Source of the DNA: an uncultured delta proteobacterium
Lineage (GTDB): Bacteria > Desulfobacterota > Binatia > UBA9968
Assembly (NCBI GenBank): GCA_963727625.1
Contig: CAVSHR010000004.1
Location: 1,184,001-1,248,000 of the forward strand
Direction: 5' to 3'
Length of the DNA stretch: 64,000 nucleotides
Part shown: positions 1 to 64,000 of the stretch, in pieces
Position numbering within the stretch: position 1 is the stretch's first letter
Layout: each line of letters opens with the position of its first letter
Program-made: the position numbers and the translations under genes
Notes under the pieces: generated by a model
Databases searched by the model: none
What the model was told of the DNA's origin: nothing
What the model saw: the letters and a program-made list of their open reading frames with translations, nothing else

Positions 1-846
1 GGCGATGGCTTCGGTTTGTTTGCGGTTGAGCTGCAGAGCCTTGAGGCTGTTGACGATTTTGTCGTTGTATTTGGCGATGCTGTCGAGCAGTGCACGGCGC
101 CGCCGCGCCGAGATCCGTTTGGCGTCCAGCTGGTGGCGGAGCTTTTCCCGGTCGTTGGCGATACGCCGAATCTTGCCGATTTGATCAAGCAGTCGTTTCT
201 CGTGAACTTCTTCCTCTTCGAAGTCCTCGCTTTCTTCGTCAGTCTCGTCTTTGATGATTTCCCGGACGCGAATTTCATGCTGCTGCAGCTTTTCGCCGAG
301 ATCTAAAATATAGGTCAACGCCAGCGGACTGGACAGCACCCCATCGATGACCCGCTTCTCGCCTTCTTCGATCTTCTTGGCAATCTCGACTTCGCCTTCG
401 CGGCTCAACAGCGAGACCGTGCCCATTTCGCGCAAATACATACGCACCGGATCGCCGGTCTTACCGACCACGTCGCTGTCGACATCGCTTTCGGATTCCT
501 TTTCCTCCTCTTCCTCTTCGACGAGTTCCTCGCCGGTGGCGCCAAGCGTGACCCGCTGATTGGAATCGACCACTTCGATTTCCATTTCACCAAAGATCGT
601 CATGACATCGTCGATCTGGTCCGGCGACACCACCTCTGCAGGAAGCATGTCGTTAACATCGTCGTAGGTCAGATAGCCCTTCTCCTTGCCCAAGTCGATA
701 AGCTTCTTGACCTGCTTCATGTTCTTCTTCTCCGCCGGTTGAGCGGAGGCGACAAAGGCGGGCTTCGATTTGGCTACCGGGTGGTTGGTTTCGGCTCGAG
801 TTTTAGGTGATCTAGCTGGCGTTCTTTTCGCCCGAGGTCTTGCCAT
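1..846 (-). CDS. rpoD: RNA polymerase primary sigma factor RpoD, 5' part (runs off window)
   Basis: Manual minus-strand translation gives MKQVKKLIDLGKEKGYLTYDDVNDMLP...DPVRMYLREMGTVSLLSREGEVEIAKKIEEG (sigma70 regions 1.1/1.2). In-frame ATG at 846 follows AAAGGA; alternative start at 720. Follows dnaG. Confidence 0.96.
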   Translation of the reverse strand, partial: MARPRAKRTPARSPKTRAETNHPVAKSKPAFVASAQPAEKKNMKQVKKLIDLGKEKGYLTYDDVNDMLPAEVVSPDQIDDVMTIFGEMEIEVVDSNQRVTLGATGEELVEEEEEEKESESDVDSDVVGKTGDPVRMYLREMGTVSLLSREGEVEIAKKIEEGEKRVIDGVLSSPLALTYILDLGEKLQQHEIRVREIIKDETDEESEDFEEEEVHEKRLLDQIGKIRRIANDREKLRHQLDAKRISARRRRALLDSIAKYNDKIVNSLKALQLNRKQTEAIA

Positions 847-2570
847 TCTAGTATCCTTTCTCTCTTCGCTTTTTCATCGTTCTGTTCTTCCGCGGCGCGA
901 ATTCCAGAACGCTCATCCCGTTTCCGTGCTTTTATGCGCTTGCGCCTTAAGTGCGCCAAACAATCGGCCGCTATTTTGGCACACTCCGTGTCGGAGAAAT
1001 TATCTCCCTCTAAAGCCAAGGCCGCCATCTCGCCGGCGATTTCCGGCGGCAAGTCTTGGGTCAACCGAGAAACATCGATATTCCCATGTTCTTGCCACTC
1101 GGCAACGAGTCCGTCAACCGCCGGGCGCCACTTCGGAGAAAATCCCTGCCGCGCTTCATCATCGCCCGCCACACGATCAATTACCGCAGACAAGCGGAGC
1201 ATCATACTAACAAGCAGCCGCTCCGCCTTGTCTTCGCGACCCGTGGCCGAGACCGATGTGGGCGGATTGGCGGGCACCACGCGCCGAAGGCCCGGCGTCG
1301 CCGCTTGGCGACGCAACAAATCTTCACGAATCCCCAAGCGATCGACGGCCCGAGCGATCAGCAGATCAACTTCAAAGGCATTGGTCACCTTTCCCAACAC
1401 CCGGCTCAACTCGCCGGCGATTTGAAGCTTTCCCTCGATGGTTTGGCCGTGGCGTTGTGCCAGCCAGGTAAAATAATAATCCGCCATAGGCACCGCTGCA
1501 TCCAGGGCCGCTTCCAATGCCGCTTTGCCGCGCCTTCGAACGAAGCTATCGGGGTCCTCCCCCTTCGGCAAAAACGCCGCGCGTCCGAGCAGCCCGCCTT
1601 CGACGAAGATCTCAAAGCTGCGTGCGGCGGCTTTTTGCCCGGCCTCGTCGCCGTCGAAGAGCGCGATGATGTTTTTTGTGTAGCGTGACAACACGCGCAC
1701 ATGATCGGCGGTCAACGCGGTTCCGAGAGTCGCCACGGCGTAGGAGACCTCATGCTGCGACAAGGCAATGACGTCGAGATAGCCTTCGACGACAACCACC
1801 CGGTCCGCTTTGCGAATGCCTTCCTTCGCCTGATTGAGCCCGTAGAGCGTTGAGCCCTTGTGAAAGAGCGGTGTCTCGCTGGAGTTGAGGTACTTGGGCA
1901 AACCGTGATCCAACACCCGGCCGCCGAAGGCGACGACCTTGCCGGCCGGACTGATGATCGGAAAGATCACTCGGGCAAAGAATTTTTCGTAGAACTTTTG
2001 CGGCGCACGCTGACCGATAAGGCCGAGACGGCAAGCCTCGGTGGTCGAAATATTTTCTTGACTGAAAAGCTTGAAGAGTCCGGAACCGGTTTGCGGCGCG
2101 TATCCCAACATGAATTTTCGTGTCGTCGCATCGTCAACGCCGCGAGATTTTAGGTATTCGAGCGCCTTTTTGCCCTCCGGATGAGTGAAGAGAAGTTTAT
2201 GATAGTTGGCTGCTGCGCTTTCGTTTATGCGGTAAAGCCTTTCTCGTTCGCCGCTCTGCGAAGAATTCGCCGGCTGGCCATCGCGCTCGACCACGATGCC
2301 GTAGCGTTTGGCGACGCGCTCCACCGCCTCGGGAAAGGTCAGGTGATCGTACTGCATGAGAAAATTAAAGACCCCGCCGCCGGACTGGCAGCCGAAACAG
2401 TGATAGATGCCTTTTTCTTCGCTGACCGTAAAAGAAGGGGTTTTCTCGCCGTGAAAAGGACAGAGCCCCATGTAGTTGCGGCCGGACTTCTTTAATGTCA
2501 CGTAGTCCGAGATGACCTCGACAATGGAGGCCCGGTGGCGAATTTCGGCGATCTTGTCCTGGCTAATCAT
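774..2570 (-). CDS. dnaG: DNA primase
   Basis: CHC2 zinc finger (CPFHGEKTPSF...YHCFGC), PKYLNSSET, TOPRIM EGYLDV and FDGDEAG. Confidence 0.98.
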   Translation of the reverse strand: MISQDKIAEIRHRASIVEVISDYVTLKKSGRNYMGLCPFHGEKTPSFTVSEEKGIYHCFGCQSGGGVFNFLMQYDHLTFPEAVERVAKRYGIVVERDGQPANSSQSGERERLYRINESAAANYHKLLFTHPEGKKALEYLKSRGVDDATTRKFMLGYAPQTGSGLFKLFSQENISTTEACRLGLIGQRAPQKFYEKFFARVIFPIISPAGKVVAFGGRVLDHGLPKYLNSSETPLFHKGSTLYGLNQAKEGIRKADRVVVVEGYLDVIALSQHEVSYAVATLGTALTADHVRVLSRYTKNIIALFDGDEAGQKAAARSFEIFVEGGLLGRAAFLPKGEDPDSFVRRRGKAALEAALDAAVPMADYYFTWLAQRHGQTIEGKLQIAGELSRVLGKVTNAFEVDLLIARAVDRLGIREDLLRRQAATPGLRRVVPANPPTSVSATGREDKAERLLVSMMLRLSAVIDRVAGDDEARQGFSPKWRPAVDGLVAEWQEHGNIDVSRLTQDLPPEIAGEMAALALEGDNFSDTECAKIAADCLAHLRRKRIKARKRDERSGIRAAEEQNDEKAKRERILEWQDLGRKERQLDHLKLEPKPTTR

Positions 2571-2579
2571 TGCCGGTGG

Positions 2580-3089
2580 TTAGAGCCGCCTCGCGCTATC
2601 GCCGGTAAAAATCTTTTCCCTGCCAAAGCGAATCAGGTCATGGCCAAGCTTGGATAAGGGTTGAGCCAGATAGGAACCTTCGAACTTGTCGCGCGTCGGT
2701 TGCGGCAGCAATGAATTTGAATTGAGCAGGAAAACCGCCAAGGCGCATAGCGCGGTGCCCTTGCCCAGGCCGAGGGCGATGCCGCCGGTGCGATTGAGAG
2801 TCTTCAGAAACAATAGTTTTTCCGAGCGATGGAGCAGCCAGCCGATCAGATTGAGCGCAAAATACACAATAAAAAAAATGCTCACGAAAGCCACGCCTTT
2901 TTGCACAAACGGAGAAATGCGCCAATGACTCGGGAAAAGCGCGGCAATTTCTTGGTCATATGCAACCGCTACCATGAAACCCGCAACCAGACCGGCCAGC
3001 GAAAACAGCTCGCGGAAAAAACCGCGAAAGTAGCCCCGCAAGCCAAATAAAGCGAAAAATCCGAGGAGAATCAAATCGACCCAGTTCAC
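2580..3089 (-). CDS. cvpA: CvpA (colicin V production) family membrane protein
   Basis: GTG start NWVDLILL...GYFRGFFRELFSLAG and LNRTGGIALGLGKG; four TM segments; start trimmed from the ORF track. Confidence 0.85.
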   Translation of the reverse strand: MNWVDLILLGFFALFGLRGYFRGFFRELFSLAGLVAGFMVAVAYDQEIAALFPSHWRISPFVQKGVAFVSIFFIVYFALNLIGWLLHRSEKLLFLKTLNRTGGIALGLGKGTALCALAVFLLNSNSLLPQPTRDKFEGSYLAQPLSKLGHDLIRFGREKIFTGDSARRL

Positions 3090-3258
3090 CGGAAGAGTCC
3101 AGGAAAGATACCTAAGTCGTATCACGATAAGATGGGCGAATCGAATCAACGAGTCACATGGTTAACGGCAGTTCCGGATCATACCACCGCACTGGCTGCC
3201 TGTGATCCTTCGACCCGTTCCGTTTGGCGACCGGATGATCCCTCGTAGAGTCGGCAGT

Positions 3259-3705
3259 CTATCCTTCGAGAAGCCCCTTCGCCAACTCATTCACCCGCTT
3301 ACCGTCGCTGCGGCCGGAAACCTTGGGCATGACCAGCTTCATGACCTTACCGAGGTCCTGAATGCCCCGGGCGCCGGTTTCGGCGATACAGGCCTGAATG
3401 AGACCCTTAACTTCGTCTTCGGAAAGTTGTTGCGGCAAGAAGCGCTTGAGGACGGCCAATTCGCCATCCTCCTTAACGGCTAAGTCTTCTCGCCCGCCTC
3501 TACGGTACAAGTCAATCGCTTCGTTTCGCTGTTTGCACAGGGTCGCGATCGTTCGCTGTATATCTTCCCTGCTCAGTTCCCCACGGATTCGAATCTCTTC
3601 ATTGTGCAGCGCCGACAGCAGCAGCCGAAGCGTCGAAAGGGTGACCCGATCGCCGCTTTTCATGGCCTGCTTGACGGCTTCTTGAATCTCGGCCTTAAGT
3701 TCCAT
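3259..3705 (-). CDS. GatB/YqeY domain protein
   Basis: AMKSGD..TLSTLRLL, KQRNEAIDLYRRGGREDL, DLGKVMKLVM; usual position downstream of rpsU. Confidence 0.93.
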   Translation of the reverse strand: MELKAEIQEAVKQAMKSGDRVTLSTLRLLLSALHNEEIRIRGELSREDIQRTIATLCKQRNEAIDLYRRGGREDLAVKEDGELAVLKRFLPQQLSEDEVKGLIQACIAETGARGIQDLGKVMKLVMPKVSGRSDGKRVNELAKGLLEG

Positions 3706-3739
3706 CGCTCAAGATTACGAAAACCTCTGGCGCCGATTT

Positions 3740-3934
3740 TTAGAAAGAGTGTCGTACCCTGCGCATCGCGCGCTTCTTCGCGGCGATCGCCTTCTTTTTC
3801 TTCTTCACGCTGGGTTTTTCGTAATGCTCACGTTTGCGCAGTTCGGCAAGAATACCAGCCTTTTCGCAGAGCTTTTTGAAGCGGCGGATTGCACTCTCGA
3901 TGGATTCATTATCTCGAACTCTGACTCCCGTCAT
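3740..3934 (-). CDS. rpsU: 30S ribosomal protein S21
   Basis: [42 protein letters not shown]. Confidence 0.98.
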
Positions 3935-3982
3935 AAAATCAATCACCCCCGATCCAACCAGATCGTTTTACATCCGCTGATG

Positions 3983-4010
3983 ATTTTAGCGTATTTGCCT
4001 TGCAAGTCAA
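3983..4010 (-). promoter_or_regulatory. Putative sigma70 promoter of the rpsU-dnaG-rpoD operon
   Basis: Minus strand TTGACT-N16-TAAAAT about 50 bp upstream of rpsU. Confidence 0.6.
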
Positions 4011-4150
4011 GTAAATCGCTTGAAAAATGAACACTTTGGAGGCACTTGACGGCTTGCTAAGCAGATTCTTCGCGAGCGGCGAAAGGGCTTCGACACCGGC
4101 GGCACACAAACGACTGAGAAAATTTTGAATTATGCGCGACGGCGGTCCCG

Positions 4151-4912
4151 CTAACGCTTTGGACTCCTTGCGCTCGGTAAATTTGGCCTGAAGCGGAGCT
4201 TGTGCAATTTTTCCGGGAAGTCGGAAATTAATCCTTGCACGCCGAGCGCAACAAAAGCTTCCATCTCGCGCACTTCGTTCACCGTCCAGACATGAACGTC
4301 CAAACCTTCTTCCCAGGCCTGCGTGAGAAAATTTCGCGTCGCCAGGGCCTTTTGAACGTGAATGGATTTCGCTTCCAGCCGTCGCGCCGCCGCAAATGGA
4401 TCTGCTGTGCTCCGCGAACCGCAAAGGATAGCCAGTGTCGCCTCCGGCGCCAGTTCCCGAACCCGGGCCAAACAACGATAGTCGAAAGATGACAGGATCG
4501 TGCGGTCCAAGTAGTCGTAGCGACTTAATATAAACAAGATTTTTATTTCGATGCCCGGTGACGCCGCTGGGTAGGATTTAATTTCCAAGCATAAATCGAC
4601 GCGACCGGCGAAGATCTCCAGCGCCTCCTCCAGCGTGAGGATGCGTTCTCCTTTGAAAGATTTTTTTCGCCATTGGCCGATATCGAGCGCCTTGAGCTGG
4701 TCGAGCCTTTTGCTCTTTAATGCGCCGCGGACGCCCGCCGTTCGCAGCAAGCGTTCGTCGTGAAAAATCACCACATGGCCGTCCTCAGTCAATTGGCAGT
4801 CGAACTCGATCATGTCGACACCCGCTTCGATCGCCTTGACAAAAGCGAGCCGAGTGTTTTCCGGATACTTTCCCGAAGCGCCGCGGTGAGCGATGGTTTT
4901 AATGCCAGGCAT
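4151..4912 (-). CDS. Glycerophosphodiester phosphodiesterase (GDPD)
   Basis: IAHRGASGKYPENT, IEFDCQLTEDG..VIFHD, VHVWTVN, GLISDFP. Confidence 0.93.
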   Translation of the reverse strand: MPGIKTIAHRGASGKYPENTRLAFVKAIEAGVDMIEFDCQLTEDGHVVIFHDERLLRTAGVRGALKSKRLDQLKALDIGQWRKKSFKGERILTLEEALEIFAGRVDLCLEIKSYPAASPGIEIKILFILSRYDYLDRTILSSFDYRCLARVRELAPEATLAILCGSRSTADPFAAARRLEAKSIHVQKALATRNFLTQAWEEGLDVHVWTVNEVREMEAFVALGVQGLISDFPEKLHKLRFRPNLPSARSPKR

Positions 4913-4974
4913 GATTCAGCGAGGGCATGGCGCCGGCGAAGCATTCTCCGCTCGAAAGCCTTTTTTCAGAATTT

Positions 4975-5724
4975 TTATGCGGCATCGTCATCGGCGGCTT
5001 TCAGATATATTAAAAATTCTTTGTTGCCCTTGGGCCCGAGCAGCGGCGATTCGGTGACGCCCAGAACTTGGTAGTGCTGCTCCGCCGCCGCACGTTTGAT
5101 CTCGTCGATCACTCGGGCGTGCTCCTCTGGGACGCGCACCACTCCGCCTTTCCCCACCTTGCCCTTGCCGACCTCAAACTGCGGCTTGATGAGCGCGATC
5201 ACCTCGTGGCGCGCCGTGGCCAGCGCGCGCAACCGGGGCAGGACCAGTTTGAGCGAGATAAACGAGACATCGATTGTTGCAAGATCGGCGGGATAGGGTA
5301 ACGAGCTCGGCTCGAAATAACGAATGTTGGACTTTTCGAATACGACGACGCGCGGATCATTGCGCAGTTTCCAGTCGAGTTGGCCATAACCGACGTCGAC
5401 CGCGAACACTTTGACGGCGCCGTGAGCGAGCAAGCAATCGGTAAAACCGCCGGTGGATGCGCCGATATCGATCGCCGTCTTGCCGCTCAAGTCGATGGCG
5501 AATTCGCCGAGCGCCTTCTCCAACTTGAAACCGCCGCGGCTGACATATCGGGAAGCGGTTTTGAGCCGGACCGGCGCGCTCTGGTCTATTAAGCTGCCGG
5601 CCTTGGTCACCGCTTGATCGTTGACAAGCACTTCGCCCGCCAAGATCCTGCGCCGGCCTTCTTCCCGGCTGTTCACCAGCCGGCGGTCGAGCAGCAATAG
5701 ATCTAAGCGCTGCCTCTTTCCCAT
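4975..5724 (-). CDS. tlyA: TlyA family rRNA 2'-O-methyltransferase
   Basis: S4 domain, YVSRGGFKL, DIGASTGGFTDCLL, DVSFISL, LIKPQFE, GNKEFL. Confidence 0.95.
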   Translation of the reverse strand: MGKRQRLDLLLLDRRLVNSREEGRRRILAGEVLVNDQAVTKAGSLIDQSAPVRLKTASRYVSRGGFKLEKALGEFAIDLSGKTAIDIGASTGGFTDCLLAHGAVKVFAVDVGYGQLDWKLRNDPRVVVFEKSNIRYFEPSSLPYPADLATIDVSFISLKLVLPRLRALATARHEVIALIKPQFEVGKGKVGKGGVVRVPEEHARVIDEIKRAAAEQHYQVLGVTESPLLGPKGNKEFLIYLKAADDDAA

Positions 5725-7631
5725 CCCTCCCTGCCGCGCTTCTTTGCACGCCGGACCATCTGCAACACCGCCTGAGCGATGGCGTCTTTATCGAAACCGC
5801 AAAGTTTCTTGAGCTCATCTTGCGTGCCATGGGGAATAAAACGGTCCGGCACGCCGAGCCGTTTAACTGCAACGCCGCTGAAGCCCTCATCGGCAAGAAA
5901 TTCGATCAAGGCGCTGCCGAAGCCGCCCATGATCACGTGATCTTCGACGGTGATCAACCGCGGCACGCGCGCCAGCAAATCGCGAAACAAATCCCTATCC
6001 AGTGGCTTGACGAAGCGGGTGTTGACCACTGCGGCGTCGATGCCCAGCGGCGCGAGATCGTCGGCGGCTTTCACGGCCGGCATGACCGTATCGCCGATGG
6101 CCGCAATCACAATATCCTTGCCGTCGCGCAATAGCTCGGCTTTACCGATCTCAAGGTTTTTCATTTCCGGGTCCATGTTGACGCCCCAGCCTTCGCCGCG
6201 CGGGTAGCGTAAAGAGATCGGACCGGAATGATCGATGGCGGTCTTGAGCATATGCTGCAGTTCGTTTTCATCCTTTGGCGCCATGATGACGATGTTAGGC
6301 ATCGACCGCATGTAGGCGAAGTCGAAGACGCCATGGTGCGTCGGCCCGTCGGCGCCCACCAGCCCGCCGCGGTCCAGGGCGAAGACCACATGCAGATTCT
6401 GCAGGCAGACATCGTGCAGGATCTCGTCGTAGCCGCGCTGGAGGAATGTCGAATAGATCGCAACGACGGGAATGCATCCCTCGGTGGCCATGCCGGCGGC
6501 AAAGGTCACGGCGTGCTGTTCGGCAATGCCGACGTCATAGGTCCGCGCCGGAAACTCGCGCGCCAGCTTGTCGATGCCGGTGCCGCTGCCCATCGCCGCG
6601 GTGATGCCGACCACCTTGGGATTTTCATTGGCAAGGCGGAGCAAAGACCGGCCAAACGCTTCTGTGTAGGTAGGGATCGGCCCTTTTTCTTTCTTGGCCT
6701 TGCCGGTGAGCACATGAAACGGCGTCACGCCGTGAAATTTAATCGGATCCTGTTCCGCCGGCGCGTAACCCTTGCCTTTTTTCGTCAACACATGGACCAG
6801 CGTCGGACCGTCGATCTTTTTGACGTTCTCCAGCGTCGCGATCATCTCACTCAAGTTATGACCGTTGATCGGCCCGACGTATTGAAACCCCAAACTTTCG
6901 AACAGAAATCCCGGGGTCACTAAACTTAGAAAAGAATCGCGCATTTTGCGCGCCAGATGCTTGAGGTTCTCGCCGCTGGGCAGGCTTTTTAACAAACTGG
7001 AAAGGTTTTTCTGCAAGCGCACGCCGAGATCGGTGGTGAATTGTTTGCTCAAAAACGACGACACCGCGCCGACTCGGGGGTCGATAAAATGCTCGTTATC
7101 GTTTAGTACCACGATCAAATCGCGGTCAAGATGGCCGGCCGAGTTCAAGCCCTCGTAGGTCAAACCCGCGCTCAAGCCGCCGTCGCTGATGACCGCGACA
7201 ACCTTACGATTCGAACCTTCGAGAACATTGGCTTCGACCATTCCGAGCGCAGCCGAGATCGAGGTGCCGGCATGACCGGCGCCGAACACATCGTATTCGC
7301 TCTCTTCGCGGCTCAAAAACCCGCTCAAGCCGCCGAACTGGCGGATCGTCGCCAGGCGATCGCGACGGCCGCAGATTAATTTATGGGCGTAGGCCTGGTG
7401 CCCGGTGTCCCATACAATGCGATCTTCGGGCGTATTGAAAACGTAGTGCAGCGCCAATGTCAGCTCCACCGCGCCGAGCGTCGAAGCGAAATGACCGCCG
7501 ACCTCCGACACCACGGAAATGACTTCTTCGCGGATTTCCACGGCGAGCTGATTCAATTCGTCCACCGACAAACGCCGGATATCGCGCGGATATTCAACTC
7601 CATCCAACAAGCGAGTCATACCTTTGTTCAT
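5703..7631 (-). CDS. dxs: 1-deoxy-D-xylulose-5-phosphate synthase
   Basis: GGHFASTLGAVELT, HQAYAHK, GHAGTSIS, DVGIAEQHAV, IYSTFLQR, DGPTHHG. Confidence 0.98.
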   Translation of the reverse strand: MNKGMTRLLDGVEYPRDIRRLSVDELNQLAVEIREEVISVVSEVGGHFASTLGAVELTLALHYVFNTPEDRIVWDTGHQAYAHKLICGRRDRLATIRQFGGLSGFLSREESEYDVFGAGHAGTSISAALGMVEANVLEGSNRKVVAVISDGGLSAGLTYEGLNSAGHLDRDLIVVLNDNEHFIDPRVGAVSSFLSKQFTTDLGVRLQKNLSSLLKSLPSGENLKHLARKMRDSFLSLVTPGFLFESLGFQYVGPINGHNLSEMIATLENVKKIDGPTLVHVLTKKGKGYAPAEQDPIKFHGVTPFHVLTGKAKKEKGPIPTYTEAFGRSLLRLANENPKVVGITAAMGSGTGIDKLAREFPARTYDVGIAEQHAVTFAAGMATEGCIPVVAIYSTFLQRGYDEILHDVCLQNLHVVFALDRGGLVGADGPTHHGVFDFAYMRSMPNIVIMAPKDENELQHMLKTAIDHSGPISLRYPRGEGWGVNMDPEMKNLEIGKAELLRDGKDIVIAAIGDTVMPAVKAADDLAPLGIDAAVVNTRFVKPLDRDLFRDLLARVPRLITVEDHVIMGGFGSALIEFLADEGFSGVAVKRLGVPDRFIPHGTQDELKKLCGFDKDAIAQAVLQMVRRAKKRGREGWERGSA

Positions 7632-7646
7632 CTCCTTGGTGAAAAG

Positions 7647-8573
7647 TTAAGCATTTTTGTGAAGCGCCCGGACGACCACATGCCGCGCGATGGCTGCGAG
7701 CGGCCGCGCGCGCGCGCCAAAGGAGTCGAGCTCTTGCAGGGCCAGTTGCAGCAGCTCTCCGAGGCGCTCGCGCGCCTGCGCGATGCCGAGGATGAGCGGA
7801 TAGGTCGCTTTTTTTTGTTCATTGTGTCCGCTCTCACCCTTTTCGCCCGCCGCAGTTTCACCCTGCGCATCTAAAATATCGTCTGCAATCTGGAAAGCCA
7901 ACCCTAAATATTCGCCGAAGCGCGTGATCTTGGCCAAGTCATCGCCCGCCGCCGACCCTAGCCGGGCACCGATCCGGATCGAAGCCAAAATCAACGCGCC
8001 GGTCTTGCGCACATGGATCGCTTCGACCGTTGCCAGGTTCGCTTCTTTCTCTTCCGCTTCCAGATCAAGGGCCTGGCCGCCCACTAACCCCAGAGTTCCA
8101 GCCGCGTGGGATAACTCGTGGACCAGTTGCAACGCTAAAGCCGGGGCAATCCCGCGTGTCGCATCAGCGTCGGACATCAAGTGAAATGCTTCGGTCAGCA
8201 AACCGTCACCGGCCAGCAGCGCCATGCCTTCGCCGAAAACTTTATGGTTCGCCGGTTCGCCGCGACGTAAATCGTCGTTATCGAGCGCCGGCAGATCATC
8301 GTGAATCAAAGAGTAGGCGTGGATCATTTCCACCGCGCAGGCAAAGGGCAACAAACGATCCTGCGGCGCGCTGAATTGTTCTCCAGCCGCAAGAGTCAGA
8401 ATCGGCCGGATCCGTTTGCCGCCGGGAAACACGCCGTAACGCATGGCACGAAAAATCGTTTGCGCGTCACTCGGATATTTGCTCAGGTAACTTTCGAGGG
8501 CGCGGTCGATGATCGATGTTTGCTTCTCCAGGTAATCGTCCAGGTCGAATTTGCCTGCGGCATTGGAATTCAT
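7647..8573 (-). CDS. ispA: Farnesyl diphosphate synthase (polyprenyl synthetase)
   Basis: GGKRIRP, SLIHDDLPALDNDDLRRG, KTGAL, FQIADDILD; immediately upstream of dxs. Confidence 0.93.
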   Translation of the reverse strand: MNSNAAGKFDLDDYLEKQTSIIDRALESYLSKYPSDAQTIFRAMRYGVFPGGKRIRPILTLAAGEQFSAPQDRLLPFACAVEMIHAYSLIHDDLPALDNDDLRRGEPANHKVFGEGMALLAGDGLLTEAFHLMSDADATRGIAPALALQLVHELSHAAGTLGLVGGQALDLEAEEKEANLATVEAIHVRKTGALILASIRIGARLGSAAGDDLAKITRFGEYLGLAFQIADDILDAQGETAAGEKGESGHNEQKKATYPLILGIAQARERLGELLQLALQELDSFGARARPLAAIARHVVVRALHKNA

Positions 8574-8648
8574 CGAAATGGCCAAGAAAATATTTCCCCG
8601 AGTTCAGTTTATCACTTCTCTGCCCAACCCTTCAAATTCCGCCCGCGC

Positions 8649-9503
8649 TTACTCGCGCCGCTGCGATAACGCGCCGCTCGTGTGACCGCCGGTCGATCGA
8701 TCATCTGCCCTTTCGAGGGAGAAACTGCCATGATCCCAGAGCCTGCCGAAGATCAGGCAGGCAAGAGCGATGCTCAAGGGCCCGACCAACGCCGCCAGCC
8801 AATATCGGTTGAGCAGGCAGAAACCGAAGGGCAAGGCAAAATTCACCGAATAAACCCACGCCGCGAAACCCACGCTGCCGCGCGGCGCGGGCGCGAGTCG
8901 ATGCAACAACAGCAGGAGAACCAAGCCGGTCACTCCCCAGCCGAGTAAGTTCATCCACGGCATGCCATAATAGGCACCCTTGTCACCCCAGACCCAGTAG
9001 CTGGTAACCCGGCTCATCGCCGGATCGAGCAGCAGATCCCAGGCAACCAGCAACACGGTGCCCAGAAACACCGCGGCCAGACCGCGGGAAACCCGCCGCG
9101 CCAAGATCCAACAAGCCCAACTCATGGTAAACCAGCTGAGCGGGATCAACAGCGGCACGCGATCAAACCATTTGATGCCGAGCAGGGAAGTGTACGAATA
9201 GGCGCCGAAGGGAATGCCATAGGTCGTGCCCATGAGCTCGCTCGAAAGGCTGACAACGTAAACCACCAGAAAAGCCCAGAGTGCCTTTTGCTTGTCTCTG
9301 AGGAGCGCTTCACTGGTTGCCGCCAATCCGCCGAACAGCATATTGCCGACGGCAAAACCATGAAAGGCCCAGGCGAAAAACCGTGCTTGCGGATCGACCT
9401 GAATCAATAAATCCGGGCGCGAGGTAAATACGCCGTAGCCCAGCAAGCTGGCGATCACGATGGCTGCCTGGATCGCGAGAAACAACCAAGGCACGAAATT
9501 CAT
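8649..9503 (-). CDS. cruF: CruF-like carotenoid 1',2'-hydratase (DUF422 membrane protein)
   Basis: ELMGTTYGIPFGAYSY, VPLLIPLSWF, AWDLLLDPAM, YYGMPWMNLLGW; last gene of the crt operon. Confidence 0.82.
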   Translation of the reverse strand: MNFVPWLFLAIQAAIVIASLLGYGVFTSRPDLLIQVDPQARFFAWAFHGFAVGNMLFGGLAATSEALLRDKQKALWAFLVVYVVSLSSELMGTTYGIPFGAYSYTSLLGIKWFDRVPLLIPLSWFTMSWACWILARRVSRGLAAVFLGTVLLVAWDLLLDPAMSRVTSYWVWGDKGAYYGMPWMNLLGWGVTGLVLLLLLHRLAPAPRGSVGFAAWVYSVNFALPFGFCLLNRYWLAALVGPLSIALACLIFGRLWDHGSFSLERADDRSTGGHTSGALSQRRE

Positions 9504-9515
9504 GAATCTTCCTCC

Positions 9516-10472
9516 CTAACCGTTTATGTTGGAAGCCTTCCAGATCGCGCGCAACGGCGCGGGCGACCAGGGTTGGACAAGCCGCGCCGGCAGCGAGCGA
9601 ATCAAACCGAGAATGCCGACGAGCACGACGCGAAGCTTGCGCGCGCCGGTCACATAGGTGCGCTCGTCCCAAGCATGGGCGCCCTTGCGCAGCAGCAAGG
9701 CGCCGATCTCGGAGTAGACGTTGCGCGCTGCCGCCACCGCGCAGGCGGAGCGAAACGAAAGATGCCACAATCCCGCATCACCGGATCGGTAGTAGCGCTC
9801 GGCTTCGCGCAACAGGCGCTGGGTTAAGAGAGCCAATTTTTCTCGATTGGCGGGAGCGGCGATTTCATCCGGCTTGATCTCGGCCTCGTCGAGCCAGCTG
9901 AGCGGCAGATAAATCCGCCCCAGAGCGGCATCTTCGATGATGTCGCGGGCGATGTTGGTGAGCTGCATGGCAATACCGAGATCCGCTGCATGCTTGAGCG
10001 CGCGCTCGTCGCGGAGTCCCATCACATGGGCCATCATCAAGCCGACCGTACCGGCGACACGGTAGCAATAGAGCAACAGCTCTTTGAGCGTCGTGTAATG
10101 AGTGCCGCGCACATCCATCGCCATCCCTTCGATGAGCTCCAAAGCATAGTGGGAAGGAATACCGTAGCGATGGACTATATATTGTAGGGCGACGAAAACC
10201 GGCTGGCGCTGCGGCGTGAAGGAAAAAGCCGCGGCGGTGTTTTCTTTAAGCGCTTTGAGCCGCGTGGCAAGCTCAGCTGGGTCGGTGCCGTTGCCGACTT
10301 GATCCACCTGGTCATCGCAGTAGCGGCACCAGCCGTACAAAAAAAACGCCGCGTCACGGGTGTCCGGATCGAACAACCGCGCCGCCAACGAGAAGCTCTT
10401 CGAGCCCTTTTGAATCATCCAGCGGCATTCATCCAATGCCCCTCTGACCTGCTCCGGCATCGCTTCACGCAT
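9516..10472 (-). CDS. crtB: Phytoene synthase
   Basis: GSKSFSLAARLF, WCRYCDDQVD, YCYRVAGTVGLM, MQLTNIARDIIEDA..GRIYLP. Confidence 0.96.
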   Translation of the reverse strand: MREAMPEQVRGALDECRWMIQKGSKSFSLAARLFDPDTRDAAFFLYGWCRYCDDQVDQVGNGTDPAELATRLKALKENTAAAFSFTPQRQPVFVALQYIVHRYGIPSHYALELIEGMAMDVRGTHYTTLKELLLYCYRVAGTVGLMMAHVMGLRDERALKHAADLGIAMQLTNIARDIIEDAALGRIYLPLSWLDEAEIKPDEIAAPANREKLALLTQRLLREAERYYRSGDAGLWHLSFRSACAVAAARNVYSEIGALLLRKGAHAWDERTYVTGARKLRVVLVGILGLIRSLPARLVQPWSPAPLRAIWKASNING

Positions 10473-11997
10473 AGGACAACCTCGCCGCGCCCGCGTTCTC
10501 CCGAGCCAGCGCCGCCTTGTAATCTTCGGTGATCACTCCGGCCGTCGCCTTAGCCGAGTTCACCACGCCCGGGATGCCGGCGCCGGGGTGCGTGCCCGCG
10601 CCGACGAAGTAAAGCCCGTTAATGTCTTTGTCACGGTTATGCACCCGGAAGTAAGCGCTCTGGGTCAAACGCGGCTCGAGCGAAAACGCCGAACCCAAAT
10701 GGGAATTGAGCTCGACTTTGAAATCCTCGGGAGTAAAGATTCTTTGCGTAACGATTTGGCCGCGCAGCTCCGGCATGTAGTTCCGCTCGAGATAGTCGAG
10801 AATGCGCTCGGCATAATCCGGCCCGGCGGTTTTCCAGTCGATATCGAGCTTGCCCAGGTGCGGCACCGGCGAAAGCACGTAGAATGCTTCGCAGCCGGGC
10901 GGCGCCAAGGACGGATCCGATCGGGTCGGCGCGTGCAGATAGAGTGAAAAATCGTCCGACAATCGGCCGCGGGCAAAGATATCCTTTAACAGCTCGCGGT
11001 AGCGCGGTCCGAAGATGATGTTGTGATGCAGCAGGTTCGGATAGCGCCGCCGCGTGCCGAAGTAGATCAGGAACAGCGACATGCTGTAGGCCGAGCGGGA
11101 CAGGCGCTTGCGCATGCGCTCGGCGCGCCGCTCGCGGCGTAACAGGGCGTCGTAGGTGTGGAACACGTCGGCGTTGCTCGCGACCAGGTCGAACTCCTCT
11201 CTCTGGCCGCTCTTGCTGATCACCGCCTGCACCTGACCGGCCTTGGTAACGATCTCGCCGATCTCCGCGTTCAGACGCAACTCGCCGCCTAGGTCGGTGA
11301 AGAGCTTGACCAGCGCTTGGACCAAAGCCGCAGTCCCGCCCTTCGGAAAAAACACACCCCACTTGCGCTCGAGGCAGTGAATCAGAGTGTAAATCGAGGT
11401 CGTGGTAAACGGATTGCCGCCCACCAGCAGGGAGTGAAAGCTGAAGAGCTGGCGCAAATGCGGGTCGCGAATATGCTTGGCGACCATGCTGTAGACGGAG
11501 CGATAGGCCTCCAACCGAACTAACTGCGGCGCCACCGCGACCATGCTCGCCCAGCTCAGAAACGGCACATGCGCGAGTTTTTCATAGCCCTCGCGGAAAA
11601 CCTCTTCCGAGTATTTGAGAAACTTTTTGTAGCCGGCCAGATCCTCCGGCGATTTTTTTGCGATCTGCGCTTCGAGCAGCGCCGCGTCATCGGAATAGTC
11701 GAATCGGTAGCCATCCTGCCAAAATAAACGATAGAAAGGATCCACCGCCAGCAACTCGACGTAATCGTCCATCGACTTGCCCGCCAAGGTGAACAGCTCT
11801 CGCAGACATTGCGGCGCGGTGATCACCGTCGGCCCGGCGTCGAAGCTAAAGCCGTTGTCGCGGTAGACATAGGCCCTGCCGCCGGCCAGATCGCGTTTCT
11901 CGAATATGACCGTGCGGAAGCCGGCGGCCTGCAGGCGAATGGCCAACGCCAGCCCGCCGAAACCGCTGCCGATCACCGCGGCGCGCAGCTTATCCAT
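10465..11997 (-). CDS. crtI: Phytoene desaturase (CrtI type)
   Basis: VIGSGFGGLALAIRLQAAG, FDAGPTVIT, SLYLHAP, YFVGAGTHPGAGIPGV; start trimmed to MDKLRAAVIG. Confidence 0.97.
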   Translation of the reverse strand: MDKLRAAVIGSGFGGLALAIRLQAAGFRTVIFEKRDLAGGRAYVYRDNGFSFDAGPTVITAPQCLRELFTLAGKSMDDYVELLAVDPFYRLFWQDGYRFDYSDDAALLEAQIAKKSPEDLAGYKKFLKYSEEVFREGYEKLAHVPFLSWASMVAVAPQLVRLEAYRSVYSMVAKHIRDPHLRQLFSFHSLLVGGNPFTTTSIYTLIHCLERKWGVFFPKGGTAALVQALVKLFTDLGGELRLNAEIGEIVTKAGQVQAVISKSGQREEFDLVASNADVFHTYDALLRRERRAERMRKRLSRSAYSMSLFLIYFGTRRRYPNLLHHNIIFGPRYRELLKDIFARGRLSDDFSLYLHAPTRSDPSLAPPGCEAFYVLSPVPHLGKLDIDWKTAGPDYAERILDYLERNYMPELRGQIVTQRIFTPEDFKVELNSHLGSAFSLEPRLTQSAYFRVHNRDKDINGLYFVGAGTHPGAGIPGVVNSAKATAGVITEDYKAALARENAGAARLSYA

Positions 11998-13117
11998 AGG
12001 CCAGCGCAATCTCTTCGCCCAAAGCTCGCAGTTCCTCGAAAGCGCGCTTGGACCAGGATACTCCGGTTTCATCGAGGCGAGCTTCGAGCAATTCGAACGC
12101 ATGGTCGAGACAGCTCTGAGCGCAATTGCGCGTCACAGGAACCAATTTATTCGCCCCGATCCACGATTCCAAATGCGCTGCGTCGGGCAGCTCGCTGACC
12201 GCGGCGAGGAATTCTTCGTAGTCACGCGCCGTGCTCTGATTTGCGGCGCAGGCCCAGACCCAGGAGGGCCGCGACAGGATCAAATCCTCATAGCGCTTGG
12301 AGGGCTCGCATTTACCGATCGTGTTGCCGAGATCATCGAACATTTGCAACGCGACGCCCAGATCCCGGCCGAAATCGTCGACGATTGAGATCAGCTTTTC
12401 CGAGCCGCCGGCGAGCACCGCGCCAAGCATGGCGGCAAACCCCATCAGCGCGCCGGTTTTAAGCCGCATCGAGGCGGTGCAAACTTCGGCCACCTCGCCA
12501 CGCGGCAGCCTGTGGACCTGAGCGCCCAAGTCGATCGCTTGGCCGAAATGGGCGCGCAACAAGGTGCGGTGGCAACGATCATAAATGAGCAGCATTTGAT
12601 CCTTTGCAACGCCCATCTCTTTAAGCAGTTCAAAGGGCCAGAAATAGAGCCAATTGCCGGCATTGAGAGCGATCGGCAGGCCATGGCGGACATGGAGCGC
12701 CGGACGCCCCCGGCGCATCGGACTGCCGTCTTCGATATCGTCGACGATGAGCGAGCCGGCATGGATGAATTCCACGGCTTCAGCGGCAATTCGACAGCGT
12801 TTCGCCGCGACTATGGAATGGGCCGCCTCGGAGTTAATCAAGCGGTAGCTGAAGCCCAGCAGTTGCCCGCGAATACGCTTGCCGCGGTTTGCGGTCAAGT
12901 CAACGATCGGATCCAACAACGCGCGACTCAACACACCGGACACCGCGCCCACATCATCGAGTCCCAGCAATTCAGCCAGCTGCGCGCCGTCGGGGAGGGT
13001 CCCGTCGGCAATTTCTTTGAGGCTGCCCGGGCGATCGTATTTCTCGGGACGCTCCTCGAAGCGCCGTCTAAACGGCGCCGGCGCCGACCGGCTCAGATCC
13101 AGAATTGAATTCTTCAT
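11990..13117 (-). CDS. crtE: Polyprenyl synthetase, probable GGPP synthase (CrtE-like)
   Basis: GKRIRG, IHAGSLIVDDIEDGSPMRRGRPALH, GQAID, KTGALM; within the crt operon. Confidence 0.8.
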   Translation of the reverse strand: MKNSILDLSRSAPAPFRRRFEERPEKYDRPGSLKEIADGTLPDGAQLAELLGLDDVGAVSGVLSRALLDPIVDLTANRGKRIRGQLLGFSYRLINSEAAHSIVAAKRCRIAAEAVEFIHAGSLIVDDIEDGSPMRRGRPALHVRHGLPIALNAGNWLYFWPFELLKEMGVAKDQMLLIYDRCHRTLLRAHFGQAIDLGAQVHRLPRGEVAEVCTASMRLKTGALMGFAAMLGAVLAGGSEKLISIVDDFGRDLGVALQMFDDLGNTIGKCEPSKRYEDLILSRPSWVWACAANQSTARDYEEFLAAVSELPDAAHLESWIGANKLVPVTRNCAQSCLDHAFELLEARLDETGVSWSKRAFEELRALGEEIALAYG

Positions 13118-14088
13118 TCATTCCTCCCCAAAATTTGAAACGACTCGCTATCACCGGCCAAGAGATTTTCCGGAGTCACGCTCAAGGCGTTAGAAAGCCG
13201 GATGACGATATCCATGGATACGTTTTGCTTACCGCCTTCGACCGCGACGATACAGACTCGCGTCACGCGCGTCACTTTGGCTAGCTGCTCTTGGGTCCAA
13301 GCCTTCTTTAATCGCAAATCCCTCACCTGCCGCCCCAGCGCCAGCAGGTATTCTTTCAAGATCACCTTGGGACGGTTGGCACGCAAATTTTTAAGCGCCA
13401 AATCGATGCCGTCGTCGAGATCGCGCGCGATCTGGCAACGTCCGGTCAAAACGTTTCGCAAGGCATCGTTCGCAAGCGCCTGTCCGCCCAGGATGATGCG
13501 CGGCGCAGGCGCAAGGGCCACTGATTGTCCGATAAAATCGCGCGCGTGCTCGACGCCTTCGGGCAACGTCGCGGACAGCGCGACCAACTGCGGCCGGCGC
13601 TTCTGGGCTAGTTCGACGAGGGCTTCAGCGGGCACATCGGGACCGAGAAAGTCGGCGGTCCAGCCGCGGCTCCGACAGAGATCGGCAAACATCCGCGCGC
13701 CGATGTAGTGACGCTCGCCCTGAACGCAGGCAACCAGCACGCGATAGGACGAGCGCCGTTCGCGCCAAGCGAACATGGAGCTCAAACGATCCAGATGGCT
13801 CAGAACAATCTGAGTCGCCAAATGCTCCTCAGCGACACCGATATCGCCGCGACACCACAGGTTGCCAAGAGTAACCAGCGACGGCGCGATCACCTGACTG
13901 TAGATTTTGTCAAGCGAAAATCGCTGGGACAAAACATCATCGAGAACCCGGTGCGACGCTTCAGCGTCCCCCGCCATGAGCGCTGCGCTATATGCGCCGC
14001 GGCTTTGATCGAAGTGGTTACTATGATCGGCTTGGTTTTTTATCGGACGGTAATACGTCATCTTAATAAATCTTTGTATAGCGACCAT
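13114..14088 (-). CDS. Cobalamin-binding (CarH-type) photosensor domain fused to C-terminal XRE/Cro HTH; probable light-responsive regulator
   Basis: W-CRGDIGVAE-EH (Wx9EH), GERHYIG (ExHxxG), VALSAT, IILGGQA; C-terminal LGRQVRDLRLKKAWTQEQLAK...VEGGKQNVSMDIVIRLSNAL. Start at 14088 follows GGGGA; a later start is possible. Confidence 0.88.
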   Translation of the reverse strand: MVAIQRFIKMTYYRPIKNQADHSNHFDQSRGAYSAALMAGDAEASHRVLDDVLSQRFSLDKIYSQVIAPSLVTLGNLWCRGDIGVAEEHLATQIVLSHLDRLSSMFAWRERRSSYRVLVACVQGERHYIGARMFADLCRSRGWTADFLGPDVPAEALVELAQKRRPQLVALSATLPEGVEHARDFIGQSVALAPAPRIILGGQALANDALRNVLTGRCQIARDLDDGIDLALKNLRANRPKVILKEYLLALGRQVRDLRLKKAWTQEQLAKVTRVTRVCIVAVEGGKQNVSMDIVIRLSNALSVTPENLLAGDSESFQILGRNE

Positions 14089-14105
14089 TTCCCCCGATCG
14101 CTCCG

Positions 14106-15009
14106 TTACAGCCGCAGGGATCGCAACGCCGCCGCAATCGTAGGGTATTTGAAGCCATAGCCTAACTTCAACGCCGCTTCGGGCATTGCTTTCTGACCGG
14201 CTAATAACATATCGGCCATCTCGCCGGTGAGCAGCGTCAAGGCGGAAGGCGGCACGGACACCCACGACGGCCGGTTCAAAACAGCGCCCAGGGCCTTGGA
14301 AAATTCCGCCATGGTCACCGGATTGGGCGCGGTGCCGTTGAAAGCGCCCCGCGCGTTATCGTTTTCCATAAGAAACATCAGCAAGCCGATCTCGTCTTCA
14401 ATATGAATCCACGGCATCCACTGGTGGCCGAGCCCAGCGGCCCGCCCATAAACATCTTGAACGGCGGCACCATCTTTTTGAGCGCGCCCTGGCCGCGGTC
14501 GAGCACGATGCCGGTGCGCAACAGCACGACGCGAACCCCATGGGCTTCGGCCTTTTTCGCTTCGGATTCCCAGTCGATACAGAGCTGCGCCAAAAAATCA
14601 CTCCCGGGCGCGCTGTTCTCGGTAATCGCCTCGTCCCCATGCGGGCCGTAATAGCCCACCGCCGAGGCGCTCAGCAAAAGTTCGGCTTGTTTTTCGCCTT
14701 GGCCATGGCGTTGACCAGGGCGCGCGTCGATTCGATCCGGCTCGAGCGGATTAGCGTTTTCTGCGCCGCGCTCCAGCGCTTGCCGCCGATCGGTTCGCCG
14801 GCCAAATTGATCACACCGTCGGCGCTGTCAATCGCCTTTTCCCGTTCGCCGGTTGCACCGGGAGTCCACGCGAACCACTCCTTCTTGGTAACACCTAGTT
14901 CTGCCGGCGGTCGCCGGCTAAGCAGCGCCAGCGTGTGGAGTTGATTCCATAGCCGGTCAGCCAAAATCGAGCCGACAAACCCCGTAGCACCCGCGATAAC
15001 GACCTTCAT
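14106..15009 (-). pseudogene. TIGR01777 family NAD-dependent epimerase, split by two frameshifts
   Basis: Three consecutive ORF fragments (GATGFVG..INLAGEPI / SASAVGYYG..LRTGIVL..GGPLGS / MPWIH..FNGTAPNPV..GQK) join with +1 nt at about 14681 and about 14428. Confidence 0.85.
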
Positions 15010-15052
15010 CGAGCTTGCCTGAAAATTTCCTTGTGCTCCTGAAATGACATTC

Positions 15053-15076
15053 TGAAGTCAAATATATTTGACTTCA
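15053..15076. promoter_or_regulatory. Perfect 24-bp palindrome containing back-to-back -35-like hexamers (divergent promoter/operator)
   Basis: TGAAGTCAAATATATTTGACTTCA equals its reverse complement; TTGACT on both strands; lies in the 100-bp divergent intergenic region. Confidence 0.7.
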
Positions 15077-15109
15077 ATAGCACTAATGTCTTAATTAGTA
15101 AACATAGCG

Positions 15110-16069
15110 ATGGAACAAAATTTACTCCAACGCCCGCGCCTGGGCATCAGCGCTTGTTTGCTCGGGCAAACCGTGCGCTACGACGGGGGCCACAAGCATG
15201 ACGCGTTTTTGACCGATACCTTCGGCCGCTTCGTCGATTGGGTGCCGGTTTGTCCGGAGCTGGAAGTAGGCATGGGCGTGCCGCGCGAAAGCGTGCGGCT
15301 GATCGGTTCGTTGAATCAGCCGCGCATGATCGCCGAGCGTTCCGGCAAGGATTGGACCGACGCGATGACTGCCTTCGCCGCCAAACGGAGCGACTCTCTC
15401 GCCGCCCTCGATCTCTCCGGCTACGTGTTTAAAAAGGATTCGCCGAGCTGCGGCATGGAACGGGTCCGGGTGTACGAAGCAAAAACCCAGCCGACGCGCC
15501 GCGGCCGCGGTTTGTTTGCCGCCGCGTTGATGAAAAAGCTGCCGCTCCTTCCCGTCGAAGAAGAGGGGCGCTTGAACGATCCGGCGCTGCGCGAAAACTT
15601 CATCGAGCGGGTCTTCGCTTACCACCGTTGGCGCGCCGCAGAAGTCAAGAAGTCACGGGGCAGCCTGGTCGCCTTTCACACCCGGCATAAATATTTATTG
15701 CTGGCGCACAGCGAGCGTCACTATCGCAATCTCGGCCGAGTGGTCGCCGGCGCCAAGGAAAAGCCGCTGCGCGAAGTTTATGATGAATACGGCCTCGGCT
15801 TCATGGAAGGGCTGGCCGTCCAAGCCAGCGCCAAAAAACACGCCAACGTGCTCGACCACATGATGGGGTATTTTTCCAAGCAGCTCGACCCCGCCGAGCG
15901 CCAGGAGTTGGTCGAATTGATCGCCGACTACCGGCGCGAATTAGTTCCGCTCATCGTGCCGGTGACCCTGGTCCGCCACTACGTCAAGAAATACGCTGTG
16001 GCGTACCTCAACGACCAGGTTTATTTGGCGCCGAGCCCGAAGGAGCTGATGCTGCGCAATCACGTTTAG
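15110..16069 (+). CDS. DUF523-DUF1722 fusion (TudS/RudS-like thiouridine desulfidase, YbgA family)
   Basis: GISACLLGQTVRYDGGHK, PVCPELEVGMGVPRE, KKDSPSCG (three Fe-S cysteines), EEEGRLND, FHTRHKYLLLAHS, ELMLRNHV end. Confidence 0.92.
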   Translation: MEQNLLQRPRLGISACLLGQTVRYDGGHKHDAFLTDTFGRFVDWVPVCPELEVGMGVPRESVRLIGSLNQPRMIAERSGKDWTDAMTAFAAKRSDSLAALDLSGYVFKKDSPSCGMERVRVYEAKTQPTRRGRGLFAAALMKKLPLLPVEEEGRLNDPALRENFIERVFAYHRWRAAEVKKSRGSLVAFHTRHKYLLLAHSERHYRNLGRVVAGAKEKPLREVYDEYGLGFMEGLAVQASAKKHANVLDHMMGYFSKQLDPAERQELVELIADYRRELVPLIVPVTLVRHYVKKYAVAYLNDQVYLAPSPKELMLRNHV

Positions 16070-16091
16070 CGTCGCTCTGAGCACTGGAACG

Positions 16092-16580
16092 ATGAAGACT
16101 TTTAATTTTGCCAGCGAAACTTGGTTACCTGCGCCGCGCCATCGAGTGTTTGAGTTTTTCGCCGACCCGGGCAACTTAGAACGGCTGACGCCGCCCTGGC
16201 TACACTTTGAGATCATCACGCCGCCGGACACCGCCATCACGCAAGGCAGCTTGCTCGACTACCGCCTGCGCCTGCGCGGCATCCCGCTGCGCTGGCAGAG
16301 TGAAATTTCCCTCTGGGAGCCGCCGCGCCGTTTCGTCGACCGGCAGACCAAAGGTCCCTACTCGCTCTGGGTGCACGAACACACCTTCGTCGACCATGAC
16401 GGCGGGACCATGGTCGGCGATCGCGTCGAATACGCCGTGCCCGGCGGCCGGCTCGTGCAAACATTTATTGTCGCTCCCGACCTCGAACGGATTTTTCAAT
16501 TCCGCCGCCGAGTCCTCGAAGAGATCTTCGCCGCCCGGGGGGCGCCTGCCCGCAGCATCGACCGGCGTTTAGTCCAGTGA
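16092..16580 (+). CDS. SRPBCC (START-like) family protein
   Basis: VFEFFADPGNLERLTPP, FVDRQTKGPYSLWVHEHTF, IFQFRR. Confidence 0.88.
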   Translation: MKTFNFASETWLPAPRHRVFEFFADPGNLERLTPPWLHFEIITPPDTAITQGSLLDYRLRLRGIPLRWQSEISLWEPPRRFVDRQTKGPYSLWVHEHTFVDHDGGTMVGDRVEYAVPGGRLVQTFIVAPDLERIFQFRRRVLEEIFAARGAPARSIDRRLVQ

Positions 16581-17966
16581 GCGGCCCTTTTCCAGCGCCG
16601 CGATGCGCTCGATGTAAGCCTTCGAATTGAACTTGCGCGAGGTGCTCTCGTAGGACATGTAGCGGATCTTGCCGTACACCGGCCGCTCCGGTCCCCAGGC
16701 GCGGTCATGCTTGCCGACGATCGCCCAGGCGATGCCGGCGTAGCCGTTGGGATCGCGGCCGTCGAGCTCGTAGCGGTCATTGAGCCAAACCGCGATCCGG
16801 TAGGCCGCCTGCGGCGACTCGGTCCATTCGAGAATTTTTTTCGCCCAGTACATGCGCAGGTAGCCGTGCATCCAGCCCGTCAGCACCATTTGCTTTTGTG
16901 CCGCGTTCCACAGCGGATCGTGGGTTTCAGCGTTTTCCAACTGCCGCTCCGTGTAAACACAGCGCCGACGATCCTGGGCGTGTTTGCGGTGGGTGAGTTC
17001 GGCCCAGGGCTCGCAGGCTTCGAAGTTCTCATAGTCGCGGTTGAAGCGCACGAAATTAATCGCCAGCTCCCGGCGCACGATCAGTTCCTCTAAGTAGGCT
17101 TTGCGGTCTTCCGCCGGCGCGCCAGCCTGTTGCACGGCAAGCGCCACGGTGTGCGCACCGATCTGGCCGAAGTGGAGATAAGCTGACAATTGGCTCGTGC
17201 CATCGATATCGGGTTGGTTGCGCAGCGTCGCATAGCCTTTGAGCCGGTGGCGCAGAAATCTTTCGAGGCAACACCGCGCTTCAGCGCTGCCGCCCGAGAA
17301 GTGTCGCGACGGCACGACCGAGCAGTCGATGGGAAATTCATCGAGCAGCGCCAAGTCCGAGGATAATGAAGCGACCTGCGCGGGCATGCGCCAGGCGAAC
17401 TTCGCCGCCGGGTTTCCTACCGGTTGCAAAAATTGCGGCAAGAGAGCTTGAATTTTCGGTCGGATCGTTCGCGCCGCGTAATGCTCTCTGGCAAGCAGCT
17501 TGGACGGCACGATCACGTCGGTGTCCACCGTCCAGAGCGGCAAATTGATTTGCTGCGCGATCTTGGCCTTGGTCAGCTCCGCCTGCTTCATCGGATTCTC
17601 GTCGCCGATCACCAAACAAGGCCGCACCTCGGAACAAAATCGCAAAAGCCCGTGTCGCGGATAACGGCGGAGAACCCATCCCACACCTCTTTTTTTTAGC
17701 TCCGCAGCAATGTCTCTCAGCCCTTCAACGAGAAATTGATAGTGCCGGAGATTCCCGTGATGAGAACGAGGAACGAGTTGAAAGAACACCACAACCGGCT
17801 TGCCCAGACGGTTGCCGGCTTCGACCGCGGCCGTGAGCGCGGCGTTATCCGCCGCTCTTTGAGCGCGCTGCATCCAGTAAACCACGCATCGCCCGTCGGG
17901 GTCCGGCGTGCCGGACCGCCGTACGGTCAGCCGTGGATCATCGCGCAAACAATCCAGGGCGGTCAT
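16569..17966 (-). CDS. phrB: Class II CPD DNA photolyase
   Basis: VVYWMQRAQRAADN, SQLSAYLHFGQI, THDPLWNAAQ, MHGYLRMYWAKKILEW, DGRDPNGY, ERPVYGKIRYMS; ATG overlaps the upstream stop (ATGA). Confidence 0.95.
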   Translation of the reverse strand: MTALDCLRDDPRLTVRRSGTPDPDGRCVVYWMQRAQRAADNAALTAAVEAGNRLGKPVVVFFQLVPRSHHGNLRHYQFLVEGLRDIAAELKKRGVGWVLRRYPRHGLLRFCSEVRPCLVIGDENPMKQAELTKAKIAQQINLPLWTVDTDVIVPSKLLAREHYAARTIRPKIQALLPQFLQPVGNPAAKFAWRMPAQVASLSSDLALLDEFPIDCSVVPSRHFSGGSAEARCCLERFLRHRLKGYATLRNQPDIDGTSQLSAYLHFGQIGAHTVALAVQQAGAPAEDRKAYLEELIVRRELAINFVRFNRDYENFEACEPWAELTHRKHAQDRRRCVYTERQLENAETHDPLWNAAQKQMVLTGWMHGYLRMYWAKKILEWTESPQAAYRIAVWLNDRYELDGRDPNGYAGIAWAIVGKHDRAWGPERPVYGKIRYMSYESTSRKFNSKAYIERIAALEKGRSLD

Positions 17967-19414
17967 TGGGCCACGGCCCTCTCGTCGCGGCATCTCGCCG
18001 CGATCGCTTGCAACATTTTCGCGAACATCAACTTGTGGACCGGGTAAAGCAGGTACCAATACAATAAACCGGCGACGCCGATCGGATCGAAGATCGCGGT
18101 TTGGCGGATCACCGATCCGCTCCCTCGATCTTCCACTTCGAACTCGAGCCAAGCCCGCCCCGGCAGCTTCATTTCGGCGGCGAGACGAAGTCGTTGACCG
18201 TCCTGGAAAGCCTCAACCCGCCAGAAATCGAGGGTATCACCGACCTGAAGCATTTCCGGATCGCGCCGGCCCCGTCGAACCCCAACACCGCCCATCAAGA
18301 GATCGACAAAGCCCCGCACTTGCCACAACCAATCGCCGTAATACCAGCCGGTCTTCCCACCGATGCGGCGGATCGGCAGAAAGGCGCCTTTCGCAGAAAC
18401 ATTGACTGAGACTTCTCGATAATCAACGATCCGGTTGCCAAACCGCACCCCACCCCAATTGGACTGCTCTCCCCGCGACGATAAAGCATCGGACCACTTG
18501 GTGGCGGCAAATTCACGATCTTCATTGACGATGGCGCGGGCAATCATTTCCCGAACTCCTTTCGGCCGGACCGAAAATAGTTTGAGAGCATTAGGATCGC
18601 GCACCACCGTCGGGTTTCTGATGCTGTCAATTAACTTGCGGCCGACGCGCGCGTAGACCGGCGTTACCAATCCCAGCCAGAGACTCGATAGGCGCGGCGT
18701 CAACACCGGAACCGAGATCAGGAAACGGCGCAAATTGCGCTGCCGGGCATACTCGCGCATGATATGCTCGTAGGAAACCTGATCGGCGCCGCCAATCTCG
18801 AGGATGCGATTGCCTGTGAGAGGAAGATCCAAGGCTTGGACGAGGTATTCAACCAGGTCTTCAATCCCTATGGGTTGCGCCGCAATCGATACCCAAGCCG
18901 GGCAGATCATGACCGGCAGGCGCTCGACCAGCGCCCGAATAATCTCAAACGAAAGACTTCCCGAGCCGATGACGATCGAAGCGCGAAACTCGATGACCTC
19001 GAGGCCAAGCGTACGGAGCGCTTCGCCGACTTCCTGACGACTTCGCAAATGCGGCGACAACGCGCCCTCGCCTAAGCCACCAAGGTAAATGATGCGCCGA
19101 ATATTGGCCGCATGAGCCGCTTTTGCAAAATTGCTTGCGGCTTGACGATCTTTTTCCTCAAACGACCCGGCGGTGCCCATGGAGTGCACCAGATAATAAG
19201 CGGTGTGCACTCCCGCCGATGCGGCGGCGAGCGATGAGGTATCGAAACAGTCGCCAGAAACCACTTGGGTATTTTTGCCAATCCGTCCTCGCAGCGCTTC
19301 CGGTCGCCGTGCCATGCAGCGCAACCGATAGCCGCCCGCCTCCAAGGCTTGCAGCAACCTTCCGCCGACATATCCGGTGCCGCCGGTTAACAAGATGAGA
19401 TTCTGACGATCCAT
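17963..19414 (-). CDS. SDR-family oxidoreductase with C-terminal DUF2867 (YbjT-like)
   Basis: LTGGTGYVGGRL, YYLVHSM, SPHLRSRQEVG, GDTLDFWRVE, AEMKLPGRAWLEF. Confidence 0.9.
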   Translation of the reverse strand: MDRQNLILLTGGTGYVGGRLLQALEAGGYRLRCMARRPEALRGRIGKNTQVVSGDCFDTSSLAAASAGVHTAYYLVHSMGTAGSFEEKDRQAASNFAKAAHAANIRRIIYLGGLGEGALSPHLRSRQEVGEALRTLGLEVIEFRASIVIGSGSLSFEIIRALVERLPVMICPAWVSIAAQPIGIEDLVEYLVQALDLPLTGNRILEIGGADQVSYEHIMREYARQRNLRRFLISVPVLTPRLSSLWLGLVTPVYARVGRKLIDSIRNPTVVRDPNALKLFSVRPKGVREMIARAIVNEDREFAATKWSDALSSRGEQSNWGGVRFGNRIVDYREVSVNVSAKGAFLPIRRIGGKTGWYYGDWLWQVRGFVDLLMGGVGVRRGRRDPEMLQVGDTLDFWRVEAFQDGQRLRLAAEMKLPGRAWLEFEVEDRGSGSVIRQTAIFDPIGVAGLLYWYLLYPVHKLMFAKMLQAIAARCRDERAVAQ

Positions 19415-19591
19415 GGGTACGCTAATCGCTCGGTTCCGACTCTCTTTGAAAGAGGCTTCGCGCCGCTCCGCCAGGTCATTTATATAGCCAAAACGAGGCT
19501 AAACCTAATCTCGTGCAGATCTGCGCGCTTGCCTCGCCGAGAGTTTCCTGAAAGAAAATCTAAAACTGGTAAGATTGGGAGTCATCGCATC

Positions 19592-20419
19592 ATGCCCCAA
19601 GCTATTCTGCCAAAGCCTTTCGAAGGCGACGAACACCGATCTTTTCTTTGGCAAGGGAGCGATGGCGCGGCGCTGCTGGTTCACGGCTTTCCCGGGACTC
19701 CGGCAGAGATGCGGCCGCTCGGAACCGTTCTCAAGGACGCCGGCTGGACCGTGCATGGCTTGATGCTCCCCGGACTGGGCGCGGACATTGGGAGCTTGGA
19801 CCAATGCACCGCGCGGGATTGGTCGGACGCGGTAAAACAAGCCGTGCAACTGTTGAAGCCGCGCCATTCGCCGATTCTGTTGGTCGGCTATTCCATGGGA
19901 GCTGCCTTGGCCTTAAACGCGGCCCTCGAACAGCGGCCCAGCGGACTGGTTCTGCTCGCGCCCTTTTGGAGTTTCGGCGAGGGCTGGCCGAGTCGGTTGT
20001 GGCCGGTGGTCAAGCTGCTCATGCGCCGGGTGAAACCATTGAAACGCGCCGATTTCACCGCGCCGGAGGTTCGCCACGGGATCGAGCGTATGTTTAAGAA
20101 CATCGATCTGGAAAATCCGCAAATCCGCCACGCCCTGCGCCAACTCACGGTCTCGTTACGCCCGATCGAGCAGATCCGCCAGCTGGGACAGAGGGCATTT
20201 GCCCAGGCATCGAAGATCGATGTTCCGACCTTGGTCATGCAGGGCAACCGGGACAAGGTCGTTCCGCCGATCCGCACCAAGCGTCTGATAAACGCTTTTG
20301 TCAACCGGGTCGAATACCATGAACTGGAGGGGGGCCATGACCTGGTTGACCCTGAGAGCGGGGCTTGGAATCCGGTCAAGGAATCCTTACTGCGGTTTGC
20401 TGCATCGCTGCGAACGTAG
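19592..20419 (+). CDS. Alpha/beta hydrolase (carboxylesterase/lipase-like)
   Basis: LVHGFPGTPAEM, GYSMG nucleophile motif, QGNRDKVV, GGH. Confidence 0.88.
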   Translation: MPQAILPKPFEGDEHRSFLWQGSDGAALLVHGFPGTPAEMRPLGTVLKDAGWTVHGLMLPGLGADIGSLDQCTARDWSDAVKQAVQLLKPRHSPILLVGYSMGAALALNAALEQRPSGLVLLAPFWSFGEGWPSRLWPVVKLLMRRVKPLKRADFTAPEVRHGIERMFKNIDLENPQIRHALRQLTVSLRPIEQIRQLGQRAFAQASKIDVPTLVMQGNRDKVVPPIRTKRLINAFVNRVEYHELEGGHDLVDPESGAWNPVKESLLRFAASLRT

Positions 20420-20517
20420 GCCGTCGGAAAGCCGCGCTCATTCCGCTGCAATAGTGTAACCGGCAGAAACCTGTTAAAGAAAACAAGCTAGAGACGAATT
20501 CCTCTTGGTCGACTCTT

Positions 20518-21321
20518 ATGCAAAATCGCGCTGCTGGCCTCGTCGAAGTCTATCACTCTCAGCCGGTCAATATTCGCTCGCTCTTGCTCGCGGCGCTGGC
20601 GCTCTATTGCGGCTTGTATGCGAGGGTCACCGCTGCCCAGGAAGAAGCGCCGCTCTCGCCCGGCGCTTATAAATTGGAAATGATCATGGCCTCGACCACG
20701 CGGGTGCCTTTTTTTGGCAGCTCGAAATCCGCCTCCAAGTCCGTATCCCTGGTGGAGATCCACCGCGACGGCAACAGTCTTAGTCAAAGCCACAAGGTCT
20801 GCGACTTTCGCGTCCTTGAAGATTCCAAGCTGATCAAGATGATTTTTCCGGAGAAATTTGTCGCCGCTCTAGCCAATCACAGCTATCCCATTCAACTTGA
20901 AAAAGGCGCCCAAGGATGGCATTACCGCGCCGATCTCGGCATCGAACGCATCGGTTATCGAAATAGCGGCGCGGAAGACAAGCTGCCAGCCAAAGTCGAC
21001 GATCCGGCGGTTTTCGATTGGGACGGCGACGGCCATCCCGGCGCCACGCTGAAAATCTCCGTGCCCTTGTTGCCGGATGGCGAACTCTATGTCGTCCAGC
21101 GAGGCCAATCGATCCTCACCGGCCGACTGGTTCAGCCGGGCAGGATCGAAGGTCATATCGACGTACGCACCTTCGACCAGCGGGTTATCGACGCCTGGCC
21201 CAGTTTCCTCGCCACATCGCCGGAAATTGTGCCGGATCCAAAGGAAAGCCGCTTTATCCTGACCGCGATTCCCGCCGGCACGAGCTGCGCCACGCTGCGC
21301 GCCGCGGCGCAAAAACCGTGA
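20518..21321 (+). CDS. Hypothetical secreted protein with DxDxDG motif
   Basis: Signal-peptide-like LLLAALALYCGLYARVTAA; VFDWDGDGHPGATL; beta-rich; start uncertain. Confidence 0.65.
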   Translation: MQNRAAGLVEVYHSQPVNIRSLLLAALALYCGLYARVTAAQEEAPLSPGAYKLEMIMASTTRVPFFGSSKSASKSVSLVEIHRDGNSLSQSHKVCDFRVLEDSKLIKMIFPEKFVAALANHSYPIQLEKGAQGWHYRADLGIERIGYRNSGAEDKLPAKVDDPAVFDWDGDGHPGATLKISVPLLPDGELYVVQRGQSILTGRLVQPGRIEGHIDVRTFDQRVIDAWPSFLATSPEIVPDPKESRFILTAIPAGTSCATLRAAAQKP

Positions 21322-21355
21322 TTCAACTGGTCGGCGTCCGACTGAGGTTAAAAAA

Positions 21356-22471
21356 TTGTTCGGCGCGAAAAGACACAGAAGATTAAGGCTCATTCAAGCC
21401 GGCGCGTCGCCGAGCGCGGACCGCATCAGCATTATCTTGCCGGTGCTAAACGAAGCGCCGCGCATCGACGCCTGTCTCGACGCGCTGATTGCGCAGAGTG
21501 AAGAAGTCGACGAGATTCTGGTCGTCGACGGCGGTTCGACGGACGGCACTCGGTCGATCGTCGCGCGCTACCGGGACAGAGACGGCCGGGTGCGTTTACT
21601 CGACGCCAGCCCCATCGACGTGCATTGGACCGGCAAGGTTTGGGGGCTCAATTTCGGCCTGCAGCGCTCCGCGCCGAGCTGCCAATGGATTCTCTGCATC
21701 GATGCGGACGTGCGCGTTGCGCCGCTGCTCTCGCGCTCGCTCCTGGCCCATGCCAATCGAATGGGCGTATCGACGTTCTCCATCGCAGCCCAACAAAAGC
21801 TCTCGGGCAAGCTCGAAGCTTTAATCCACCCGCCGATGCTGACCACGCTGATTTACCGCTTCGGCTCGCCCGGTAACGCTACGCGCAGCGTTCACAAGGT
21901 CAAGGCCAACGGCCAGTGCTTTTTCAGCCGGCGCGATATTTTGTTGCGCACCGAGGCTTTCAATGCCGCGCGCGCCTCGCTCTGTGAAGATATCACCATC
22001 GTGCGTCGTCTCGCCGAATGCGGCGAGTGGGTCGGCTTTTACGAGGCCGAGCCGGGTTTGATCGATGTGCGCATGTACGGTAGCTGTCGCGAGACCTGGG
22101 CCAACTGGCCGCGCTCCCTGCCCATGCGCGATCAATATTTCGGCTGGCGCGAAGCCATGGGGTTCCCGGGCATCCTGCTGGTTCAGGCGTTGCCGCTGCC
22201 GGCATTCCTGCTCGGCATTGGGTTCGGCGCGCCGCTGTGGTTTCTCCTGCTCGTCGGACTCTTGTTGGCCATTCGCATCGGCGTTTTGATCGGTGTCGCC
22301 CGCGCCTACCCGGCGCGGCCGTGGACGTTTTGGCTATCGCCGCTTTGCGATCTGCCCGTGGTTTTGCGGATCATCCAGTTCGCCCTTCGCCGCCGCCATA
22401 GCTGGCGCGGCCGCACCTATGTGCGCCAACCCGGTGGCCGGTTTGAGCCGGCGAGCAATCCCGACTCTTAG
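21356..22471 (+). CDS. Family 2 glycosyltransferase, CruG-like (carotenoid glycosyltransferase)
   Basis: IILPVLNEA, VVDGGSTDGT, WTGKVWGL, IDADV, ANGQC, CEDIT, WPRSL, C-terminal TM segments and WRGRTY; start uncertain. Confidence 0.82.
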   Translation: MFGAKRHRRLRLIQAGASPSADRISIILPVLNEAPRIDACLDALIAQSEEVDEILVVDGGSTDGTRSIVARYRDRDGRVRLLDASPIDVHWTGKVWGLNFGLQRSAPSCQWILCIDADVRVAPLLSRSLLAHANRMGVSTFSIAAQQKLSGKLEALIHPPMLTTLIYRFGSPGNATRSVHKVKANGQCFFSRRDILLRTEAFNAARASLCEDITIVRRLAECGEWVGFYEAEPGLIDVRMYGSCRETWANWPRSLPMRDQYFGWREAMGFPGILLVQALPLPAFLLGIGFGAPLWFLLLVGLLLAIRIGVLIGVARAYPARPWTFWLSPLCDLPVVLRIIQFALRRRHSWRGRTYVRQPGGRFEPASNPDS

Positions 22472-22495
22472 GCGAATTTTCTTGGGAGCGTTTCG

Positions 22496-23230
22496 GTGGC
22501 CTCGCTCACGGAATTGATCATCGATAAAGCCATGCGCGCCATCGCCGCCGCGCTCGCCGCCGGCCGTCTGAAAACGGCCGCGAACGGCGTGGAAAATATC
22601 CCGGCGCGCGGCCCGGCGCTGATCGTCGCGCGCCATTACCATCATCTGTTTGACGGACTCGCTCTGTTCGCCGCCATGCCGCGGCCGTTCCACATCGTGG
22701 TCACGGTGGACTGGGCAAAAAACCGCCGTACGAAATTTTTCATGGAAGCGATGACCCGCGCCGCGCGCTGGCCGGTGCTGCTGCGCGCCGACGCGCTGGC
22801 GCGCGGCGGTCATAACCCCGGTCGACTCTTTTCCCCGAACGACGTCACGCACTACCAACGCAAAGCGCTGCGCCAAGCCGTCGAGTTGCTCGTCCAGGGA
22901 AGGATCGTCGTGGTTTTTCCGGAGGGCTACCCCAACATCGACCCGACCTACACGCCCAAGACCGAGCCCGAAGCGTTCCTGCCTTTCAAACCGGGCTTCG
23001 TCCACATTCTAAGCGCGGCGGAGAAACGCGTGAAACAAAAAATTCCGATTATCCCCGCGGGCCTATGCTACACGCCCGGCAAGCCGTGGGTTGGACAGTT
23101 GAAGTTCGGCAAGATCAACTATCGTGCAGATTTTGCCGATTCGAAGGAAATGATCTTTTTTTTAGAGGGCAAGGTAAAATCACTTTCCAGATCCATAGAA
23201 TCCCGTGGACTTGAGCAGAGCGGTGAATAG
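22496..23230 (+). CDS. PlsC-like (lysophospholipid/carotenoid glycoside) acyltransferase
   Basis: GVENIPARGPALIVARHYHHLFDG (HxxxxD), VFPEGYP, FKPGF, PIIPAGL. Confidence 0.82.
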   Translation: MASLTELIIDKAMRAIAAALAAGRLKTAANGVENIPARGPALIVARHYHHLFDGLALFAAMPRPFHIVVTVDWAKNRRTKFFMEAMTRAARWPVLLRADALARGGHNPGRLFSPNDVTHYQRKALRQAVELLVQGRIVVVFPEGYPNIDPTYTPKTEPEAFLPFKPGFVHILSAAEKRVKQKIPIIPAGLCYTPGKPWVGQLKFGKINYRADFADSKEMIFFLEGKVKSLSRSIESRGLEQSGE

Positions 23231-23345
23231 CGTGTCTCTGCGATCGGAGCCCGCTCACAGCGGCCCTCAGCGCCTCACGCTCATTCCAAGATGGACAAAA
23301 TTGTTGTCGCAGACCCCGACCACGATGACAGCCACACCGCCGGCG

Positions 23346-23729
23346 CTACTTTTTGACTTTTCTTAAGGATTTAAGATCAGCGAAAGCTTTATAGGTCGAA
23401 GGTGCGTCCGCCTCGTCCCCCGCTGTCGGTTCGCCGTAGGCGGCCTGGTCCAGCGAGCGCGAGTGCTCGCTGTCGTGACAATAGAGACATAGCAGTTCCC
23501 AGTTGCTGCCGTCGGGCGGATTATTGTTATGATTGCGGTCTTTGTGATGGACCGTCAGCTCACGCAGTTTCTTCCCGGAAAACTCCCGACCGCACCACGC
23601 GCAAATCCACGGCAAGATCTTCAGCGCTTGATCCCGATAAACATTGCCGCGCCGCTCACGATCATGCCGCGCTTCGGCCAAGATCTGATCCAGCGCGTCA
23701 ATTCCACGACGATTTGTCTTCTCTGGCAT
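23346..23729 (-). CDS. yajD: YajD family HNH nuclease
   Basis: YRDQALKILPWICAWCGREF..LRELTVHHKDRNHNNNPPDGSNWELLCLYCHDSEHSR. Confidence 0.92.
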   Translation of the reverse strand: MPEKTNRRGIDALDQILAEARHDRERRGNVYRDQALKILPWICAWCGREFSGKKLRELTVHHKDRNHNNNPPDGSNWELLCLYCHDSEHSRSLDQAAYGEPTAGDEADAPSTYKAFADLKSLRKVKK

Positions 23730-23951
23730 ACGAGATCTCGATTGACTGAGAGCGCAACGATCCCCCTGGCAGTACGCCAATTTCACCGTGAATTCTATAA
23801 TCCAACCCATCAATCCGCAAAGTCAGAAAGGCAAAAGACGACCTTTTTTTCCGGTTTGCGGCCGGCCGCGCCGACCCGCAGTGGTTGTGTCAATGCAGAA
23901 GCAGCCTGCTTCCTTCTTCCAGTCCGGCAAAACCGTTCGGAACGATTCGTC

Positions 23952-24443
23952 TCACGGCGGCCCGGCCGACTGCGAATCGCTGCGGGCCATCATGTCACGA
24001 AGTTTAGCGCGATGCCTTTTGCCGTCGTCGTCAATGCGTTCGAGAAGCTCCGTGATCTCCGAAAACTCACCACTGAGCGCCGGCAAATCGTCTTTCAACT
24101 CCCCCGAGCAGTGGCGCTCCTCCTCAAGATCGGTTCGCAGGTAAAGCCAGCTGTTCTGTTCCCTGGCGACGTGGATCGGAATGACGTCAGGAAGCTTTTT
24201 CCCCAGACCTTTTATTTTCGCGCCAAGCGATTCAGCGTGTTCCTCCTCTTCCGCAGCGATGCTGAGAAGCGCCTCGCGAAACTGCGGGTAATGGATTCGT
24301 TCGGCATCCTGGCGATAGCGCGTGGCCTGCTGTTTATCCCTGACATAGCGATGGCGCAAGACGTCCAGAACGGCCGCGCGCGCTCCTTCGCTGGAGCCTA
24401 ACAACGTTCCCCGCCCATCCGACCAGTTCATTCGTAGCGCCAT
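23952..24443 (-). CDS. Ferritin-like four-helix-bundle protein
   Basis: AAEEEEHA (ExxH), DLEEE, DDDGKRH; RBS AAGGAGG; some diiron ligands degenerate. Confidence 0.7.
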   Translation of the reverse strand: MALRMNWSDGRGTLLGSSEGARAAVLDVLRHRYVRDKQQATRYRQDAERIHYPQFREALLSIAAEEEEHAESLGAKIKGLGKKLPDVIPIHVAREQNSWLYLRTDLEEERHCSGELKDDLPALSGEFSEITELLERIDDDGKRHRAKLRDMMARSDSQSAGPP

Positions 24444-24485
24444 TGTGACCTCCTTTCACAAGGATCAATCTCTACAATCATGATG

Positions 24486-24501
24486 AGCAAAGCTCGGACC
24501 A
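24486..24501 (-). promoter_or_regulatory. Putative sigma54 (-24/-12) promoter
   Basis: Minus strand TGGTCC-GAGCT-TTGCT with exact GG-N10-GC spacing, about 40 bp upstream of the ferritin-like gene. Confidence 0.55.
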
Positions 24502-24671
24502 GTCAAGAACCACCCTGGATTGAGCCATAGGGGGCCAAAAAGTGGATAAATGCCCAGGGCATTGTCATTCTGAAGAATCGGCCTACGGAACGATCGCAGC
24601 AATGACAACTCGGCCTCGCCGCTCCTCGTCCTTAACTCCTCCGCGGTGAATTCACCGATGTTTTAATTAAA

Positions 24672-24785
24672 CATTTCGACGTTTAGCGAATTCCCGAAAA
24701 CGTGAAAGTCCCCGATTCGATCGAGCCCTGATCGTCTTCAACGTCTGGAACGGAGCCGTGGAACGGGGGAACCACATGAACAGGC
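24672..24785 (+). repeat. Composite TTGAACG-family intergenic repeat (copy A, degenerate)
   Basis: Head CATTTCGACGTTTAGCGAATTCCCGAAAACGTGAAAGTCCCC plus degenerate GGAACGGAGCCGTGGAACG core. Confidence 0.7.
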
Positions 24786-25149
24786 TTCGGTATTATGTCG
24801 AATGTTGAACTCTTGCGCGAGCGTTAATCTTAACCGTTATCAACGGAGCACCCTGAATTCTTCCGAGTGGCGAGCACGTTGACCTAACCGCTGTTTAGTC
24901 GGATACGAAAGTGTTAGTCGGTGAATTGTTCATTTGACCACGCCAGACTCCGCACCCACCCAAACTATCAATCCCAAGCGGGTCTCAGCGATGCGAGCAA
25001 TCCGCGCTTTATTCTAAGATATCTATCAGGTTTCCTTCCGGGTCCGGCAGCTGATGTTTGCCGTACCGGCAAGTCTGGAGCAATCCGAGCACGACGTCGT
25101 ACTCCTATTGTAAATTCGGCGATTTCGGCGCCAGGCATTCGGGGTCGGC

Positions 25150-25722
25150 CCGGAAAACAGCACGGTTTTGCATCGCAAGAACCCTGTTCTCTTGGGCGCA
25201 CCACCGGGGAAACCGCCGCACGATTACTCCTACATGAAGGCGGTCATGAAATCCGCGATGATTCACGATGCTCTGGTCAAATCCGGTATACGCGACGTGC
25301 GCGGGGTGTGGGCGCCGGAATGCGGCGGGGGCCGTTCCTTGATCGTGGTTTCTATCAAGCAAGGTTTTTGCGGTCATTCGCGACAAGTCGCCGGGATCGC
25401 CGCTCTTTGTCCGGAAGCCTCCGATATGAATCGCTATGTGGCCGTCGTCGACGAAGACATCGAATATATGAACCTCGAAGAGGTCGTGTGGGCGTTATGC
25501 ACGCGAGTGGACCCGGCGACAGACATCGAGATCCTAAGGAAGACGCAGGGAAACAAGGTCGATCCTATGCGAAGAGAACCCGGCCCGACGTATAACTCGT
25601 GCGACTTCATCGATGCCTGCAAGCCGTTCGATTGGATCGACGATTTCCCCGAGGTCACCGAATCGAGCCCGGAATTCATGGCCGGAATCGCAAACAAATG
25701 GCGACATCTATTTCCGAATTAA
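25150..25722 (+). pseudogene. UbiD-family decarboxylase, C-terminal remnant
   Basis: VSIKQGFCGHSRQ, VVDEDIE..NLEEVVWALCTRVDPATDI, IDACKPF; N-terminal two thirds absent. Confidence 0.75.
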
Positions 25723-25765
25723 TCCAACTGCAGTTACGCTATGTTACAAGCCCCGAGAACTTCAC

Positions 25766-25845
25766 GGAGTAAAACGGTTGAACGATTGAAACGGTTCCAT
25801 TCCGACTGTTGTCTGGTACCTGTTGCCTCGCACCTTACCTCTCCT
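25766..25845 (+). repeat. TTGAACG-family repeat (partial core plus tail)
   Basis: CGGAGTAAAACGGTTGAACGATTGAAACGGTTCC..CCGACTGTTGTCT. Confidence 0.6.
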
Positions 25846-25852
25846 CTTATCC

Positions 25853-26752
25853 TCATTCCCCCCGTACAACCAAAACTGGATCGTCGGCGTGACGCACGAC
25901 TTTTTCGGTTACGCTACCGAGCATCCAGCGCCGTACGCCAGAGCGACCATGGGTGGACATGGCGATCACCGCGCGCGGCGCCGTCTGTGCGTAGCTGATA
26001 ATTTCGTCGGCGGCAGGGCCTTCTATCGTGCGAGTCGACACCGTCCGGACGCCCGTCCCAACCAGAGAGTCCGCTTGTTCTTTGAGATAGCCGCCCGCTT
26101 CTTTACGCGCTTCCTCCCGAAACGCGTCGTAGTCGGGCATATAATCTTCACTGCCATAGTATGCTGAAGCGGAAAAGTCGAAAGCGCGAACCAACGTCAC
26201 CTCAACGTCAAGCGCTTGCGCCCAATTTGACACGGTCGGGAGTATCTTCTCCGCAAGCGATGAACCGTCCAAGGGGACAACGATCGAATCGATGATCCGC
26301 TGAGGAGACGCCTTCGCCGCCGCCGCCCGCACCAGGAACAAGGGATTGGTTGTGCCGCGCAGCACCTTCTCCGCCACACTACCCAACAACCACCGCTTCG
26401 CGCCGGAGCGACCGTGAGTCGCCATGGCAATCAGCGTATCGCGGTCCTTGCTGGTTGTTTCAAGAATGGCCTCCGCCGGTTGGCCTCGCACAACCCGGCA
26501 CTCAATGGGAAAACGAGAAAAGCTTTTGGCGACATTCTCCAGGTAGCTTGCGCTATTTTTTTCCTCAGCAGCGATAATTGAGTCCAAATGGTGAACTTTA
26601 TCCGCTGACAAATGGGTCGTCATCGCGCCAATATCGATTGCCGACACCAGCTCAACCGAGGTCTTGAATCCGGCGGCAAAGGCCTCGGCGTAGGGCAGCA
26701 CCGCTTCCGCCGTTGCAGAACCGTCCAACGGAACCAAAATTCTTTTATACAT
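25853..26752 (-). CDS. Universal stress protein, tandem USP domains
   Basis: ILVPLDGS..AE, MATHGRSG..RWLLGSVAEKV; second domain IVVPLDGS..STHGRSGVRRWMLGSVTEKVVR. Confidence 0.95.
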   Translation of the reverse strand: MYKRILVPLDGSATAEAVLPYAEAFAAGFKTSVELVSAIDIGAMTTHLSADKVHHLDSIIAAEEKNSASYLENVAKSFSRFPIECRVVRGQPAEAILETTSKDRDTLIAMATHGRSGAKRWLLGSVAEKVLRGTTNPLFLVRAAAAKASPQRIIDSIVVPLDGSSLAEKILPTVSNWAQALDVEVTLVRAFDFSASAYYGSEDYMPDYDAFREEARKEAGGYLKEQADSLVGTGVRTVSTRTIEGPAADEIISYAQTAPRAVIAMSTHGRSGVRRWMLGSVTEKVVRHADDPVLVVRGE

Positions 26753-27036
26753 CCTCGCCTCCTTAGGAACGCAGGGACTGGTTTTTCGCCATGGCTACGC
26801 CATACCACAAGAATCTTATCAGCTTATTTTGCAAATATCGCGAGCTTTTTGCGCCCAGCGCTTGCCGATTGCGGCCAAGCGATACCGGAACGAGTGCAAA
26901 GGGCTTCGGTTTGCGTGAGAGCGTGTGCTTCAACTCAAAAATTGCAGCTAAGCCTCTGGGCTACTCCTGTTCTGCAATCTTTTATTTATCGCTGAATCAA
27001 TATCTTCCGCAGCTCCGACCTGGACTTCGCAACGCT

Positions 27037-27125
27037 AAACGCTTTGAACGTAGCGAAGCGGTCGAACTGCTGGAAGAATTAGAACCATCCGATTGTTCCT
27101 GTTGCCTACCGCCTTGCCTATTCCA
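27037..27125 (+). repeat. TTGAACG-family repeat (core plus tail)
   Basis: AAACGCTTTGAACGTAGCGAAGCGGTCGAACTGCTGGAAG...TGTTGCCTACCGCCTTGCCT. Confidence 0.7.
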
Positions 27126-27127
27126 AC

Positions 27128-28318
27128 TCAATTTTTGTATTCGATGACGTCGAGGCCGCGCTCCTTGTCGGTCACCCACAGAAGACCGCGGTGGTCCTTG
27201 AAGATGTCGTTGGTCAGCGGCGCCGCCACCCCGTCCCCCGGTTTCGGAATGAAGTAGCCCTGCTCCTTGGGGTTCGCCGGATCGTTGATGTCGATGATGC
27301 GCAGCCCACCGGCGAACCAGGTGACGTAAAGCAGATTATCCTCATCCACCTTCTCGCGCAGCTGATGCGTGCCAAAGCGGACCTTGTCGGCGGGATAAGG
27401 TGTTGCGGATTCGAGCAGGTAGTACGAGTGGAGCAACCTCGGCTGCCCAGGATCGCTGACGTCCCAGGTGCGCAACGGCGCGTGCGGCTTGCCGGCGTCG
27501 GCGCCCCGATGCGCGCGCTCCTCCTCCGTCGATACCGCGATCTGCCTGCCGCCGATCGGGTGCGGCACCTTGAGGAAGGTGTGGGTCGGCTCGGGGCAGG
27601 GCGGGTCATACTCGTAGCGCGACAAAGTGCGCGGTGCTTTGATCTGGCTTACGTCGATGATCGAGATCCCCGACATCCAGCAACCGGCATACATCTCGGT
27701 GCCGCAGCGCATCGCATGGTGCAGGCGGTGCTCGGCGCGCTTCGGATGCGGCACGTCGCCGCCCGCCACGTTCTGCCCTTCCATCGACCAGCGCGCGAGC
27801 TCCACCGGCTTGGATGGATTGCGGATATCGTAGATGACCAGGATGTTGCCGACGTAACCCTCCATTTCGGTCGATATATAGGCGAAGTTCTCGTCCATGT
27901 CGAAACGATGCACGCCCTTGCCGTGGGTTTTTACGAAGCTCACGAGCTTGGGGCTGGCCCTGTCTTTGACGTCGTAGATACGAAAACCGCCGTCGGGATA
28001 GTCCTCGAGGCGGGCGCCATGACCGCGCTCGAATTCGGAATTGACGATCATGAGATCGCCGACGCAGCGCGCCTTGTGCGAGTGTGACCAGGGGTGGTTG
28101 GGCGCGAGCTTGCTGAGAACCTTCGGCCTGCGCGGGTCGGATATGTCGAGGATCGTCGTTCCGTGCGGCCGGTGTTGGTGGCCGACGTAGGCAAACTTTC
28201 CGTCGATGACGATCTGTCCTCCGCCCTCGAGCTCCATTCGGCAGAGATGGCGAATGTTCGACGACCCGCGCGGCGCCGTGCCGCTGCCGCTTTCCGCTGC
28301 AAGCAAACCTTCGGTCAT
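27128..28318 (-). CDS. LVIVD-repeat beta-propeller protein
   Basis: Repeated units TTILDISDPRRP, FRIYDVKDRASP, LVIYDIRNPSKP, ISIIDVS, LRIIDINDPANP; GGAGG RBS before ATG 28318. Confidence 0.88.
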   Translation of the reverse strand: MTEGLLAAESGSGTAPRGSSNIRHLCRMELEGGGQIVIDGKFAYVGHQHRPHGTTILDISDPRRPKVLSKLAPNHPWSHSHKARCVGDLMIVNSEFERGHGARLEDYPDGGFRIYDVKDRASPKLVSFVKTHGKGVHRFDMDENFAYISTEMEGYVGNILVIYDIRNPSKPVELARWSMEGQNVAGGDVPHPKRAEHRLHHAMRCGTEMYAGCWMSGISIIDVSQIKAPRTLSRYEYDPPCPEPTHTFLKVPHPIGGRQIAVSTEEERAHRGADAGKPHAPLRTWDVSDPGQPRLLHSYYLLESATPYPADKVRFGTHQLREKVDEDNLLYVTWFAGGLRIIDINDPANPKEQGYFIPKPGDGVAAPLTNDIFKDHRGLLWVTDKERGLDVIEYKN

Positions 28319-28468
28319 GTTGTACCTCCCATCAAAACCTGCCGGCGATTGCGGCCGGCGGCGATCCATCACCGTAAAATAATCGGGATTTCTCTTTTTG
28401 GCAAAGGCCCTCGTGTCCTTACCATTTGACAAAAGGATCAGCTCACGCAGGCGGCGTGAATAACCGTA

Positions 28469-28756
28469 CATTTCAACGTTTCGAGAATTCCCTAAACATT
28501 GAAGTTCCGCATACGAATCTGACCTTGAACTATTGAACGCTTGAACCTTGAACTCGCGTAAGCCTTTTGAACGAAGTGAAGCGCTGGAAAGCTTGGAACG
28601 CTCGGTTTCTTACTGTTGCCTATTGCCTTGCGCCCGGTGCCTGTTCGAGAAACGTTTTGAACCGAGCACAGCGGTTGAACGGCTGGAACGATTAGAGCGG
28701 CCCGGTCCCCTGGTGAACGCAGAGAAATAGTTGAACAGCTTGAACGATCTGAAGGT
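28469..28756 (+). repeat. Composite TTGAACG-family repeat (copy B, with about 3 cores)
   Basis: CATTTCAACGTTTCGAGAATTCCCTAAACATTGAAGTTCC head; TTGAAC arrays; GAACGAAGTGAAGCGCTGGAAAG; TGTTGCCTATTGCC; GAACCGAGCACAGCGGTTGAACGGCTGGAACG. Confidence 0.8.
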
Positions 28757-28805
28757 TTGGCTATTAAATACGATTTGCATCGGCCAGGCTGGCGATCCCG
28801 ACTCA

Positions 28806-29717
28806 ATGAAGCGATTCTTCCACTTTTCACTCATCTTTCTCAGCATTTTTCTTGCGGGAAATTCTTATGGTGACTTTACCGGGAAAGGCCATGTTCACAT
28901 GCTCTCAGAAACCAAACAGGTCTTTTTGAATCCAGACTGCCGTTCCACCGGCACTTGCGATCTCAAGAAATTCGCGCTCACCCAGCTCGTTTACGAAGTC
29001 TGGTTCAGCGACGACTCCAACTATCCCACCTACGGCAACGGCGCGATCATGGAATATGAGACCGATTCCGTCGCTACGATCGAGAAATACGCCGTGGTTC
29101 AATTCAAAAAAGGCTGCGTTTTTTACAGTTCACAAAATCGCCAAGGCCAGATCCTTAGGAACGTCAGCGACACCGTGCCGAGTTTCGGGGGAAATGCTCC
29201 TTTTTGTTTTCCGAAGTGGGTGATCGATTCGCAGGACACCGATCCCGCATACAACAGCGATCCTGAATACGGCAGGTTTTATTTATTAAGGTGGAATAGA
29301 CCCGGCTCCTACGACAACCGGACACAAAAATTCTACGGCGCTGAAAAGCCGAAGAATCCAGTGGTTTACATGGCCGATTATCCCGCCGGCGCGTTCGTTA
29401 CCGCAACCGGCGTAAGAAACGTCGCGCTGGAGTTCAATAGCTGCATCTACAAGGCGAGCGAGGTTCCCCCCGACACAAGACGCGACAACATTAACTTCGC
29501 CAAGCCCATCAACTGCTTCCAGTGGCAAAGCGTCTATGTCTACGATTTTGATCAGAGTAGGTTTCTGACCCGAATGGCGGGCGCTCCGTGGTGGGAAGAG
29601 CCGGAAAGGCCCGTGAACGTGCAGCGAGCCGTAATATTCGTCACCCTGCTTATCGCACTCGCACTCGTTACTCTTGCACTCTTCGGCAACCTTCTCTGGC
29701 GAAAAGGTCGCTGGTAA
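28806..29717 (+). CDS. Hypothetical exported protein with C-terminal membrane anchor
   Basis: Signal peptide MKRFFHFSLIFLSIFLAGNSYG; six Cys; C-terminal hydrophobic helix followed by WRKGRW. Confidence 0.75.
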   Translation: MKRFFHFSLIFLSIFLAGNSYGDFTGKGHVHMLSETKQVFLNPDCRSTGTCDLKKFALTQLVYEVWFSDDSNYPTYGNGAIMEYETDSVATIEKYAVVQFKKGCVFYSSQNRQGQILRNVSDTVPSFGGNAPFCFPKWVIDSQDTDPAYNSDPEYGRFYLLRWNRPGSYDNRTQKFYGAEKPKNPVVYMADYPAGAFVTATGVRNVALEFNSCIYKASEVPPDTRRDNINFAKPINCFQWQSVYVYDFDQSRFLTRMAGAPWWEEPERPVNVQRAVIFVTLLIALALVTLALFGNLLWRKGRW

Positions 29718-29754
29718 CCAATAAGACGCTGTATTAAACCCGGGCCGGCTCAGC

Positions 29755-30870
29755 CTATGCCCCTTTCTCTTCCACCTCAAAACTAGCCGGCGAGACCGAA
29801 GAGCCGAAGCGCATTTTGACCGAGGACTCCTTCTTTCGCCAGCGCCGATAAACCTTCGCGCGCGCGAATCGCCGGCACGGTATTCGGCCAGCTCCCCATG
29901 GTATCCGCATGGGGGTAATCGGTACCGACGACCCAGCTTTGATGACCGTATCACTCGACCAAAACGCCCAGCAACGCCTCTGTCGTTCGTACGGAGAAAT
30001 ACAAGCGGTCAAGGTAGTCGAGAGGTTCTCGTTTGGGCTTGGACGTCAATCTACTGTAATCGCCCTCGCCGGAATAGACCGCGACGAGACCTTCCGTTAA
30101 ATGGGGAATCTGCGTGCCGCCGCACTCGAGAAAACAGAAGTTCAGCTTAGGGAACGCGTCGAGCACGCCGCCGAACATGCGATTGGCGATAGTGATGGAA
30201 TTCTCCATTGAGTTGCCGAGCGTGCTCCAGAAGCCATAGCCTCGCGTCGCATAGTGGCGAGCCATGCGCCAGCCGCCGACAATCGGACCGGTGTTCACCG
30301 GATGGAAAATAATCGGGACACCGGGCTCTTCGGCTTTGGCGTAAAATGGCCAGAACTCTTCCGCGTCAAGATCCTTGTCGCCGACCGTCGTATAGCAAAC
30401 CGCTCCCTTGAGCCCGAGTTCGCCTACGGAGCGATTCAACCCATCGGTGGCCAGGTGGCGGCGCTTGCATCGGCACCGTTGCCAGACCGAGAAACTAGCC
30501 GGGAGAACTATTTGCGATCCGGCCGACGGCGTTGTTATAGGAGCGGCAAACCGCCGCGCCGAGTTCGGCCTCGACATCGTAATAGAACGAACCGTTGCTT
30601 GGCACGAGGACTTGAATATCGATCATGGCCTTCGCCATATCCGCGATGCGAACTTCCGGCTTATTGCCGGAGGAGCGCGGCCTCGGGTTAAAAAAGATTT
30701 GGAATTGCGCGGACGTAATCGGGGATGTTGCGTTGGCGCGACGGATAAGCCACCCAGGAATTACCCTTCGCGTCCGTCTCAATGCGCGGACCCTGCTGGC
30801 GGAATGCAGCCGATACCTCTGCGAAGGCATCCTCAGGTAAGATATGCGAGTCGCAATCAACGTAAGCCAT
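29755..30870 (-). pseudogene. Amidohydrolase_2 family protein, multiply frameshifted
   Basis: Fragments MAYVDCDSHILPED / IDIQVLVP..AVCRSYNNAV / FWPFYAKAEE..IFHP..FGGVLDAFPKLNFCFLECG in different frames; RBS GGAGAGG. Confidence 0.8.
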
Positions 30871-31130
30871 CTTGTAATCTCCTCTCCAATTGAAAACGCC
30901 GTGCTTGTTTAATTGCGTATTCCGAGCCTCGCCTCATAAAAGGGACAGTCTACGTTTTCTTTCGGCCCGCGGCCGACCACGGGACGCAACCTGCTGCCGA
31001 GTCCGAAGATCGACATCTCCTCTTGCGAGAACGCTTTCCCTAACGCTCTTTGCCGGTTTCCCTTTTTGCTTTTTAGCTAGAGCGAGCAGTTCATAAGGTC
31101 CAGTCGTTTCGCGGTCTGTTTCTTGATGGC

Positions 31131-31185
31131 GTTAAACGCCTTGAACGTAGCAAAGCGGTTGAACAACTTGAACGTTTTGAACGAC
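31131..31185 (+). repeat. TTGAACG-family repeat core
   Basis: AAACGCCTTGAACGTAGCAAAGCGGTTGAACAACTTGAACGTTTTGAACG. Confidence 0.75.
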
Positions 31186-31382
31186 CAGAGTGTCGCTCTC
31201 GCCGCACGCCTCACGTCTCACGCTTTTTTGAATCTTGAACCCTTGAAAAGCTACCTTCCAATTATCGCCTCTGGCCATTCATGACGAACAGGTCCCTAAC
31301 CTTGCCGATCTCGCCACGACCCAGCTTCTATCACGCGCGACAGCGGCCGTTCAATGAAAAAACAATTCGTCCCCGCTTGTCC

Positions 31383-31480
31383 CTTCGACGTTTTGAGAAT
31401 TCTCAATACCTGAACGTTCTCTCCGAGTTCTAATTGTCTTGAACGGGTCGCCTCTTATTTTTGCCTATTGCCCGCCGCCT
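31383..31480 (+). repeat. Composite TTGAACG-family repeat (copy C, head plus tail)
   Basis: CTTCGACGTTTTGAGAATTCTCAATACCTGAACGTTCT...TTGCCTATTGCCCGCC. Confidence 0.65.
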
Positions 31481-31633
31481 CGAGCTGCAAGCCCATACGA
31501 CCGCACCGATTGAAAGATTGGGACCCGGCCTCCCCGTCGGCAAAGGGCAAATATATCTCATGGACCGGCTTGACTTAGGTTCTGTCTTTGAGACCCTATA
31601 ATCAGCGACCTGTCCCGGCCGCTTCGGTTTTGA

Positions 31634-31720
31634 TTGAACTTCGTACCCTTGAACGCGCCGCGACCACGAGCGTTTTGAACGGAGCGCAGCGGTTGAACGG
31701 CTTAAACGTTTTGAACGAGC
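31634..31720 (+). repeat. TTGAACG-family repeat core
   Basis: GTTTTGAACGGAGCGCAGCGGTTGAACGGCTTAAACGTTTTGAACG. Confidence 0.75.
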
Positions 31721-32164
31721 CTCGGTATCCATTCGTCTCGACGGTTTCTAGAGCAAATTAGCACCAACGAAAAAATCCCTGGCAACTCCTTCAAGGAGTA
31801 TGATGAAAAGAAAAAAGCGAGTCTGCAAAAGCTGGGAGTGAAAACAAAAAAGACCCATTAGCGGCGTGGGAAGGTCGTCGACCGAAGCGCGGCGCCGCAA
31901 CCGCAATTCGGAATATCGCGCGCAAAGCGGCAAAGGCCGCCTAGGATGTCATTTCGACCGAAGTGGAGAAATCCATCTTGGATCTGTCGCTTTACTCCAA
32001 AGCAGGGCTCCCGGCCCGTCACTTGGCGCGCTCGGCCTCCCTTCGGCATTACACAGGACAAGCTTAGCGCGAGAAATCCCGCTCTACCTAAGTTGCGCAA
32101 ACTCTCAATACCGTTCCTTCAGGTCAGCCGACGAAAAAAAGTAAACTAGCAAAGGAGAATCGCC

Positions 32165-33130
32165 ATGCAGCGAAACTTTTTCACGGCCCTGGTTTTCTTC
32201 CTGGCGGTGAGTTCCGGGCCTCATGATCTGTTCGCGCAGCTAAAGAACGTGCGGTTGTCCGTTCCCTCGATCGGTACCAACTCGATGCTTTTCGGTCTTG
32301 CGGCGGAGCATGGCTTCTTCCGTGAGCAAGGGTTGGAGGTGGAGCGAATCAACATGCGGGGTTCGCTGGGCGTCAAAGCTCTGATCGGCGGCGATGTCGG
32401 CTATTCGGCTGCGTCCGGCTCGATCATTACGGCGGCGCTCCGCGGCCTCAACGTCAAGCTCGTCTCCGTACTGTCACCGGTTCCGGTATTCCGCATGATC
32501 GCGCTGAAAGAGATCAAGTCCATGAAGGATCTCAAAGGAAAGACGGTGGCTCTCTCCTCGCGCGGCGGCACGATCGATCATCTGACCCGCATCATGCTCG
32601 AGAAAAACGGACTGGTCCCGGAAAAAGAGGTTACCTTGGTAGTTGTCGGCGGTCAGCAAACCATATGGAATGCGATCCGAGCACATCGGGTCGCCGCCGC
32701 ACTCATCAATCTGCCCGGCTACCTGATTCTGGGCAAAGAGGGATTTACGGACCTCGGCGCGGCGCGCGACTATTTCGCGTACCATCCGACTGGCGGATTG
32801 GGCGTGTCGGATGAAAAGATCGCCAAAGACCGTGGCGAGGTCGTCGCGTTCCTCAAGGCGACGTTGAAAGCGCGGCGATTGTATTTGAGCGATCGCGCGG
32901 CGGGGATCAAAGCTCTCCTCAAGCATGGCGGGCTCACCGATGAATCCCTGGCCGGTGCGACCTATGACGAGTATCGACGGGTTCTCTCGCCCGACGGTTT
33001 GGCAGACGAGAAATGGATGGAGAAGGCCATGGAATTCATCCTCAAGGGTATCGAAACCAAAGGGTCCATTTCACCCGGGAAGGTTTTCGATTTCAGCCTC
33101 AGTCAAGAAGCCCTGGCGCAAATGAAATAG
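32165..33130 (+). CDS. ABC transporter substrate-binding protein (NMT1/SsuA-like), orphan
   Basis: Signal peptide, GFFREQGLEVE, IKSMKDLKGKTVA, VFDFS end; AAAGGAG RBS; no adjacent permease or ATPase. Confidence 0.88.
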   Translation: MQRNFFTALVFFLAVSSGPHDLFAQLKNVRLSVPSIGTNSMLFGLAAEHGFFREQGLEVERINMRGSLGVKALIGGDVGYSAASGSIITAALRGLNVKLVSVLSPVPVFRMIALKEIKSMKDLKGKTVALSSRGGTIDHLTRIMLEKNGLVPEKEVTLVVVGGQQTIWNAIRAHRVAAALINLPGYLILGKEGFTDLGAARDYFAYHPTGGLGVSDEKIAKDRGEVVAFLKATLKARRLYLSDRAAGIKALLKHGGLTDESLAGATYDEYRRVLSPDGLADEKWMEKAMEFILKGIETKGSISPGKVFDFSLSQEALAQMK

Positions 33131-33172
33131 TAGAAGGACTCAACATCAGAGCAAAGCGGCCGGAGCTCCTTT

Positions 33173-33280
33173 GGCGTCTGAACGAGGTTCGGTCGCGAAC
33201 CCCGAGCGCGCGCTCGACCGAAACCGTTGTTGCCGGCTCGGACTGCGCTGGGCCCTTGGAGCGAGTCTGGCAACGACGCC
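33173..33280 (+). other. Candidate structured RNA (three-way junction)
   Basis: P1 GGCGTC/GACGCC encloses P2 (33181-33228, about 13 bp) and P3 (33229-33274, about 12 bp); read by eye only. Confidence 0.35.
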
Positions 33281-33305
33281 GCGTCCTCCGACTGTGTGCT
33301 GGGGA

Positions 33306-33452
33306 CGTTCCCACGTTTTGAGAAATCTCAAGACCTGCAAGCTCCTCTGTTTCTTGCTTGACTTAAACGTTTTGAACGTAGCGAAGCGATTGAACGGCTT
33401 GAACGATTTGAACGAGTTTCCATTTGGAAGTCTTGAACAACTTGAACCGTTG
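33306..33452 (+). repeat. Composite TTGAACG-family repeat (copy F)
   Basis: CACGTTTTGAGAAATCTCAAGACCTG head; TTTTGAACGTAGCGAAGCGATTGAACGGCTTGAACGATTTGAACG. Confidence 0.78.
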
Positions 33453-33576
33453 ATTCCGACCGTTGCCGATTGGACGGGTTGGGCGTTCGTTGTTATATTT
33501 TTCAGCGCAAGTACGTCAAATGAAATATCGGGATCGACGGACGGCTGATGCAGATCCGATATTAAACTTCGCCATC

Positions 33577-34014
33577 ATGCGAACAAGCTATTTTCTTGCC
33601 GCGGTGATTTTGCCGTTGACTGTGGTCGCCTGTGCATCGCAGCGCCCCGTACTCTATCCGAACCAACACTGGCAACGGGTCGGGCACGGCGCGGCCGACC
33701 GCGACGTCAATGAATGTATGCACCGTGCCGAGGAGTATGTTGCCTCGGGTGGCGGCACAAGCGCGTTGGAGCAGGCCGCCGTCGCTGGCGGCACGGGAGC
33801 GACCATCGGCGCCGCGGCGGGAGGAGCCGGGGGCGCGGTACTGGGCCGCGCCGGCGCCGGCGCGGCGGTGGGCGCTGCCGGCGGCGGGGCCGCCGGTGTC
33901 ACACGCGGCTTGATTCACGGTCTCACGCGCAAGCAACGCCCGAGGCCGGTTTACAAGAATTTCGTCAATCGATGCTTGCGCGAGAAGGGCTACGAACCGA
34001 TCGGCTGGCAATAA
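33577..34014 (+). CDS. Glycine-zipper lipoprotein
   Basis: Lipobox TVVAC, RPVLYPN, GATIGAAAGGAGGAVLG.., FVNRCLREKGYEPIGWQ. Confidence 0.85.
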   Translation: MRTSYFLAAVILPLTVVACASQRPVLYPNQHWQRVGHGAADRDVNECMHRAEEYVASGGGTSALEQAAVAGGTGATIGAAAGGAGGAVLGRAGAGAAVGAAGGGAAGVTRGLIHGLTRKQRPRPVYKNFVNRCLREKGYEPIGWQ

Positions 34015-34538
34015 CCCCCCTGCATGCCAGAAGAGCAAAGTGAAAGGCCTGATCCTCAGGGTTGCTTTTTAGAATTGGGCAACTTAGGCAAATCAGCCAC
34101 GGCTTCTCTCCTTAATGCTCGCTCTATTCGCGCTGCTACGAAAGTTGACGGGGGAGTTCAGCGGCATTGGGAAGACTCTGTGAGAGCCGCCCAGTTTGTG
34201 ATTACGCCCTGACTTTTTTACCCGAGCGTAGGTTATTTCTCGTTCGGTCATACGATTGCAAATTTCAGTTTTCCCCGTGCTTGCCGGTTTCCCCACACGA
34301 CCGAGCCTTTTAGATCGATTCTCAAGCTCATTTCACATCTTTTCCTTTCATCAGCGGGTCATCTCTTGCGCCGACGGAAATGACCGATTTCCCCGCTTCG
34401 CAAAAAAGGAAAGTTTTGACCCGGCTCCTATCATCACGCAGTAGTGAAATTTGCGCTTCACACCCAGCGGATTTCGCCCGACTGAGAAATTGCCGCCGTT
34501 CACAATGTTAAATCACTTCTGTTTCCGCCATGGCAATC

Positions 34539-34554
34539 TGGCGCAATACTTGCT
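34539..34554 (+). promoter_or_regulatory. Putative sigma54 promoter
   Basis: TGGCGC-AATAC-TTGCT, 57 bp upstream of ATG 34612. Confidence 0.65.
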
Positions 34555-34611
34555 CGCTTCGTACTGGCAGTTACGCGATGCATTGAGTTACAGAAAAAGG
34601 AGAATCGGACC

Positions 34612-34962
34612 ATGAAAAGAAGAGAGATGTTCTCCGTGATAGTGAGCGCACTTATACTGTTCTCTTCGGGCTGCGTCGTTGCGGAAAGACCGGGAGACCT
34701 GCGTTTGGAAACCTACTATTACTATCCCGACGCCGAAGTCTACTACTATCCGCGCGTGACAAAATATTATTGGTATGACCGCGGCGTGTGGAGAAACGGT
34801 CCCAAGCCGCCGCCGCGCTTCGTGCTCAGAGATCGCGACAGGGTGCGAATCGATTCAGACCATGAACCGTACAGGGATTACGACAAATACAGCAAGTCTT
34901 ACCCGCCGGGCCGTCATGATCGAGATGAGCGGAGAGATGACAGAAAAGACGACCAAAGATAG
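34612..34962 (+). CDS. Small Tyr-rich lipoprotein of unknown function
   Basis: AAGGAG RBS, lipobox SSGC, YYYYPDAEVYY..YYWYDRGVW, PPG plus charged tail. Confidence 0.75.
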   Translation: MKRREMFSVIVSALILFSSGCVVAERPGDLRLETYYYYPDAEVYYYPRVTKYYWYDRGVWRNGPKPPPRFVLRDRDRVRIDSDHEPYRDYDKYSKSYPPGRHDRDERRDDRKDDQR

Positions 34963-35461
34963 GGCTGGAGATAAACTCGGGCTACCGAAGACTTGACAAT
35001 TACCGTTGGTTGCGTCCGCTGCATGGCTTCCGACAGGCGAATGACCGCGACCGTAAATCGGGCACGCGGGAAGAATTTAGAACAGGGTAAGCCACGCTTT
35101 AGGCGCGGCAGATCGATCGGCTTGTGATACCAACCCGGGAATAACCTGAGCCCTTCGGGCAGCGGCGAGTCGGAGCGCAGGGGCATCCGAGTTGATCCCA
35201 ACGAGACAGGGATTGATAATTCTCAAAACATCCAAGCGAGCGCCGACGGAGGTACCGGATCGCAGCTGATAACTTTCTAAAATTTAACTCTCGATTATTT
35301 TGGCAGTTCGGCAAATCGCCTGATCACAGCGCGGGCGTAATTCTTCGTCCCGATATCGAGGTCGGGATGCGCCATGGCTGTATGAGATTTAACCTTTATC
35401 CTTTAGCTTCATCTTTTCACGCCCGGCCCTTTTTGGAGGGGGTATTTCAGCGCGAGATCTT

Positions 35462-36022
35462 TCAGTCTTTTCTCACAGTCGGGTCGACGGACACTTTGAG
35501 TGCGACGCCGAGCGTCAATGGGCTTTCGCCGATGCTCAAGATTGTCCCTGCTTGTTCCATGTCGTAGGACGAGACCTTCTGCTTCGAAATGCTTTCTTTC
35601 GTAGCGGCATCCAAGGTATCGGCTGCGGGTGTTTTGATCAGGTATTTGGCACTGCTGCCGTCTTTGAGCGTGACCAAGAGCACCATCGCCTTGCCGTCTT
35701 CCATCGCCATCGTCTGAATCGCGGCAATTTGCGTCGTACCGGTGGTTTTGTTCACGGTATAATTATACAGCCAGATGAAGGAGCCGATAATGGCGACCAA
35801 AACCAACCAGCCATACTGGCCGACCCGTTTCTGTCTCTTTACAGCTTGTTTTCTCTGTAAATCAAAGAACCGGCGGTAAGCATCTCCTTCCGCCGCCGCT
35901 CTCTTTACCGGATCTTGCTCCGTTGAACTTTGCGGCTGGTCGAAGGAGAGCCCGATACTGTTCAATACCATGCCGACGATCACCAAAACGATGGGAATTG
36001 CGACTATCAACATAGGATTCAT
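35462..36022 (-). CDS. Hypothetical two-TM membrane protein (paralogue 1)
   Basis: AAGGAG RBS; roughly half of positions identical to 36570..37127 (SSTEQDPVK, FFDLQR, KRQKRVGQY, KYLIK, LGVALK). Confidence 0.82.
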   Translation of the reverse strand: MNPMLIVAIPIVLVIVGMVLNSIGLSFDQPQSSTEQDPVKRAAAEGDAYRRFFDLQRKQAVKRQKRVGQYGWLVLVAIIGSFIWLYNYTVNKTTGTTQIAAIQTMAMEDGKAMVLLVTLKDGSSAKYLIKTPAADTLDAATKESISKQKVSSYDMEQAGTILSIGESPLTLGVALKVSVDPTVRKD

Positions 36023-36360
36023 AATTCTCTCCTTAGATTAGGCTTTTGATAAGCCTTTGAAATTTATTAAGAGGCAAGGGTCCGGCAGTGAAAATTCAGT
36101 CACCGTGCAACCGGCGCCGAACTCCATACCACCGTTGCCGTTGGTGGGCCGGCTGTCTATATCCTCTTACGCGCCATTAAGATGAACGGAGAATCTCGCA
36201 TCAATCTATATCGGTCCGAAGGCGCACTAGCAAGGGAACGCCGAATTAACAACGCTGCGCTCACAAATGGGCATGCGGCGTGAGGCAACCGTAAGAAACG
36301 GATCGTTTCAGCCGTCCAACCGCTATCTTATGACTGCAGCCCGTTCATCATGGGGATCGG

Positions 36361-36503
36361 ACCGTTCAATACGTTCAAGCCGTTTAACCGCTTCGCTCCG
36401 TTCAAAACGTTTGGGAGTTGAGGCGGTTCAACGGTTCAATCGTTCAAGGACAGACTCGGAGCGGGGACTTTCGTGATTCGGGAATTCTCGCGATGTTGAA
36501 ATG
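36361..36503 (-). repeat. Composite TTGAACG-family repeat (copy D)
   Basis: Reverse complement CATTTCAACATCGCGAGAATTCCCGAATCACGAAAGTCCCC..CCTTGAACGATTGAACCGTTGAACC..TTTTGAACGGAGCGAAGCGGTTAAACGGCTTGAACG. Confidence 0.82.
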
Positions 36504-36508
36504 ACGGC

Positions 36509-36547
36509 AATCAGCCTGAGGCGCCGGATCGGCGCCTCAGGCTGATT
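36509..36547. terminator. Perfect 18-bp stem hairpin, probable terminator of paralogue 2
   Basis: AATCAGCCTGAGGCGCCG-GAT-CGGCGCCTCAGGCTGATT, 22 bp downstream of the stop at 36570. Confidence 0.65.
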
Positions 36548-36569
36548 TAGCTCTGTGTAAATCTCGCGT

Positions 36570-37127
36570 CTAACTGGGATCGATTGCTACTTGGGACATC
36601 TTCAGCGCGACTCCCAGCGGCAATGGATTATCGCCGGTGCTTAGAGCCGTGCCTAATCTTTCGATCTCCCACGATGACACCTTGTCACTGGCCGTGGCTT
36701 CTGTTGCGGCGACCTCCAATTTATCGGCTTCAGGCAACTTGATCAGGTATTTGACATTGTTGCCGTCGCTTAGAGTCACCGAGAGAACCATCTGTTTGCC
36801 CCCTTCGGTTGCCAATGTTTGAAGCCCGGCAATTCGATTCGAAAGGTTCGTCTTGCTCACGGTATCCGAATAGAGCCAGATAAAGGCGCCGACGAAGGAG
36901 GCCATCACCAACCAGGCATACTGGCCGACCCGTTTCTGGCGCTTTGTCGACCGGCTTCTCTGGAGATCAAAGAATTTGCGATACGATTCCTTTTCTGCGG
37001 TCAGTTTCTTGACTGGGTCTTGCTCAGTCGAACTCGGCGGTTGATTGAAACCGAGATCGATGCTGTTCAGTATCATACCCAGGATCAGCAACCCCAGTGG
37101 AACAGCGATGATCAATAGAGGATTCAT
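36570..37127 (-). CDS. Hypothetical two-TM membrane protein (paralogue 2)
   Basis: AAGGAG RBS; colinear paralogue of 35462..36022. Confidence 0.82.
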   Translation of the reverse strand: MNPLLIIAVPLGLLILGMILNSIDLGFNQPPSSTEQDPVKKLTAEKESYRKFFDLQRSRSTKRQKRVGQYAWLVMASFVGAFIWLYSDTVSKTNLSNRIAGLQTLATEGGKQMVLSVTLSDGNNVKYLIKLPEADKLEVAATEATASDKVSSWEIERLGTALSTGDNPLPLGVALKMSQVAIDPS

Positions 37128-37416
37128 AAGTCTCCTTTTTCAGGCTCATCATAGCCTTTGGATATTGGAAGAGGGAGGGATCTGAACCGCGAACATGCTG
37201 GCTGCCGAACCGGAGCGAAAGCCCATGCCGCCGTTGGCTATGTCGACGGGACTTCTACCTCTTGCGCGCCATTACAGATTTCGAAAATCCATTAGATGTT
37301 TCACGCTATTTTTATTAATCTAACCAGATTCGAGATGAATGTCTGTCTAATATTGGACAATCTTGAAAAGATTAAAAAACCTGCTCGGGGGCGTCAGATA
37401 AGGAGAAAGGCGAAGG

Positions 37417-37579
37417 GATAGGCACGACACGGCAGGCAACAGTCGGAACGGAACCGTTCCAATTGTTCAACCGCTTTGCTCCGTTCAAGTCGTTTCAGAC
37501 TAAAGGGGGTTCAAACCTTCAAGGACGGATTCGGAGATGAGAACTTCCAAGTTTTGGGAATTCTCGAAACGTCGAAATG
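37417..37579 (-). repeat. Composite TTGAACG-family repeat (copy E, head-core-tail)
   Basis: Reverse complement CATTTCGACGTTTCGAGAATTCCCAAAACTTGGAAGTTC..CCTTGAAGGTTTGAACC..TTGAACGGAGCAAAGCGGTTGAACAATTGGAACGG..CCGACTGTTGCCTGCC. Confidence 0.82.
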
Positions 37580-37616
37580 AACGGGTTACTTTCCTAAACC
37601 GAGGCGGCACGGCGGT

Positions 37617-37877
37617 TCAATCGTTTTCTTTTTCCTCCGGCAGATCCTCGAACGGCTTGAACTGCAACTTGCCTTCTTTGTCCTTCACCAGAACATCGAT
37701 CTTCTTTTCCACTTCGTTGAGCTTTTGATTGCAGATCTTAACCAGCCCGACGCCTTTTTCGAACGCGGCGAGTGAATCTTCCAGGCTGAGCTCGCCGGAT
37801 TCGAGCTGCTCGACGACTTGTTGCAGTTCTTCCAACGCGGTTTCGAATTTTTTGTTTGAGGCGTCTTTACGGGCCAT
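37617..37877 (-). CDS. xseB: Exodeoxyribonuclease VII small subunit
   Basis: KFETALEELQQVVEQLESGELSLEDSLAAFEKGVGLVKICNQKLNEVEKKI. Confidence 0.96.
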   Translation of the reverse strand: MARKDASNKKFETALEELQQVVEQLESGELSLEDSLAAFEKGVGLVKICNQKLNEVEKKIDVLVKDKEGKLQFKPFEDLPEEKEND

Positions 37878-38802
37878 CTTGCTTCTCCGTTTCATCGGGC
37901 CGTAACTCGGCTTGCTGCGCCGGCTGCCAGCGGCTAGAAATTTTCTTGAGCAATTCGAGCGGGTCGATGCGGGCGTTGGCCAGGCGCGCACCCCAGTGCA
38001 GGTGCGGCCCGGTAACCCGCCCGGACGATCCGGATAGCGCGATGACCTCGCCCTTCTTCACCACCGCGCCTTCTTCGACTTTAAGCTCCGAGAGGTGAAA
38101 GTACATGGTGAATAGGCCGCCGCCGTGATCCAACACCACGCTGCCGCCGGCGAAGAAAAAATTTCCCACCAGGACAACGCGGCCGTTGTTGGCGGCGAGC
38201 ACTTCGGTGCCCAACGGCGCGGACAGATCCGTGCCGCTATGGGGCGCGCGCGCCACGCCGTTGATGATCCGGCGGGAGCCGAAGGAGGAGGCCGACGCCT
38301 CTTGGGGCACAGGCCGGACGAACGGTGCGTCCCAAAGCCGCTCGGGGACCGACGACCCGAAGGCCTCGGCGAAGGCGGAGTGTTCGTGGCGGATCTCTTG
38401 GAGATTTTCCGGCGTCATCTGGTCGAAGCCCGGCGGCACGGTAAAAGATTCCCTGCGAAAGGCTCTCGCTTTAACTTTGAACGGCACGGCGCCGCTCATT
38501 GCTCTGCCGGCGCGGTTGATCGCCTTGAGCAGGAGCTTTGCGGCGCCCGGCTTGGCGGCGACGTCGGCGCCGACGATGGCACCAAAAGTGGAGTCTCCGT
38601 TAGCATAAAAGAAAATCTTTTCCTTGCCGAGCTTGCCCTCAACGCTCGCGAGCCCGTCGCCCGAGACGTTGACTTCCGCGAGTTCGCCCTGAAAAATCTC
38701 GACGCGGTTCGGCCAGACGATCTTGCTCCCGCCGGCGGCGCCGGAGCGGTTCGGTGCCGTGAAAATTACCGCGAGCAACGCAACCCAGACCAGCGCGCGC
38801 AT
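37867..38802 (-). CDS. M23 family metallopeptidase
   Basis: Signal peptide; FGSRR, HSGTD, MYFHLS, GRVTGPHLHW. Confidence 0.92.
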   Translation of the reverse strand: MRALVWVALLAVIFTAPNRSGAAGGSKIVWPNRVEIFQGELAEVNVSGDGLASVEGKLGKEKIFFYANGDSTFGAIVGADVAAKPGAAKLLLKAINRAGRAMSGAVPFKVKARAFRRESFTVPPGFDQMTPENLQEIRHEHSAFAEAFGSSVPERLWDAPFVRPVPQEASASSFGSRRIINGVARAPHSGTDLSAPLGTEVLAANNGRVVLVGNFFFAGGSVVLDHGGGLFTMYFHLSELKVEEGAVVKKGEVIALSGSSGRVTGPHLHWGARLANARIDPLELLKKISSRWQPAQQAELRPDETEKQDGP

Positions 38803-38803
38803 C

Positions 38804-40042
38804 TCACTCTTTCTCCTCGACGCGGCAGCGCGCTTTGCCCGCGGCAAAGGAGATCCGCACGAAATCGCCGGCTGCCAGGGTTGCGGCATCTTTGACAATG
38901 GTCTCCTCCGGCAGCTTGTGCGTGATGCTGTAGCCGCGATTGAGCACCGCAAGCGGGCTGAGCGCGCTCAACCGATCGGCCTGCCGGGCCAGATGATCTC
39001 GACACCGGCGCAGGCGATCTTGGAATCGGCGCATCAGATCGACCGACAGGTCGTCAAGACGTTGCTGATTTTCCCTGAGCTTACGGCCGGGGTCCGCGAG
39101 CCGCTTGGCCAGGCCGCGACAGGCTTCTTTTAGAAAATCGATCTTGAGATCCATGGCGCGCTGCAACTGGTCGCCGATCATGCTCAGCTGCTCAGTTAAA
39201 TCTGTCTTTTGCGGCACGACCATTTCCGCCGCCGCGGTGGGCGTCGGCGCGCGCTGGTCGGCGACGAAGTCGGCAATGGTGAAATCGATTTCGTGCCCCA
39301 CCGCTGAGACCACCGGGATCCGCGATGCGTGAATAGCGCGGGCGACGACTTCTTCGTTGAACGCCCACAAATCTTCCAGCGAGCCGCCGCCGCGCCCGAC
39401 GATGATCACGTCGACGCCGTCCAACCGATTCAAATCGGCGATAGCCTCGGCGATTTCCTTGCCGGCGCCGTCGCCCTGGACTTTCACCGGACGGATCACC
39501 ACCCGCCGATCGGCGAAGCGGTCGCCGAGGATACGCAGCATATCATGCAATGCCGCGCCCCGGTCGGAGGTGACGATGCCGATCGACTCGGGCAAGAACG
39601 GCAAGGGACGCTTGCGTTCCGGCGCGAAAAAACCTTCCGCCGCGAGCTTACTTTTGAGCTGCTCGAAGGCGAGATAAAGCGCACCCTGACCTTGCGGCTC
39701 CATATCGTCGACGTAGAGCTGCAGGTCGCCGCGCGCCGAGTAAACACTGACCCGGCCGAAGCACAAAACCGCCATGCCGTTTGCCGGCACGAAGCGCAAC
39801 CGCGTTCCCTGGCGGCGAAACATCACCGCGGAGATCTGGCTCTTGTCGTCCTTGAGCGTGAAATAATAGTGGCCCGACGGCGGCACGCGAAAGTTGGAAA
39901 TCTCGCCCTCTACCCAAAGCGCGTCGATCTGTGCTTCCAGCGTGCCTTTGATGAGCTCGTTCAGCTCGCTGATAGTGAGAAACTTTCGGCCGACGGCGCC
40001 AAACAGCGGCAAATCTTCGTCTTGTTTGATGGCTCTGACCAT
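38804..40042 (-). CDS. xseA: Exodeoxyribonuclease VII large subunit
   Basis: WVEGEISNF..SGHYYFTLKD, GRGGGSLEDLWAFNEE, SAVGHEIDFTIADFVADQRAPTPTAAAE, LSPLAVLNRGYS. Confidence 0.97.
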   Translation of the reverse strand: MVRAIKQDEDLPLFGAVGRKFLTISELNELIKGTLEAQIDALWVEGEISNFRVPPSGHYYFTLKDDKSQISAVMFRRQGTRLRFVPANGMAVLCFGRVSVYSARGDLQLYVDDMEPQGQGALYLAFEQLKSKLAAEGFFAPERKRPLPFLPESIGIVTSDRGAALHDMLRILGDRFADRRVVIRPVKVQGDGAGKEIAEAIADLNRLDGVDVIIVGRGGGSLEDLWAFNEEVVARAIHASRIPVVSAVGHEIDFTIADFVADQRAPTPTAAAEMVVPQKTDLTEQLSMIGDQLQRAMDLKIDFLKEACRGLAKRLADPGRKLRENQQRLDDLSVDLMRRFQDRLRRCRDHLARQADRLSALSPLAVLNRGYSITHKLPEETIVKDAATLAAGDFVRISFAAGKARCRVEEKE

Positions 40043-40062
40043 TTGCTCTTTAGCCTTAGCAC

Positions 40063-40098
40063 AAAAAAATTGGCCCTCCGAGGGGAGGGCCAATTTTT
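40063..40098. terminator. Rho-independent terminator downstream of ctpA (bidirectional shape)
   Basis: AAAAAATTGGCCCTCC-GAG-GGGAGGGCCAATTTTT. Confidence 0.8.
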
Positions 40099-40127
40099 AC
40101 AAAAGGCAATTGCCAACCCGCCAAGCG

Positions 40128-41489
40128 CTAAGCCGCCCGCTTCTGCACCACCTGTTTGAAGACTTCCCAACTTTTCAACAGATCGAGGGCCCGTTTCAGC
40201 TGGGCGTCCTTATCAATGGTCTCGTCACCGGTCGGGCCCGAAGAAGGAATTTGTTTTTCCTGCTCGCGGTCCACTTGATTCGGTTGGGAATTCGGCGACT
40301 GCGTCGGGTTTTGCAAGTGGCCCGGCAAATTTTCCTCGCGCAAACTCGGCCGGCGCGCCGCCGGTTCGGCCTTGCCGTCCACGGGCGTGTTGTCCAAGAT
40401 AATATCCGGCACGATGCCCGTGGCTTGGATCGACCGGCCATTGGGCGTGAAGTAGCGCGCCGTGGTCAAGCGCAGCGCTGAGTTGTCGTCGAGCGGCAAG
40501 ATCGTCTGCACCGAACCTTTACCGAACGTCTTGGTGCCCAACACCACCGCCCGTTTGTGGTCCTGCAATGCGCCGGCGACGATCTCAGAAGCGCTGGCGC
40601 TGCCGCCGTTAACCAAGACAACTATTGGAAAGTCCATCCAGGTACCGTCCTTCTGGGCGAAGTATTTCTGCTTCTGCGCTGCGATCCGCCCTTCGGTGTA
40701 AACGATTAAGCCGGAGTCTAGAAACATGTCCGAGACCCGCACTGCTTGGGTCAATAGACCGCCCGGATTGTTGCGTAAATCGAGCACCAGCCCCTTGATG
40801 CCGTTCTTCTCGGCGGCGATCTTTTCGAGCGCCCGCTGCATATCGCGGTCGCTGCGCTCTTGGAATTGCGCCAGCCGAATGTAGCCGTATCCCGGTTCCA
40901 GCGTGCGGCTGCGCACGCTCTGCACGCGGATGATGTCACGCACCAGTGTGAAATCCAAGAGATCGGCGACGCCCTCGCGTTTGATCGACAAATTGATCTT
41001 GGAACCTTTGACGCCGCGCATTTTTTTCACCGCGTCGACCAGCGACATGTCTTTGGTAAATTCCTGTTCGATCTTGAAGATTTGATCGCCGGGCTTGATG
41101 CCGGCCCTGGCGGCCGGGGTATCTTCGATGGGCGAGACCACCGTCAAGATCCCGCTCTTCACCGTGATCTCGATGCCCAAACCCCCGAATCGGCCCTGGG
41201 TATCGCTCTGCAGTTCTTTGTAAAGCTCGGGAGTGAGATAAGCACTGTGCGGGTCGAGGGAGTTGAGCATTCCGTTGATCGCGCCGCTGACTAGGTTTTT
41301 GGTATCGACCTCTTCGACGTAATTTTTTCTGACGATCGCAAGGATGTTGCTGAATGCTTCCAGGCTTTCGTAATCCTGCCGACCCACCGCCGCGACGTTA
41401 GGCACCCAGTGGGCGGAAAGGAAAAATCCCAAGGCTAGGCCGACAATTAAAAGCAACAACGGTGTCCCATGTTTTTGCACCATACGCAT
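40128..41489 (-). CDS. ctpA: Carboxyl-terminal processing protease, S41 family (CtpA)
   Basis: LDPHSAY, GLGIEI PDZ domain, LDLRNNPGG, SASASEIVAGALQD, TFGKGSVQ. Confidence 0.95.
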   Translation of the reverse strand: MRMVQKHGTPLLLLIVGLALGFFLSAHWVPNVAAVGRQDYESLEAFSNILAIVRKNYVEEVDTKNLVSGAINGMLNSLDPHSAYLTPELYKELQSDTQGRFGGLGIEITVKSGILTVVSPIEDTPAARAGIKPGDQIFKIEQEFTKDMSLVDAVKKMRGVKGSKINLSIKREGVADLLDFTLVRDIIRVQSVRSRTLEPGYGYIRLAQFQERSDRDMQRALEKIAAEKNGIKGLVLDLRNNPGGLLTQAVRVSDMFLDSGLIVYTEGRIAAQKQKYFAQKDGTWMDFPIVVLVNGGSASASEIVAGALQDHKRAVVLGTKTFGKGSVQTILPLDDNSALRLTTARYFTPNGRSIQATGIVPDIILDNTPVDGKAEPAARRPSLREENLPGHLQNPTQSPNSQPNQVDREQEKQIPSSGPTGDETIDKDAQLKRALDLLKSWEVFKQVVQKRAA

Positions 41490-41555
41490 TGGCTATCTCC
41501 TCGACGGGTTCGGACCTAAAACTCGCTCAAGTTTATCGCAACGCAAAAAAAATAT

Positions 41556-42725
41556 CTATTGCTTCTTGAACCACGGCACCGGGTCGAGCGAATGGCCGTC
41601 CTTGCGGATTTCGAAATAGAGCTTCGAGCCCGCCAAGGAGTCGCTGTCACCGGCCCGTCCAAGGACTTCTCCCCGCTTCACCTCGTCGCCGGTTTGTTTA
41701 AGGATTTCAGAGAGATGCCCGTAAATCGTATAGTAACGCTCGCCGTGGTCGACAATCACCATATTACCATAGCCGGAAAAACGATCGGCGTAAACGACCC
41801 TGCCCTTCTCCACCGCTTTGATCTCCTCGCCCAGGGGCGCGTCGATGTCGATGCCCTTGCGCACGATCTCGGCCGCGAACACCGGGTGCTTATACTTGCC
41901 AAAGGGGGCGGTGACCCGGCCGTGCACCGGCCATTCCAGGTGACCGCGCAGGGCTTCGAGGCCGACGCCGGGTGACGGCAGCGATGGCGCCGCTTTGGGT
42001 CGGGCCAAAGCGCGCCGGGCAATTTCCTCCAACATTTTTTCCAAGCGCTGCGCCGCTGCTTCCATTTCCTTGAGGGCACGCAAACGGGTTCGCTTTTCCC
42101 GGCGCACACTGCTCAATAGCAATTTTCTCTTCTGCGCCTCCTGGCTGATCGCTTGCTTGGCAGTTCCCAGGGCTTTTTGCTGCTCGGCCAGTTCGGCTCT
42201 TTTTTCCGACAACTCGCCAAGCAGCGTCGCTTGCCGTTCGCTTTCGGCGCCGAGCTTGGCGAGCAGCTCGCGATCGAAGGACAGCGCTGCCTCCAAATAA
42301 TGTTGGCGCTGCATGAAATCCGCTAGCGACACACTGCCGTTAAGAACCACCAGCGGGCTTCCGTTGCGCTGCCAGCGATAAAGCGCGGCGGCGCGCTTGG
42401 CGAGCAGCGCTCGCCGCGCCGCGATCGAAGCGGCAAGGCGCTCGGCTTCGGTCTCCTTGGCTTTAAGCTCGCTGCCGATCGACGAGAGCTTGGCCGCGGC
42501 CCGGTTTAGCTCCTTTGTCCGCGCGGCGAGCACGGTTTGGATTTTCCCCAACGATTGGAGCACGGAGGTTTCCTTCTTTTTTAATCGGGAAAGATCTTTT
42601 TTCTCGGTCTCGATTTTTTTGCGCATGCCCTCGAGTTCGCCTTTGACCGCCGCCGCGCCCAAGAGCCCCGGCGCCATGAAGCAAATGAGCAGCGCTATCA
42701 GGCCTGCGCGCTGGACGCTTTCCAC
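41556..42725 (-). CDS. envC: Murein hydrolase activator EnvC family
   Basis: Long coiled coil plus degenerate M23 domain (WPVHG, KGIDI, YGNMVIVDHG, LYFEIR); follows ftsEX. Confidence 0.9.
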   Translation of the reverse strand: MESVQRAGLIALLICFMAPGLLGAAAVKGELEGMRKKIETEKKDLSRLKKKETSVLQSLGKIQTVLAARTKELNRAAAKLSSIGSELKAKETEAERLAASIAARRALLAKRAAALYRWQRNGSPLVVLNGSVSLADFMQRQHYLEAALSFDRELLAKLGAESERQATLLGELSEKRAELAEQQKALGTAKQAISQEAQKRKLLLSSVRREKRTRLRALKEMEAAAQRLEKMLEEIARRALARPKAAPSLPSPGVGLEALRGHLEWPVHGRVTAPFGKYKHPVFAAEIVRKGIDIDAPLGEEIKAVEKGRVVYADRFSGYGNMVIVDHGERYYTIYGHLSEILKQTGDEVKRGEVLGRAGDSDSLAGSKLYFEIRKDGHSLDPVPWFKKQ

Positions 42726-43621
42726 GTCTTGATAAACCTCCGCAACGAAATCAGGCTGCCCGCCCCGCCCAATAGCCAGCCGGTGATGAGCAGCAGGACC
42801 ATGCCTTTCACGTCCAAAAACTGCGGTTCGCCGAGGGGGGCTAAAAAACCGCCCAGCGCCGGCACTTCGCTACGCAAAAGCAGGTAAACGATCCATAGCC
42901 CGGCAAGCGAAAGCGCACCGCCGGCGAGTCCCTGAATCATGCCTTCGATTACGAAGGGCGCTTGGATGAGGTTTTCCGAGGCGCCCACCAACTGCATGAT
43001 CTCGACTTCGTCTTTGCGCGCCAGGATCGCCAGCTTGACCGTGCTGCCGACGATAAAAAATGTCGCCATGAACAGCACGCCGCCAAAAATCCATTTGATC
43101 CATTCCACCGCGAGCACAGCTAACGCGAGCCGCTCGACCCATTCCTGCGGAAATTCGACGCTGGCAATCTGCGGCGCTTTTTTCAGACGCTGGGCCAACT
43201 CATCGACCATCGGACCGTCGCGGAAAGCCGGTTTGAGCGAGATCTCGAGGGATGCCGGTAACACCTCACGCGGCAGACCTTCCAACAAACCGGACTGGGC
43301 GCCCAAGGCGGTTTGAAAATCGCGCCAGGCTTGCTCTTGGCTGACGTGCCGGACCCGTTCGACCTCGGCCATCGCCGCGACACGTCGCACTAGCCCTTGG
43401 ACTTCATCGGGCGCCAAGCCGTTGTTCAGGTACGCGGTGATTTGAATCTGGTCGCCCCAGCCCTTGAGCAGATGTTGCAAATTGGCTTCCAGCAGCATAA
43501 AGCCGCCGAAAACAAACAGTGTCATCGCCGTGGTCCCGGCGGTCAGCGTGTGCGTCCAAATGAGCTGGCGCAAATTGCTGCGCACACGGCGCAGCACGAA
43601 ACCGAGCAGCGAAATTTTCAC
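42698..43621 (-). CDS. ftsX: Cell division permease FtsX
   Basis: LPASLEI, RKDEVEIMQLVGASENLIQAPFVIEG. Confidence 0.92.
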   Translation of the reverse strand: MKISLLGFVLRRVRSNLRQLIWTHTLTAGTTAMTLFVFGGFMLLEANLQHLLKGWGDQIQITAYLNNGLAPDEVQGLVRRVAAMAEVERVRHVSQEQAWRDFQTALGAQSGLLEGLPREVLPASLEISLKPAFRDGPMVDELAQRLKKAPQIASVEFPQEWVERLALAVLAVEWIKWIFGGVLFMATFFIVGSTVKLAILARKDEVEIMQLVGASENLIQAPFVIEGMIQGLAGGALSLAGLWIVYLLLRSEVPALGGFLAPLGEPQFLDVKGMVLLLITGWLLGGAGSLISLRRFIKTWKASSAQA

Positions 43622-44307
43622 CCGCCGTGCTCCGCAGGCAAGATCCGGGTCAGGTCGTCGACCAAAACGCCGCGCTTCAAGGAAAGCACGCGCGTGCCGT
43701 AACGATTGATCATGGTCAAATCATGAGAAGCGACGATGACCGTTGCACCACGGTCGCGCATTTTGACAAACAGGCGCATGATCTCGTCGGCCACTTCGGC
43801 GTCGAGATTGCCGGTCGGCTCATCGGCCAAAATCAACAATGGATCGTTGATCAACGCCCGCGCGATGGCGACGCGCTGCTGCTCGCCCGCCGACAGCGCC
43901 AACGGCTTGGCGTCGTAGCGCTCTTTCAAGCCGACTTCGCGCAGCAACTGATACGCCCGGGTGCGGCTCTCGCGTTTCGACAAACCGACGACTTCGGCGG
44001 CCAGCGCAACGTTTTCCAGCGCCGTCAGACCCGGCAACAGTTTGAACTCTTGAAAGACCAGGCCGATTTTTCGGCGCAGTTGGGCCACGCCGCGGCTCTT
44101 CAGCCGCGCGACGTTTTTGCCTTCGAGCAAGATCTGTCCTTCGCTCGGCTCTTCCTCCCGAAACAACAGCTTGAGTAGCGTCGATTTGCCGGCGCCGCTG
44201 GGGCCGCCGACGAAAATGAACTCGCCCGTGGCGATTTCTAAAGTGAGATCGGATATCGCCCGGTAGCTTGGCGCATAGATTTTCGAGACGTGAAAAAACT
44301 GAATCAT
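43618..44307 (-). CDS. ftsE: Cell division ATP-binding protein FtsE
   Basis: [51 protein letters not shown]. Confidence 0.94.
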
Positions 44308-44356
44308 CTAAACCGCAAATTCCGCTGACAGAATCGCTATTTAATGGAAAACAAAC

Positions 44357-44385
44357 TTGACATGAGAGGGGGTGGTTGTTAGAGT
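44357..44385 (+). promoter_or_regulatory. Putative sigma70 promoter
   Basis: TTGACA-N17-TAGAGT upstream of the radical SAM gene. Confidence 0.6.
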
Positions 44386-44450
44386 TGTTGAAACTACCGC
44401 GCTTAACTTATCTATAAAGAAAGCCGCACCAACTTACAAGCACAGGAGAG

Positions 44451-46670
44451 GTGACGGATCCAATGCTCGAACAAATCAAAAAATTTCATATCGTTTTGAT
44501 CAAACCTTCCAAATACGACGACGACGGCTATGTGATTCGTTTCTGGAAAGGTGTCCTGCCGAGCAACACGCTCAACGTCTTGCACGGCCTCACCGAAGAC
44601 ATCAAAACGCGCGGCGTCTTCGGCGCGCTGCCGATCGAAGTCACCACCTTCGATGAAACCGCCGAGAAAGTGCCGCTCAAGCAAATCATTCGCTGGAGCA
44701 AGGCACCGGGCACCAAGCTGCTTGTCTGTTTGGTCGGCGTGCAGACCAATCAATTTCCCCGCGCACTGGACATGGCGCGCATCCTCAAGGCCGAAGGCAT
44801 CACGATCATCATGGGTGGTTTTCATACCAGCGGCACGATCAACATGCTTGGCGACCAGGAACCGGATATTCAGGAACTTTATCGTGAAGGCATTTGCATG
44901 GTTTCAGGCGAGGTCGAGGGCAAGTGGGAAGGCATTCTGTCGGATTACCTGCACGGCCAACTCATGCCGCTCTATAGCTTTGCCCAGGATCTGCAAAATC
45001 TCGTCGATATCGAAGAGGCGCCGCTGCCGAGAACCAGCGCCAAGACGATGAAGCATTTCGCTTATCCGAGCTTCGCCACCGCCGATACCTCGCGCGGCTG
45101 CCCGTTCGCGTGCAGCTTCTGCACGATTATCAACGTGCAGGGGCGCAAAATGCGCGAGCGCAGCCCGCAGAGCATCGCCGCGATGATGCGCCGCAACTAT
45201 CTCGATCACGGGCTGTCTTTTTATTTCTTTACCGACGACAATTTTGCGCGTAAAAAACTCTGGCGCGAAACCTTCGAAGAGATCATCAAGCTGCGCGAAG
45301 AAGGCCTTGACGTTTCCTTCATGATGCAGGTGGATCTGGCGAAAAAGCCCAAAGACTTCGTGCCGCTGGCCGCCCGCGCCGGCTGCACGCAGGTCTTTAT
45401 CGGCATGGAGAGCGTCAACCCGCAAAACCTCGAAGCCGAAGGCAAAAAACAGAACAAGGTCGAAGAGTACCGCAGCATTATCAAGGAATGGCATGACGCC
45501 GGCGTGCTGGTGCACACCGGCTACATCATCGGCCTGCCCTGGGACTCCAAAGAGCAGGTCGCCGCCGATGTGCGTTTCTTGATGGACGAAGTCGCCCCCG
45601 ACCAAGCGTCCTTTTTCATGTTGACGCCCCTGCCCGGCTCCCACGATCACCGCGAGATGAAGAAGCGCGGCGACTGGATGGATCCGGATTTCAACAAACG
45701 CGACTCTTTCCACGCCACCATCAAGCACCCGCTGATGAGCAGCGAAGAATGGACCGAGGCCTACGAGAGCGCCTGGAAAACTTTCTACAGCAAAGAAAAC
45801 ATGATCCGGAGTTTGTCGCGCTGGACCAACGAGCCGAAAAATTATTGGAACTTGATGTCGATTTTCTTCTGGTACAAGAACGCCGCGTTGATCGAAAAAC
45901 AGCATCCGATGGTGGCGGGCTTCTTCCGGCTCAAAGACCGCAAGACCCGGCGCGCCGGCTACGCGGTAGACTCGATTCCCGTGCATCTGTGGAAGCGCAC
46001 CCGGGAGAACACTAGACTGATGATCACTTGGGCGAAGTTCCTCAAGGAGATGGAAGAGGTCTGGCTCCAAACCCGCAAGAGAAGCGAGACCGAGGAGCGC
46101 TGGCTCGAACAGATACAGAAATTACAAGCCGACATCTGGCAGGCGTTGAGAATCGGTGAGATCCAAAAACTCTACAACAACGCCAAAGAAAACCTGCCGG
46201 AGCGGGCGCGCGTACTGCTCGAACCCCTGGAAGATCTTTCGTCGCGAGTGGTCTATAACCGCAACGACCTCAACCGATTTCTAAAGCAATGGGATAACCT
46301 GACGGAAACAATTCAGGATTTGCGGCCGAAAGAAAGCGAAGCGGCGCGCCGTTTGCTCGACGAGATCCACCATATTCAGACCAGTGTCCGTTTGGGTGGA
46401 CGCATCCATGAGTGGCAGGAGGCCTATACCCGGCTGCGCGGCACCCTGCCGTCAAGAACCCAGCTCAGCCTGATCAAGTTCGATGCCATCAACAATCGCG
46501 TGGTCTATTCGCGACAGGAGCTGCAGCGCGTTTGGTCGCAAACTTTGCTCAACCTGCGCCAGCTGAAGCTGTGGCAGATTCGGCCGTGGAAGTTTACCAA
46601 GGCGATGGTCAAAGACTTTTCGTTGACGACATCCTTCGCCAGTAGTTTTCGGGAATTTTCCAGACAGTAG
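44451..46670 (+). CDS. Radical SAM protein with B12-binding-like N-terminal domain and duplicated helical C-terminal extension
   Basis: SRGCPFACSFC (CxxxCxxC), FFTDDNF, VFIGMES, LTPLPGS; N-terminal LIKPSKYDDDGYVI, IMGGFH. Confidence 0.9.
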   Translation: MTDPMLEQIKKFHIVLIKPSKYDDDGYVIRFWKGVLPSNTLNVLHGLTEDIKTRGVFGALPIEVTTFDETAEKVPLKQIIRWSKAPGTKLLVCLVGVQTNQFPRALDMARILKAEGITIIMGGFHTSGTINMLGDQEPDIQELYREGICMVSGEVEGKWEGILSDYLHGQLMPLYSFAQDLQNLVDIEEAPLPRTSAKTMKHFAYPSFATADTSRGCPFACSFCTIINVQGRKMRERSPQSIAAMMRRNYLDHGLSFYFFTDDNFARKKLWRETFEEIIKLREEGLDVSFMMQVDLAKKPKDFVPLAARAGCTQVFIGMESVNPQNLEAEGKKQNKVEEYRSIIKEWHDAGVLVHTGYIIGLPWDSKEQVAADVRFLMDEVAPDQASFFMLTPLPGSHDHREMKKRGDWMDPDFNKRDSFHATIKHPLMSSEEWTEAYESAWKTFYSKENMIRSLSRWTNEPKNYWNLMSIFFWYKNAALIEKQHPMVAGFFRLKDRKTRRAGYAVDSIPVHLWKRTRENTRLMITWAKFLKEMEEVWLQTRKRSETEERWLEQIQKLQADIWQALRIGEIQKLYNNAKENLPERARVLLEPLEDLSSRVVYNRNDLNRFLKQWDNLTETIQDLRPKESEAARRLLDEIHHIQTSVRLGGRIHEWQEAYTRLRGTLPSRTQLSLIKFDAINNRVVYSRQELQRVWSQTLLNLRQLKLWQIRPWKFTKAMVKDFSLTTSFASSFREFSRQ

Positions 46671-46680
46671 CGCGCCGCCG

Positions 46681-47514
46681 CTAGTGGAGCAACGTCACCC
46701 GCTTCGCCAAACTGATGAGCTGCTCGCGCACCGCCGCGGCGTCATCGGCCTGCGGCGCCAAACGCAAATAGGTCTCGAAATCCGTGCGCGCCTGCGGATA
46801 ACACTCGAGCCTTGAATACACCGATCCGCGATCGCGGATCTCCTCGGCGCCGGCCGGCGCCAAAATAATCGCGCGGTCAAGCACCGCCAGAAGCTTTACC
46901 AAATCGTTGGCTTTTAGATAAATCGCCTTGAGATTGCCGAGCATCCGTTTGAGAATTTCCGTTTTGCTCGCGGGCTGGAGAAATTCGGGCCTAAGTCCGA
47001 CCGCCCTGCCGTACATCCTCTCGAGCATCCGGCCCAACTCCTCGCGCGATTTAATCTCGCCGTTATCAAACGCATCGATGACAATTTCCGCGCCGTCATC
47101 GGTGCATTTAACCAAAAAATGGCCGGGAAAGCCGACGCCGTCCAGTGCCAGGCCGACACGCTGCGCCACTTCCATGTAAAGCACGGATAACGTGATCGGA
47201 ATGCCGGTCTTACGCTCGATGACTTCGTTCAAGAAACTGTTTTTGGGGTCGTAGTAATCATCGCGGTTGCCGCGAAAGCCGTGTTGACGGAACAACACGT
47301 AATTGAGCGCGGCGATATGCTGGTAGTGGCCGGCGCCCGCGTCGCAGCGATGGACCACCTCCACGGCGAGCTCGTCGACGCGCGCCAGATAAGCGGCGAT
47401 ATCGAGATCGGGATAATCGTTTAAAGCGATCGTCAAGGCCGCGCGACCAAGGTCGATTTTCTCTTCCGGTCGGTCGACGGCCTGACGAAAGGCTTGATAC
47501 GGATCAGTAACCAA
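46681..47514 (-). CDS. SirB1/YchA family (transglutaminase-like plus TPR) protein
   Basis: GFRGNRDDYYDPKNSFLNEVIERKTGIPITLS, GVGFPGHFL, RMLGNLK, EIRDRG. Confidence 0.93.
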   Translation of the reverse strand: MVTDPYQAFRQAVDRPEEKIDLGRAALTIALNDYPDLDIAAYLARVDELAVEVVHRCDAGAGHYQHIAALNYVLFRQHGFRGNRDDYYDPKNSFLNEVIERKTGIPITLSVLYMEVAQRVGLALDGVGFPGHFLVKCTDDGAEIVIDAFDNGEIKSREELGRMLERMYGRAVGLRPEFLQPASKTEILKRMLGNLKAIYLKANDLVKLLAVLDRAIILAPAGAEEIRDRGSVYSRLECYPQARTDFETYLRLAPQADDAAAVREQLISLAKRVTLLH

Positions 47515-47526
47515 CTGTCGATTGAC

Positions 47527-49296
47527 TTACCGAGGTTCGGCGATCACGTCCACGAGATACGGCATCTGCTTCTCCTTGACAAATTTTACGCCGCGCTCGA
47601 TGGCTGGCTGCAAATCAGCCGGATTCACCACCGGTCCTTCGCCGTGGACGCCGAAGGACTTTGCCAGGGTGGCGAAGTCGATGGCCGGATCATCCACATG
47701 CGTGCCGATGCCGGCATTTTCTACCGGACGCTTGCGGAACTTAGCGACTTCAATGCCGTGTTCTTCGGAGTTGTAGTAGGACTGATTGTTGTGCATGACC
47801 ATCAAGAGCGGGATGCGATGCTTCGCCGCGGTCCACAGCGCGCTTGAAGTCATCAGCATATCGCCGTCGGACTGGATCGCCACCGCGAGCTGACCGTTGC
47901 CTTTGAGCGCCAGCGCCGCGCCGATCGACGCGCCCGGGCCGTAGCCAAGACCGGCGCCGCCGCTTCCGCCGAGAGACTGATTGGGCTTGGTGAAATCCCA
48001 TAGCCGGCGCGTCCAACCGTTGGAAGTGCCGTTGACCAGTACCCAGTCTTCCCGCTTGACCGCCTCACCCACTTCCAAGCCCAACCAAGCAGTGGAAATT
48101 TCTTTCTGCGAGCCCTTGGCCTCGGCGTCGGCGCGCCATTTGGCGCGGCGGTTCCGGCTCTTCTCGGTCAATTCTTTTTGGCGTGTTTCGATGGCCGCCT
48201 TTTTCTTGGCGTCATTGCCGACCAGCTCCCGGCACAGCCTGGTGAGTTCCGGCACGGCCACTGCCGTATCCGCGCTCATCGGCACATCGATCGGCTGCAG
48301 CGCCTGGTAGTCGTTGGCCCAAGAATGCACCAGCATGTCGTTCATCGAGATACTAGCGATCTTGACTGCGGGCGACGTAATGTATTCGCAGTTGCGCGTT
48401 TGCTTGCTCACCGTGGTCAGGGAGCCGAACAGATCGGCCACGTCGAGGGCCAAAATAAAATCGGCTTTCTGGAGCAGCTCGCGGGCGCCGTCCGTGGCGT
48501 CCAACGGATGATTCGATGGAAAATTGAAGCGGCCGCCCTTGTCTACCACCGGCACGGCTAACAGTTCGGCGAGTTGAATTAACGCCGGCACCGTTTTCGG
48601 ATTGCGTCCTAACGTGTCGGCGATGATCAGCGGATTCTGGGCGTTGACCAGCATCTCGGCGGCGCGGCGCAGTGACTCGGGGTTCGCTTGCATCGGCGCG
48701 GGCGCGGAATAACGATTCACATCCGGGATATCGAACGCGCTGGTGAGCGCGTCTTCCTGAATGTCCGCATCATAGTTGATGTAAACCGGGGCGGTTGGGT
48801 CGGTGGTCGCGATCCGGTAGCCGCGAATGAAGGAGTCCGGCACGTCGGCTAGGGAGTAGGGCTGATCGTCCCACTTGGTATAGTCGCGGACCTGGTTGCC
48901 CTGCACCAGCGCGGTGTGGATCCAGTCGATGCGCGGGCGGCGCCGTTTGGAATTCATCGGCCCGGTGCCGCCGAGCACCATCATCGGCACCCGGTCTATA
49001 TAGGCGTTGAAAATCGCCATGCTGGCGTGCTGCAAACCGACCATGTTGTGCACGATGGCGATCATCGGTTTATTTTTGGCCTTGGCGTAGCCGTGCGCCA
49101 CCGCGACCGAAATTTCCTCATGGTGGCAGAAGATCACCTCCGGCTTGTAATTGCCGCCGTAATTGACGATGGAATCGTGAATGCCGCGAAAAGTCGCGCC
49201 CGGGTTAAAAGCGGCATATTCGATATCGAATGCCTTCATTAAGTCGACGACAACGTCGGAGCCGTATTGCGGTTGTTTTTTTTCTACTCGGGACAC
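47527..49296 (-). CDS. Thiamine pyrophosphate-dependent enzyme (acetolactate synthase/decarboxylase-like)
   Basis: NPGATFRGIHDS, HEEISVAVAHGYAK, GLGYGPGASIGAAL, SDGDMLM..HNNQSY; GTG after GAGGGAGG. Confidence 0.9.
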   Translation of the reverse strand: MSRVEKKQPQYGSDVVVDLMKAFDIEYAAFNPGATFRGIHDSIVNYGGNYKPEVIFCHHEEISVAVAHGYAKAKNKPMIAIVHNMVGLQHASMAIFNAYIDRVPMMVLGGTGPMNSKRRRPRIDWIHTALVQGNQVRDYTKWDDQPYSLADVPDSFIRGYRIATTDPTAPVYINYDADIQEDALTSAFDIPDVNRYSAPAPMQANPESLRRAAEMLVNAQNPLIIADTLGRNPKTVPALIQLAELLAVPVVDKGGRFNFPSNHPLDATDGARELLQKADFILALDVADLFGSLTTVSKQTRNCEYITSPAVKIASISMNDMLVHSWANDYQALQPIDVPMSADTAVAVPELTRLCRELVGNDAKKKAAIETRQKELTEKSRNRRAKWRADAEAKGSQKEISTAWLGLEVGEAVKREDWVLVNGTSNGWTRRLWDFTKPNQSLGGSGGAGLGYGPGASIGAALALKGNGQLAVAIQSDGDMLMTSSALWTAAKHRIPLLMVMHNNQSYYNSEEHGIEVAKFRKRPVENAGIGTHVDDPAIDFATLAKSFGVHGEGPVVNPADLQPAIERGVKFVKEKQMPYLVDVIAEPR

Positions 49297-49368
49297 TGGT
49301 CTATATCCTCCCTCAAATTCGTGTTCTGCACTCCATACCAAGAATCCGGCCCTCTGGCTAGGGTTCGA

Positions 49369-50274
49369 TTAACAATTATCCACGGGTCGTATTTGCAGCA
49401 GTCCCTTGTGGTAAAACAATTCCAGCGTTTCCGGCAAATCCCCCTGACGCCCGCCGCTTGCCGAGGCTTGACCGGTTTCCAGAGCAGCGATCGCCTCCAG
49501 TACCTTTTGCACCGCCGGCGCCATGACCGACCGCATGCCATGGTGATTGAAAGTCCGCTTGAGCTCGTCCATCTCTTCGGCGCGCCGGCCGGCGTGAACG
49601 CGCAAACCGATGATCGAGGGCGCCACTTTGTCGAGCAGACCGGGAAAACTTTCCTCGTACTGGGCGCGCACCTCGTTGAGCAAACCGAAGCGCCGAGCAC
49701 CCATCAAGAGCTCGCAGAACAACCCCTGCAGCCCCTTGGTGAGTCCGGCGTAGACGACTTTGAAGGCCGACGCCTGGTTGGTGCGGGGACCGAGAATCTT
49801 GACCGGAATGTTGAACGACTCGAGAGCCTGGAGCCGGCTCGCCTCCGGACCGGAAACGTAGACGATGGTTCCTTTGCCCATCTTAGCCGCCGAGCCAATG
49901 ATGCAGCCGTCGATAAAATTGACCCCGGACGGATTCAACACTTCAGCGATGGCGTCCGCGGTCATCGGCGAAATGGCATTGGCGTCGAGAAACAAAAGAT
50001 CCTTGCGCCCGGCTTTTTTAACCGCCTTAGCGACGTTGGCCGCCACCCGCTTAGCCGCCGACGGCACGACGATGGAAACGATCAGCTCCGCGCTCCGGAC
50101 CAACTCAGCCATCGACGCCACCGAAGTGACGCCGGCGTTCGCGCCGCGCTTGCGGCTCACCTCGCCGCGGTCTTTATCATAAGTCAATACTTCCACGCCA
50201 TGGCTCTGTAACAGCTTGGCCCAGTGAAAGCCCATCTCGCCGACACTCATGATGCCGATTTTTTGCAATGACAC
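49369..50274 (-). CDS. NAD(P)-dependent oxidoreductase (6PGD/3-hydroxyisobutyrate dehydrogenase-like, DUF1932)
   Basis: IGIMSVGEMG, LDANAISP, DGCIIG, ASAFKVVYAGLTKG, HAGRRAEEM. Confidence 0.85.
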   Translation of the reverse strand: MSLQKIGIMSVGEMGFHWAKLLQSHGVEVLTYDKDRGEVSRKRGANAGVTSVASMAELVRSAELIVSIVVPSAAKRVAANVAKAVKKAGRKDLLFLDANAISPMTADAIAEVLNPSGVNFIDGCIIGSAAKMGKGTIVYVSGPEASRLQALESFNIPVKILGPRTNQASAFKVVYAGLTKGLQGLFCELLMGARRFGLLNEVRAQYEESFPGLLDKVAPSIIGLRVHAGRRAEEMDELKRTFNHHGMRSVMAPAVQKVLEAIAALETGQASASGGRQGDLPETLELFYHKGLLQIRPVDNC

Positions 50275-50506
50275 GATGATCTCCTTGACTGGATTATTGC
50301 CGGGGAAGGAAACTTCTCGACGCCGCGGCAACGCCTCCTCTATGACATAACCGTCCCGCTTTTTAAAGTAATCCTGCTTGGCCCTTCGGCACCGCCCAAA
50401 CAGAGCCGAGCTGGCAACGGCGGTAAAATCTGTTATTCCTGAAACGGTTTAGGCGGTGTCTTACAACAAATCTTCAAGTGGCTGGCCGGAAAGCAAGGAG
50501 CGATGC

Positions 50507-51862
50507 ATGGACGACGCGGTCAAAAGTGAAGTGGAAAAATTCATGCAGGGACTCATCCGGCGCAATCCCGGCGAGGTTGAATTCCATCAGGCAGTGCGCG
50601 AAGTGGGCGAGTCGCTCATGCCCTTCCTCCTCGATCATCGCAAATATTACGACGCGAACATTCTCGAGCGCATGACCGAGCCTGACCGCACCGTGATCTT
50701 TCGCGTAAGTTGGGAAGACGATCAAGGCAACATCCGCGCCAACCGGGCCTGGCGCGTGCAGTTTAACAACTCGATCGGCCCTTACAAAGGCGGCCTGCGC
50801 TTTCATCCGAGCGTCACTCAATCGGTACTTAAATTTCTCGGCTTCGAGCAGGTATTTAAGAACTCGCTCACCGGCTTGCCCATGGGCGGCGCCAAGGGCG
50901 GCTCGAACTTCAATCCCAAGGGCAAAAGCGACCGCGAAGTGATGCGCTTCTGCCAGTCGATGATGATCGAGCTGTTTCGCCATATCGGGGAGGATACCGA
51001 TGTGCCCGCCGGCGACATCGGCGTCGGCGCCCGCGAAATCGGTTTTTTGTTTGGCCAATTCAAACGGCTCGCCAACCGGGTCACCGGGACGCTGACCGGC
51101 AAAGGTCTCGCCTTCGGCGGCAGCCTGGTGCGCACCGAAGCGACCGGTTACGGCTGCGTTTATTTTTGCGAAAACATGCTGCAGCATCGCGGCGACACCA
51201 TCGCGGGCAAGATCTGCGCCATCTCCGGTTCCGGCAACGTCGCAATTTATTGCGCTGAAAAACTCATCCAGCTCGGCGCCAAGGTCGTAACCATGAGCGA
51301 TTCCAACGGGGCGATCTACGACAAGAAGGGGATCGACGCCGAAAAACTCGCTTTCATCAAAGATCTAAAAGAGGTACGGCGCGGCCGCATCACCGAATAC
51401 GCCGAGAAATTCAAAGCCGCCGAGTACCGCGAAGGCAAGCGGCCTTGGTCGGTAAAATGCCACGTGGCCTTTCCCTGCGCCACGCAAAACGAGGTCAGCA
51501 TGGAAGACGCACAGGCGCTGCTCGGTCACGGCGTTCTTGCGCTCTGCGAGGGCGCCAATATGCCTACCAATCTCGACGCCACGCGCTACTTACAGGCAAA
51601 CGGCGTGCTTTTCGCCCCCGGCAAGGCGGCCAACGCCGGCGGCGTCGCGGTTTCCGGTTTGGAGCAAAGCCAAAACGCCCTGCATCTCAGCTGGCCACGC
51701 GATGAAGTCGAAGAGCGGCTGCGGAAGATCATGAAGGAGATCCACGCCAAGTGTCTGCAATACGGCGGTTCGGCCAAAGGGCGGGTCGATTACATCAAGG
51801 GCGCCAACATCGGCGGCTTCGTCAAAGTCGCCGACGCCATGCTCGCCTACGGCATCGTCTGA
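50507..51862 (+). CDS. gdhA: NADP-specific glutamate dehydrogenase
   Basis: GPYKGGLRFHPSV, PMGGAKGG, DVPAGDIGVG, RTEATGYG, SGSGNVA, PGKAANAGGVAVS. Confidence 0.97.
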   Translation: MDDAVKSEVEKFMQGLIRRNPGEVEFHQAVREVGESLMPFLLDHRKYYDANILERMTEPDRTVIFRVSWEDDQGNIRANRAWRVQFNNSIGPYKGGLRFHPSVTQSVLKFLGFEQVFKNSLTGLPMGGAKGGSNFNPKGKSDREVMRFCQSMMIELFRHIGEDTDVPAGDIGVGAREIGFLFGQFKRLANRVTGTLTGKGLAFGGSLVRTEATGYGCVYFCENMLQHRGDTIAGKICAISGSGNVAIYCAEKLIQLGAKVVTMSDSNGAIYDKKGIDAEKLAFIKDLKEVRRGRITEYAEKFKAAEYREGKRPWSVKCHVAFPCATQNEVSMEDAQALLGHGVLALCEGANMPTNLDATRYLQANGVLFAPGKAANAGGVAVSGLEQSQNALHLSWPRDEVEERLRKIMKEIHAKCLQYGGSAKGRVDYIKGANIGGFVKVADAMLAYGIV

Positions 51863-52175
51863 GCGGTGTCCGACGCGCTGCGTATCATCCGCGACTCACG
51901 AGGCATAATGAAAATGTTGCCAACGATCCGGATGAAGAATATACCTAGGGTTCTAAACATCGGCGTTCATGACGCGAATGCGCAGCTCCGCAACCGGGAA
52001 ATTTAAACAAACTTTAGGAACCTGAGCTTTGCTCACCAATAGCCGCTGGAAATCGCCTTGAATTTTGAGGAAAAGCACGCGACTTAACCCTATCAGGCGC
52101 GTCCAAATTGAGGGCTGCGCGCATCGGGATCAGCGCGGCCGCCAGTGCGCCGGCGGCGCTTCCTGCACTCCCCCC

Positions 52176-52607
52176 CTAAGCTTTTTCCGGCCCGGACGGA
52201 ACGACAAGAATCGGACAGGGCGAGCCGCGTAGAACTTTATCGGTCACACTGCCGATCAGCATGCGGGAAAGACCGGTGCGTCCATGGCTGGACATGACGA
52301 TCAGATCGATTTGCTCATTGTCCGCGCATCCGACGATTGCGCCGTAGGGCTGGCCGGCATCGACCAGTTGGCGAATTTTCAAATCGCTGGCGAGATCGGC
52401 GATGGTCTTGGCAACGAATTCGGCGAGCCGTTGTTTGTGCTGTTCCATCTCCTGTTTACTGATGCGGTTGGTTTCATCGAGCATCACGACATTGAGGATG
52501 ACAACCTCGGCTCCTACCTCCTTGGCGGTTTGGCAGGCGTAACGCACGCCCTTGGCCGAGAGCTCGGAAAAATCCGTCGGCGCGAGAATCTTTTTTATGA
52601 TCGGCAT
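52176..52607 (-). CDS. Universal stress protein
   Basis: KKILAPTDFSELS, DLIVMSSHGRTGLSRMLIGSVTDKVLR. Confidence 0.93.
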   Translation of the reverse strand: MPIIKKILAPTDFSELSAKGVRYACQTAKEVGAEVVILNVVMLDETNRISKQEMEQHKQRLAEFVAKTIADLASDLKIRQLVDAGQPYGAIVGCADNEQIDLIVMSSHGRTGLSRMLIGSVTDKVLRGSPCPILVVPSGPEKA

Positions 52608-52763
52608 AACCCACACTCCTTTTGAGGTAACTCTCAGGTAATTCGACGCAGGCTATAAAACGCCCGCCCAATTCCCAAAGACAGTAACTCCAAATGCGCC
52701 TTAATCTCAATCGAAATATTTACCTGGATAGGGCTCCGGCGGCTTGCCTGATGCGCACTCGTG

Positions 52764-53561
52764 TCAAGCCAATCCGAACAGCCGTTTGGCGTTGAGCGCA
52801 AGAATATTTTCCTTGTCAACGTCATTAATCTTCGCCGCCTGGATTTCCTCCAGCGTCGCGCAGCGCTCATAGCTCGCTGGCTGCGAGTAGAACAGGCTGC
52901 CGAAGATCAGCCGGTGGGAGCCCACCGCTTCAACGAACTGGCGCACGAAGGCCGAGCCGCGCACATGGGCGGTGTCGAAGATGATATTTGGCGTGCGCTT
53001 GGCGATGTCGAGAGCCAGCTGGCTATTGGTGTTGGTCGTCAGCGCGTCCATCGCCACCAGCGTGAGCTCGGGAAATTCCAGCGCGAGCCGTTCCAAGCGC
53101 CACACCGCTTCGAGGTTCGACTCGGCATTGGTGTGGATCAGCGGCACGAGGCCGAGTTCGCTGACTTTCTTGAGCAGCGGCCGCATCAGCGGGTGGTCGA
53201 CGGCCAATCCCTGAAACCGGTTGTGCCAAACTACTCCGTCAAATCCCAAGTCAAATTTTATCCTTTCCAGCTCGCCCAGCGAGCGCGAGCCGTGGAGCGG
53301 CTCGACGATGCCGCAAGCCACCGGAAAGCGCCTGGGATTAAGCCTGCGATAGGCAGCTACGCTATCGTTGCAGCGCATCGTGTCCTTGATACCGTCCGCC
53401 TGAATGTATCCCGTGGCGGCGAGAATTGCCGCCAGAGCCACGCCGTTGGCGTCCATGATGCGCACCCGGTTGGCGTAATCGCGCTCCTGCCAGCGTTCGC
53501 CTCCCTGCAGGCTGCCGCCGCTCAGGGCACCGAGATGATGATGGATATCGAAGATTTCCAT
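52764..53561 (-). CDS. Amidohydrolase_2 family protein (divergent metal site)
   Basis: IFDIHHH, LIHT, IIFDTA, RLIFGS, KENILALNAKRLF; GGAGG RBS. Confidence 0.82.
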   Translation of the reverse strand: MEIFDIHHHLGALSGGSLQGGERWQERDYANRVRIMDANGVALAAILAATGYIQADGIKDTMRCNDSVAAYRRLNPRRFPVACGIVEPLHGSRSLGELERIKFDLGFDGVVWHNRFQGLAVDHPLMRPLLKKVSELGLVPLIHTNAESNLEAVWRLERLALEFPELTLVAMDALTTNTNSQLALDIAKRTPNIIFDTAHVRGSAFVRQFVEAVGSHRLIFGSLFYSQPASYERCATLEEIQAAKINDVDKENILALNAKRLFGLA

Positions 53562-53804
53562 GGCTCCTCCTGAAAACTTTCAGCCGTTCATAAGCGGCCT
53601 TGCGAGCCCGAATCAAGCAGCCTGCACAGCGTTCGGCAAGGCAAACTTACCGGATTGAGTTCGGGCGAACGACTCCCAATGAACGCCACAGAAAAACATT
53701 ACGCGTTTAGACTCACCTAAGATCGGTTTGGTCGATGCACACACCGGCGGCGTGCACTTTCGGTCCAGCGGGTTGGCATTACCTCGGCGCTGCGCGCAAT
53801 GCGC

Positions 53805-53933
53805 TCAGGCCGTTTTTGCTTGGGGCGGCGGCGTCCGTTTGCCGATCTGCTCGCCCCGGGGCAGCTGCTGATACTTTAAAGTGACGCGCTGGTCCATCGC
53901 CGCATAGGTCTTCGCCCAATCATTCCGGCTCAT
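53805..53933 (-). CDS. Putative 42-aa small protein (below ORF-track cutoff)
   Basis: AAGGAG 9 nt before ATG; MSRNDWAKTYAAMDQRVTLKYQQLPRGEQIGKRTPPPQAKTA. Confidence 0.45.
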   Translation of the reverse strand: MSRNDWAKTYAAMDQRVTLKYQQLPRGEQIGKRTPPPQAKTA

Positions 53934-53969
53934 CGGTGAATCTCCTTTTTTACTATGAAAACAATCATT

Positions 53970-54731
53970 TCAAATTGCCGGCGCGTAATTCCCGCTCAGC
54001 AACGTACCGCCGCCGGGGACCTGATTCTCTATTTTTAGCATTCGATAGGTCAGCCACATCTCCGCCGCCAGCGCCCAGATGACTTTGATCTTCAAGTCGC
54101 GCTCCAGATAATCGATCGCCGGCGCGGCGTCCCAGCCGCCACCGTTAATGTAAACCGCTTGCACCGAAGGCAGCTTTGACAGGCCGTTTTTGCAATGGCG
54201 ATAAACGTCCATATGCGAAACTTCATCCAACGCGGCAAGCGAAGTCGTATACAGCCCGGAGTTCTGCCCAGTCATGCTCAAGCCCGACATCAGCTCCGAT
54301 TCGATGCCGAAGCGGGAGAAATATTCGACGATCGCTTGATTGAGCTCGCGGCCGTAGTAAGTCGCCACTGCCACTTTTTTAACCCCGAGCGCCTGCAGCG
54401 CCATGGCGTGCGGCTCCATCGGCGTCACCACGGGCAGGCCGATTTTCTCCGAGAGCTCGGCCGCCCACTGCCGCTCGAAATCGAGACCCTTGAGTAGAAA
54501 CGGCGGCGTGCCGCTGACCGAAATAATATCGCAGCCGACCTCTTTCAGTTGAACGGCCAGCTCTTCGGCTTTCTTGAAGCCTTCGAGAAAACTCTCGCGC
54601 CGTTCGCTGCGAAAACCGATGAAGGTCGGCACGATCTCGACCCCCTCCGGCGCGTGTTTATACCAGTAGGCAAATGACTTGCCGCGATGGGTCGGCTTGA
54701 TCAAACCAATGCGCGCGCGCCACGCAACCAT
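53970..54731 (-). CDS. Asp/Glu racemase / maleate isomerase / arylmalonate decarboxylase superfamily protein
   Basis: WRARIGLIKP, GLPVVT, ALGVKKVAVATYY, IDYLERDL. Confidence 0.82.
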   Translation of the reverse strand: MVAWRARIGLIKPTHRGKSFAYWYKHAPEGVEIVPTFIGFRSERRESFLEGFKKAEELAVQLKEVGCDIISVSGTPPFLLKGLDFERQWAAELSEKIGLPVVTPMEPHAMALQALGVKKVAVATYYGRELNQAIVEYFSRFGIESELMSGLSMTGQNSGLYTTSLAALDEVSHMDVYRHCKNGLSKLPSVQAVYINGGGWDAAPAIDYLERDLKIKVIWALAAEMWLTYRMLKIENQVPGGGTLLSGNYAPAI

Positions 54732-54777
54732 TCAACGATCCTCCGTATTCGTGATTGATTCGCTTCACTGATCGATC

Positions 54778-55509
54778 CTAAAACAAGAGCTCGAAGACGG
54801 CTAGCAAATAAATTCCGGCCAGTTGTTTAATTTCGGCCGCTTTAAGACATGCCTCATACATCTTTTTGTAACGATTGCGCAATTTGCTCAACTCCGCATC
54901 GGGCGCCAAACACTTGGATGGCGGAAACGACGGACCCGCTAGATCGCGATCATTCGCGCCATCTGTGACTTTGGCCAGGCCATGTTCAAACAGCGGCAAC
55001 GCGTCGGCGTGACGGCCGGTCTCGTGATAGGTCGCCGCCAGCGGCAGATTGGTGAAATACTGATCGGGTTGTAACTGTAAAGCCAGCTTCTGAACAAACT
55101 CCGCTTCTTTATAGCTCCCTGCTGTTTGCAGACGAAAACCGAAAGCTGAGAACAAGCAAGCGATCTCCGCCACCGCCGCCTCCGGCTCGAGCTTAGCGAA
55201 TTCGGGATATTGCTTGCGCTGATAACCGGAATCTTCCGAAACCGAGACAAAACGCATGAGGTCTTCCTTGCTTTCGAATCGCGAAACCAATTCGGCGATA
55301 AGACTCAGCGGCAGCTTTTTCCAATGCGCCCGGGTTGCGAGCAGCCGCAAAAGCGCTTCGCGCTCGTTGAGACCGGCCTTTTCCAGCGCGCGGTAGCGGC
55401 GCAACATCGCGGTCACCCGCGCCTTGGGCGTACCGACCCGTCGCGTCGATAATCGATAGAAGGTCACGGCCGCAAACAAACACAAAAGCCAGAAAAACAA
55501 ATTATCCAT
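54778..55509 (-). CDS. Hypothetical membrane-anchored TPR-containing protein
   Basis: N-terminal TM; TPR-like ALQLQPDQYFTNLPLAATYHETGRHADALPLFEHGL. Confidence 0.65.
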   Translation of the reverse strand: MDNLFFWLLCLFAAVTFYRLSTRRVGTPKARVTAMLRRYRALEKAGLNEREALLRLLATRAHWKKLPLSLIAELVSRFESKEDLMRFVSVSEDSGYQRKQYPEFAKLEPEAAVAEIACLFSAFGFRLQTAGSYKEAEFVQKLALQLQPDQYFTNLPLAATYHETGRHADALPLFEHGLAKVTDGANDRDLAGPSFPPSKCLAPDAELSKLRNRYKKMYEACLKAAEIKQLAGIYLLAVFELLF

Positions 55510-55894
55510 CCGAACCCGCCTGTTTCATGAAAAACACGCAACCCTTTTAGGGTCAAGTCATGGTGGCGGCAGTCAGCCTGGCACAGCGGACTAGCCGTTT
55601 CTAATCGCTCGAGGGCGCAAACCAAAACGCCTCCTGCTCGGCACAAAGAGTTTCACGACAGCTAGAATTGTCGGTCCGTTCACCGGCGGTATTTAAAACT
55701 TGCAGTTTACAAGGGTACCAGGCTTTACACCGCAATAGAATGACCGAATCCGCCATACTTTGTACAATATTGTTATTTATTGACTAGGGATGATTCCCAA
55801 GAATTCGCTCAAAACCCGGCCGGCGGCCGCTTTCAATGATACAACTCCCTGTCCAAGCTATACTTATCCGCTCTTGACGGATCCGAGAAGTTCT

Positions 55895-55910
55895 AGGCAT
55901 TGGACTTGCT
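55895..55910 (+). promoter_or_regulatory. Putative sigma54 promoter
   Basis: AGGCAT-TGGAC-TTGCT (GG-N10-GC) upstream of the 56070 ORF in an AT-rich region. Confidence 0.5.
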
Positions 55911-56069
55911 TATGGTTGAGTCAGTGGCGCCATTTACCGTGAAACACACTCTCGAACAGGGCGTCAAGCATGGGAAATTGAGCGTCGGAATCGTGATGCG
56001 ATCATTCCTTTCGTCGAGTGCCGTTGAGTAGGACAGCAGGAATTTGAAAAATTAAAGGAGCTTAGAGCG

Positions 56070-56345
56070 ATGATTGAACCCGACCAGTTGACCGATCCTG
56101 AACGAAAATTGTGGGCCCACGTGCTGCTGCAAGCGCTAGCGGATCTTGGCAATCACGATCCCATCGCGCGACCTGCGCGGCATTGGTTTACTTCTAGGGA
56201 TGATTCCATCGGAAGCTTTATTTGGATCTGCCATCATTTGTCGATGGATCCGGCTGCCGTGCGCCAACGCGTTCTGAGAGATGCGAATCAAAAGATTCGC
56301 GAATCGATTGCTGCCCGGGCCCAAGCGACCAATCGCGCCGCGTAA
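56070..56345 (+). CDS. Small hypothetical protein
   Basis: AAGGAG RBS; PERKLWAHVLLQALAD..WF..SFIWICHHLSMDP..VR. Confidence 0.7.
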   Translation: MIEPDQLTDPERKLWAHVLLQALADLGNHDPIARPARHWFTSRDDSIGSFIWICHHLSMDPAAVRQRVLRDANQKIRESIAARAQATNRAA

Positions 56346-56759
56346 GCAAAAGATTGCTTCACAGCCGAGTCGCACAGGCTTTGGAGGCTTTCACCGGTGG
56401 CCGATGTCTCCGGCTTCAGCGAGCACGATAGGGTGTCCAACCTTATCGCGAATCGTTGAGTCAACCGAACGACTCTTGGCTTCACCACGCTAGGTAAATA
56501 AGTTAGTCGGCCACTTGCGTAGATTGCGCCCGCGGCGCCATGCTCTTCATTTATCAAATTTCATGTCCCGAGCGAACCGAATCCTGGGCGCGAAAATTTC
56601 GCTTATTCGCGCTCAGCCTCAAATTCCACAACGGTCGAGATCGGGGCAAACTTGATTTCTAGATCCCGCTAGGATTGTCAAAACAACTCCATTGCGCTAA
56701 CTCGGATTGGCAATGTATCTCAGCGGATTCGGCGTTTCATATGCACCCGAGGGGAACCT

Positions 56760-57833
56760 ATGAGCCAGGATTTCGTCACCAATCACGAAATCATAATGGC
56801 GGCGCGGCGCAATCTTACGGACAATGTGTGGCACTACTTAACCGGCGGCGCCGAGTCCGAAACCACCATGCGGCGCAACCGCTTCGGCTTGGATAGCCTC
56901 GCCTTTCGTCCACGCGTGCTGGTCGACGTGTTCAAGATCGACACCGGCGCGACATTTCTCGGACAGAAACTTAAGATCCCCGTCATGCTCGCGCCAATCG
57001 GTTCTCTGCAATCGATCACGCCCGCCGGAGGCGTCGCCGTCGCCAAGGCCGCCGAAGAATTCGGCACGGTGAATTTCGTTAGCTCGGTGACTCAACCGAG
57101 TCTCGAAGAGATCGCCTGGGCCAGCCGTAACCCAAAAATTTTTCAGCTCTACGTGCAGGGAGACCTAAAGTGGGTCGAAAATGTTCTGACGCGCGTCAAG
57201 CAGTCCGGCTACGCGGCTCTCTGTTTGACCGTCGATACGGCGCGCTATGGCCATCGCGAGCGGCAGATGATGGACCGCTGGCTGCCGCCCAGCCGGCGCG
57301 GTGCCGGCTACGAATATCGCGCCGGCCTCACCTGGGAAATCATGGACGCAATCAAGGCGCTGGCTGGGCTGCCTTTCGTTCTCAAAGGCGTGGCCACGGC
57401 TGAAGACGCGGCCCTAGCCGTCGAGCATGGCGTCGCCGCGGTCTATATTTCCAATCATGGCGGGCGCCAGCTCGATTTTGGCCGGGCAACTATAGCGATG
57501 CTCCCGGAGATCGTCGCCGCCGTCGGCGGCAAGGCCGAGATCGTACTCGACGGCGGCATCGTGCGCGGCACCGACGTGCTCAAGGCGATTGCGCTCGGCG
57601 CGCGCGCCGTGGCCATCGGCAAGCTCCAGGGCTGGGGACTCGCAGCGGCCGGTCAAACCGGCTTGGTGCGGGTTTTGGAAATACTCGAAGGCGAGATTGT
57701 AACCGCCATGGGTTTGCTCGGCGTCACGCGGCTTGACCAATTGACGTCGGCCTATCTGTGCAACGTGCAACCTCTAGCTCCGACCCATGAAATGAGCGCC
57801 TTCCCGCATGTGCCCGGCGGCCGCCTGCTATAG
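56760..57833 (+). CDS. FMN-dependent alpha-hydroxy-acid oxidase/dehydrogenase
   Basis: RPRVLVD, FQLY, LTVD, LKGV, SNHGGRQLD, DGGIVRGTDVLKAIALGA. Confidence 0.93.
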   Translation: MSQDFVTNHEIIMAARRNLTDNVWHYLTGGAESETTMRRNRFGLDSLAFRPRVLVDVFKIDTGATFLGQKLKIPVMLAPIGSLQSITPAGGVAVAKAAEEFGTVNFVSSVTQPSLEEIAWASRNPKIFQLYVQGDLKWVENVLTRVKQSGYAALCLTVDTARYGHRERQMMDRWLPPSRRGAGYEYRAGLTWEIMDAIKALAGLPFVLKGVATAEDAALAVEHGVAAVYISNHGGRQLDFGRATIAMLPEIVAAVGGKAEIVLDGGIVRGTDVLKAIALGARAVAIGKLQGWGLAAAGQTGLVRVLEILEGEIVTAMGLLGVTRLDQLTSAYLCNVQPLAPTHEMSAFPHVPGGRLL

Positions 57834-57886
57834 AGCCAGACGAACAGCCGAAGTTTGCTCAGCGCCCGGCGACAAAGTCTAGACCG

Positions 57887-58999
57887 CTATTTTTGCTTAA
57901 CCTTGGCCAAAATTTCGTCGACCAGTTTTCGCAGCGGCTTGACATCTTCGTATTGCGGCAGGCTGGACAAGAGATACCTGCCCCCCTCCTTCGGCACCTG
58001 TTCATCCCGGTAGCGAATCATATCCTTGGGAATATCGGTGCGAAACGAATTTCGCCCGGTGAGTTTCTGCCAAGTGAGTTGGCCGTCGCGTGACAGAAAC
58101 CAGTTGATGTAAACCTTGGTCGCGTTGGGATGGGGACCGTTTTTAAAAGCGACGATATGTCCCGACCCGGTACTGATCGTGTCGCCCTCTTTCTCGCTGA
58201 AAATCTGCCTAACCGGCAACCCTTGTTTGCGCGCGTTTTCGGTGTTCTCGAACTTCGCGAGCACATGCATGTAATATTTTCCGGAGCCGACCCAGTCCAT
58301 CATCTGATGCTCGTCGGCGGCGAAAGTTATTTGCGTCTCGGTGAGCAGCCGCGTGATGTACTTCGGGCCGAGATCGGGACTGTAGTATATAAATCTCCAA
58401 TTGCCGATATTGCCAGCCGAATTCGGATCGGTCATGACCAACTTGCCGCGATATTTGGGCGCGAGCAGGTCCCACCAAGAGTCGATTTCGCCGAGTTTGA
58501 TAAAATTGGTATTGATCGCGCCGATGCCCGAGCCTGCATCCCCCTGGGCCATAAAAACATACTTCCCTTCGGGATCGGAGTAGAGATGCTTCTTTGACCA
58601 CCATTTCGCCGGATCGACGACGTCGGGAAGAATCAACTGGGGGGGGATCGGCTGCAACAAACCGCCCTTGTAATAGACCAACACCATGGTACCGCCGCCG
58701 CCAATGCTCAAATCAACGAGATGTTTATCGGCACGGCGCTCGGCCATGATTTTTTTCGCCAGGTTGCTTCCCGAACCGCCGACGAAATTGATTTTAATCT
58801 TCGGATAGGCGTCCTTAAACGCAAGTATCGCCCTGCCCACGCCGGCACGAGACTGACCGTAGATCGTCACCTCGCCTTCCTTTTCAGCCGCGGATACGGT
58901 CTTGTCCCAATCCTGCTTCCAATCGCCGTAAACCGATGCCGCAAGAGTGACGTTAACCACCAATACCGCAAATAAATTTGCCGTGAGTGAAATTTTCAC
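57887..58999 (-). CDS. Extracellular solute-binding protein (ABC, Fe3+/thiamine/polyamine-like), orphan
   Basis: Signal peptide, AAEKEGEVTIY, SWWDLLAPKYRGK, PHPNATKVYINWFLSRDGQ. Confidence 0.88.
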   Translation of the reverse strand: MKISLTANLFAVLVVNVTLAASVYGDWKQDWDKTVSAAEKEGEVTIYGQSRAGVGRAILAFKDAYPKIKINFVGGSGSNLAKKIMAERRADKHLVDLSIGGGGTMVLVYYKGGLLQPIPPQLILPDVVDPAKWWSKKHLYSDPEGKYVFMAQGDAGSGIGAINTNFIKLGEIDSWWDLLAPKYRGKLVMTDPNSAGNIGNWRFIYYSPDLGPKYITRLLTETQITFAADEHQMMDWVGSGKYYMHVLAKFENTENARKQGLPVRQIFSEKEGDTISTGSGHIVAFKNGPHPNATKVYINWFLSRDGQLTWQKLTGRNSFRTDIPKDMIRYRDEQVPKEGGRYLLSSLPQYEDVKPLRKLVDEILAKVKQK

Positions 59000-59350
59000 C
59001 GGACACCACCTTTCATGTTTTTACCGCACTCGGCCAAAGTAGCCGCTCTTTTGCTGATAGCCGCGTAAAGCTTTACGGTCAATAGCGCGGCCAATTTCGT
59101 GCTGAGTAGTCGCCCTCGCCGGCTGGACAAACTTATTCTGGGATTGAGAGCTCTGCGCCTGCGCCAATACCAACGTCGAGTTCCATACTCGAAACGAGTC
59201 GCGGCGCAAGAACTAATCTCGATGAGTTGAAAAATGCGTCGGCATGACAGCGAGAGCGGGCCGATCGTAGAGTTCTCGCACGCCCATCATGCTCGCTTAA
59301 TGCGGGAATCGCCGCGATTGCAACCGCCCGTAGACGAGTTTCAATAACCG

Positions 59351-59439
59351 TGGTGCCCGGAGCCGGACTCGAACCGGCACAGACCTTTCGGTCCGAGGGA
59401 TTTTAAGTCCCTTGTGTCTACCTATTCCACCATCCGGGC
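59351..59439 (-). tRNA. tRNA-Leu (anticodon TAA)
   Basis: Reverse complement GCCCGGATGGTGGAATAGGTAGACACAAGGGACTTAAAATCCCTCGGACCGAAAGGTCTGTGCCGGTTCGAGTCCGGCTCCGGGCACCA; long variable arm, CCA encoded. Confidence 0.97.
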
Positions 59440-59547
59440 ATGATCAGGTGAAACGTGAGACGTTAGGTGTCATGGTTTACCCATCGACCCCTAACGCCTC
59501 ACCTTTACGCGATACTGAAAGGTAGCTTACATCGGTTGGAAGTGTTT

Positions 59548-61671
59548 TCAAACAAACAAAGGCGCCAGCACGAGTGTGATCGTCGCGAGAAGCTTGATCA
59601 AAACGTGCAAGCTCGGGCCCGCAGTGTCTTTGAATGGGTCGCCGACGGTGTCGCCGACCACCGCGGCTTTGTGCGTCTCGGAACCCTTGCCGCCGTAAGC
59701 GCCGGACTCGATATATTTTTTGGCATTGTCCCATGCTCCACCGCTGTTATTTAAGAATGTGGCCATCAAAATGCCGGCAATGGTGCCGACCATGAGTAGA
59801 GCCGCGACCGCCTCGGCGCCGACACCGAACATGCGAAAGATCAGGCCGACGGCGACGGGTGTACCGACAGCAATAATGCCGGGCAGTATCATCTCTCTCA
59901 GCGCGCCGACGGTGACGATGTCGACACAACGCGCGTAGTCCGGCTTAACTGTTCCCTGGAGAATTCCGGCATTTTCCTTGAACTGCCGCCTGACCTCGTT
60001 GATGACAACGTAGGCGGCCTTGCCCACCGCGCGGATCGCCAGCGCGGAAAATAGAAAAACCAATGTCGCACCCAACAGCCCACCGACAAAAATTTCAGGC
60101 TTGGCGATATTGACCGATTCGAGCTTCGCGCCGTAATGAGCGACTTCGTCCAGGTAAGCAGAGAAAAGCAAAAACGCGGCGAGCGCCGCCGAACCGATGG
60201 CATAACCTTTAGTGAGAGCCTTGGTGGTATTACCGACCGCGTCGAGGCGGTCGGTCTTCTGGCGCACCTCCTCGGGTTGCCCGCTCATTTCGATAATTCC
60301 GCCGGCGTTATCGGTGATCGGCCCGAAGGTATCCATTGCCAAGATGTATGCCGCGGTTCCCAACATACCCATGGTCGCCACCGCAGTGCCGAACAAACCC
60401 GCGTTGGGGACGCCGCTCGCTTTTCCGAGATAATAGGCGCTGAGAATCGCGATCGAAATCACGATCACAGGGGGAAACGTACATTCGAGCCCGACCGCGA
60501 TACCCGTAATAATATTGGTCGCTGGACCTGTCTGCGATGCTTCGGCGATCTCTCTCACCGGACGGTATTTGTATTCGGTGTAGTACTGCGTGATGTAAAC
60601 AAACGCCTGCGCCATCGAGATGCCGATGACACCACACAGGAAGAAATAGAACCACGCAGAGGTCGCCTCCGGATGGGCGACGGGATCCACGGCGAGCAGC
60701 CATTTAGCTGCAAAGAAAAAGCCGACGATGGCAAGGACGCTGGTGACATAATAGCCGCGGTTGAGCGCGTGCATCGGGTCTTCGTCTTCCCGGCATTTAA
60801 CGATCATGACGCCCACGATCGAAGCCAACAGTCCGAAGGCGCGCGCGACGAGCGGAAAGAGAATGCCCTTGAGGCCAAAGAACGGATAGAGACCGACGCC
60901 GAGAATCATCGCGCCGATATTTTCTGCCGCAGTCGATTCAAACAAATCCGCGCCACGGCCAGCGCAATCGCCGACATTATCGCCGACAAGATCGGCGATA
61001 ACCGCTGGATTGCGCGGATCGTCTTCGGGGATACCGGCTTCGACCTTGCCGACGAGATCGGCGCCAACATCCGCGGCTTTGGTATAGATACCGCCGCCGA
61101 GCTGGGCAAAGAGCGCGACGAAGGAGGCGCCAAAGCCATAGCCGACGATCGTAAACGGAATCTTTCGCGGATCGTGTCCGAGCGTTTCCAATAAAGCGTA
61201 TAATCCGCCCACACCGAGCAAGCTCATCGCGACGACAAACAAGCCGGACACAGCGCCGCCGCGCATCGCTATTTGCAAGCCCTCGTTGAGGCTCGATCGC
61301 ACGGCGGCAGCGGTCCGTATGTTTGCCCGAATCGAGACCCACATGCCGACGTAACCGGCGGTCACGGAACAAGCCGCTCCCAAGACGAAAGAAAAGGTTG
61401 TCCAGAAGGCCATCTGCACCGGTGGCACGGGATCGGCCGGGCTCGGAGTGCGCGCATAGGCGTAGAGGACAAAGATGAACGCCGCCAAAACCGCAGCGAG
61501 ACTTATGATCGTTCGATTTTGCCGCGACAAGAAGGCCTCGGCTCCTTCTTTAATCGCGTTAGAAATCTCCTGCATCTTTGGCGTGCCGGTGTCGTGTTTA
61601 AGCACGTAGCGGGCCAAATAGACCGCAAAGACCAACGACAGGCAGCTAATCGCAATTACAAACGAGATCAT
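59548..61671 (-). CDS. hppA: Membrane-bound H+-translocating pyrophosphatase, K+-independent type
   Basis: [40 protein letters not shown] (Lys variant marks K+-independence), [14 protein letters not shown]. Confidence 0.96.
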
Positions 61672-61700
61672 TACTCCTCCTCATCCCTGATACCTATTAA

Positions 61701-62429
61701 TCATTCGGGTCTGCGCCATATATACGCGATACCTATACTGAGGATGTAAAGCAGCAGCATCGGCACCGCGAGAAGACTTTGATTGATCACGTCGGGGGTC
61801 GGCGTCAAAATTGCCGCGATAATGAAAATAGCGACGATCGCGTAACGAAACGACCGAAGCATCAATCGATAGTCCCAGATGCCGACTCGCACCAGGAAAA
61901 AAGTGAAAACGGGCAATTCGAATGTCGCTCCAAAAGCCAAAACCATGCGAAAGAAAAAAGTAAAATATTCGCCAATCCGAATCGCTGGACTGACCCCCAT
62001 GCTCTCGTACTGCTCGATAAAATACTTAAACGCGACCGGCAAGACGAAACGATAACAAAAATAAGCGCCAGACACGAAAAATAACGTGGCGCACAAGACA
62101 AACGGTAAAACCCATTTCTGCTCGCTGCCCGAAAGGCCCGGCGCAACGAAGCCCCAGATCTGATAGAAAATCACCGGGCATGAAAAAAGCACACCGGCAG
62201 CGAGGGCGACTTTTATTTCAACAAAAAATGCTTCAGTAACACTGGTGCCGATGAGATTTTGACCTGGCTGCAAGTTCTGCCGCAGCGGCGCCACCACAAA
62301 ACCGAAAATCGCATCGGAAAAAAAATAGCTAATGCCCGCGGCGAGGACAACGGCCAAAACCGATTTTAGAACGCACCAACGGAGCTCCTCGAGATGCTCC
62401 GTCAGCGTCATATTTGAATCCCTCGCCAA
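61701..62429 (-). CDS. tatC: Twin-arginine translocase subunit TatC
   Basis: MTLTEHLEELR, EAFFVEIK, YQIWGFVAPGL, FGATFELP, AAILTPTPD. Confidence 0.96.
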   Translation of the reverse strand: MARDSNMTLTEHLEELRWCVLKSVLAVVLAAGISYFFSDAIFGFVVAPLRQNLQPGQNLIGTSVTEAFFVEIKVALAAGVLFSCPVIFYQIWGFVAPGLSGSEQKWVLPFVLCATLFFVSGAYFCYRFVLPVAFKYFIEQYESMGVSPAIRIGEYFTFFFRMVLAFGATFELPVFTFFLVRVGIWDYRLMLRSFRYAIVAIFIIAAILTPTPDVINQSLLAVPMLLLYILSIGIAYIWRRPE

Positions 62430-62454
62430 AATCCACTACCACAAACCAAAATCA

Positions 62455-62488
62455 CAAAAAAGGGGAAGGATACGATCCCTTCCCCTTT
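62455..62488 (-). terminator. Rho-independent terminator
   Basis: Minus strand AAAGGGGAAGGGATCGTATCCTTCCCCTTTTTT hairpin plus U-tract after the lipoprotein gene. Confidence 0.75.
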
Positions 62489-62528
62489 CCGGTTGGCAAA
62501 AAACCACCTAGGTCAGATCAATGGACCT

Positions 62529-62762
62529 TTACTTGGTTTTCGCGTCCTCTTTCTTTTCTTCGGCCTTTTCCGGCTCCGGAGCCGCATCCTTCATAGCCTC
62601 ATCCGGTTTTTGCTCAGCCGCAGGAGCAGCAGACTCGGCAGGCGCCGCAGGTGCCGGTGGTGGAGGCGGAGCTGGCTCTTCCTTCTTACCGCATCCGACA
62701 AAGGTCAGAGTAAAAGCGAAGAGGGTAATTGCCGACAACGAAACGAATTTTTTTCCCATCAT
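62529..62762 (-). CDS. Small Pro/Ala-rich lipoprotein
   Basis: AAGGAGG RBS, lipobox FVGC, GKKEEPAPPPPPAPAAP. Confidence 0.8.
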   Translation of the reverse strand: MMGKKFVSLSAITLFAFTLTFVGCGKKEEPAPPPPPAPAAPAESAAPAAEQKPDEAMKDAAPEPEKAEEKKEDAKTK

Positions 62763-63496
62763 TGATTCACCTCCTTTCCCGTCACACTTCTAAAAAAGCC
62801 CCATCTGTTGACCCATTGATATCGCATAAGTTGTTAGGATATTCAAGTGTACTATGCACCATGATCGGCCATTGCGCAATTTTCAACACAGAGATCACGG
62901 TTCAAAACAAATGACCTTGCGGCAATGGTCCCAGCGAATTTCTTTAAACGTGGTTATGAAATGTGAAACGAGTATCTGCACTGGCCAAACCATCCGAGCC
63001 GCCAAAAGCCAAAGTCAGCGTTCCTGCCGGCACAAACCGAGCACCCATTGAACCTACCGGGGAGCCGGGGCTGCGGCTTGGAGACTGCTCACAGAGCAGA
63101 ACGCTTGGATTCAGGGAAAACTAACACCGAATGTTCATAACTTGTTGATAACTTAAGCCGCGCATGGGCCAGAAGGCCAAAATTAGCGGAGCCGAGCGAA
63201 TTGCTTAATTTCTCAGCGCTATTCTATAATAACTTTCAACTAGTTGGCAGAATTTCTAAAATATTTAAAAAATACCATAACGAATGATCGTGGGGATTTT
63301 GACCGGTCGCGGCACCAACATCAATCGAACCTGCTTTGTGCACGCCAGCTAAGGGGGGAATCCGACGTGAAAGTAAAGTCCTTGCCCTGGAGGATAGGAT
63401 ACCAAACTGCCGGTTTTGGACAGGCTACGCGTGGGTAGGTGCCAGCGCTAATGGGTTCTTAGGGATTGTCTAGGCTGCGCAGGGTTGAAGCACTCG

Positions 63497-63525
63497 TTGA
63501 CTCCACCGGAAGGCAATGGTAAAAA
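63497..63525 (+). promoter_or_regulatory. Putative sigma70 promoter of rpsT
   Basis: TTGACT-N17-TAAAAA with extended TG. Confidence 0.55.
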
Positions 63526-63553
63526 TCGTTAAAGTTAAACTTGGAGGAATTCC

Positions 63554-63826
63554 TTGGTCATACATACTTCGGCCATCAAGAGACACCGTCAAAACCTAAA
63601 AAATCGGGTACGCAATATCGAGACGAAATCAAAGCTTAGAACTTTGATCAAAAGAGCACGCCAAGCGATTGAGGTCAAAAATCAAGAAGCTGCTGCAAAC
63701 CAAATCCGCGCCGTAAACAAAGCCTTAGGATCTGCCGTTAGCAAAGGCATCATCAAAAGCAACACCGCGTCGCGCTGGTTATCCCGTCTCTCCCGTTCCG
63801 CGTCACAGCTTTCCAAAGCTGGTTGA
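63554..63826 (+). CDS. rpsT: 30S ribosomal protein S20
   Basis: TTG start after GGAGG; SAIKRHRQNLKNRVRN..KSKLRTLIK..KGIIKSNTASRWLSRL. Confidence 0.95.
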   Translation: MVIHTSAIKRHRQNLKNRVRNIETKSKLRTLIKRARQAIEVKNQEAAANQIRAVNKALGSAVSKGIIKSNTASRWLSRLSRSASQLSKAG

Positions 63827-63890
63827 TTTTTGTTGAATATCGCCGGTCAGCTTGGCTGAGAGACCAACCGAAACCAGAACGAATTCGCTC

Positions 63891-64000
63891 TCAAAACATT
63901 TCCATGACCCGCTCGTGAAGTTCTTTCGCAAAGCGCTCCATCAGATCGTTGCGAACCGCCCGTCGCTGGATTTCCGTCAGTTGAATATCGGTCATCCGCC
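63891..64000 (-). CDS. 3' end of a gene, possibly LPS-assembly lipoprotein LptE
   Basis: ..MTDIQLTEIQRRAVRNDLMERFAKELHERVMEMF*; amphipathic terminal helix; leuS-lptE often lie near rpsT (inference). Confidence 0.4.
   Translation of the reverse strand, partial: RMTDIQLTEIQRRAVRNDLMERFAKELHERVMEMF

Follow-up and report, generated by a model that had tools for sequence, protein, structure and literature searches.

A carotenoid-operon regulator of an uncultured Binatia bacterium most likely joins a CarH-like B12 light sensor to a C-terminal XRE DNA-binding domain

The 64,000-nucleotide stretch of DNA analysed here (the window), from an uncultured bacterium of the Binatia, contains a set of carotenoid genes together with the gene of a predicted B12-sensing regulator. 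The features of the locus are listed in Table 1. A YfcH-like epimerase gene opens the operon and is followed by the regulator and by the crtE-like, crtI, crtB, Caroten_synth, second polyprenyl synthase and dxs genes, with gaps of no more than 63 nt in the part downstream of the regulator (5703..13117, reverse strand). The regulator had been proposed to head the carotenoid operon, but it is the second gene here and is separated from the promoter by the YfcH-like gene. The latter is broken over three reading frames in the window, while an intact ORF of 301 aa is found at the related loci L008 and L009. The proposed overlap of the regulator stop with the start of crtE is present and of the ATGA type (TGA at 13116-13114 over ATG at 13117-13115). 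In the opposite direction, a DUF523/DUF1722-SRPBCC gene pair uses the promoter region containing the palindrome described below, and two photoprotection genes, for a photolyase and an NAD(P)H-binding/DUF2867 protein, lie beyond it.

Two start codons are available for the regulator, giving a protein of 315 aa from ATG 14061 or of 324 aa from the alternative ATG 14088. M10, encoded by ATG 14061, is the start in 27 of 29 aligned homologues, and at L008, the closest genome relative, the first start codon reached downstream of a stop corresponds to ATG 14061. The conserved start of the regulator is therefore probably ATG 14061.

Table 1. Features of the regulator gene, the carotenoid operon and the neighbouring region, in positions of the window
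Feature	Position	Strand	Basis
B12-sensor/XRE regulator gene	13114..14088 or 13114..14061	-	ORF + translation, Pfam
Four-helix-bundle cap, B12-binding_2, residues 33-101	13786..13992	-	Pfam, 47.9 bits, cut-off 23
Rossmann-type B12-binding domain, residues 116-206	13471..13743	-	Pfam, 62 bits, cut-off 32.1
C-terminal XRE (Cro/C1-type) HTH, residues 250-308	13165..13341	-	Pfam HTH_31, HTH_3
YfcH-like epimerase (Epimerase + DUF1731), first operon gene	14106..15009	-	Pfam, synteny
crtE-like polyprenyl synthase	13117..11990	-	Pfam
crtI	12102..10465	-	Pfam
crtB	10472..9516	-	Pfam
Caroten_synth PF04240, carotenoid-biosynthesis gene	9503..8649	-	Pfam
Second polyprenyl synthase	8585..7647	-	Pfam
dxs	7631..5703	-	Pfam
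DUF523 (2-thiouracil desulfurase)/DUF1722 protein, divergent	15110-16069	+	Pfam
SRPBCC protein, divergent	16092-16580	+	Pfam
DNA photolyase	18152..16569	-	Pfam
NAD(P)H-binding/DUF2867 protein	19414..17963	-	Pfam
Candidate operator, perfect 24-bp (12+12) palindrome TGAAGTCAAATA/TATTTGACTTCA	15053..15076	.	Dyad search; 0.01 matches expected by chance
Second conserved intergenic block, TGTTta.TAtttAtaACATT	15086..15105	.	Alignment + information content

Pfam analysis divided the regulator into an N-terminal four-helix-bundle cap, a Rossmann-type B12-binding domain and a C-terminal helix-turn-helix (HTH) of the XRE type, the last being matched by HTH_31 with 38.5 bits (cut-off 27) and by HTH_3 with 33.1 bits (cut-off 23). 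Two linker helices (residues 224-237 and 239-261, from the secondary structure of the model) precede the HTH. No MerR family was matched by Pfam, in agreement with the original prediction of a C-terminal XRE domain in a protein without a MerR domain. The sequence motifs named in that prediction were recovered as well. The cap contains G75xxW78, C79 and E88-H89, including the Wx9EH motif (LWCRGDIGVAEEH, W78-x9-E88-H89, about 13822-13860) that tells CarH from CarA, the latter being without its Trp (PMC9304148). The ExHxxG motif is present as GERHYIG (E125-x-H127-x-x-G130, 13699-13719), and VALSAT and LGGQA of the Rossmann domain were both found, as LVALSAT and ILGGQA. The classic His-on B12 motif D/ExHx2G/P-x41-SxT/V-x22-27-GG, whose His is the lower cobalt ligand (PMC9304148), is complete in this domain (E125xH127xxG130-x41-S172xT174-x26-G201G202), which also has G149xxxP153. 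All four elements of GxxW/EH/GxxH/GxxxP, the signature of light-responsive cobalamin domains according to the available text of PMC11796333, could be located in the regulator (GNLW, EEH, GERH and GPDVP). An alignment of 30 family sequences showed no variation at W78, C79, E88, H127, S172, T174, G201, G202, G149 and P153, and conservation of H89 in at least 90%. The stretch WTQEQLA...VTRVCIVAVEGGKQNVSMDI of the XRE HTH is near-invariant in the family alignment, with an invariant recognition-helix region.

A relationship of the sensor to CarH, as originally proposed, was borne out by NCBIfam, by the best matches in the PDB and by the fold. The best NCBIfam match of the regulator is CarH (4.2e-25, covering profile positions 85-256 only), and the score against the CarH equivalog NF052513 is 88.6 bits, below its cut-off of 400 bits. 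AppA_SCHIC reached 18.3 bits in Pfam, under the cut-off of 28.6. By sequence, the nearest solved relatives are CtMerR (8jbs, 1.6e-19), a photocobilin (8j2w, 4.5e-19) and TtCarH (5c8a, 1.5e-17), all of them cobalamin domains with a validated response to light, while the nearest solved HTH is that of C.AhdI (PDB 1Y7Y, 8e-6). The AF2 model of the regulator (pLDDT 80.5) shows a bundle of four helices and then a beta/alpha domain, and was superimposed by Foldseek on the cobalamin domain of TtCarH with a TM score of 0.82-0.84 and an rmsd of about 3 A. Judged from its sequence, the regulator is most likely a CarH-like B12 light sensor with a different DNA-binding domain placed at the opposite end.

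One residue near the cofactor sets the family apart. In the alignment, WC...EH of the regulator lies over WH...EH of TtCarH, which puts Cys79 at the position of His132, and among the best 120 of 409 homologues residue 79 is Cys in 116 and Arg in 1. In TtCarH, His132 takes the upper position on the cobalt once the protein has been illuminated, and it was reported to be necessary for disassembly of the tetramer (PMC10442372). With Cys79 in its place, the light-state chemistry cannot equal that of TtCarH. A His after the Trp is found in many CarH proteins, not in all, and its equivalent is also missing in two validated light sensors, CtMerR (Arg) and SasPcob (Gln). The Cys may be read in favour of a regulator that is B12-independent or differently gated, like CarA or class II LitR, with the sensor acting as an oligomerisation scaffold and de-repression brought about by an antirepressor, singlet oxygen or oxidation of Cys79: the residue replaces the very His that drives CarH disassembly, a conserved Cys beside the cofactor could sense redox, and CarA is itself a CarH paralogue working without B12 (PMC9304148). 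However, CarA does not have the Trp of Wx9EH (PMC9304148), whereas the present family keeps this Trp, the Glu-His pair and the cobalt-ligating His, and this would be difficult to account for if no cofactor were bound. This explanation is considered distinctly unlikely, and a B12-binding sensor is preferred.

A homology search with a limit of E<=1e-3 yielded 409 homologues. The combination of B12-binding_2, B12-binding and a C-terminal XRE is common to the best 120 of them, so that the architecture is a feature far beyond chance; it is recovered across a large family and is no one-off. The five matches found among 200 other genomes of the same phylum at E<=1e-20 (30-36% identity) were rejected as family members, since their coverage was limited to the sensor part. 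Within the genus, 10 of 18 genomes gave a match, one being a fragment and one split in two, and 12 genomes taken from the other families of the order gave none. When the sensor domain was compared with its 150 nearest representatives (at 50% identity), about half of these proved to carry a C-terminal XRE, and no MerR was seen in any of the 100 scanned among the nearest representatives. In a FastTree tree of the sensor domain (144 of the 150 rows, those aligned over fewer than 150 query positions having been dropped), the XRE-bearing proteins cluster, the label changing 7 times compared with a mean of 48 after shuffling; this tree is unrooted and weakly supported (19 of 142 branches at 95% or more), and its 'other' rows include truncated proteins that possibly lack an original XRE tail. 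As to the proposal that the switch was independently assembled, the clustering and the lack of MerR among the 100 nearest representatives scanned are compatible with an old and separate fusion, without giving it a root. Literature searches found no paper in which a B12-sensor/XRE regulator is described or tested, and no characterised member was found; the architecture itself belongs to a large family rather than being a single invention, and had already been glimpsed in database mining. In the available text of Yu et al. (FEBS J 2024, PMC11796333), cobalamin domains bearing the signature and fused to an HTH, on the N- or C-terminal side, are mentioned in passing as part of a similarity network; that text specifies neither the type of HTH nor an operator or gene context, and reports no experiment on them.

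Gene order and motif occurrence were counted over 20 full-length related loci; L028-L046, comprising actinobacterial sensor-only matches and two HTH-only matches that cover the protein partly, were excluded. The crtE gene follows the regulator directly in 16 of the 20 loci and a YfcH-like gene precedes it in 16, while crtI was found in 13, photolyase in 8 and the divergent DUF523/DUF1722 gene in 15. In keeping with the original interpretation, the homologues are closely linked to crt and photolyase genes. At L027, a distant member (30% identity), the adjoining genes encode an amine oxidase, DUF1365, DUF3833 and SRPBCC proteins, which we take to be genes of a photo-oxidative-stress regulon. The available text of the Binatota genome paper (PMC8262859) mentions carotenoids and no regulator.

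The genome (98% complete) encodes a PduO-type adenosyltransferase (204 bits) and contains two cobalamin riboswitches. Neither CobD/CbiB nor methylmalonyl-CoA mutase was found in it, and B12 is probably imported. A second CarH-like sensor was not found in the genome, and the five matches to MerR_1 all fall in open frames whose length (96-187 aa) is not enough for a CarH. The regulator could be imagined as a sensor of B12 availability that tunes the operon, including dxs and the prenyl synthases, to the supply of the cofactor, light having no physiological role. This would suit a genome seemingly reliant on imported B12 and provided with cobalamin riboswitches, and the fold is common to corrinoid proteins that are not photoreceptors, as reflected in weak MtgC/MtbC matches. 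These matches, however, are far under the cut-offs of the NCBIfam models (MtbC/MtgC/MtaC), the best being MtgC with 43.9 bits against 370. Homologue names such as 'methanogenic corrinoid protein MtbC1' are domain-level labels. Furthermore, the genes concerned are carotenoid genes beside a photolyase and not B12-dependent enzymes or transporters, and the features that set light-responsive cobalamin domains apart from others (PMC9304148 and the available text of PMC11796333), namely Wx9EH in the cap and GxxW/EH/GxxH/GxxxP, are complete and near-invariant. A purely nutritional role is very improbable beside that of a light sensor.

A palindromic operator had been foretold between 15010 and 15110, and a perfect 24-bp palindrome conserved across loci does lie there, making it a candidate binding site. 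Its conserved core, AGTCAAnTATAnTTnACt, occurs once in the 6.6-Mb genome. In 17 of the 20 loci there is exactly one such site, always in the promoter region, and no further site was found in the 314,603 bases scanned at the related loci. In the alignment of these loci the information content of the palindrome is far above that of its flanks, the right half being much less conserved than the left, and the dyad is strong, scoring on both strands, in L012, L015, L017 and L024. The motif was not found upstream of the photolyase-DUF2867 unit, so that not the whole island would be controllable via this palindrome. A function as intrinsic terminator was rejected because the palindrome is flanked by the starts of two divergent genes and only 3 of the pairs in its stem are G-C.

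The palindrome coincides with promoter-like hexamers (TTGACT on both strands and a central TATATT, with CTGAAA-18-TATATT as a promoter-like arrangement), and as its left half is the -35-like TTGACT, the conservation could stem from a core promoter rather than from an operator. Neither promoter scan nor locus alignment allowed a good -35/-10 pair to be assigned in the direction of the operon, and the right half-site was rejected as a -35 element in L010, where it is merely 28 nt from the start codon. A second conserved block (15086-15105), which reads ATGTT-N10-AACAT in several loci, is centred 31 bp from the centre of the palindrome and ends 5 nt before the start codon of the DUF523/DUF1722 gene; it probably represents either the -10 and start-site region of the divergent promoter or another binding site. 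The palindrome might then be nothing but the core promoter shared by the two divergent units, with the operator elsewhere, for example at the ATGTT-N10-AACAT block, or with the regulator acting as a light-dependent activator. The invariant half AGTCAA (TTGACT on the other strand) and a TGt-TATAAA-like stretch downstream of it do form a near-consensus sigma-70 promoter toward DUF523/DUF1722, and the degeneracy of the other half and the conservation of the second block agree with this view. But a promoter has no need for a dyad, and the dyad is perfect here and strong in four other loci. XRE proteins usually bind such dyad-symmetric operators as dimers. Overlap with promoter hexamers, moreover, is the rule for CarH operators (PMC9304148). 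The core-promoter explanation is therefore regarded as unlikely, and the palindrome is kept as the candidate operator.

Taken together, we think it probable, with some reserve, that the regulator is an AdoCbl-dependent dark repressor of the carotenoid operon which is released by light and acts via the palindrome. It would be a one-component photoreceptor-repressor with an N-terminal CarH-type module of four-helix bundle and Rossmann fold. Adenosylcobalamin would be bound in this module, its cobalt ligated from below by His127 and its adenosyl group covered by Trp78, Glu88 and His89. As long as it is dark, the protein loaded with AdoCbl is predicted to oligomerise via the sensor module and so to set pairs of C-terminal XRE domains on AGTCAAnTATAnTTGACT (15053-15076). 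Because the palindrome overlaps hexamers of both units, the bound protein could block both of them: the operon from the YfcH-like gene through the regulator, crtE, crtI, crtB, Caroten_synth and the second prenyl synthase to dxs, and the divergent DUF523/DUF1722-SRPBCC pair. Light would cut the Co-C bond, the oligomer would loosen and release the DNA, and carotenoid synthesis would be switched on. The regulator would also control its own expression. A more far-reaching version, in which the family forms an old photoreceptor-repressor class of its own, with an XRE fusion independent of CarH, a dyad operator and a Cys79 thiolate that ligates or reduces cobalt after Co-C photolysis, is put forward tentatively and is rather doubtful. 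If true, light sensing would be tied to the thiol redox state or to oxygen, through a photocycle of a kind not described for any B12 photoreceptor.

To our knowledge, no B12-based, light-controlled DNA-binding switch other than CarH has been worked out, and CarH has already found use in optogenetics and in light-responsive materials. If confirmed, another widespread design would mean that gene control can draw on the B12 sensor as a portable module. The design differs in three ways, namely the XRE domain at the other end, a short palindromic candidate operator and a Cys at the position from which disassembly of CarH is driven. It could be turned into a green-light switch that is new and has a simple operator, and the Cys79 family may serve as a natural experiment on the real role of His132. 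For these uncultured soil and sediment bacteria (publicly recorded as Binatia or 'delta proteobacterium'), it would mean a light-induced pigment that depends on vitamin B12.

Compared with CarH and class I LitR (TtCarH, PDB 5C8A/5C8D/5C8E, and the CarH proteins of Myxococcus xanthus and Bacillus megaterium), the regulator shares the sensor of four-helix bundle and Rossmann domain, the Wx9EH motif with the classic His-on B12 motif, the location in or beside the carotenoid genes it is expected to control, and a likely operator lying over promoter elements (PMC9304148). CarH has an N-terminal MerR winged helix, whereas the regulator has its C-terminal XRE. The CarH operator consists of tandem 11-bp direct repeats nnnnTnnACAn (PMC9304148), in contrast to the dyad AGTCAAnTATAnTTnACt that is conserved here as candidate operator, and His132 follows the Trp in TtCarH where the regulator has Cys79. 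The signature GxxW/EH/GxxH/GxxxP is shared with CtMerR (8JBS/8JBT) and the photocobilins SasPcob and AbDPcob (8J2W, 8J2X, 8J2Y), validated as light-responsive in the available text of PMC11796333, and none of these has a His after the Trp. Unlike the regulator, CtMerR carries a MerR head, while the partner in the photocobilins is a biliverdin-binding globin or a diguanylate cyclase, a DNA-binding domain being absent. Sensors of the AerR/PpaA/AppA-SCHIC type have no DNA-binding domain of their own either, in contrast to the regulator with its HTH and with SCHIC under the cut-off. Finally, the HTH_3/HTH_31 domain is shared with C.AhdI (1Y7Y), but XRE repressors of that type are small and without a cofactor sensor, whereas in the regulator the HTH appears to be the output of a B12 module of 240 residues.

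The regulator encoded on the minus strand of the window carries all of the B12 motifs ascribed to it in the original prediction. LWCRGDIGVAEEH corresponds to W78-x9-E88-H89 and GERHYIG to E125xH127xxG130, LVALSAT and ILGGQA are also present, and the classic B12 motif, as defined in the accessible text of PMC9304148, is complete (E125xH127xxG130-x41-S172xT174-x26-G201G202). Yu et al. 2024 (PMC11796333) defined a light-response signature of four parts, GxxW/EH/GxxH/GxxxP, which here takes the form GNLW, EEH, GERH and GPDVP. The predicted C-terminal XRE domain was located by Pfam search of the protein, which returned no MerR domain, and the predicted coupling was confirmed as an ATGA overlap of the regulator stop with the start of the next gene. 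The top NCBIfam match was the CarH equivalog, which spanned only profile positions 85-256 of 274 and reached 88.6 bits where the cut-off is 400; models of corrinoid methyltransferase proteins scored much weaker. Translation from ATG 14088 gives 324 aa. The true start is probably ATG 14061, since the equivalent Met is the start in 27/29 aligned homologues; in the closest genome relative its equivalent is the first start codon past a stop. Residues 1-18 are predicted to be disordered.

Location of the features of the regulator and its surroundings
Feature	Position	Strand	Remarks
Regulator ORF	13114..14265	minus	two in-frame ATGs, 14088 and 14061
Cys79 codon	13852-13854	minus	
B12-binding_2	regulator residues 33-101		Pfam
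B12-binding	regulator residues 116-206		Pfam
HTH_31/HTH_3	regulator residues 250-308		Pfam
YfcH-like epimerase (Epimerase + DUF1731)	14106-15009	minus	first gene of operon
crtE-like polyprenyl synthase, 375 aa	11990-13117	minus	operon gene 3
ispA-like polyprenyl synthase, 312 aa	7647-8585	minus	operon gene 7, then dxs
Unknown 267-aa protein, GT2 glycosyltransferase, acyltransferase	20518-23230	plus	
Perfect 24-bp palindrome TGAAGTCAAATA/TATTTGACTTCA	15053-15076		within 100-bp divergent intergenic region
Second conserved intergenic block TGTTta.TAtttAtaACATT	15086-15105		ATGTT-N10-AACAT dyad in several loci
PduO-type adenosyltransferase and two cobalamin riboswitches	C1:26678-27196 and C6:299432-300794		contigs of the source genome G000

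The AlphaFold2 model of the regulator, built on an alignment of 30 sequences (mean pLDDT 80.5), predicts a four-helix bundle followed by a five-stranded beta/alpha domain, then two linker helices (224-237 and 239-261) and finally the XRE domain with five helices. Its top Foldseek matches in the PDB were exclusively light-sensing cobalamin domains, i.e. photocobilins, the CtMerR domain and Thermus thermophilus CarH (TtCarH), with TM values of 0.82-0.84 (on target) and an rmsd of about 3 A. A PDB sequence search was consistent with this ranking and gave the controller protein C.AhdI as the closest solved HTH (8e-6).

Among 5.8 billion proteins, 409 homologues of the regulator were found at E<=1e-3. 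The domain architecture read in the original prediction (B12-binding_2, B12-binding and HTH_3) recurs in all of the best 120 of these 409 (50-95% identity), most of which are 313-315 aa long. W78, C79, E88, H127, S172, T174, G201 and G202 are invariant across the 30-sequence alignment, as are the HTH stretches WTQE.L and AVEGGKQN. With the 218-aa sensor alone as query against 1.84 billion 50%-identity representatives, 11,427 matches were obtained at E<=1e-3 and the best 150 were analysed further. Pfam placed a C-terminal HTH_3 in 54 of the first 80, the rest comprising 23 sensor-only proteins (several clearly truncated), two with an unknown N-terminal extension and one histidine kinase. Twenty of the remaining 70, picked for odd length or domain position, showed histidine kinase, GGDEF, EAL/PAS, HD and SnoaL domains and one N-terminal HTH_17; MerR was found in none of the 100 representatives scanned with Pfam. 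By a local HMM, the regulator-family HTH is present in 77 of the best 150, and Wx9EH is kept in 71 of these 77. Fusion to a C-terminal XRE is accordingly common among the nearest representatives. Because the XRE label changes only 7 times on the sensor-region tree (FastTree, 145 rows), against a shuffled mean of 48 and with no value as low in 500 shuffles, the sensor-XRE fusion appears to be old and mostly inherited rather than a recent swap from CarH. As this tree is unrooted and weakly supported, independent assembly of the fusion is best regarded as plausible.

On the minus strand the operon reads YfcH-like epimerase, regulator, crtE-like prenyl synthase, crtI, crtB, Caroten_synth (PF04240), second prenyl synthase and dxs, and no gap between the genes exceeds 63 nt. 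Two polyprenyl synthase genes (products about 33% identical to each other) and dxs lie in this operon, and therefore the light switch would also raise isoprenoid precursor supply. The epimerase gene is spread over three reading frames and is interrupted close to 14673 and 14418, both times at a short single-base run. Its counterparts in the related loci L008 and L009 are uninterrupted ORFs of 301 aa. The split reflects an assembly error or else recent decay into a pseudogene; split matches also occur in other genes of the MAG loci L018, L022, L023 and L025. The genes divergent from the operon encode DUF523/DUF1722 and SRPBCC proteins; further out come photolyase, a DUF2867 NAD(P)H-binding protein and a hydrolase, and then an unknown protein, a GT2 glycosyltransferase and an acyltransferase. 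The last three accompany the island in several loci (L008, L011, L017, L022-L025) and may turn the carotenoid into a glycoside ester.

The island proteins were searched by tblastn on 20 full-length related loci (L008-L027). Both crtE directly downstream and the epimerase directly upstream of the regulator were found in 16 of the 20, the DUF523/DUF1722 gene in divergent position in 15, and photolyase within the locus in eight; crtI is present in 13, three more contigs ending too soon to tell. By these counts the homologues are linked to crt and phr genes, in keeping with the original prediction. The loci without crtE are L015 (contig ends), L016, L026 (partial gene) and L027. In L027 (2226-6552), the most distant member (30% identity), amine oxidase, DUF1365, DUF3833 and an SRPBCC-like gene replace the crt genes and the palindrome motif is absent. 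Such a gene set is familiar from proteobacterial singlet-oxygen and light regulons. The sensor-XRE protein of L027 probably serves a separate regulon through an operator of its own.

A palindromic operator upstream had also been predicted, and the perfect dyad between the divergent units is the candidate. Its 18-base core has 0.01 chance occurrences expected in the window, while GTCAAA-N4-TTTGAC and GTCAANTATANNTNAC occur once each in the whole genome, both at this palindrome. In 16 related loci the corresponding region holds the element as well (consensus AGTCAAnTATAnTTnACt), and its information content greatly exceeds that of the flanks. Scanning with a weight matrix from these sites gave exactly one site per locus, adding L026, and no further site in the 314,603 bases of the loci on both strands. 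Three loci lack the site: L013 and L020, whose contigs begin within the epimerase gene or beyond it, and the distant L027. In L015, L017 and L024, which have no epimerase gene, the site immediately precedes the regulator gene. The left half AGTCAA is invariant and reads TTGACT on the other strand, which together with a TGt-TATAAA-like stretch 16-17 nt on forms a near-consensus promoter toward DUF523/DUF1722, and the central TATAnT is -10-like both ways. The promoter itself could account for some or all of the conservation of the palindrome; for the operon direction, no convincing -35 could be assigned. Because the half-site is -35-like and the centre -10-like, a dimer on the dyad would cover promoter elements of both divergent units. 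We infer that the dyad is the operator and that binding there is repressive. The second conserved block, centred 31 bp (about three helical turns) from the palindrome centre, may belong to the start site or serve as another binding site. It ends 5 nt ahead of the DUF523/DUF1722 start codon, so the leader would be very short if the TTGACT-based promoter is real.

TtCarH Trp131-His132 aligns with Trp78-Cys79 of the regulator. In TtCarH, His132 is the upper cobalt ligand after photolysis and is required for tetramer disassembly, according to the accessible text of PMC10442372. Cys occupies this position in 116 of the best 120 of the 409 homologues; in the broader set of sensor-XRE representatives the commonest residue is His (30/72), and five have Cys. 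Since, by alignment, the light-validated sensors CtMerR (Arg) and SasPcob (Gln) have no His132 equivalent, Cys79 does not argue against light sensing. With Cys at this position, the light-state chemistry of the subfamily need not follow that of His132 in TtCarH.

A PduO-type adenosyltransferase (204 bits) is encoded in G000 (98% complete), which also carries two cobalamin riboswitches lying side by side; CobA-type transferase, CobD/CbiB and methylmalonyl-CoA mutase were not found in it. On these findings, cobalamin is probably imported and then adenosylated by the cell. The regulator gene has one copy in this 6.6-Mb genome. As a genome search found no further CarH-like sensor and the five MerR_1 matches lie in frames of only 96-187 aa, it is the sole candidate B12 photoreceptor-regulator of G000. 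Within its GTDB genus, matches were obtained in 10 of 18 further genomes (one fragment, one split). The 12 genomes searched from the remaining families of the order gave none, and a phylum sample of 200 genomes gave five, all over the sensor only. In public records the related loci go under Candidatus Binatia, uncultured delta proteobacterium and Syntrophobacteraceae, among other names. Chloroflexota is the label of the nearest genome locus, L008, which shows 76% identity and complete synteny; same-genus records read Binatia or delta proteobacterium. Family members are named inconsistently, e.g. 'MerR family ... light-induced transcriptional regulator' or 'methanogenic corrinoid protein MtbC1/DNA-binding XRE'.

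A literature search found no paper describing or testing a B12-sensor/XRE regulator. PMC11796333 comes closest, with a single sentence and a legend on signature-bearing cobalamin domains that are joined to HTH on either side. The prediction of a B12-sensor/XRE light switch is well supported; its operator candidate is unusually clear, and one substitution, Cys79, is of chemical interest. In predicted function the regulator most resembles CarH, as a putative one-component AdoCbl photoreceptor-repressor encoded with carotenoid targets. It has no MerR head, scores below the cut-off of the CarH model, lacks a His132 equivalent and has a dyad as candidate operator instead of the direct repeats of CarH, and therefore it lies outside the CarH family.

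Follow-up and report, generated by a model that had tools for sequence, protein, structure and literature searches.

The 64,000-nt stretch of DNA analysed here (the window) contains a 100-bp gap (15010-15109) between a leftward TIGR01777-like/regulator/crtE-I-B operon and a rightward RudS-like/SRPBCC operon, and in this gap sits a palindrome that an initial annotation had put forward as the operator of the B12-XRE regulator encoded in the leftward operon. Is this palindrome the binding site of that regulator, and what would its occupancy do to the two operons? The relevant features are listed by position.

8649 to 13117, minus strand: crtE-, crtI- and crtB-like genes and a Caroten_synth-family gene, 3' of the regulator (Pfam polyprenyl_synt, Amino_oxidase, SQS_PSY and Caroten_synth)
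13114 to 14064, minus strand: regulator, 316 aa, with a CarH-type B12-binding module and, C-terminal to it, an XRE helix-turn-helix (Pfam)
14106 to 15009, minus strand: TIGR01777-family oxidoreductase gene, first of the leftward operon, split over three frames
15053 to 15076, unstranded: full 24-bp perfect palindrome, with the outer 4 bp on each side specific to this genome
15057 to 15072, unstranded: O1 core GTCAAATATATTTGAC, a 16-bp TATA-centred palindrome (GTCAA-N-TATA-N-TTGAC), candidate operator
15061 to 15066, minus strand: TATATT, one putative -10 of the leftward operon; its -35 partner was not found
15068 to 15073, plus strand: TTGACT, -35 hexamer of the rightward (RudS-like) promoter and right arm of O1; TTGAC is invariant in the alignment of related promoters (A1)
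15085 to 15105, plus strand: conserved block AATGTCTTAATTAGTAAACAT (TGT ... ACA), with TGT and ACA invariant in A1
15110 to 16069, plus strand: RudS-like gene, first of the rightward operon (Pfam 2-thiour_desulf, a TudS-type desulfidase domain, and DUF1722)
16092 to 16580, plus strand: SRPBCC-fold protein, second gene of the rightward operon (Pfam Polyketide_cyc)

The divergent genes flanking the gap are present as first described, the sole exception being the TIGR01777-like gene, which is split over three reading frames (ORFs 14671-15009, 14378-14677 and 14106-14417). Compared with two relatives it carries two 1-nt deletions (alignment A3, columns 333 and 584); an intact orthologue scores 352.6 bits against TIGR01777 (cut-off 207). 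DNA contigs that cover the stretch agree with its sequence, and a look for RNA runs covering 13100-16600 found none. The names crtE, crtI and crtB are our reading of the Pfam families polyprenyl_synt, Amino_oxidase and SQS_PSY. The neighbours in the cluster are carotenoid, RudS and photolyase genes, and Pfam analysis of the cluster genes found no other regulator gene among them. According to the text of PMC11417400 available to us, RudS is a tRNA s4U-removing (de-modification) enzyme, and RudS genes occur in light-responsive operons under B12- or LitR-type regulators.

The regulator matches the Pfam families B12-binding_2 (2.7e-12), B12-binding (9.9e-17), HTH_31 (2.1e-9) and HTH_3 (7.6e-8). 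No MerR domain was found in it, the only helix-turn-helix matches in Pfam being HTH_31, HTH_3 and HTH_19, at residues 309-372 of the long ORF. By sequence it is related to the CarH chains 5c8a and 5c8d (E about 1e-17), and Foldseek matches its B12 module to B12 domains of CarH, LitR and photocobilin, with 5c8d, 8c31 and 3whp among the hits, at a target TM of about 0.7-0.8. Against the NCBIfam CarH model (NF052513) it scores 88.3 bits, with a cut-off of 400, the match being limited to residues 25-202. The light-responsive signature given in the available portion of PMC11796333 consists of GxxW, EH, GxxH and GxxxP (W131, E141, H142 and H177 of TtCarH). All four elements are found in alignment A2 (15 sequences) as G76/W79, E89/H90, G125/H128 and G150/P154; these residues are invariant, except that G125 is nearly so and H90 is Lys in 2 of the 15, and in an alignment with CarH chain 5c8a the W...EH and GERH of the regulator fall on identical residues.

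The helix-turn-helix is nearly invariant across A2, where overall identity is 48-77%, and one shared operator is therefore expected. Homologues of the regulator number at least 458. The closest solved relative of the helix-turn-helix by sequence is the controller protein C.AhdI (1y7y, E 8e-6). Two copies of the XRE domain (residues 236-325) modelled together give a symmetric homodimer scoring 0.47, versus 0.01 for the best of 3 controls, a pass that likeness to solved XRE dimers may explain. Among proteins solved as one-chain pairs 20 of 30 reach the mark for this score, and among those solved as single chains 1 of 23. The modelled interface is symmetric (residues 242-252, 290-301 and 306-312), at least 85% of the contacts are common to the three runs, and the partner pLDDT is 75-76. 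In the AlphaFold2 monomer the helix-turn-helix is poor (pLDDT <50 at residues 275-290), too poor for a comparison of the fold of the DNA-binding domain. Full-text literature searches returned no paper on a B12-XRE regulator or its operator; the supplementary network of PMC11796333 may list the family.

The perfect 24-bp palindrome is confirmed: TGAAGTCAAATATATTTGACTTCA at 15053-15076 has two arms of 12 nt that are 100% complementary and have no spacer between them. A second copy of the 24-mer is absent from the whole genome (6,619,502 bases) at up to 5 mismatches, and the genome holds a total of 18 zero-spacer perfect palindromes with arms of at least 12, this one included, most of the others being G+C-rich. 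From 100 shuffles of the window, 0.01 matches to the 18-nt core would be expected at up to 3 mismatches. AGTCAA-N6-TTGACT occurs once in the genome (0.21 expected from base composition), while GTCAA-N6-TTGAC occurs 4 times, with 4.4 expected, so that without the TATA centre the arms are no commoner than chance predicts. The outer TGAA/TTCA arms of the 24-mer are unconserved in A1, and the A preceding GT and the T following GAC are merely common among the loci. Two further symmetries had been noted around the palindrome. The pair GACATT (15046-15051)/AATGTC (15085-15090) is present, but its axis, at 15068, is 3.5 bp off the palindrome axis at 15064.5; ACTAAT-N6-ATTAGT (15082-15099) is also present. 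Both are unconserved in relatives, being limited to this genome, and are unsupported as parts of the element. The impression that a CarH-style direct-repeat array is missing was correct for 14900-15250, where an inverted repeat alone was found.

The core recurs with the regulator. A motif GT-N4-(T/A)A(T/A)(T/A)-N-TTGAC is present in the divergent gap of 28 of 29 assessable distinct regulator loci, across which regulator identity is 42-76%; a script found 27 of these motifs, and one (L033) was added by eye. Both arms read GTCAA/TTGAC in 11 of the 29, and in 18 the left arm is degenerate (GTAAA, GTTAA, GTACG and others). Information content was calculated for 26 regulator-adjacent promoters (24 distinct), anchored on TTGAC alone. 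G(-11) and T(-10) carry 2.0 bits each and A(-8) 1.3 bits, the TATA at -5 to -2 carries 2.0, 2.0, 1.8 and 1.8 bits, and positions -20 to -14 carry 0.1-0.3 bits only. The conserved G, T and A mirror the C, A and T of TTGAC. As judged from these alignments, the conserved unit is the 16-bp core alone, with unconstrained flanking bases. In three metagenome contigs (L107, L130 and L145) an SRPBCC gene replaces RudS as the rightward gene and the site is kept next to the TIGR01777-like gene; L107 and L130 include the regulator, and the L145 stretch ends short of the regulator position.

At ten promoters of RudS homologues without an adjacent regulator, the left arm and the TATA centre are absent. The site matrix scores at most 11.7 bits at these ten loci versus at least 19.5 bits at the twelve scored regulator loci of the family. 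In one control, L070, TIGR01777 and RudS genes form a divergent pair and the site is lacking; the genome is 99% complete, and the regulator was not found in it. Second RudS copies in regulator-bearing genomes (L049, L051 and L055) have TTGAC and lack the left arm and TATA. No such site was found at two distant regulator homologues, L037 (36% identity, Acidobacteriota) and L040 (30%). The former is of no use as a covariation test, because its recognition helix and gene context differ and the site is absent.

Within its own genome the site stands alone. A matrix built from 17 other loci gives it 30.4 bits, more than any other place in the genome. The two runners-up, at 21.6 and 21.4 bits, were rejected; they are next to unrelated genes, one near a LysR/Rieske pair and the other where an MscS-like gene begins. 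Searches that used the 24-mer (allowing 6 mismatches), exact patterns and the 17-locus matrix revealed no other sites that would make up a wider regulon in this genome, and neither inspection nor the matrix scan found a similar site in the photolyase/DUF2867 promoter gap (19415-19528).

The view of the palindrome as a candidate B12-XRE operator thus stands, with the core in 28 of the 29 regulator loci, absent from the 10 regulator-less RudS promoters and present as one site per genome. Because the core recurs wherever the B12-XRE regulator is encoded next door, it is probably the binding site of this regulator. The comparison draws on metagenome-assembled genomes of one bacterial family, in which regulator and site are passed on jointly as one cassette, and co-occurrence is for this reason no proof of contact. 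On balance we lean towards the 16-bp core (15057-15072) being the operator of the regulator encoded 1 kb leftward, acting by the mechanism proposed below.

How much of this conservation could be due to promoter elements? The initial annotation had read a -35 hexamer on each strand. A functional -35 is unsupported for the left arm, which on the minus strand is not TTGAC in 18 of the 29 loci; the right arm alone is the conserved -35. Two back-to-back -35 boxes were rejected as an account of the symmetry, because the left arm has no suitably spaced -10 on the minus strand: 16-18 bp downstream the sequence is GAGCAC here, and nothing -10-like was found in the six other symmetric loci inspected. 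The consensus scan gave no convincing canonical -10 for either promoter. Its sole promoter-like call in the region takes TATATT as the -10, and it did not call the best rightward candidates, CTTAAT/TTAATT after TGT, which are weak. The rightward promoter probably has an extended -10 and its start site within the block at 15085-15105. The RudS-like ATG lies about 6-8 nt past the inferred start, no Shine-Dalgarno was visible on inspection of the sequence, and the message is apparently almost leaderless. The same block may represent a second, weaker site, O2 (GT-N12-AC, 15088-15103, 31 bp from O1). As an established operator O2 was rejected: its invariant TGT and ACA are explicable as extended -10 and start, a AATGTCTTAATTAGTAAACAT-type block also occurs in three RudS promoters away from the regulator (L049, L051 and L055), and the distance from TTGAC to TGT varies by 1-2 bp among loci.

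Promoter architecture could in principle account for the whole site with no dedicated protein, TTGAC serving as the rightward -35 and the TATA centre as a -10 reading TATAnT on both strands. TTGAC does persist at RudS promoters without an adjacent regulator (L049, L051, L055, L057, L058 and L065), and TATAnT, a good -10 that the one promoter-like call of the scan also uses, is found on the plus strand at all loci and also on the minus strand at roughly two-thirds of them. Yet the invariant G(-11) and T(-10) and the partly conserved A(-8) have no -10 or -35 role, the central hexamer has no -35 partner on either strand in relatives, and TATA and left arm are missing from L070 and from RudS promoters elsewhere in regulator-bearing genomes. 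We consider this reading unlikely. With the -35 explaining the right arm and the TATA centre a -10 on both strands, the operator-only signal is reduced to the three mirrored bases G, T and A. A hairpin, either an RNA stem-loop or terminator in the leader or a DNA cruciform, would account for the palindrome in a different way. The minus-strand RNA folds at -11 kcal/mol (z -2.8), and a terminator scan flagged 15077-15052 on that strand. The stem is, however, lost in relatives, which fold at -3.2 and -3.9 kcal/mol (z 0.17 and 0.26); variation in the left arm is not matched by compensatory change on the right, where the arm is invariant, and G-C pairs make up only 3 of the 11 counted in the stem. 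An RNA hairpin is disfavoured by this lack of conservation, and we give hairpins of either kind hardly any weight.

Could the site instead serve another transcription factor, encoded elsewhere in the genome? The 18-bp palindrome AGTCAANTATANTTGACT matched at least 119 metagenome stretches, of which 80 were retrieved; among the matches listed, 5 of the 80 are in a TIGR01777/regulator/RudS context and 75 in unrelated contexts. Being so frequent elsewhere, the palindrome sequence alone is not diagnostic. Eight other intergenic matches, on contigs of at least 50% G+C, are flanked by 17 ORFs that include TetR, MarR, SocA/Panacea, TIR, cytochrome c and RRXRR types; no B12 or XRE genes were found among these 17. 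At two of the eight matches the ORFs belong to the TetR and MarR families, so such a sequence may serve other regulators too. Against a different factor at the present locus, the site cassette and the regulator travel together in the 90 genomes of the family (27 with both RudS and the regulator, 9 with RudS only, 3 with the regulator only and 51 with neither). The site is absent where the regulator is absent, one site per genome is expected of a locally acting, self-regulating protein, and no other regulator gene was found in the cluster. A different factor is thus quite improbable. It is similarly doubtful, in our estimate, that the B12-XRE regulator binds the site and activates, as controller proteins do from a promoter-distal operator. 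The geometry would allow it, since the centre of O1 (15064.5) is about 40 bp upstream of the inferred start at about 15103-15106, a class II activator position, and controller proteins recruit sigma to the -35 according to the accessible text of PMC3351150. On the other hand, a consensus -35 TTGACT is untypical of activator-dependent promoters, the hexamer is inside the half-site, so that the protein and sigma region 4 would compete for one groove, and the characterised B12 light regulators, CarH and LitR, are dark-state repressors according to published abstracts and PMC11417400.

The mechanism that we favour for the B12-XRE regulator at this site is repression. A two-fold symmetric pair of XRE domains would read the half-sites GTnA and TnAC flanking a deformable TATA centre. 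Because the right half-site is also the -35 hexamer of the rightward RudS-like/SRPBCC promoter, bound protein would exclude RNA polymerase there. The leftward TIGR01777/regulator/crt operon, including the regulator itself, would be blocked too, as every plausible leftward start is at or just to the right of the site. By analogy with CarH, the B12-bound oligomer would bind in the dark and light would release it. Co-repression of both operons by one site, as originally suggested, is geometrically plausible. We infer binding itself, repression rather than activation, the dark/light polarity and the control of the leftward operon. A bolder and more speculative version, which is possible but doubtful, has a dark-state dimer of dimers clamping two places 31 bp or three helical turns apart, O1 on the -35 and O2 on the -10 and start. 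A CarH-type sensor would then drive a C-terminal, controller-protein-like XRE domain as an as yet uncharacterised class of B12 photoreceptor repressor. The compact bidirectional promoter would be shut, and a regulon confined to one locus, serving carotenoid synthesis and tRNA s4U removal, would stay off until light breaks the oligomer.

The operator of CarH (TtCarH) consists of tandem 11-bp direct repeats. The regulator described here resembles CarH and the class I LitR proteins (Thermus, Myxococcus, Bacillus and Streptomyces) in its two Pfam B12 domains, its fold and the GxxW/EH/GxxH/GxxxP signature, in the position of its gene inside a carotenoid operon that is presumably under its control, and in a light-related neighbourhood (photolyase, RudS and crt genes). 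It differs in having a C-terminal XRE helix-turn-helix, whereas CarH has an N-terminal MerR winged helix, and in a candidate operator that is one TATA-centred palindrome. In agreement with a trait of the XRE family, this candidate operator is a conserved palindromic core in the promoter gap of the regulator's own operon.

Restriction-modification controller (C) proteins of the XRE family, such as C.AhdI and C.Esp1396I, offer another parallel. In the account that the available text of PMC3351150 gives, binding bends the TATA centre of their operators, the bases recognised are GTC/GAC, and TG/CA lies on the flanks; dimers bind cooperatively to neighbouring sites, two within 35 bp, and one such site covers a -35. 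The present site likewise has a TATA centre, GTC...GAC ends and a -35 within it, and 31 bp away is a TGT...ACA block that may be a second site. Unlike the C-protein operators, it has the triplets in reversed order and wider apart (GTCAA-N6-TTGAC versus the C-box GACT-N3-AGTC), it has no restriction-modification context, and the helix-turn-helix is fused to a sensor domain. SignatureFinder, as far as the available text of PMC11796333 goes, describes light-responsive cobalamin-binding domains fused to a helix-turn-helix on the N- or C-terminal side; the B12-XRE regulator fits this description, and that text characterises no C-terminal helix-turn-helix member and gives no operator. The Pseudomonas LitR/RudS/photolyase operons covered in the accessible part of PMC11417400 likewise place RudS in a light-responsive photolyase cluster with a B12-related regulator nearby, but there the regulator is of the MerR type instead of XRE, and the gene order differs.

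To our knowledge, B12-based light sensing is understood almost entirely through CarH and LitR, in which a MerR domain reads direct repeats. Sequence mining has turned up fusions of the B12 sensor with other output domains, and these are largely uncharacterised experimentally. The locus provides a short candidate DNA target for one such fusion: the half-site pattern is GTnA and TnAC with TATA between them, the regulon comprises one site, and there are natural negative controls. The site is a plausible operator for a new variant of the B12 light switch. If binding and release by light are true, one sensor module would be able to work with DNA-binding domains and operator geometries that are unrelated to each other, and the optogenetic toolbox would gain a palindrome-reading repressor released by green light. 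The same switch would explain how uncultured soil Binatia turn on carotenoids and the tRNA de-modification enzyme RudS.

The gap between the divergent TIGR01777-family and RudS-like genes contains, as the initial annotation had it, a perfect 24-bp palindrome, TGAAGTCAAATATATTTGACTTCA, at 15053-15076, with 12-nt arms and no spacer. The gap is 100 bp long and has a G+C content of 36-38%, against about 57% for the genome. The surrounding features are as follows.

13114-14064, leftward: regulator of 316 aa (B12-binding_2, B12-binding and C-terminal XRE helix-turn-helix), second in its operon; crtE-, crtI- and crtB-like genes and a Caroten_synth-family gene follow, also leftward
14106-15009, leftward: TIGR01777-family oxidoreductase gene, first in the leftward operon
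15066 to 15061, minus strand: candidate leftward -10 TATATT, the central hexamer, without a -35
15068-15073, plus strand: predicted rightward -35 TTGACT, followed after 16-17 bp by TGT-CTTAAT/TTAATT
15079 to 15074, minus strand: candidate leftward -10 TATTGA, with TTTACT (15102 to 15097) 17 bp upstream
15102-15104, plus strand: ACA, ahead of the RudS-like ATG at 15110
15110-16069, rightward: RudS-like gene (TudS-type desulfidase and DUF1722), in an operon with an SRPBCC protein gene, also rightward
Further right: convergent photolyase gene and an NmrA/DUF2867 gene
19529-23230, right of that pair: genes for an alpha/beta hydrolase, a protein without known family, a family-2 glycosyltransferase and an acyltransferase

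The genes at 19529-23230 could serve carotenoid modification (a glycoside ester); their promoter gap, 19415-19528, contains no regulator-type site. The TIGR01777-like gene has two single-base deletions (near 14680 and 14429) relative to two relatives, both within short homopolymer runs, and therefore reads in three frames. Across 14629-14941 a contig from another sequencing run aligns without gaps, which shows that the first deletion is not confined to this assembly. Either the regulator's operon begins with a genuine pseudogene, or this gene contains a read error that is shared.

Shuffling the window gives an expectation of 0.01 matches to the 18-nt core of the palindrome at up to three mismatches, and the 6.6-Mb genome contains no second copy of the 24-mer at up to five mismatches. 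AGTCAA-N6-TTGACT occurs once in the genome (0.21 expected) and GTCAA-N6-TTGAC four times (4.4 expected); the arms alone are therefore at chance level. Zero-spacer perfect palindromes with arms of at least 12 nt number 18 in the genome including TGAAGTCAAATATATTTGACTTCA, most of the others being G+C-rich. A family of 28-bp perfect palindromes, GTAGGGGCG...CGCCCCTAC, found in at least six places (e.g., C2:49050-49077, C2:52066-52093 and C12:124859-124886), looks like REP-type repeat elements. The 18-bp core palindrome of TGAAGTCAAATATATTTGACTTCA is frequent elsewhere, with unrelated contexts in 75 of the 80 metagenome matches listed; two such copies adjoin TetR- and MarR-family ORFs. One unrelated metagenome contig of 48% G+C (L142, 1601-1683) has four exact copies in tandem, spaced 21-22 bp apart, and L106 has a single identical 18-mer at the same offset, the two records being similarly numbered (Ga0138266 vs Ga0138268).

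The gene order RudS <-> TIGR01777-regulator-crtE-crtI is kept in relatives, which allowed the site to be compared across loci. When 14 same-genus gaps excised by gene coordinates were aligned, the invariant columns between the start codons were GT, the TA of TATA, TTGAC, T, TGT, T and ACA, with the other two TATA bases nearly invariant. Among 31 distinct regulator loci, two were excluded because their sequence ends within the TIGR01777 gene. In 27 of the 29 assessable loci a script found GT-N4-(T/A)A(T/A)(T/A)-N-TTGAC in the divergent gap; L033, overlooked owing to a wrong start estimate, also has the site (GTCAAATATAGTTGAC), and the decayed locus L039 has a one-mismatch form. Both arms read GTCAA/TTGAC in 11 of the 29. 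To guard against circularity, TTGAC was the sole anchor for 26 rows (24 distinct); G(-11) and T(-10) then carried 2.0 bits each, A(-8) 1.3 bits and TATA (-5 to -2) 2.0, 2.0, 1.8 and 1.8 bits, against 0.1-0.3 bits at positions -20 to -14. The conserved bases of the left arm mirror C, A and T of TTGAC exactly. No conservation in relatives is seen for the four outermost bases on either side of the 24-mer, and the site is absent from more distant homologues. The repeats GACATT/AATGTC and ACTAAT-N6-ATTAGT noted beside the palindrome are present but not conserved in relatives, and so find no support as parts of the element; the axis of the former is offset by 3.5 bp from that of the palindrome.

A census of 90 genomes of the family gave 27 with RudS and regulator, 9 with RudS only, 3 with regulator only and 51 with neither; contig ends account for one of the nine RudS-only genomes, and two of the three regulator-only genomes are at contig ends. 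A site matrix scored no higher than 11.7 bits at 10 RudS-homologue loci with upstream sequence and without an adjacent regulator and at least 19.5 bits at the 12 scored regulator loci of the family, four of which, outside the matrix training, gave 22.2, 28.1, 19.5 and 32.6 bits. Among the 10 loci lacking an adjacent regulator, three are additional RudS copies from genomes that encode the regulator elsewhere; they retain GTTGAC and, downstream, the block ATGTTATnAACnGTCAACAC, with GGCGGAAA or similar in place of the left arm and TATA. The site is also absent at L070, where TIGR01777 and RudS genes diverge in a genome that is 99% complete and in which no regulator was found. Conversely, on three metagenome contigs (L107, L130 and L145) SRPBCC replaces RudS as the rightward gene and the TIGR01777-like gene still has the site next to it; L107 and L130 include the regulator, and the L145 stretch stops short of its position. 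The left arm and TATA therefore track the regulator's operon, not the RudS or TIGR01777 gene, both of which also occur without the regulator.

Several further arrangements were seen at these loci. One genus has two RudS paralogues (L049, L051 and L055 vs L074-L076; genomes G104, G105 and G101): the copy transcribed divergently to the regulator operon carries a perfect GTCAA...TTGAC site, and the copy elsewhere has a GTTGAC-N25-GTCAAC inverted repeat around the core promoter, without TATA or left arm. On one contig of G004 (L006/L032, L057) an internal deletion leaves the RudS next to the regulator operon with matches at residues 10-93 and 291-319 alone, and a full-length RudS, accompanied by SRPBCC and photolyase, is found about 6 kb off (L057) with a different promoter. 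In a genome without the B12-XRE regulator (G060; L068, 3183-3710), the gene for another B12-domain protein, with 30% identity in the sensor part, lies about 700 bp away from RudS.

The symmetry might instead reflect two back-to-back -35 boxes, and the initial annotation placed one on each strand. The minus-strand TTGACT, however, is not followed at 17 bp by a -10, either here (GAGCAC) or in six other symmetric loci inspected, and the left arm is other than TTGAC on the minus strand in 18 of the 29 loci; this reading therefore fails. TTGAC and the downstream block are themselves predicted rightward promoter elements, although the rightward -10 is weak and a consensus scan made no call. The RudS-like message seems, from its sequence, to be almost leaderless: there is no Shine-Dalgarno sequence at 15085-15112 or at the same place in relatives, whose TIGR01777 genes have one, and a conserved AACAT stands 0-8 nt ahead of the varying ATG/GTG starts. 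Either candidate leftward -10 would place the site within about -12 to +16 relative to the leftward start, where a bound protein would hinder both directions. The right arm and the TATA centre each have a promoter explanation of their own; moreover, all relatives compared are metagenome-assembled genomes of one family, in which the regulator and site are inherited as a unit. The best-supported explanation of the 16-bp core (15057-15072) is nevertheless that it is an operator, which we hold with slightly more belief than doubt. The proposal of a B12-XRE operator is retained for this core and not for the unconserved outer arm bases.

A second 16-mer of the form GT-N12-AC, with an A/T centre and conserved as TGT...ACA, lies at 15088-15103, 31 bp from the core. 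By analogy with controller-protein operators it could seat a second dimer. An extended -10 and start site would account for its conserved bases equally well, and the block is also kept at RudS promoters that lie apart from the regulator and varies by 1-2 bp in its distance to TTGAC.

The sensor half of the regulator matches solved CarH chains (E ~1e-17), and its W...EH and GERH segments fall on the equivalent CarH residues in the alignment. It has all four motifs (GxxW, EH, GxxH and GxxxP) given as the light-responsive signature in a passage of PMC11796333; in 15 homologues (48-77% identity) the signature residues are invariant except G125 (nearly so) and H90 (Lys in two). The AlphaFold2 model (mean pLDDT 74; sensor high, part of the helix-turn-helix <50) best matches the B12 domains of photocobilin, CtMerR, CarH and LitR. 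Membership of the CarH family was rejected: the protein has no MerR domain and scores 88 bits against an NCBIfam cut-off of 400. Its helix-turn-helix, nearly invariant across the 15 homologues, is most like that of the controller protein C.AhdI (E 8e-6). Two copies of the XRE domain (residues 236-325) were modelled as a symmetric dimer with a score of 0.47 (0.01 for the best of three controls), a pass that may reflect likeness to solved XRE dimers; among proteins of solved structure, 20 of 30 one-chain pairs and 1 of 23 single chains reached the dimer-score mark. Independent runs share at least 85% of contacts (pLDDT 75-76). Databases hold at least 458 homologues at E <=1e-5, the best 120 all with the same architecture and some from records titled Candidatus Binatia. 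An Acidobacteriota contig (L037) encodes a 36% identical B12-XRE homologue with a different recognition helix, at a distance from carotenoid genes; its upstream DNA (3860-3960) contains, in place of the palindrome, direct repeats of two kinds: TTGAC-N7-TTGAC, and a pair of TTCGACA copies 32 bp apart.

Functionally, CarH/LitR is the closest system, with the same sensor, the same kind of target genes and a regulator encoded in its own target operon; it differs in the DNA-binding domain and in the geometry of the candidate operator. For DNA reading, the closest analogue is the controller-protein family, in whose operators, as a section of PMC3351150 describes, the TATA centre is compressed and bent, GTC/GAC and TG/CA are contacted, two dimers sit within 35 bp and one operator lies over a -35. 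Database mining described in part of PMC11796333 found light-type cobalamin domains fused to a helix-turn-helix at either end; our full-text literature searches found no description of a B12-XRE regulator or of its operator. The regulator and its site would represent a variant of the B12 light switch, for which both binding and a response to light are predicted.
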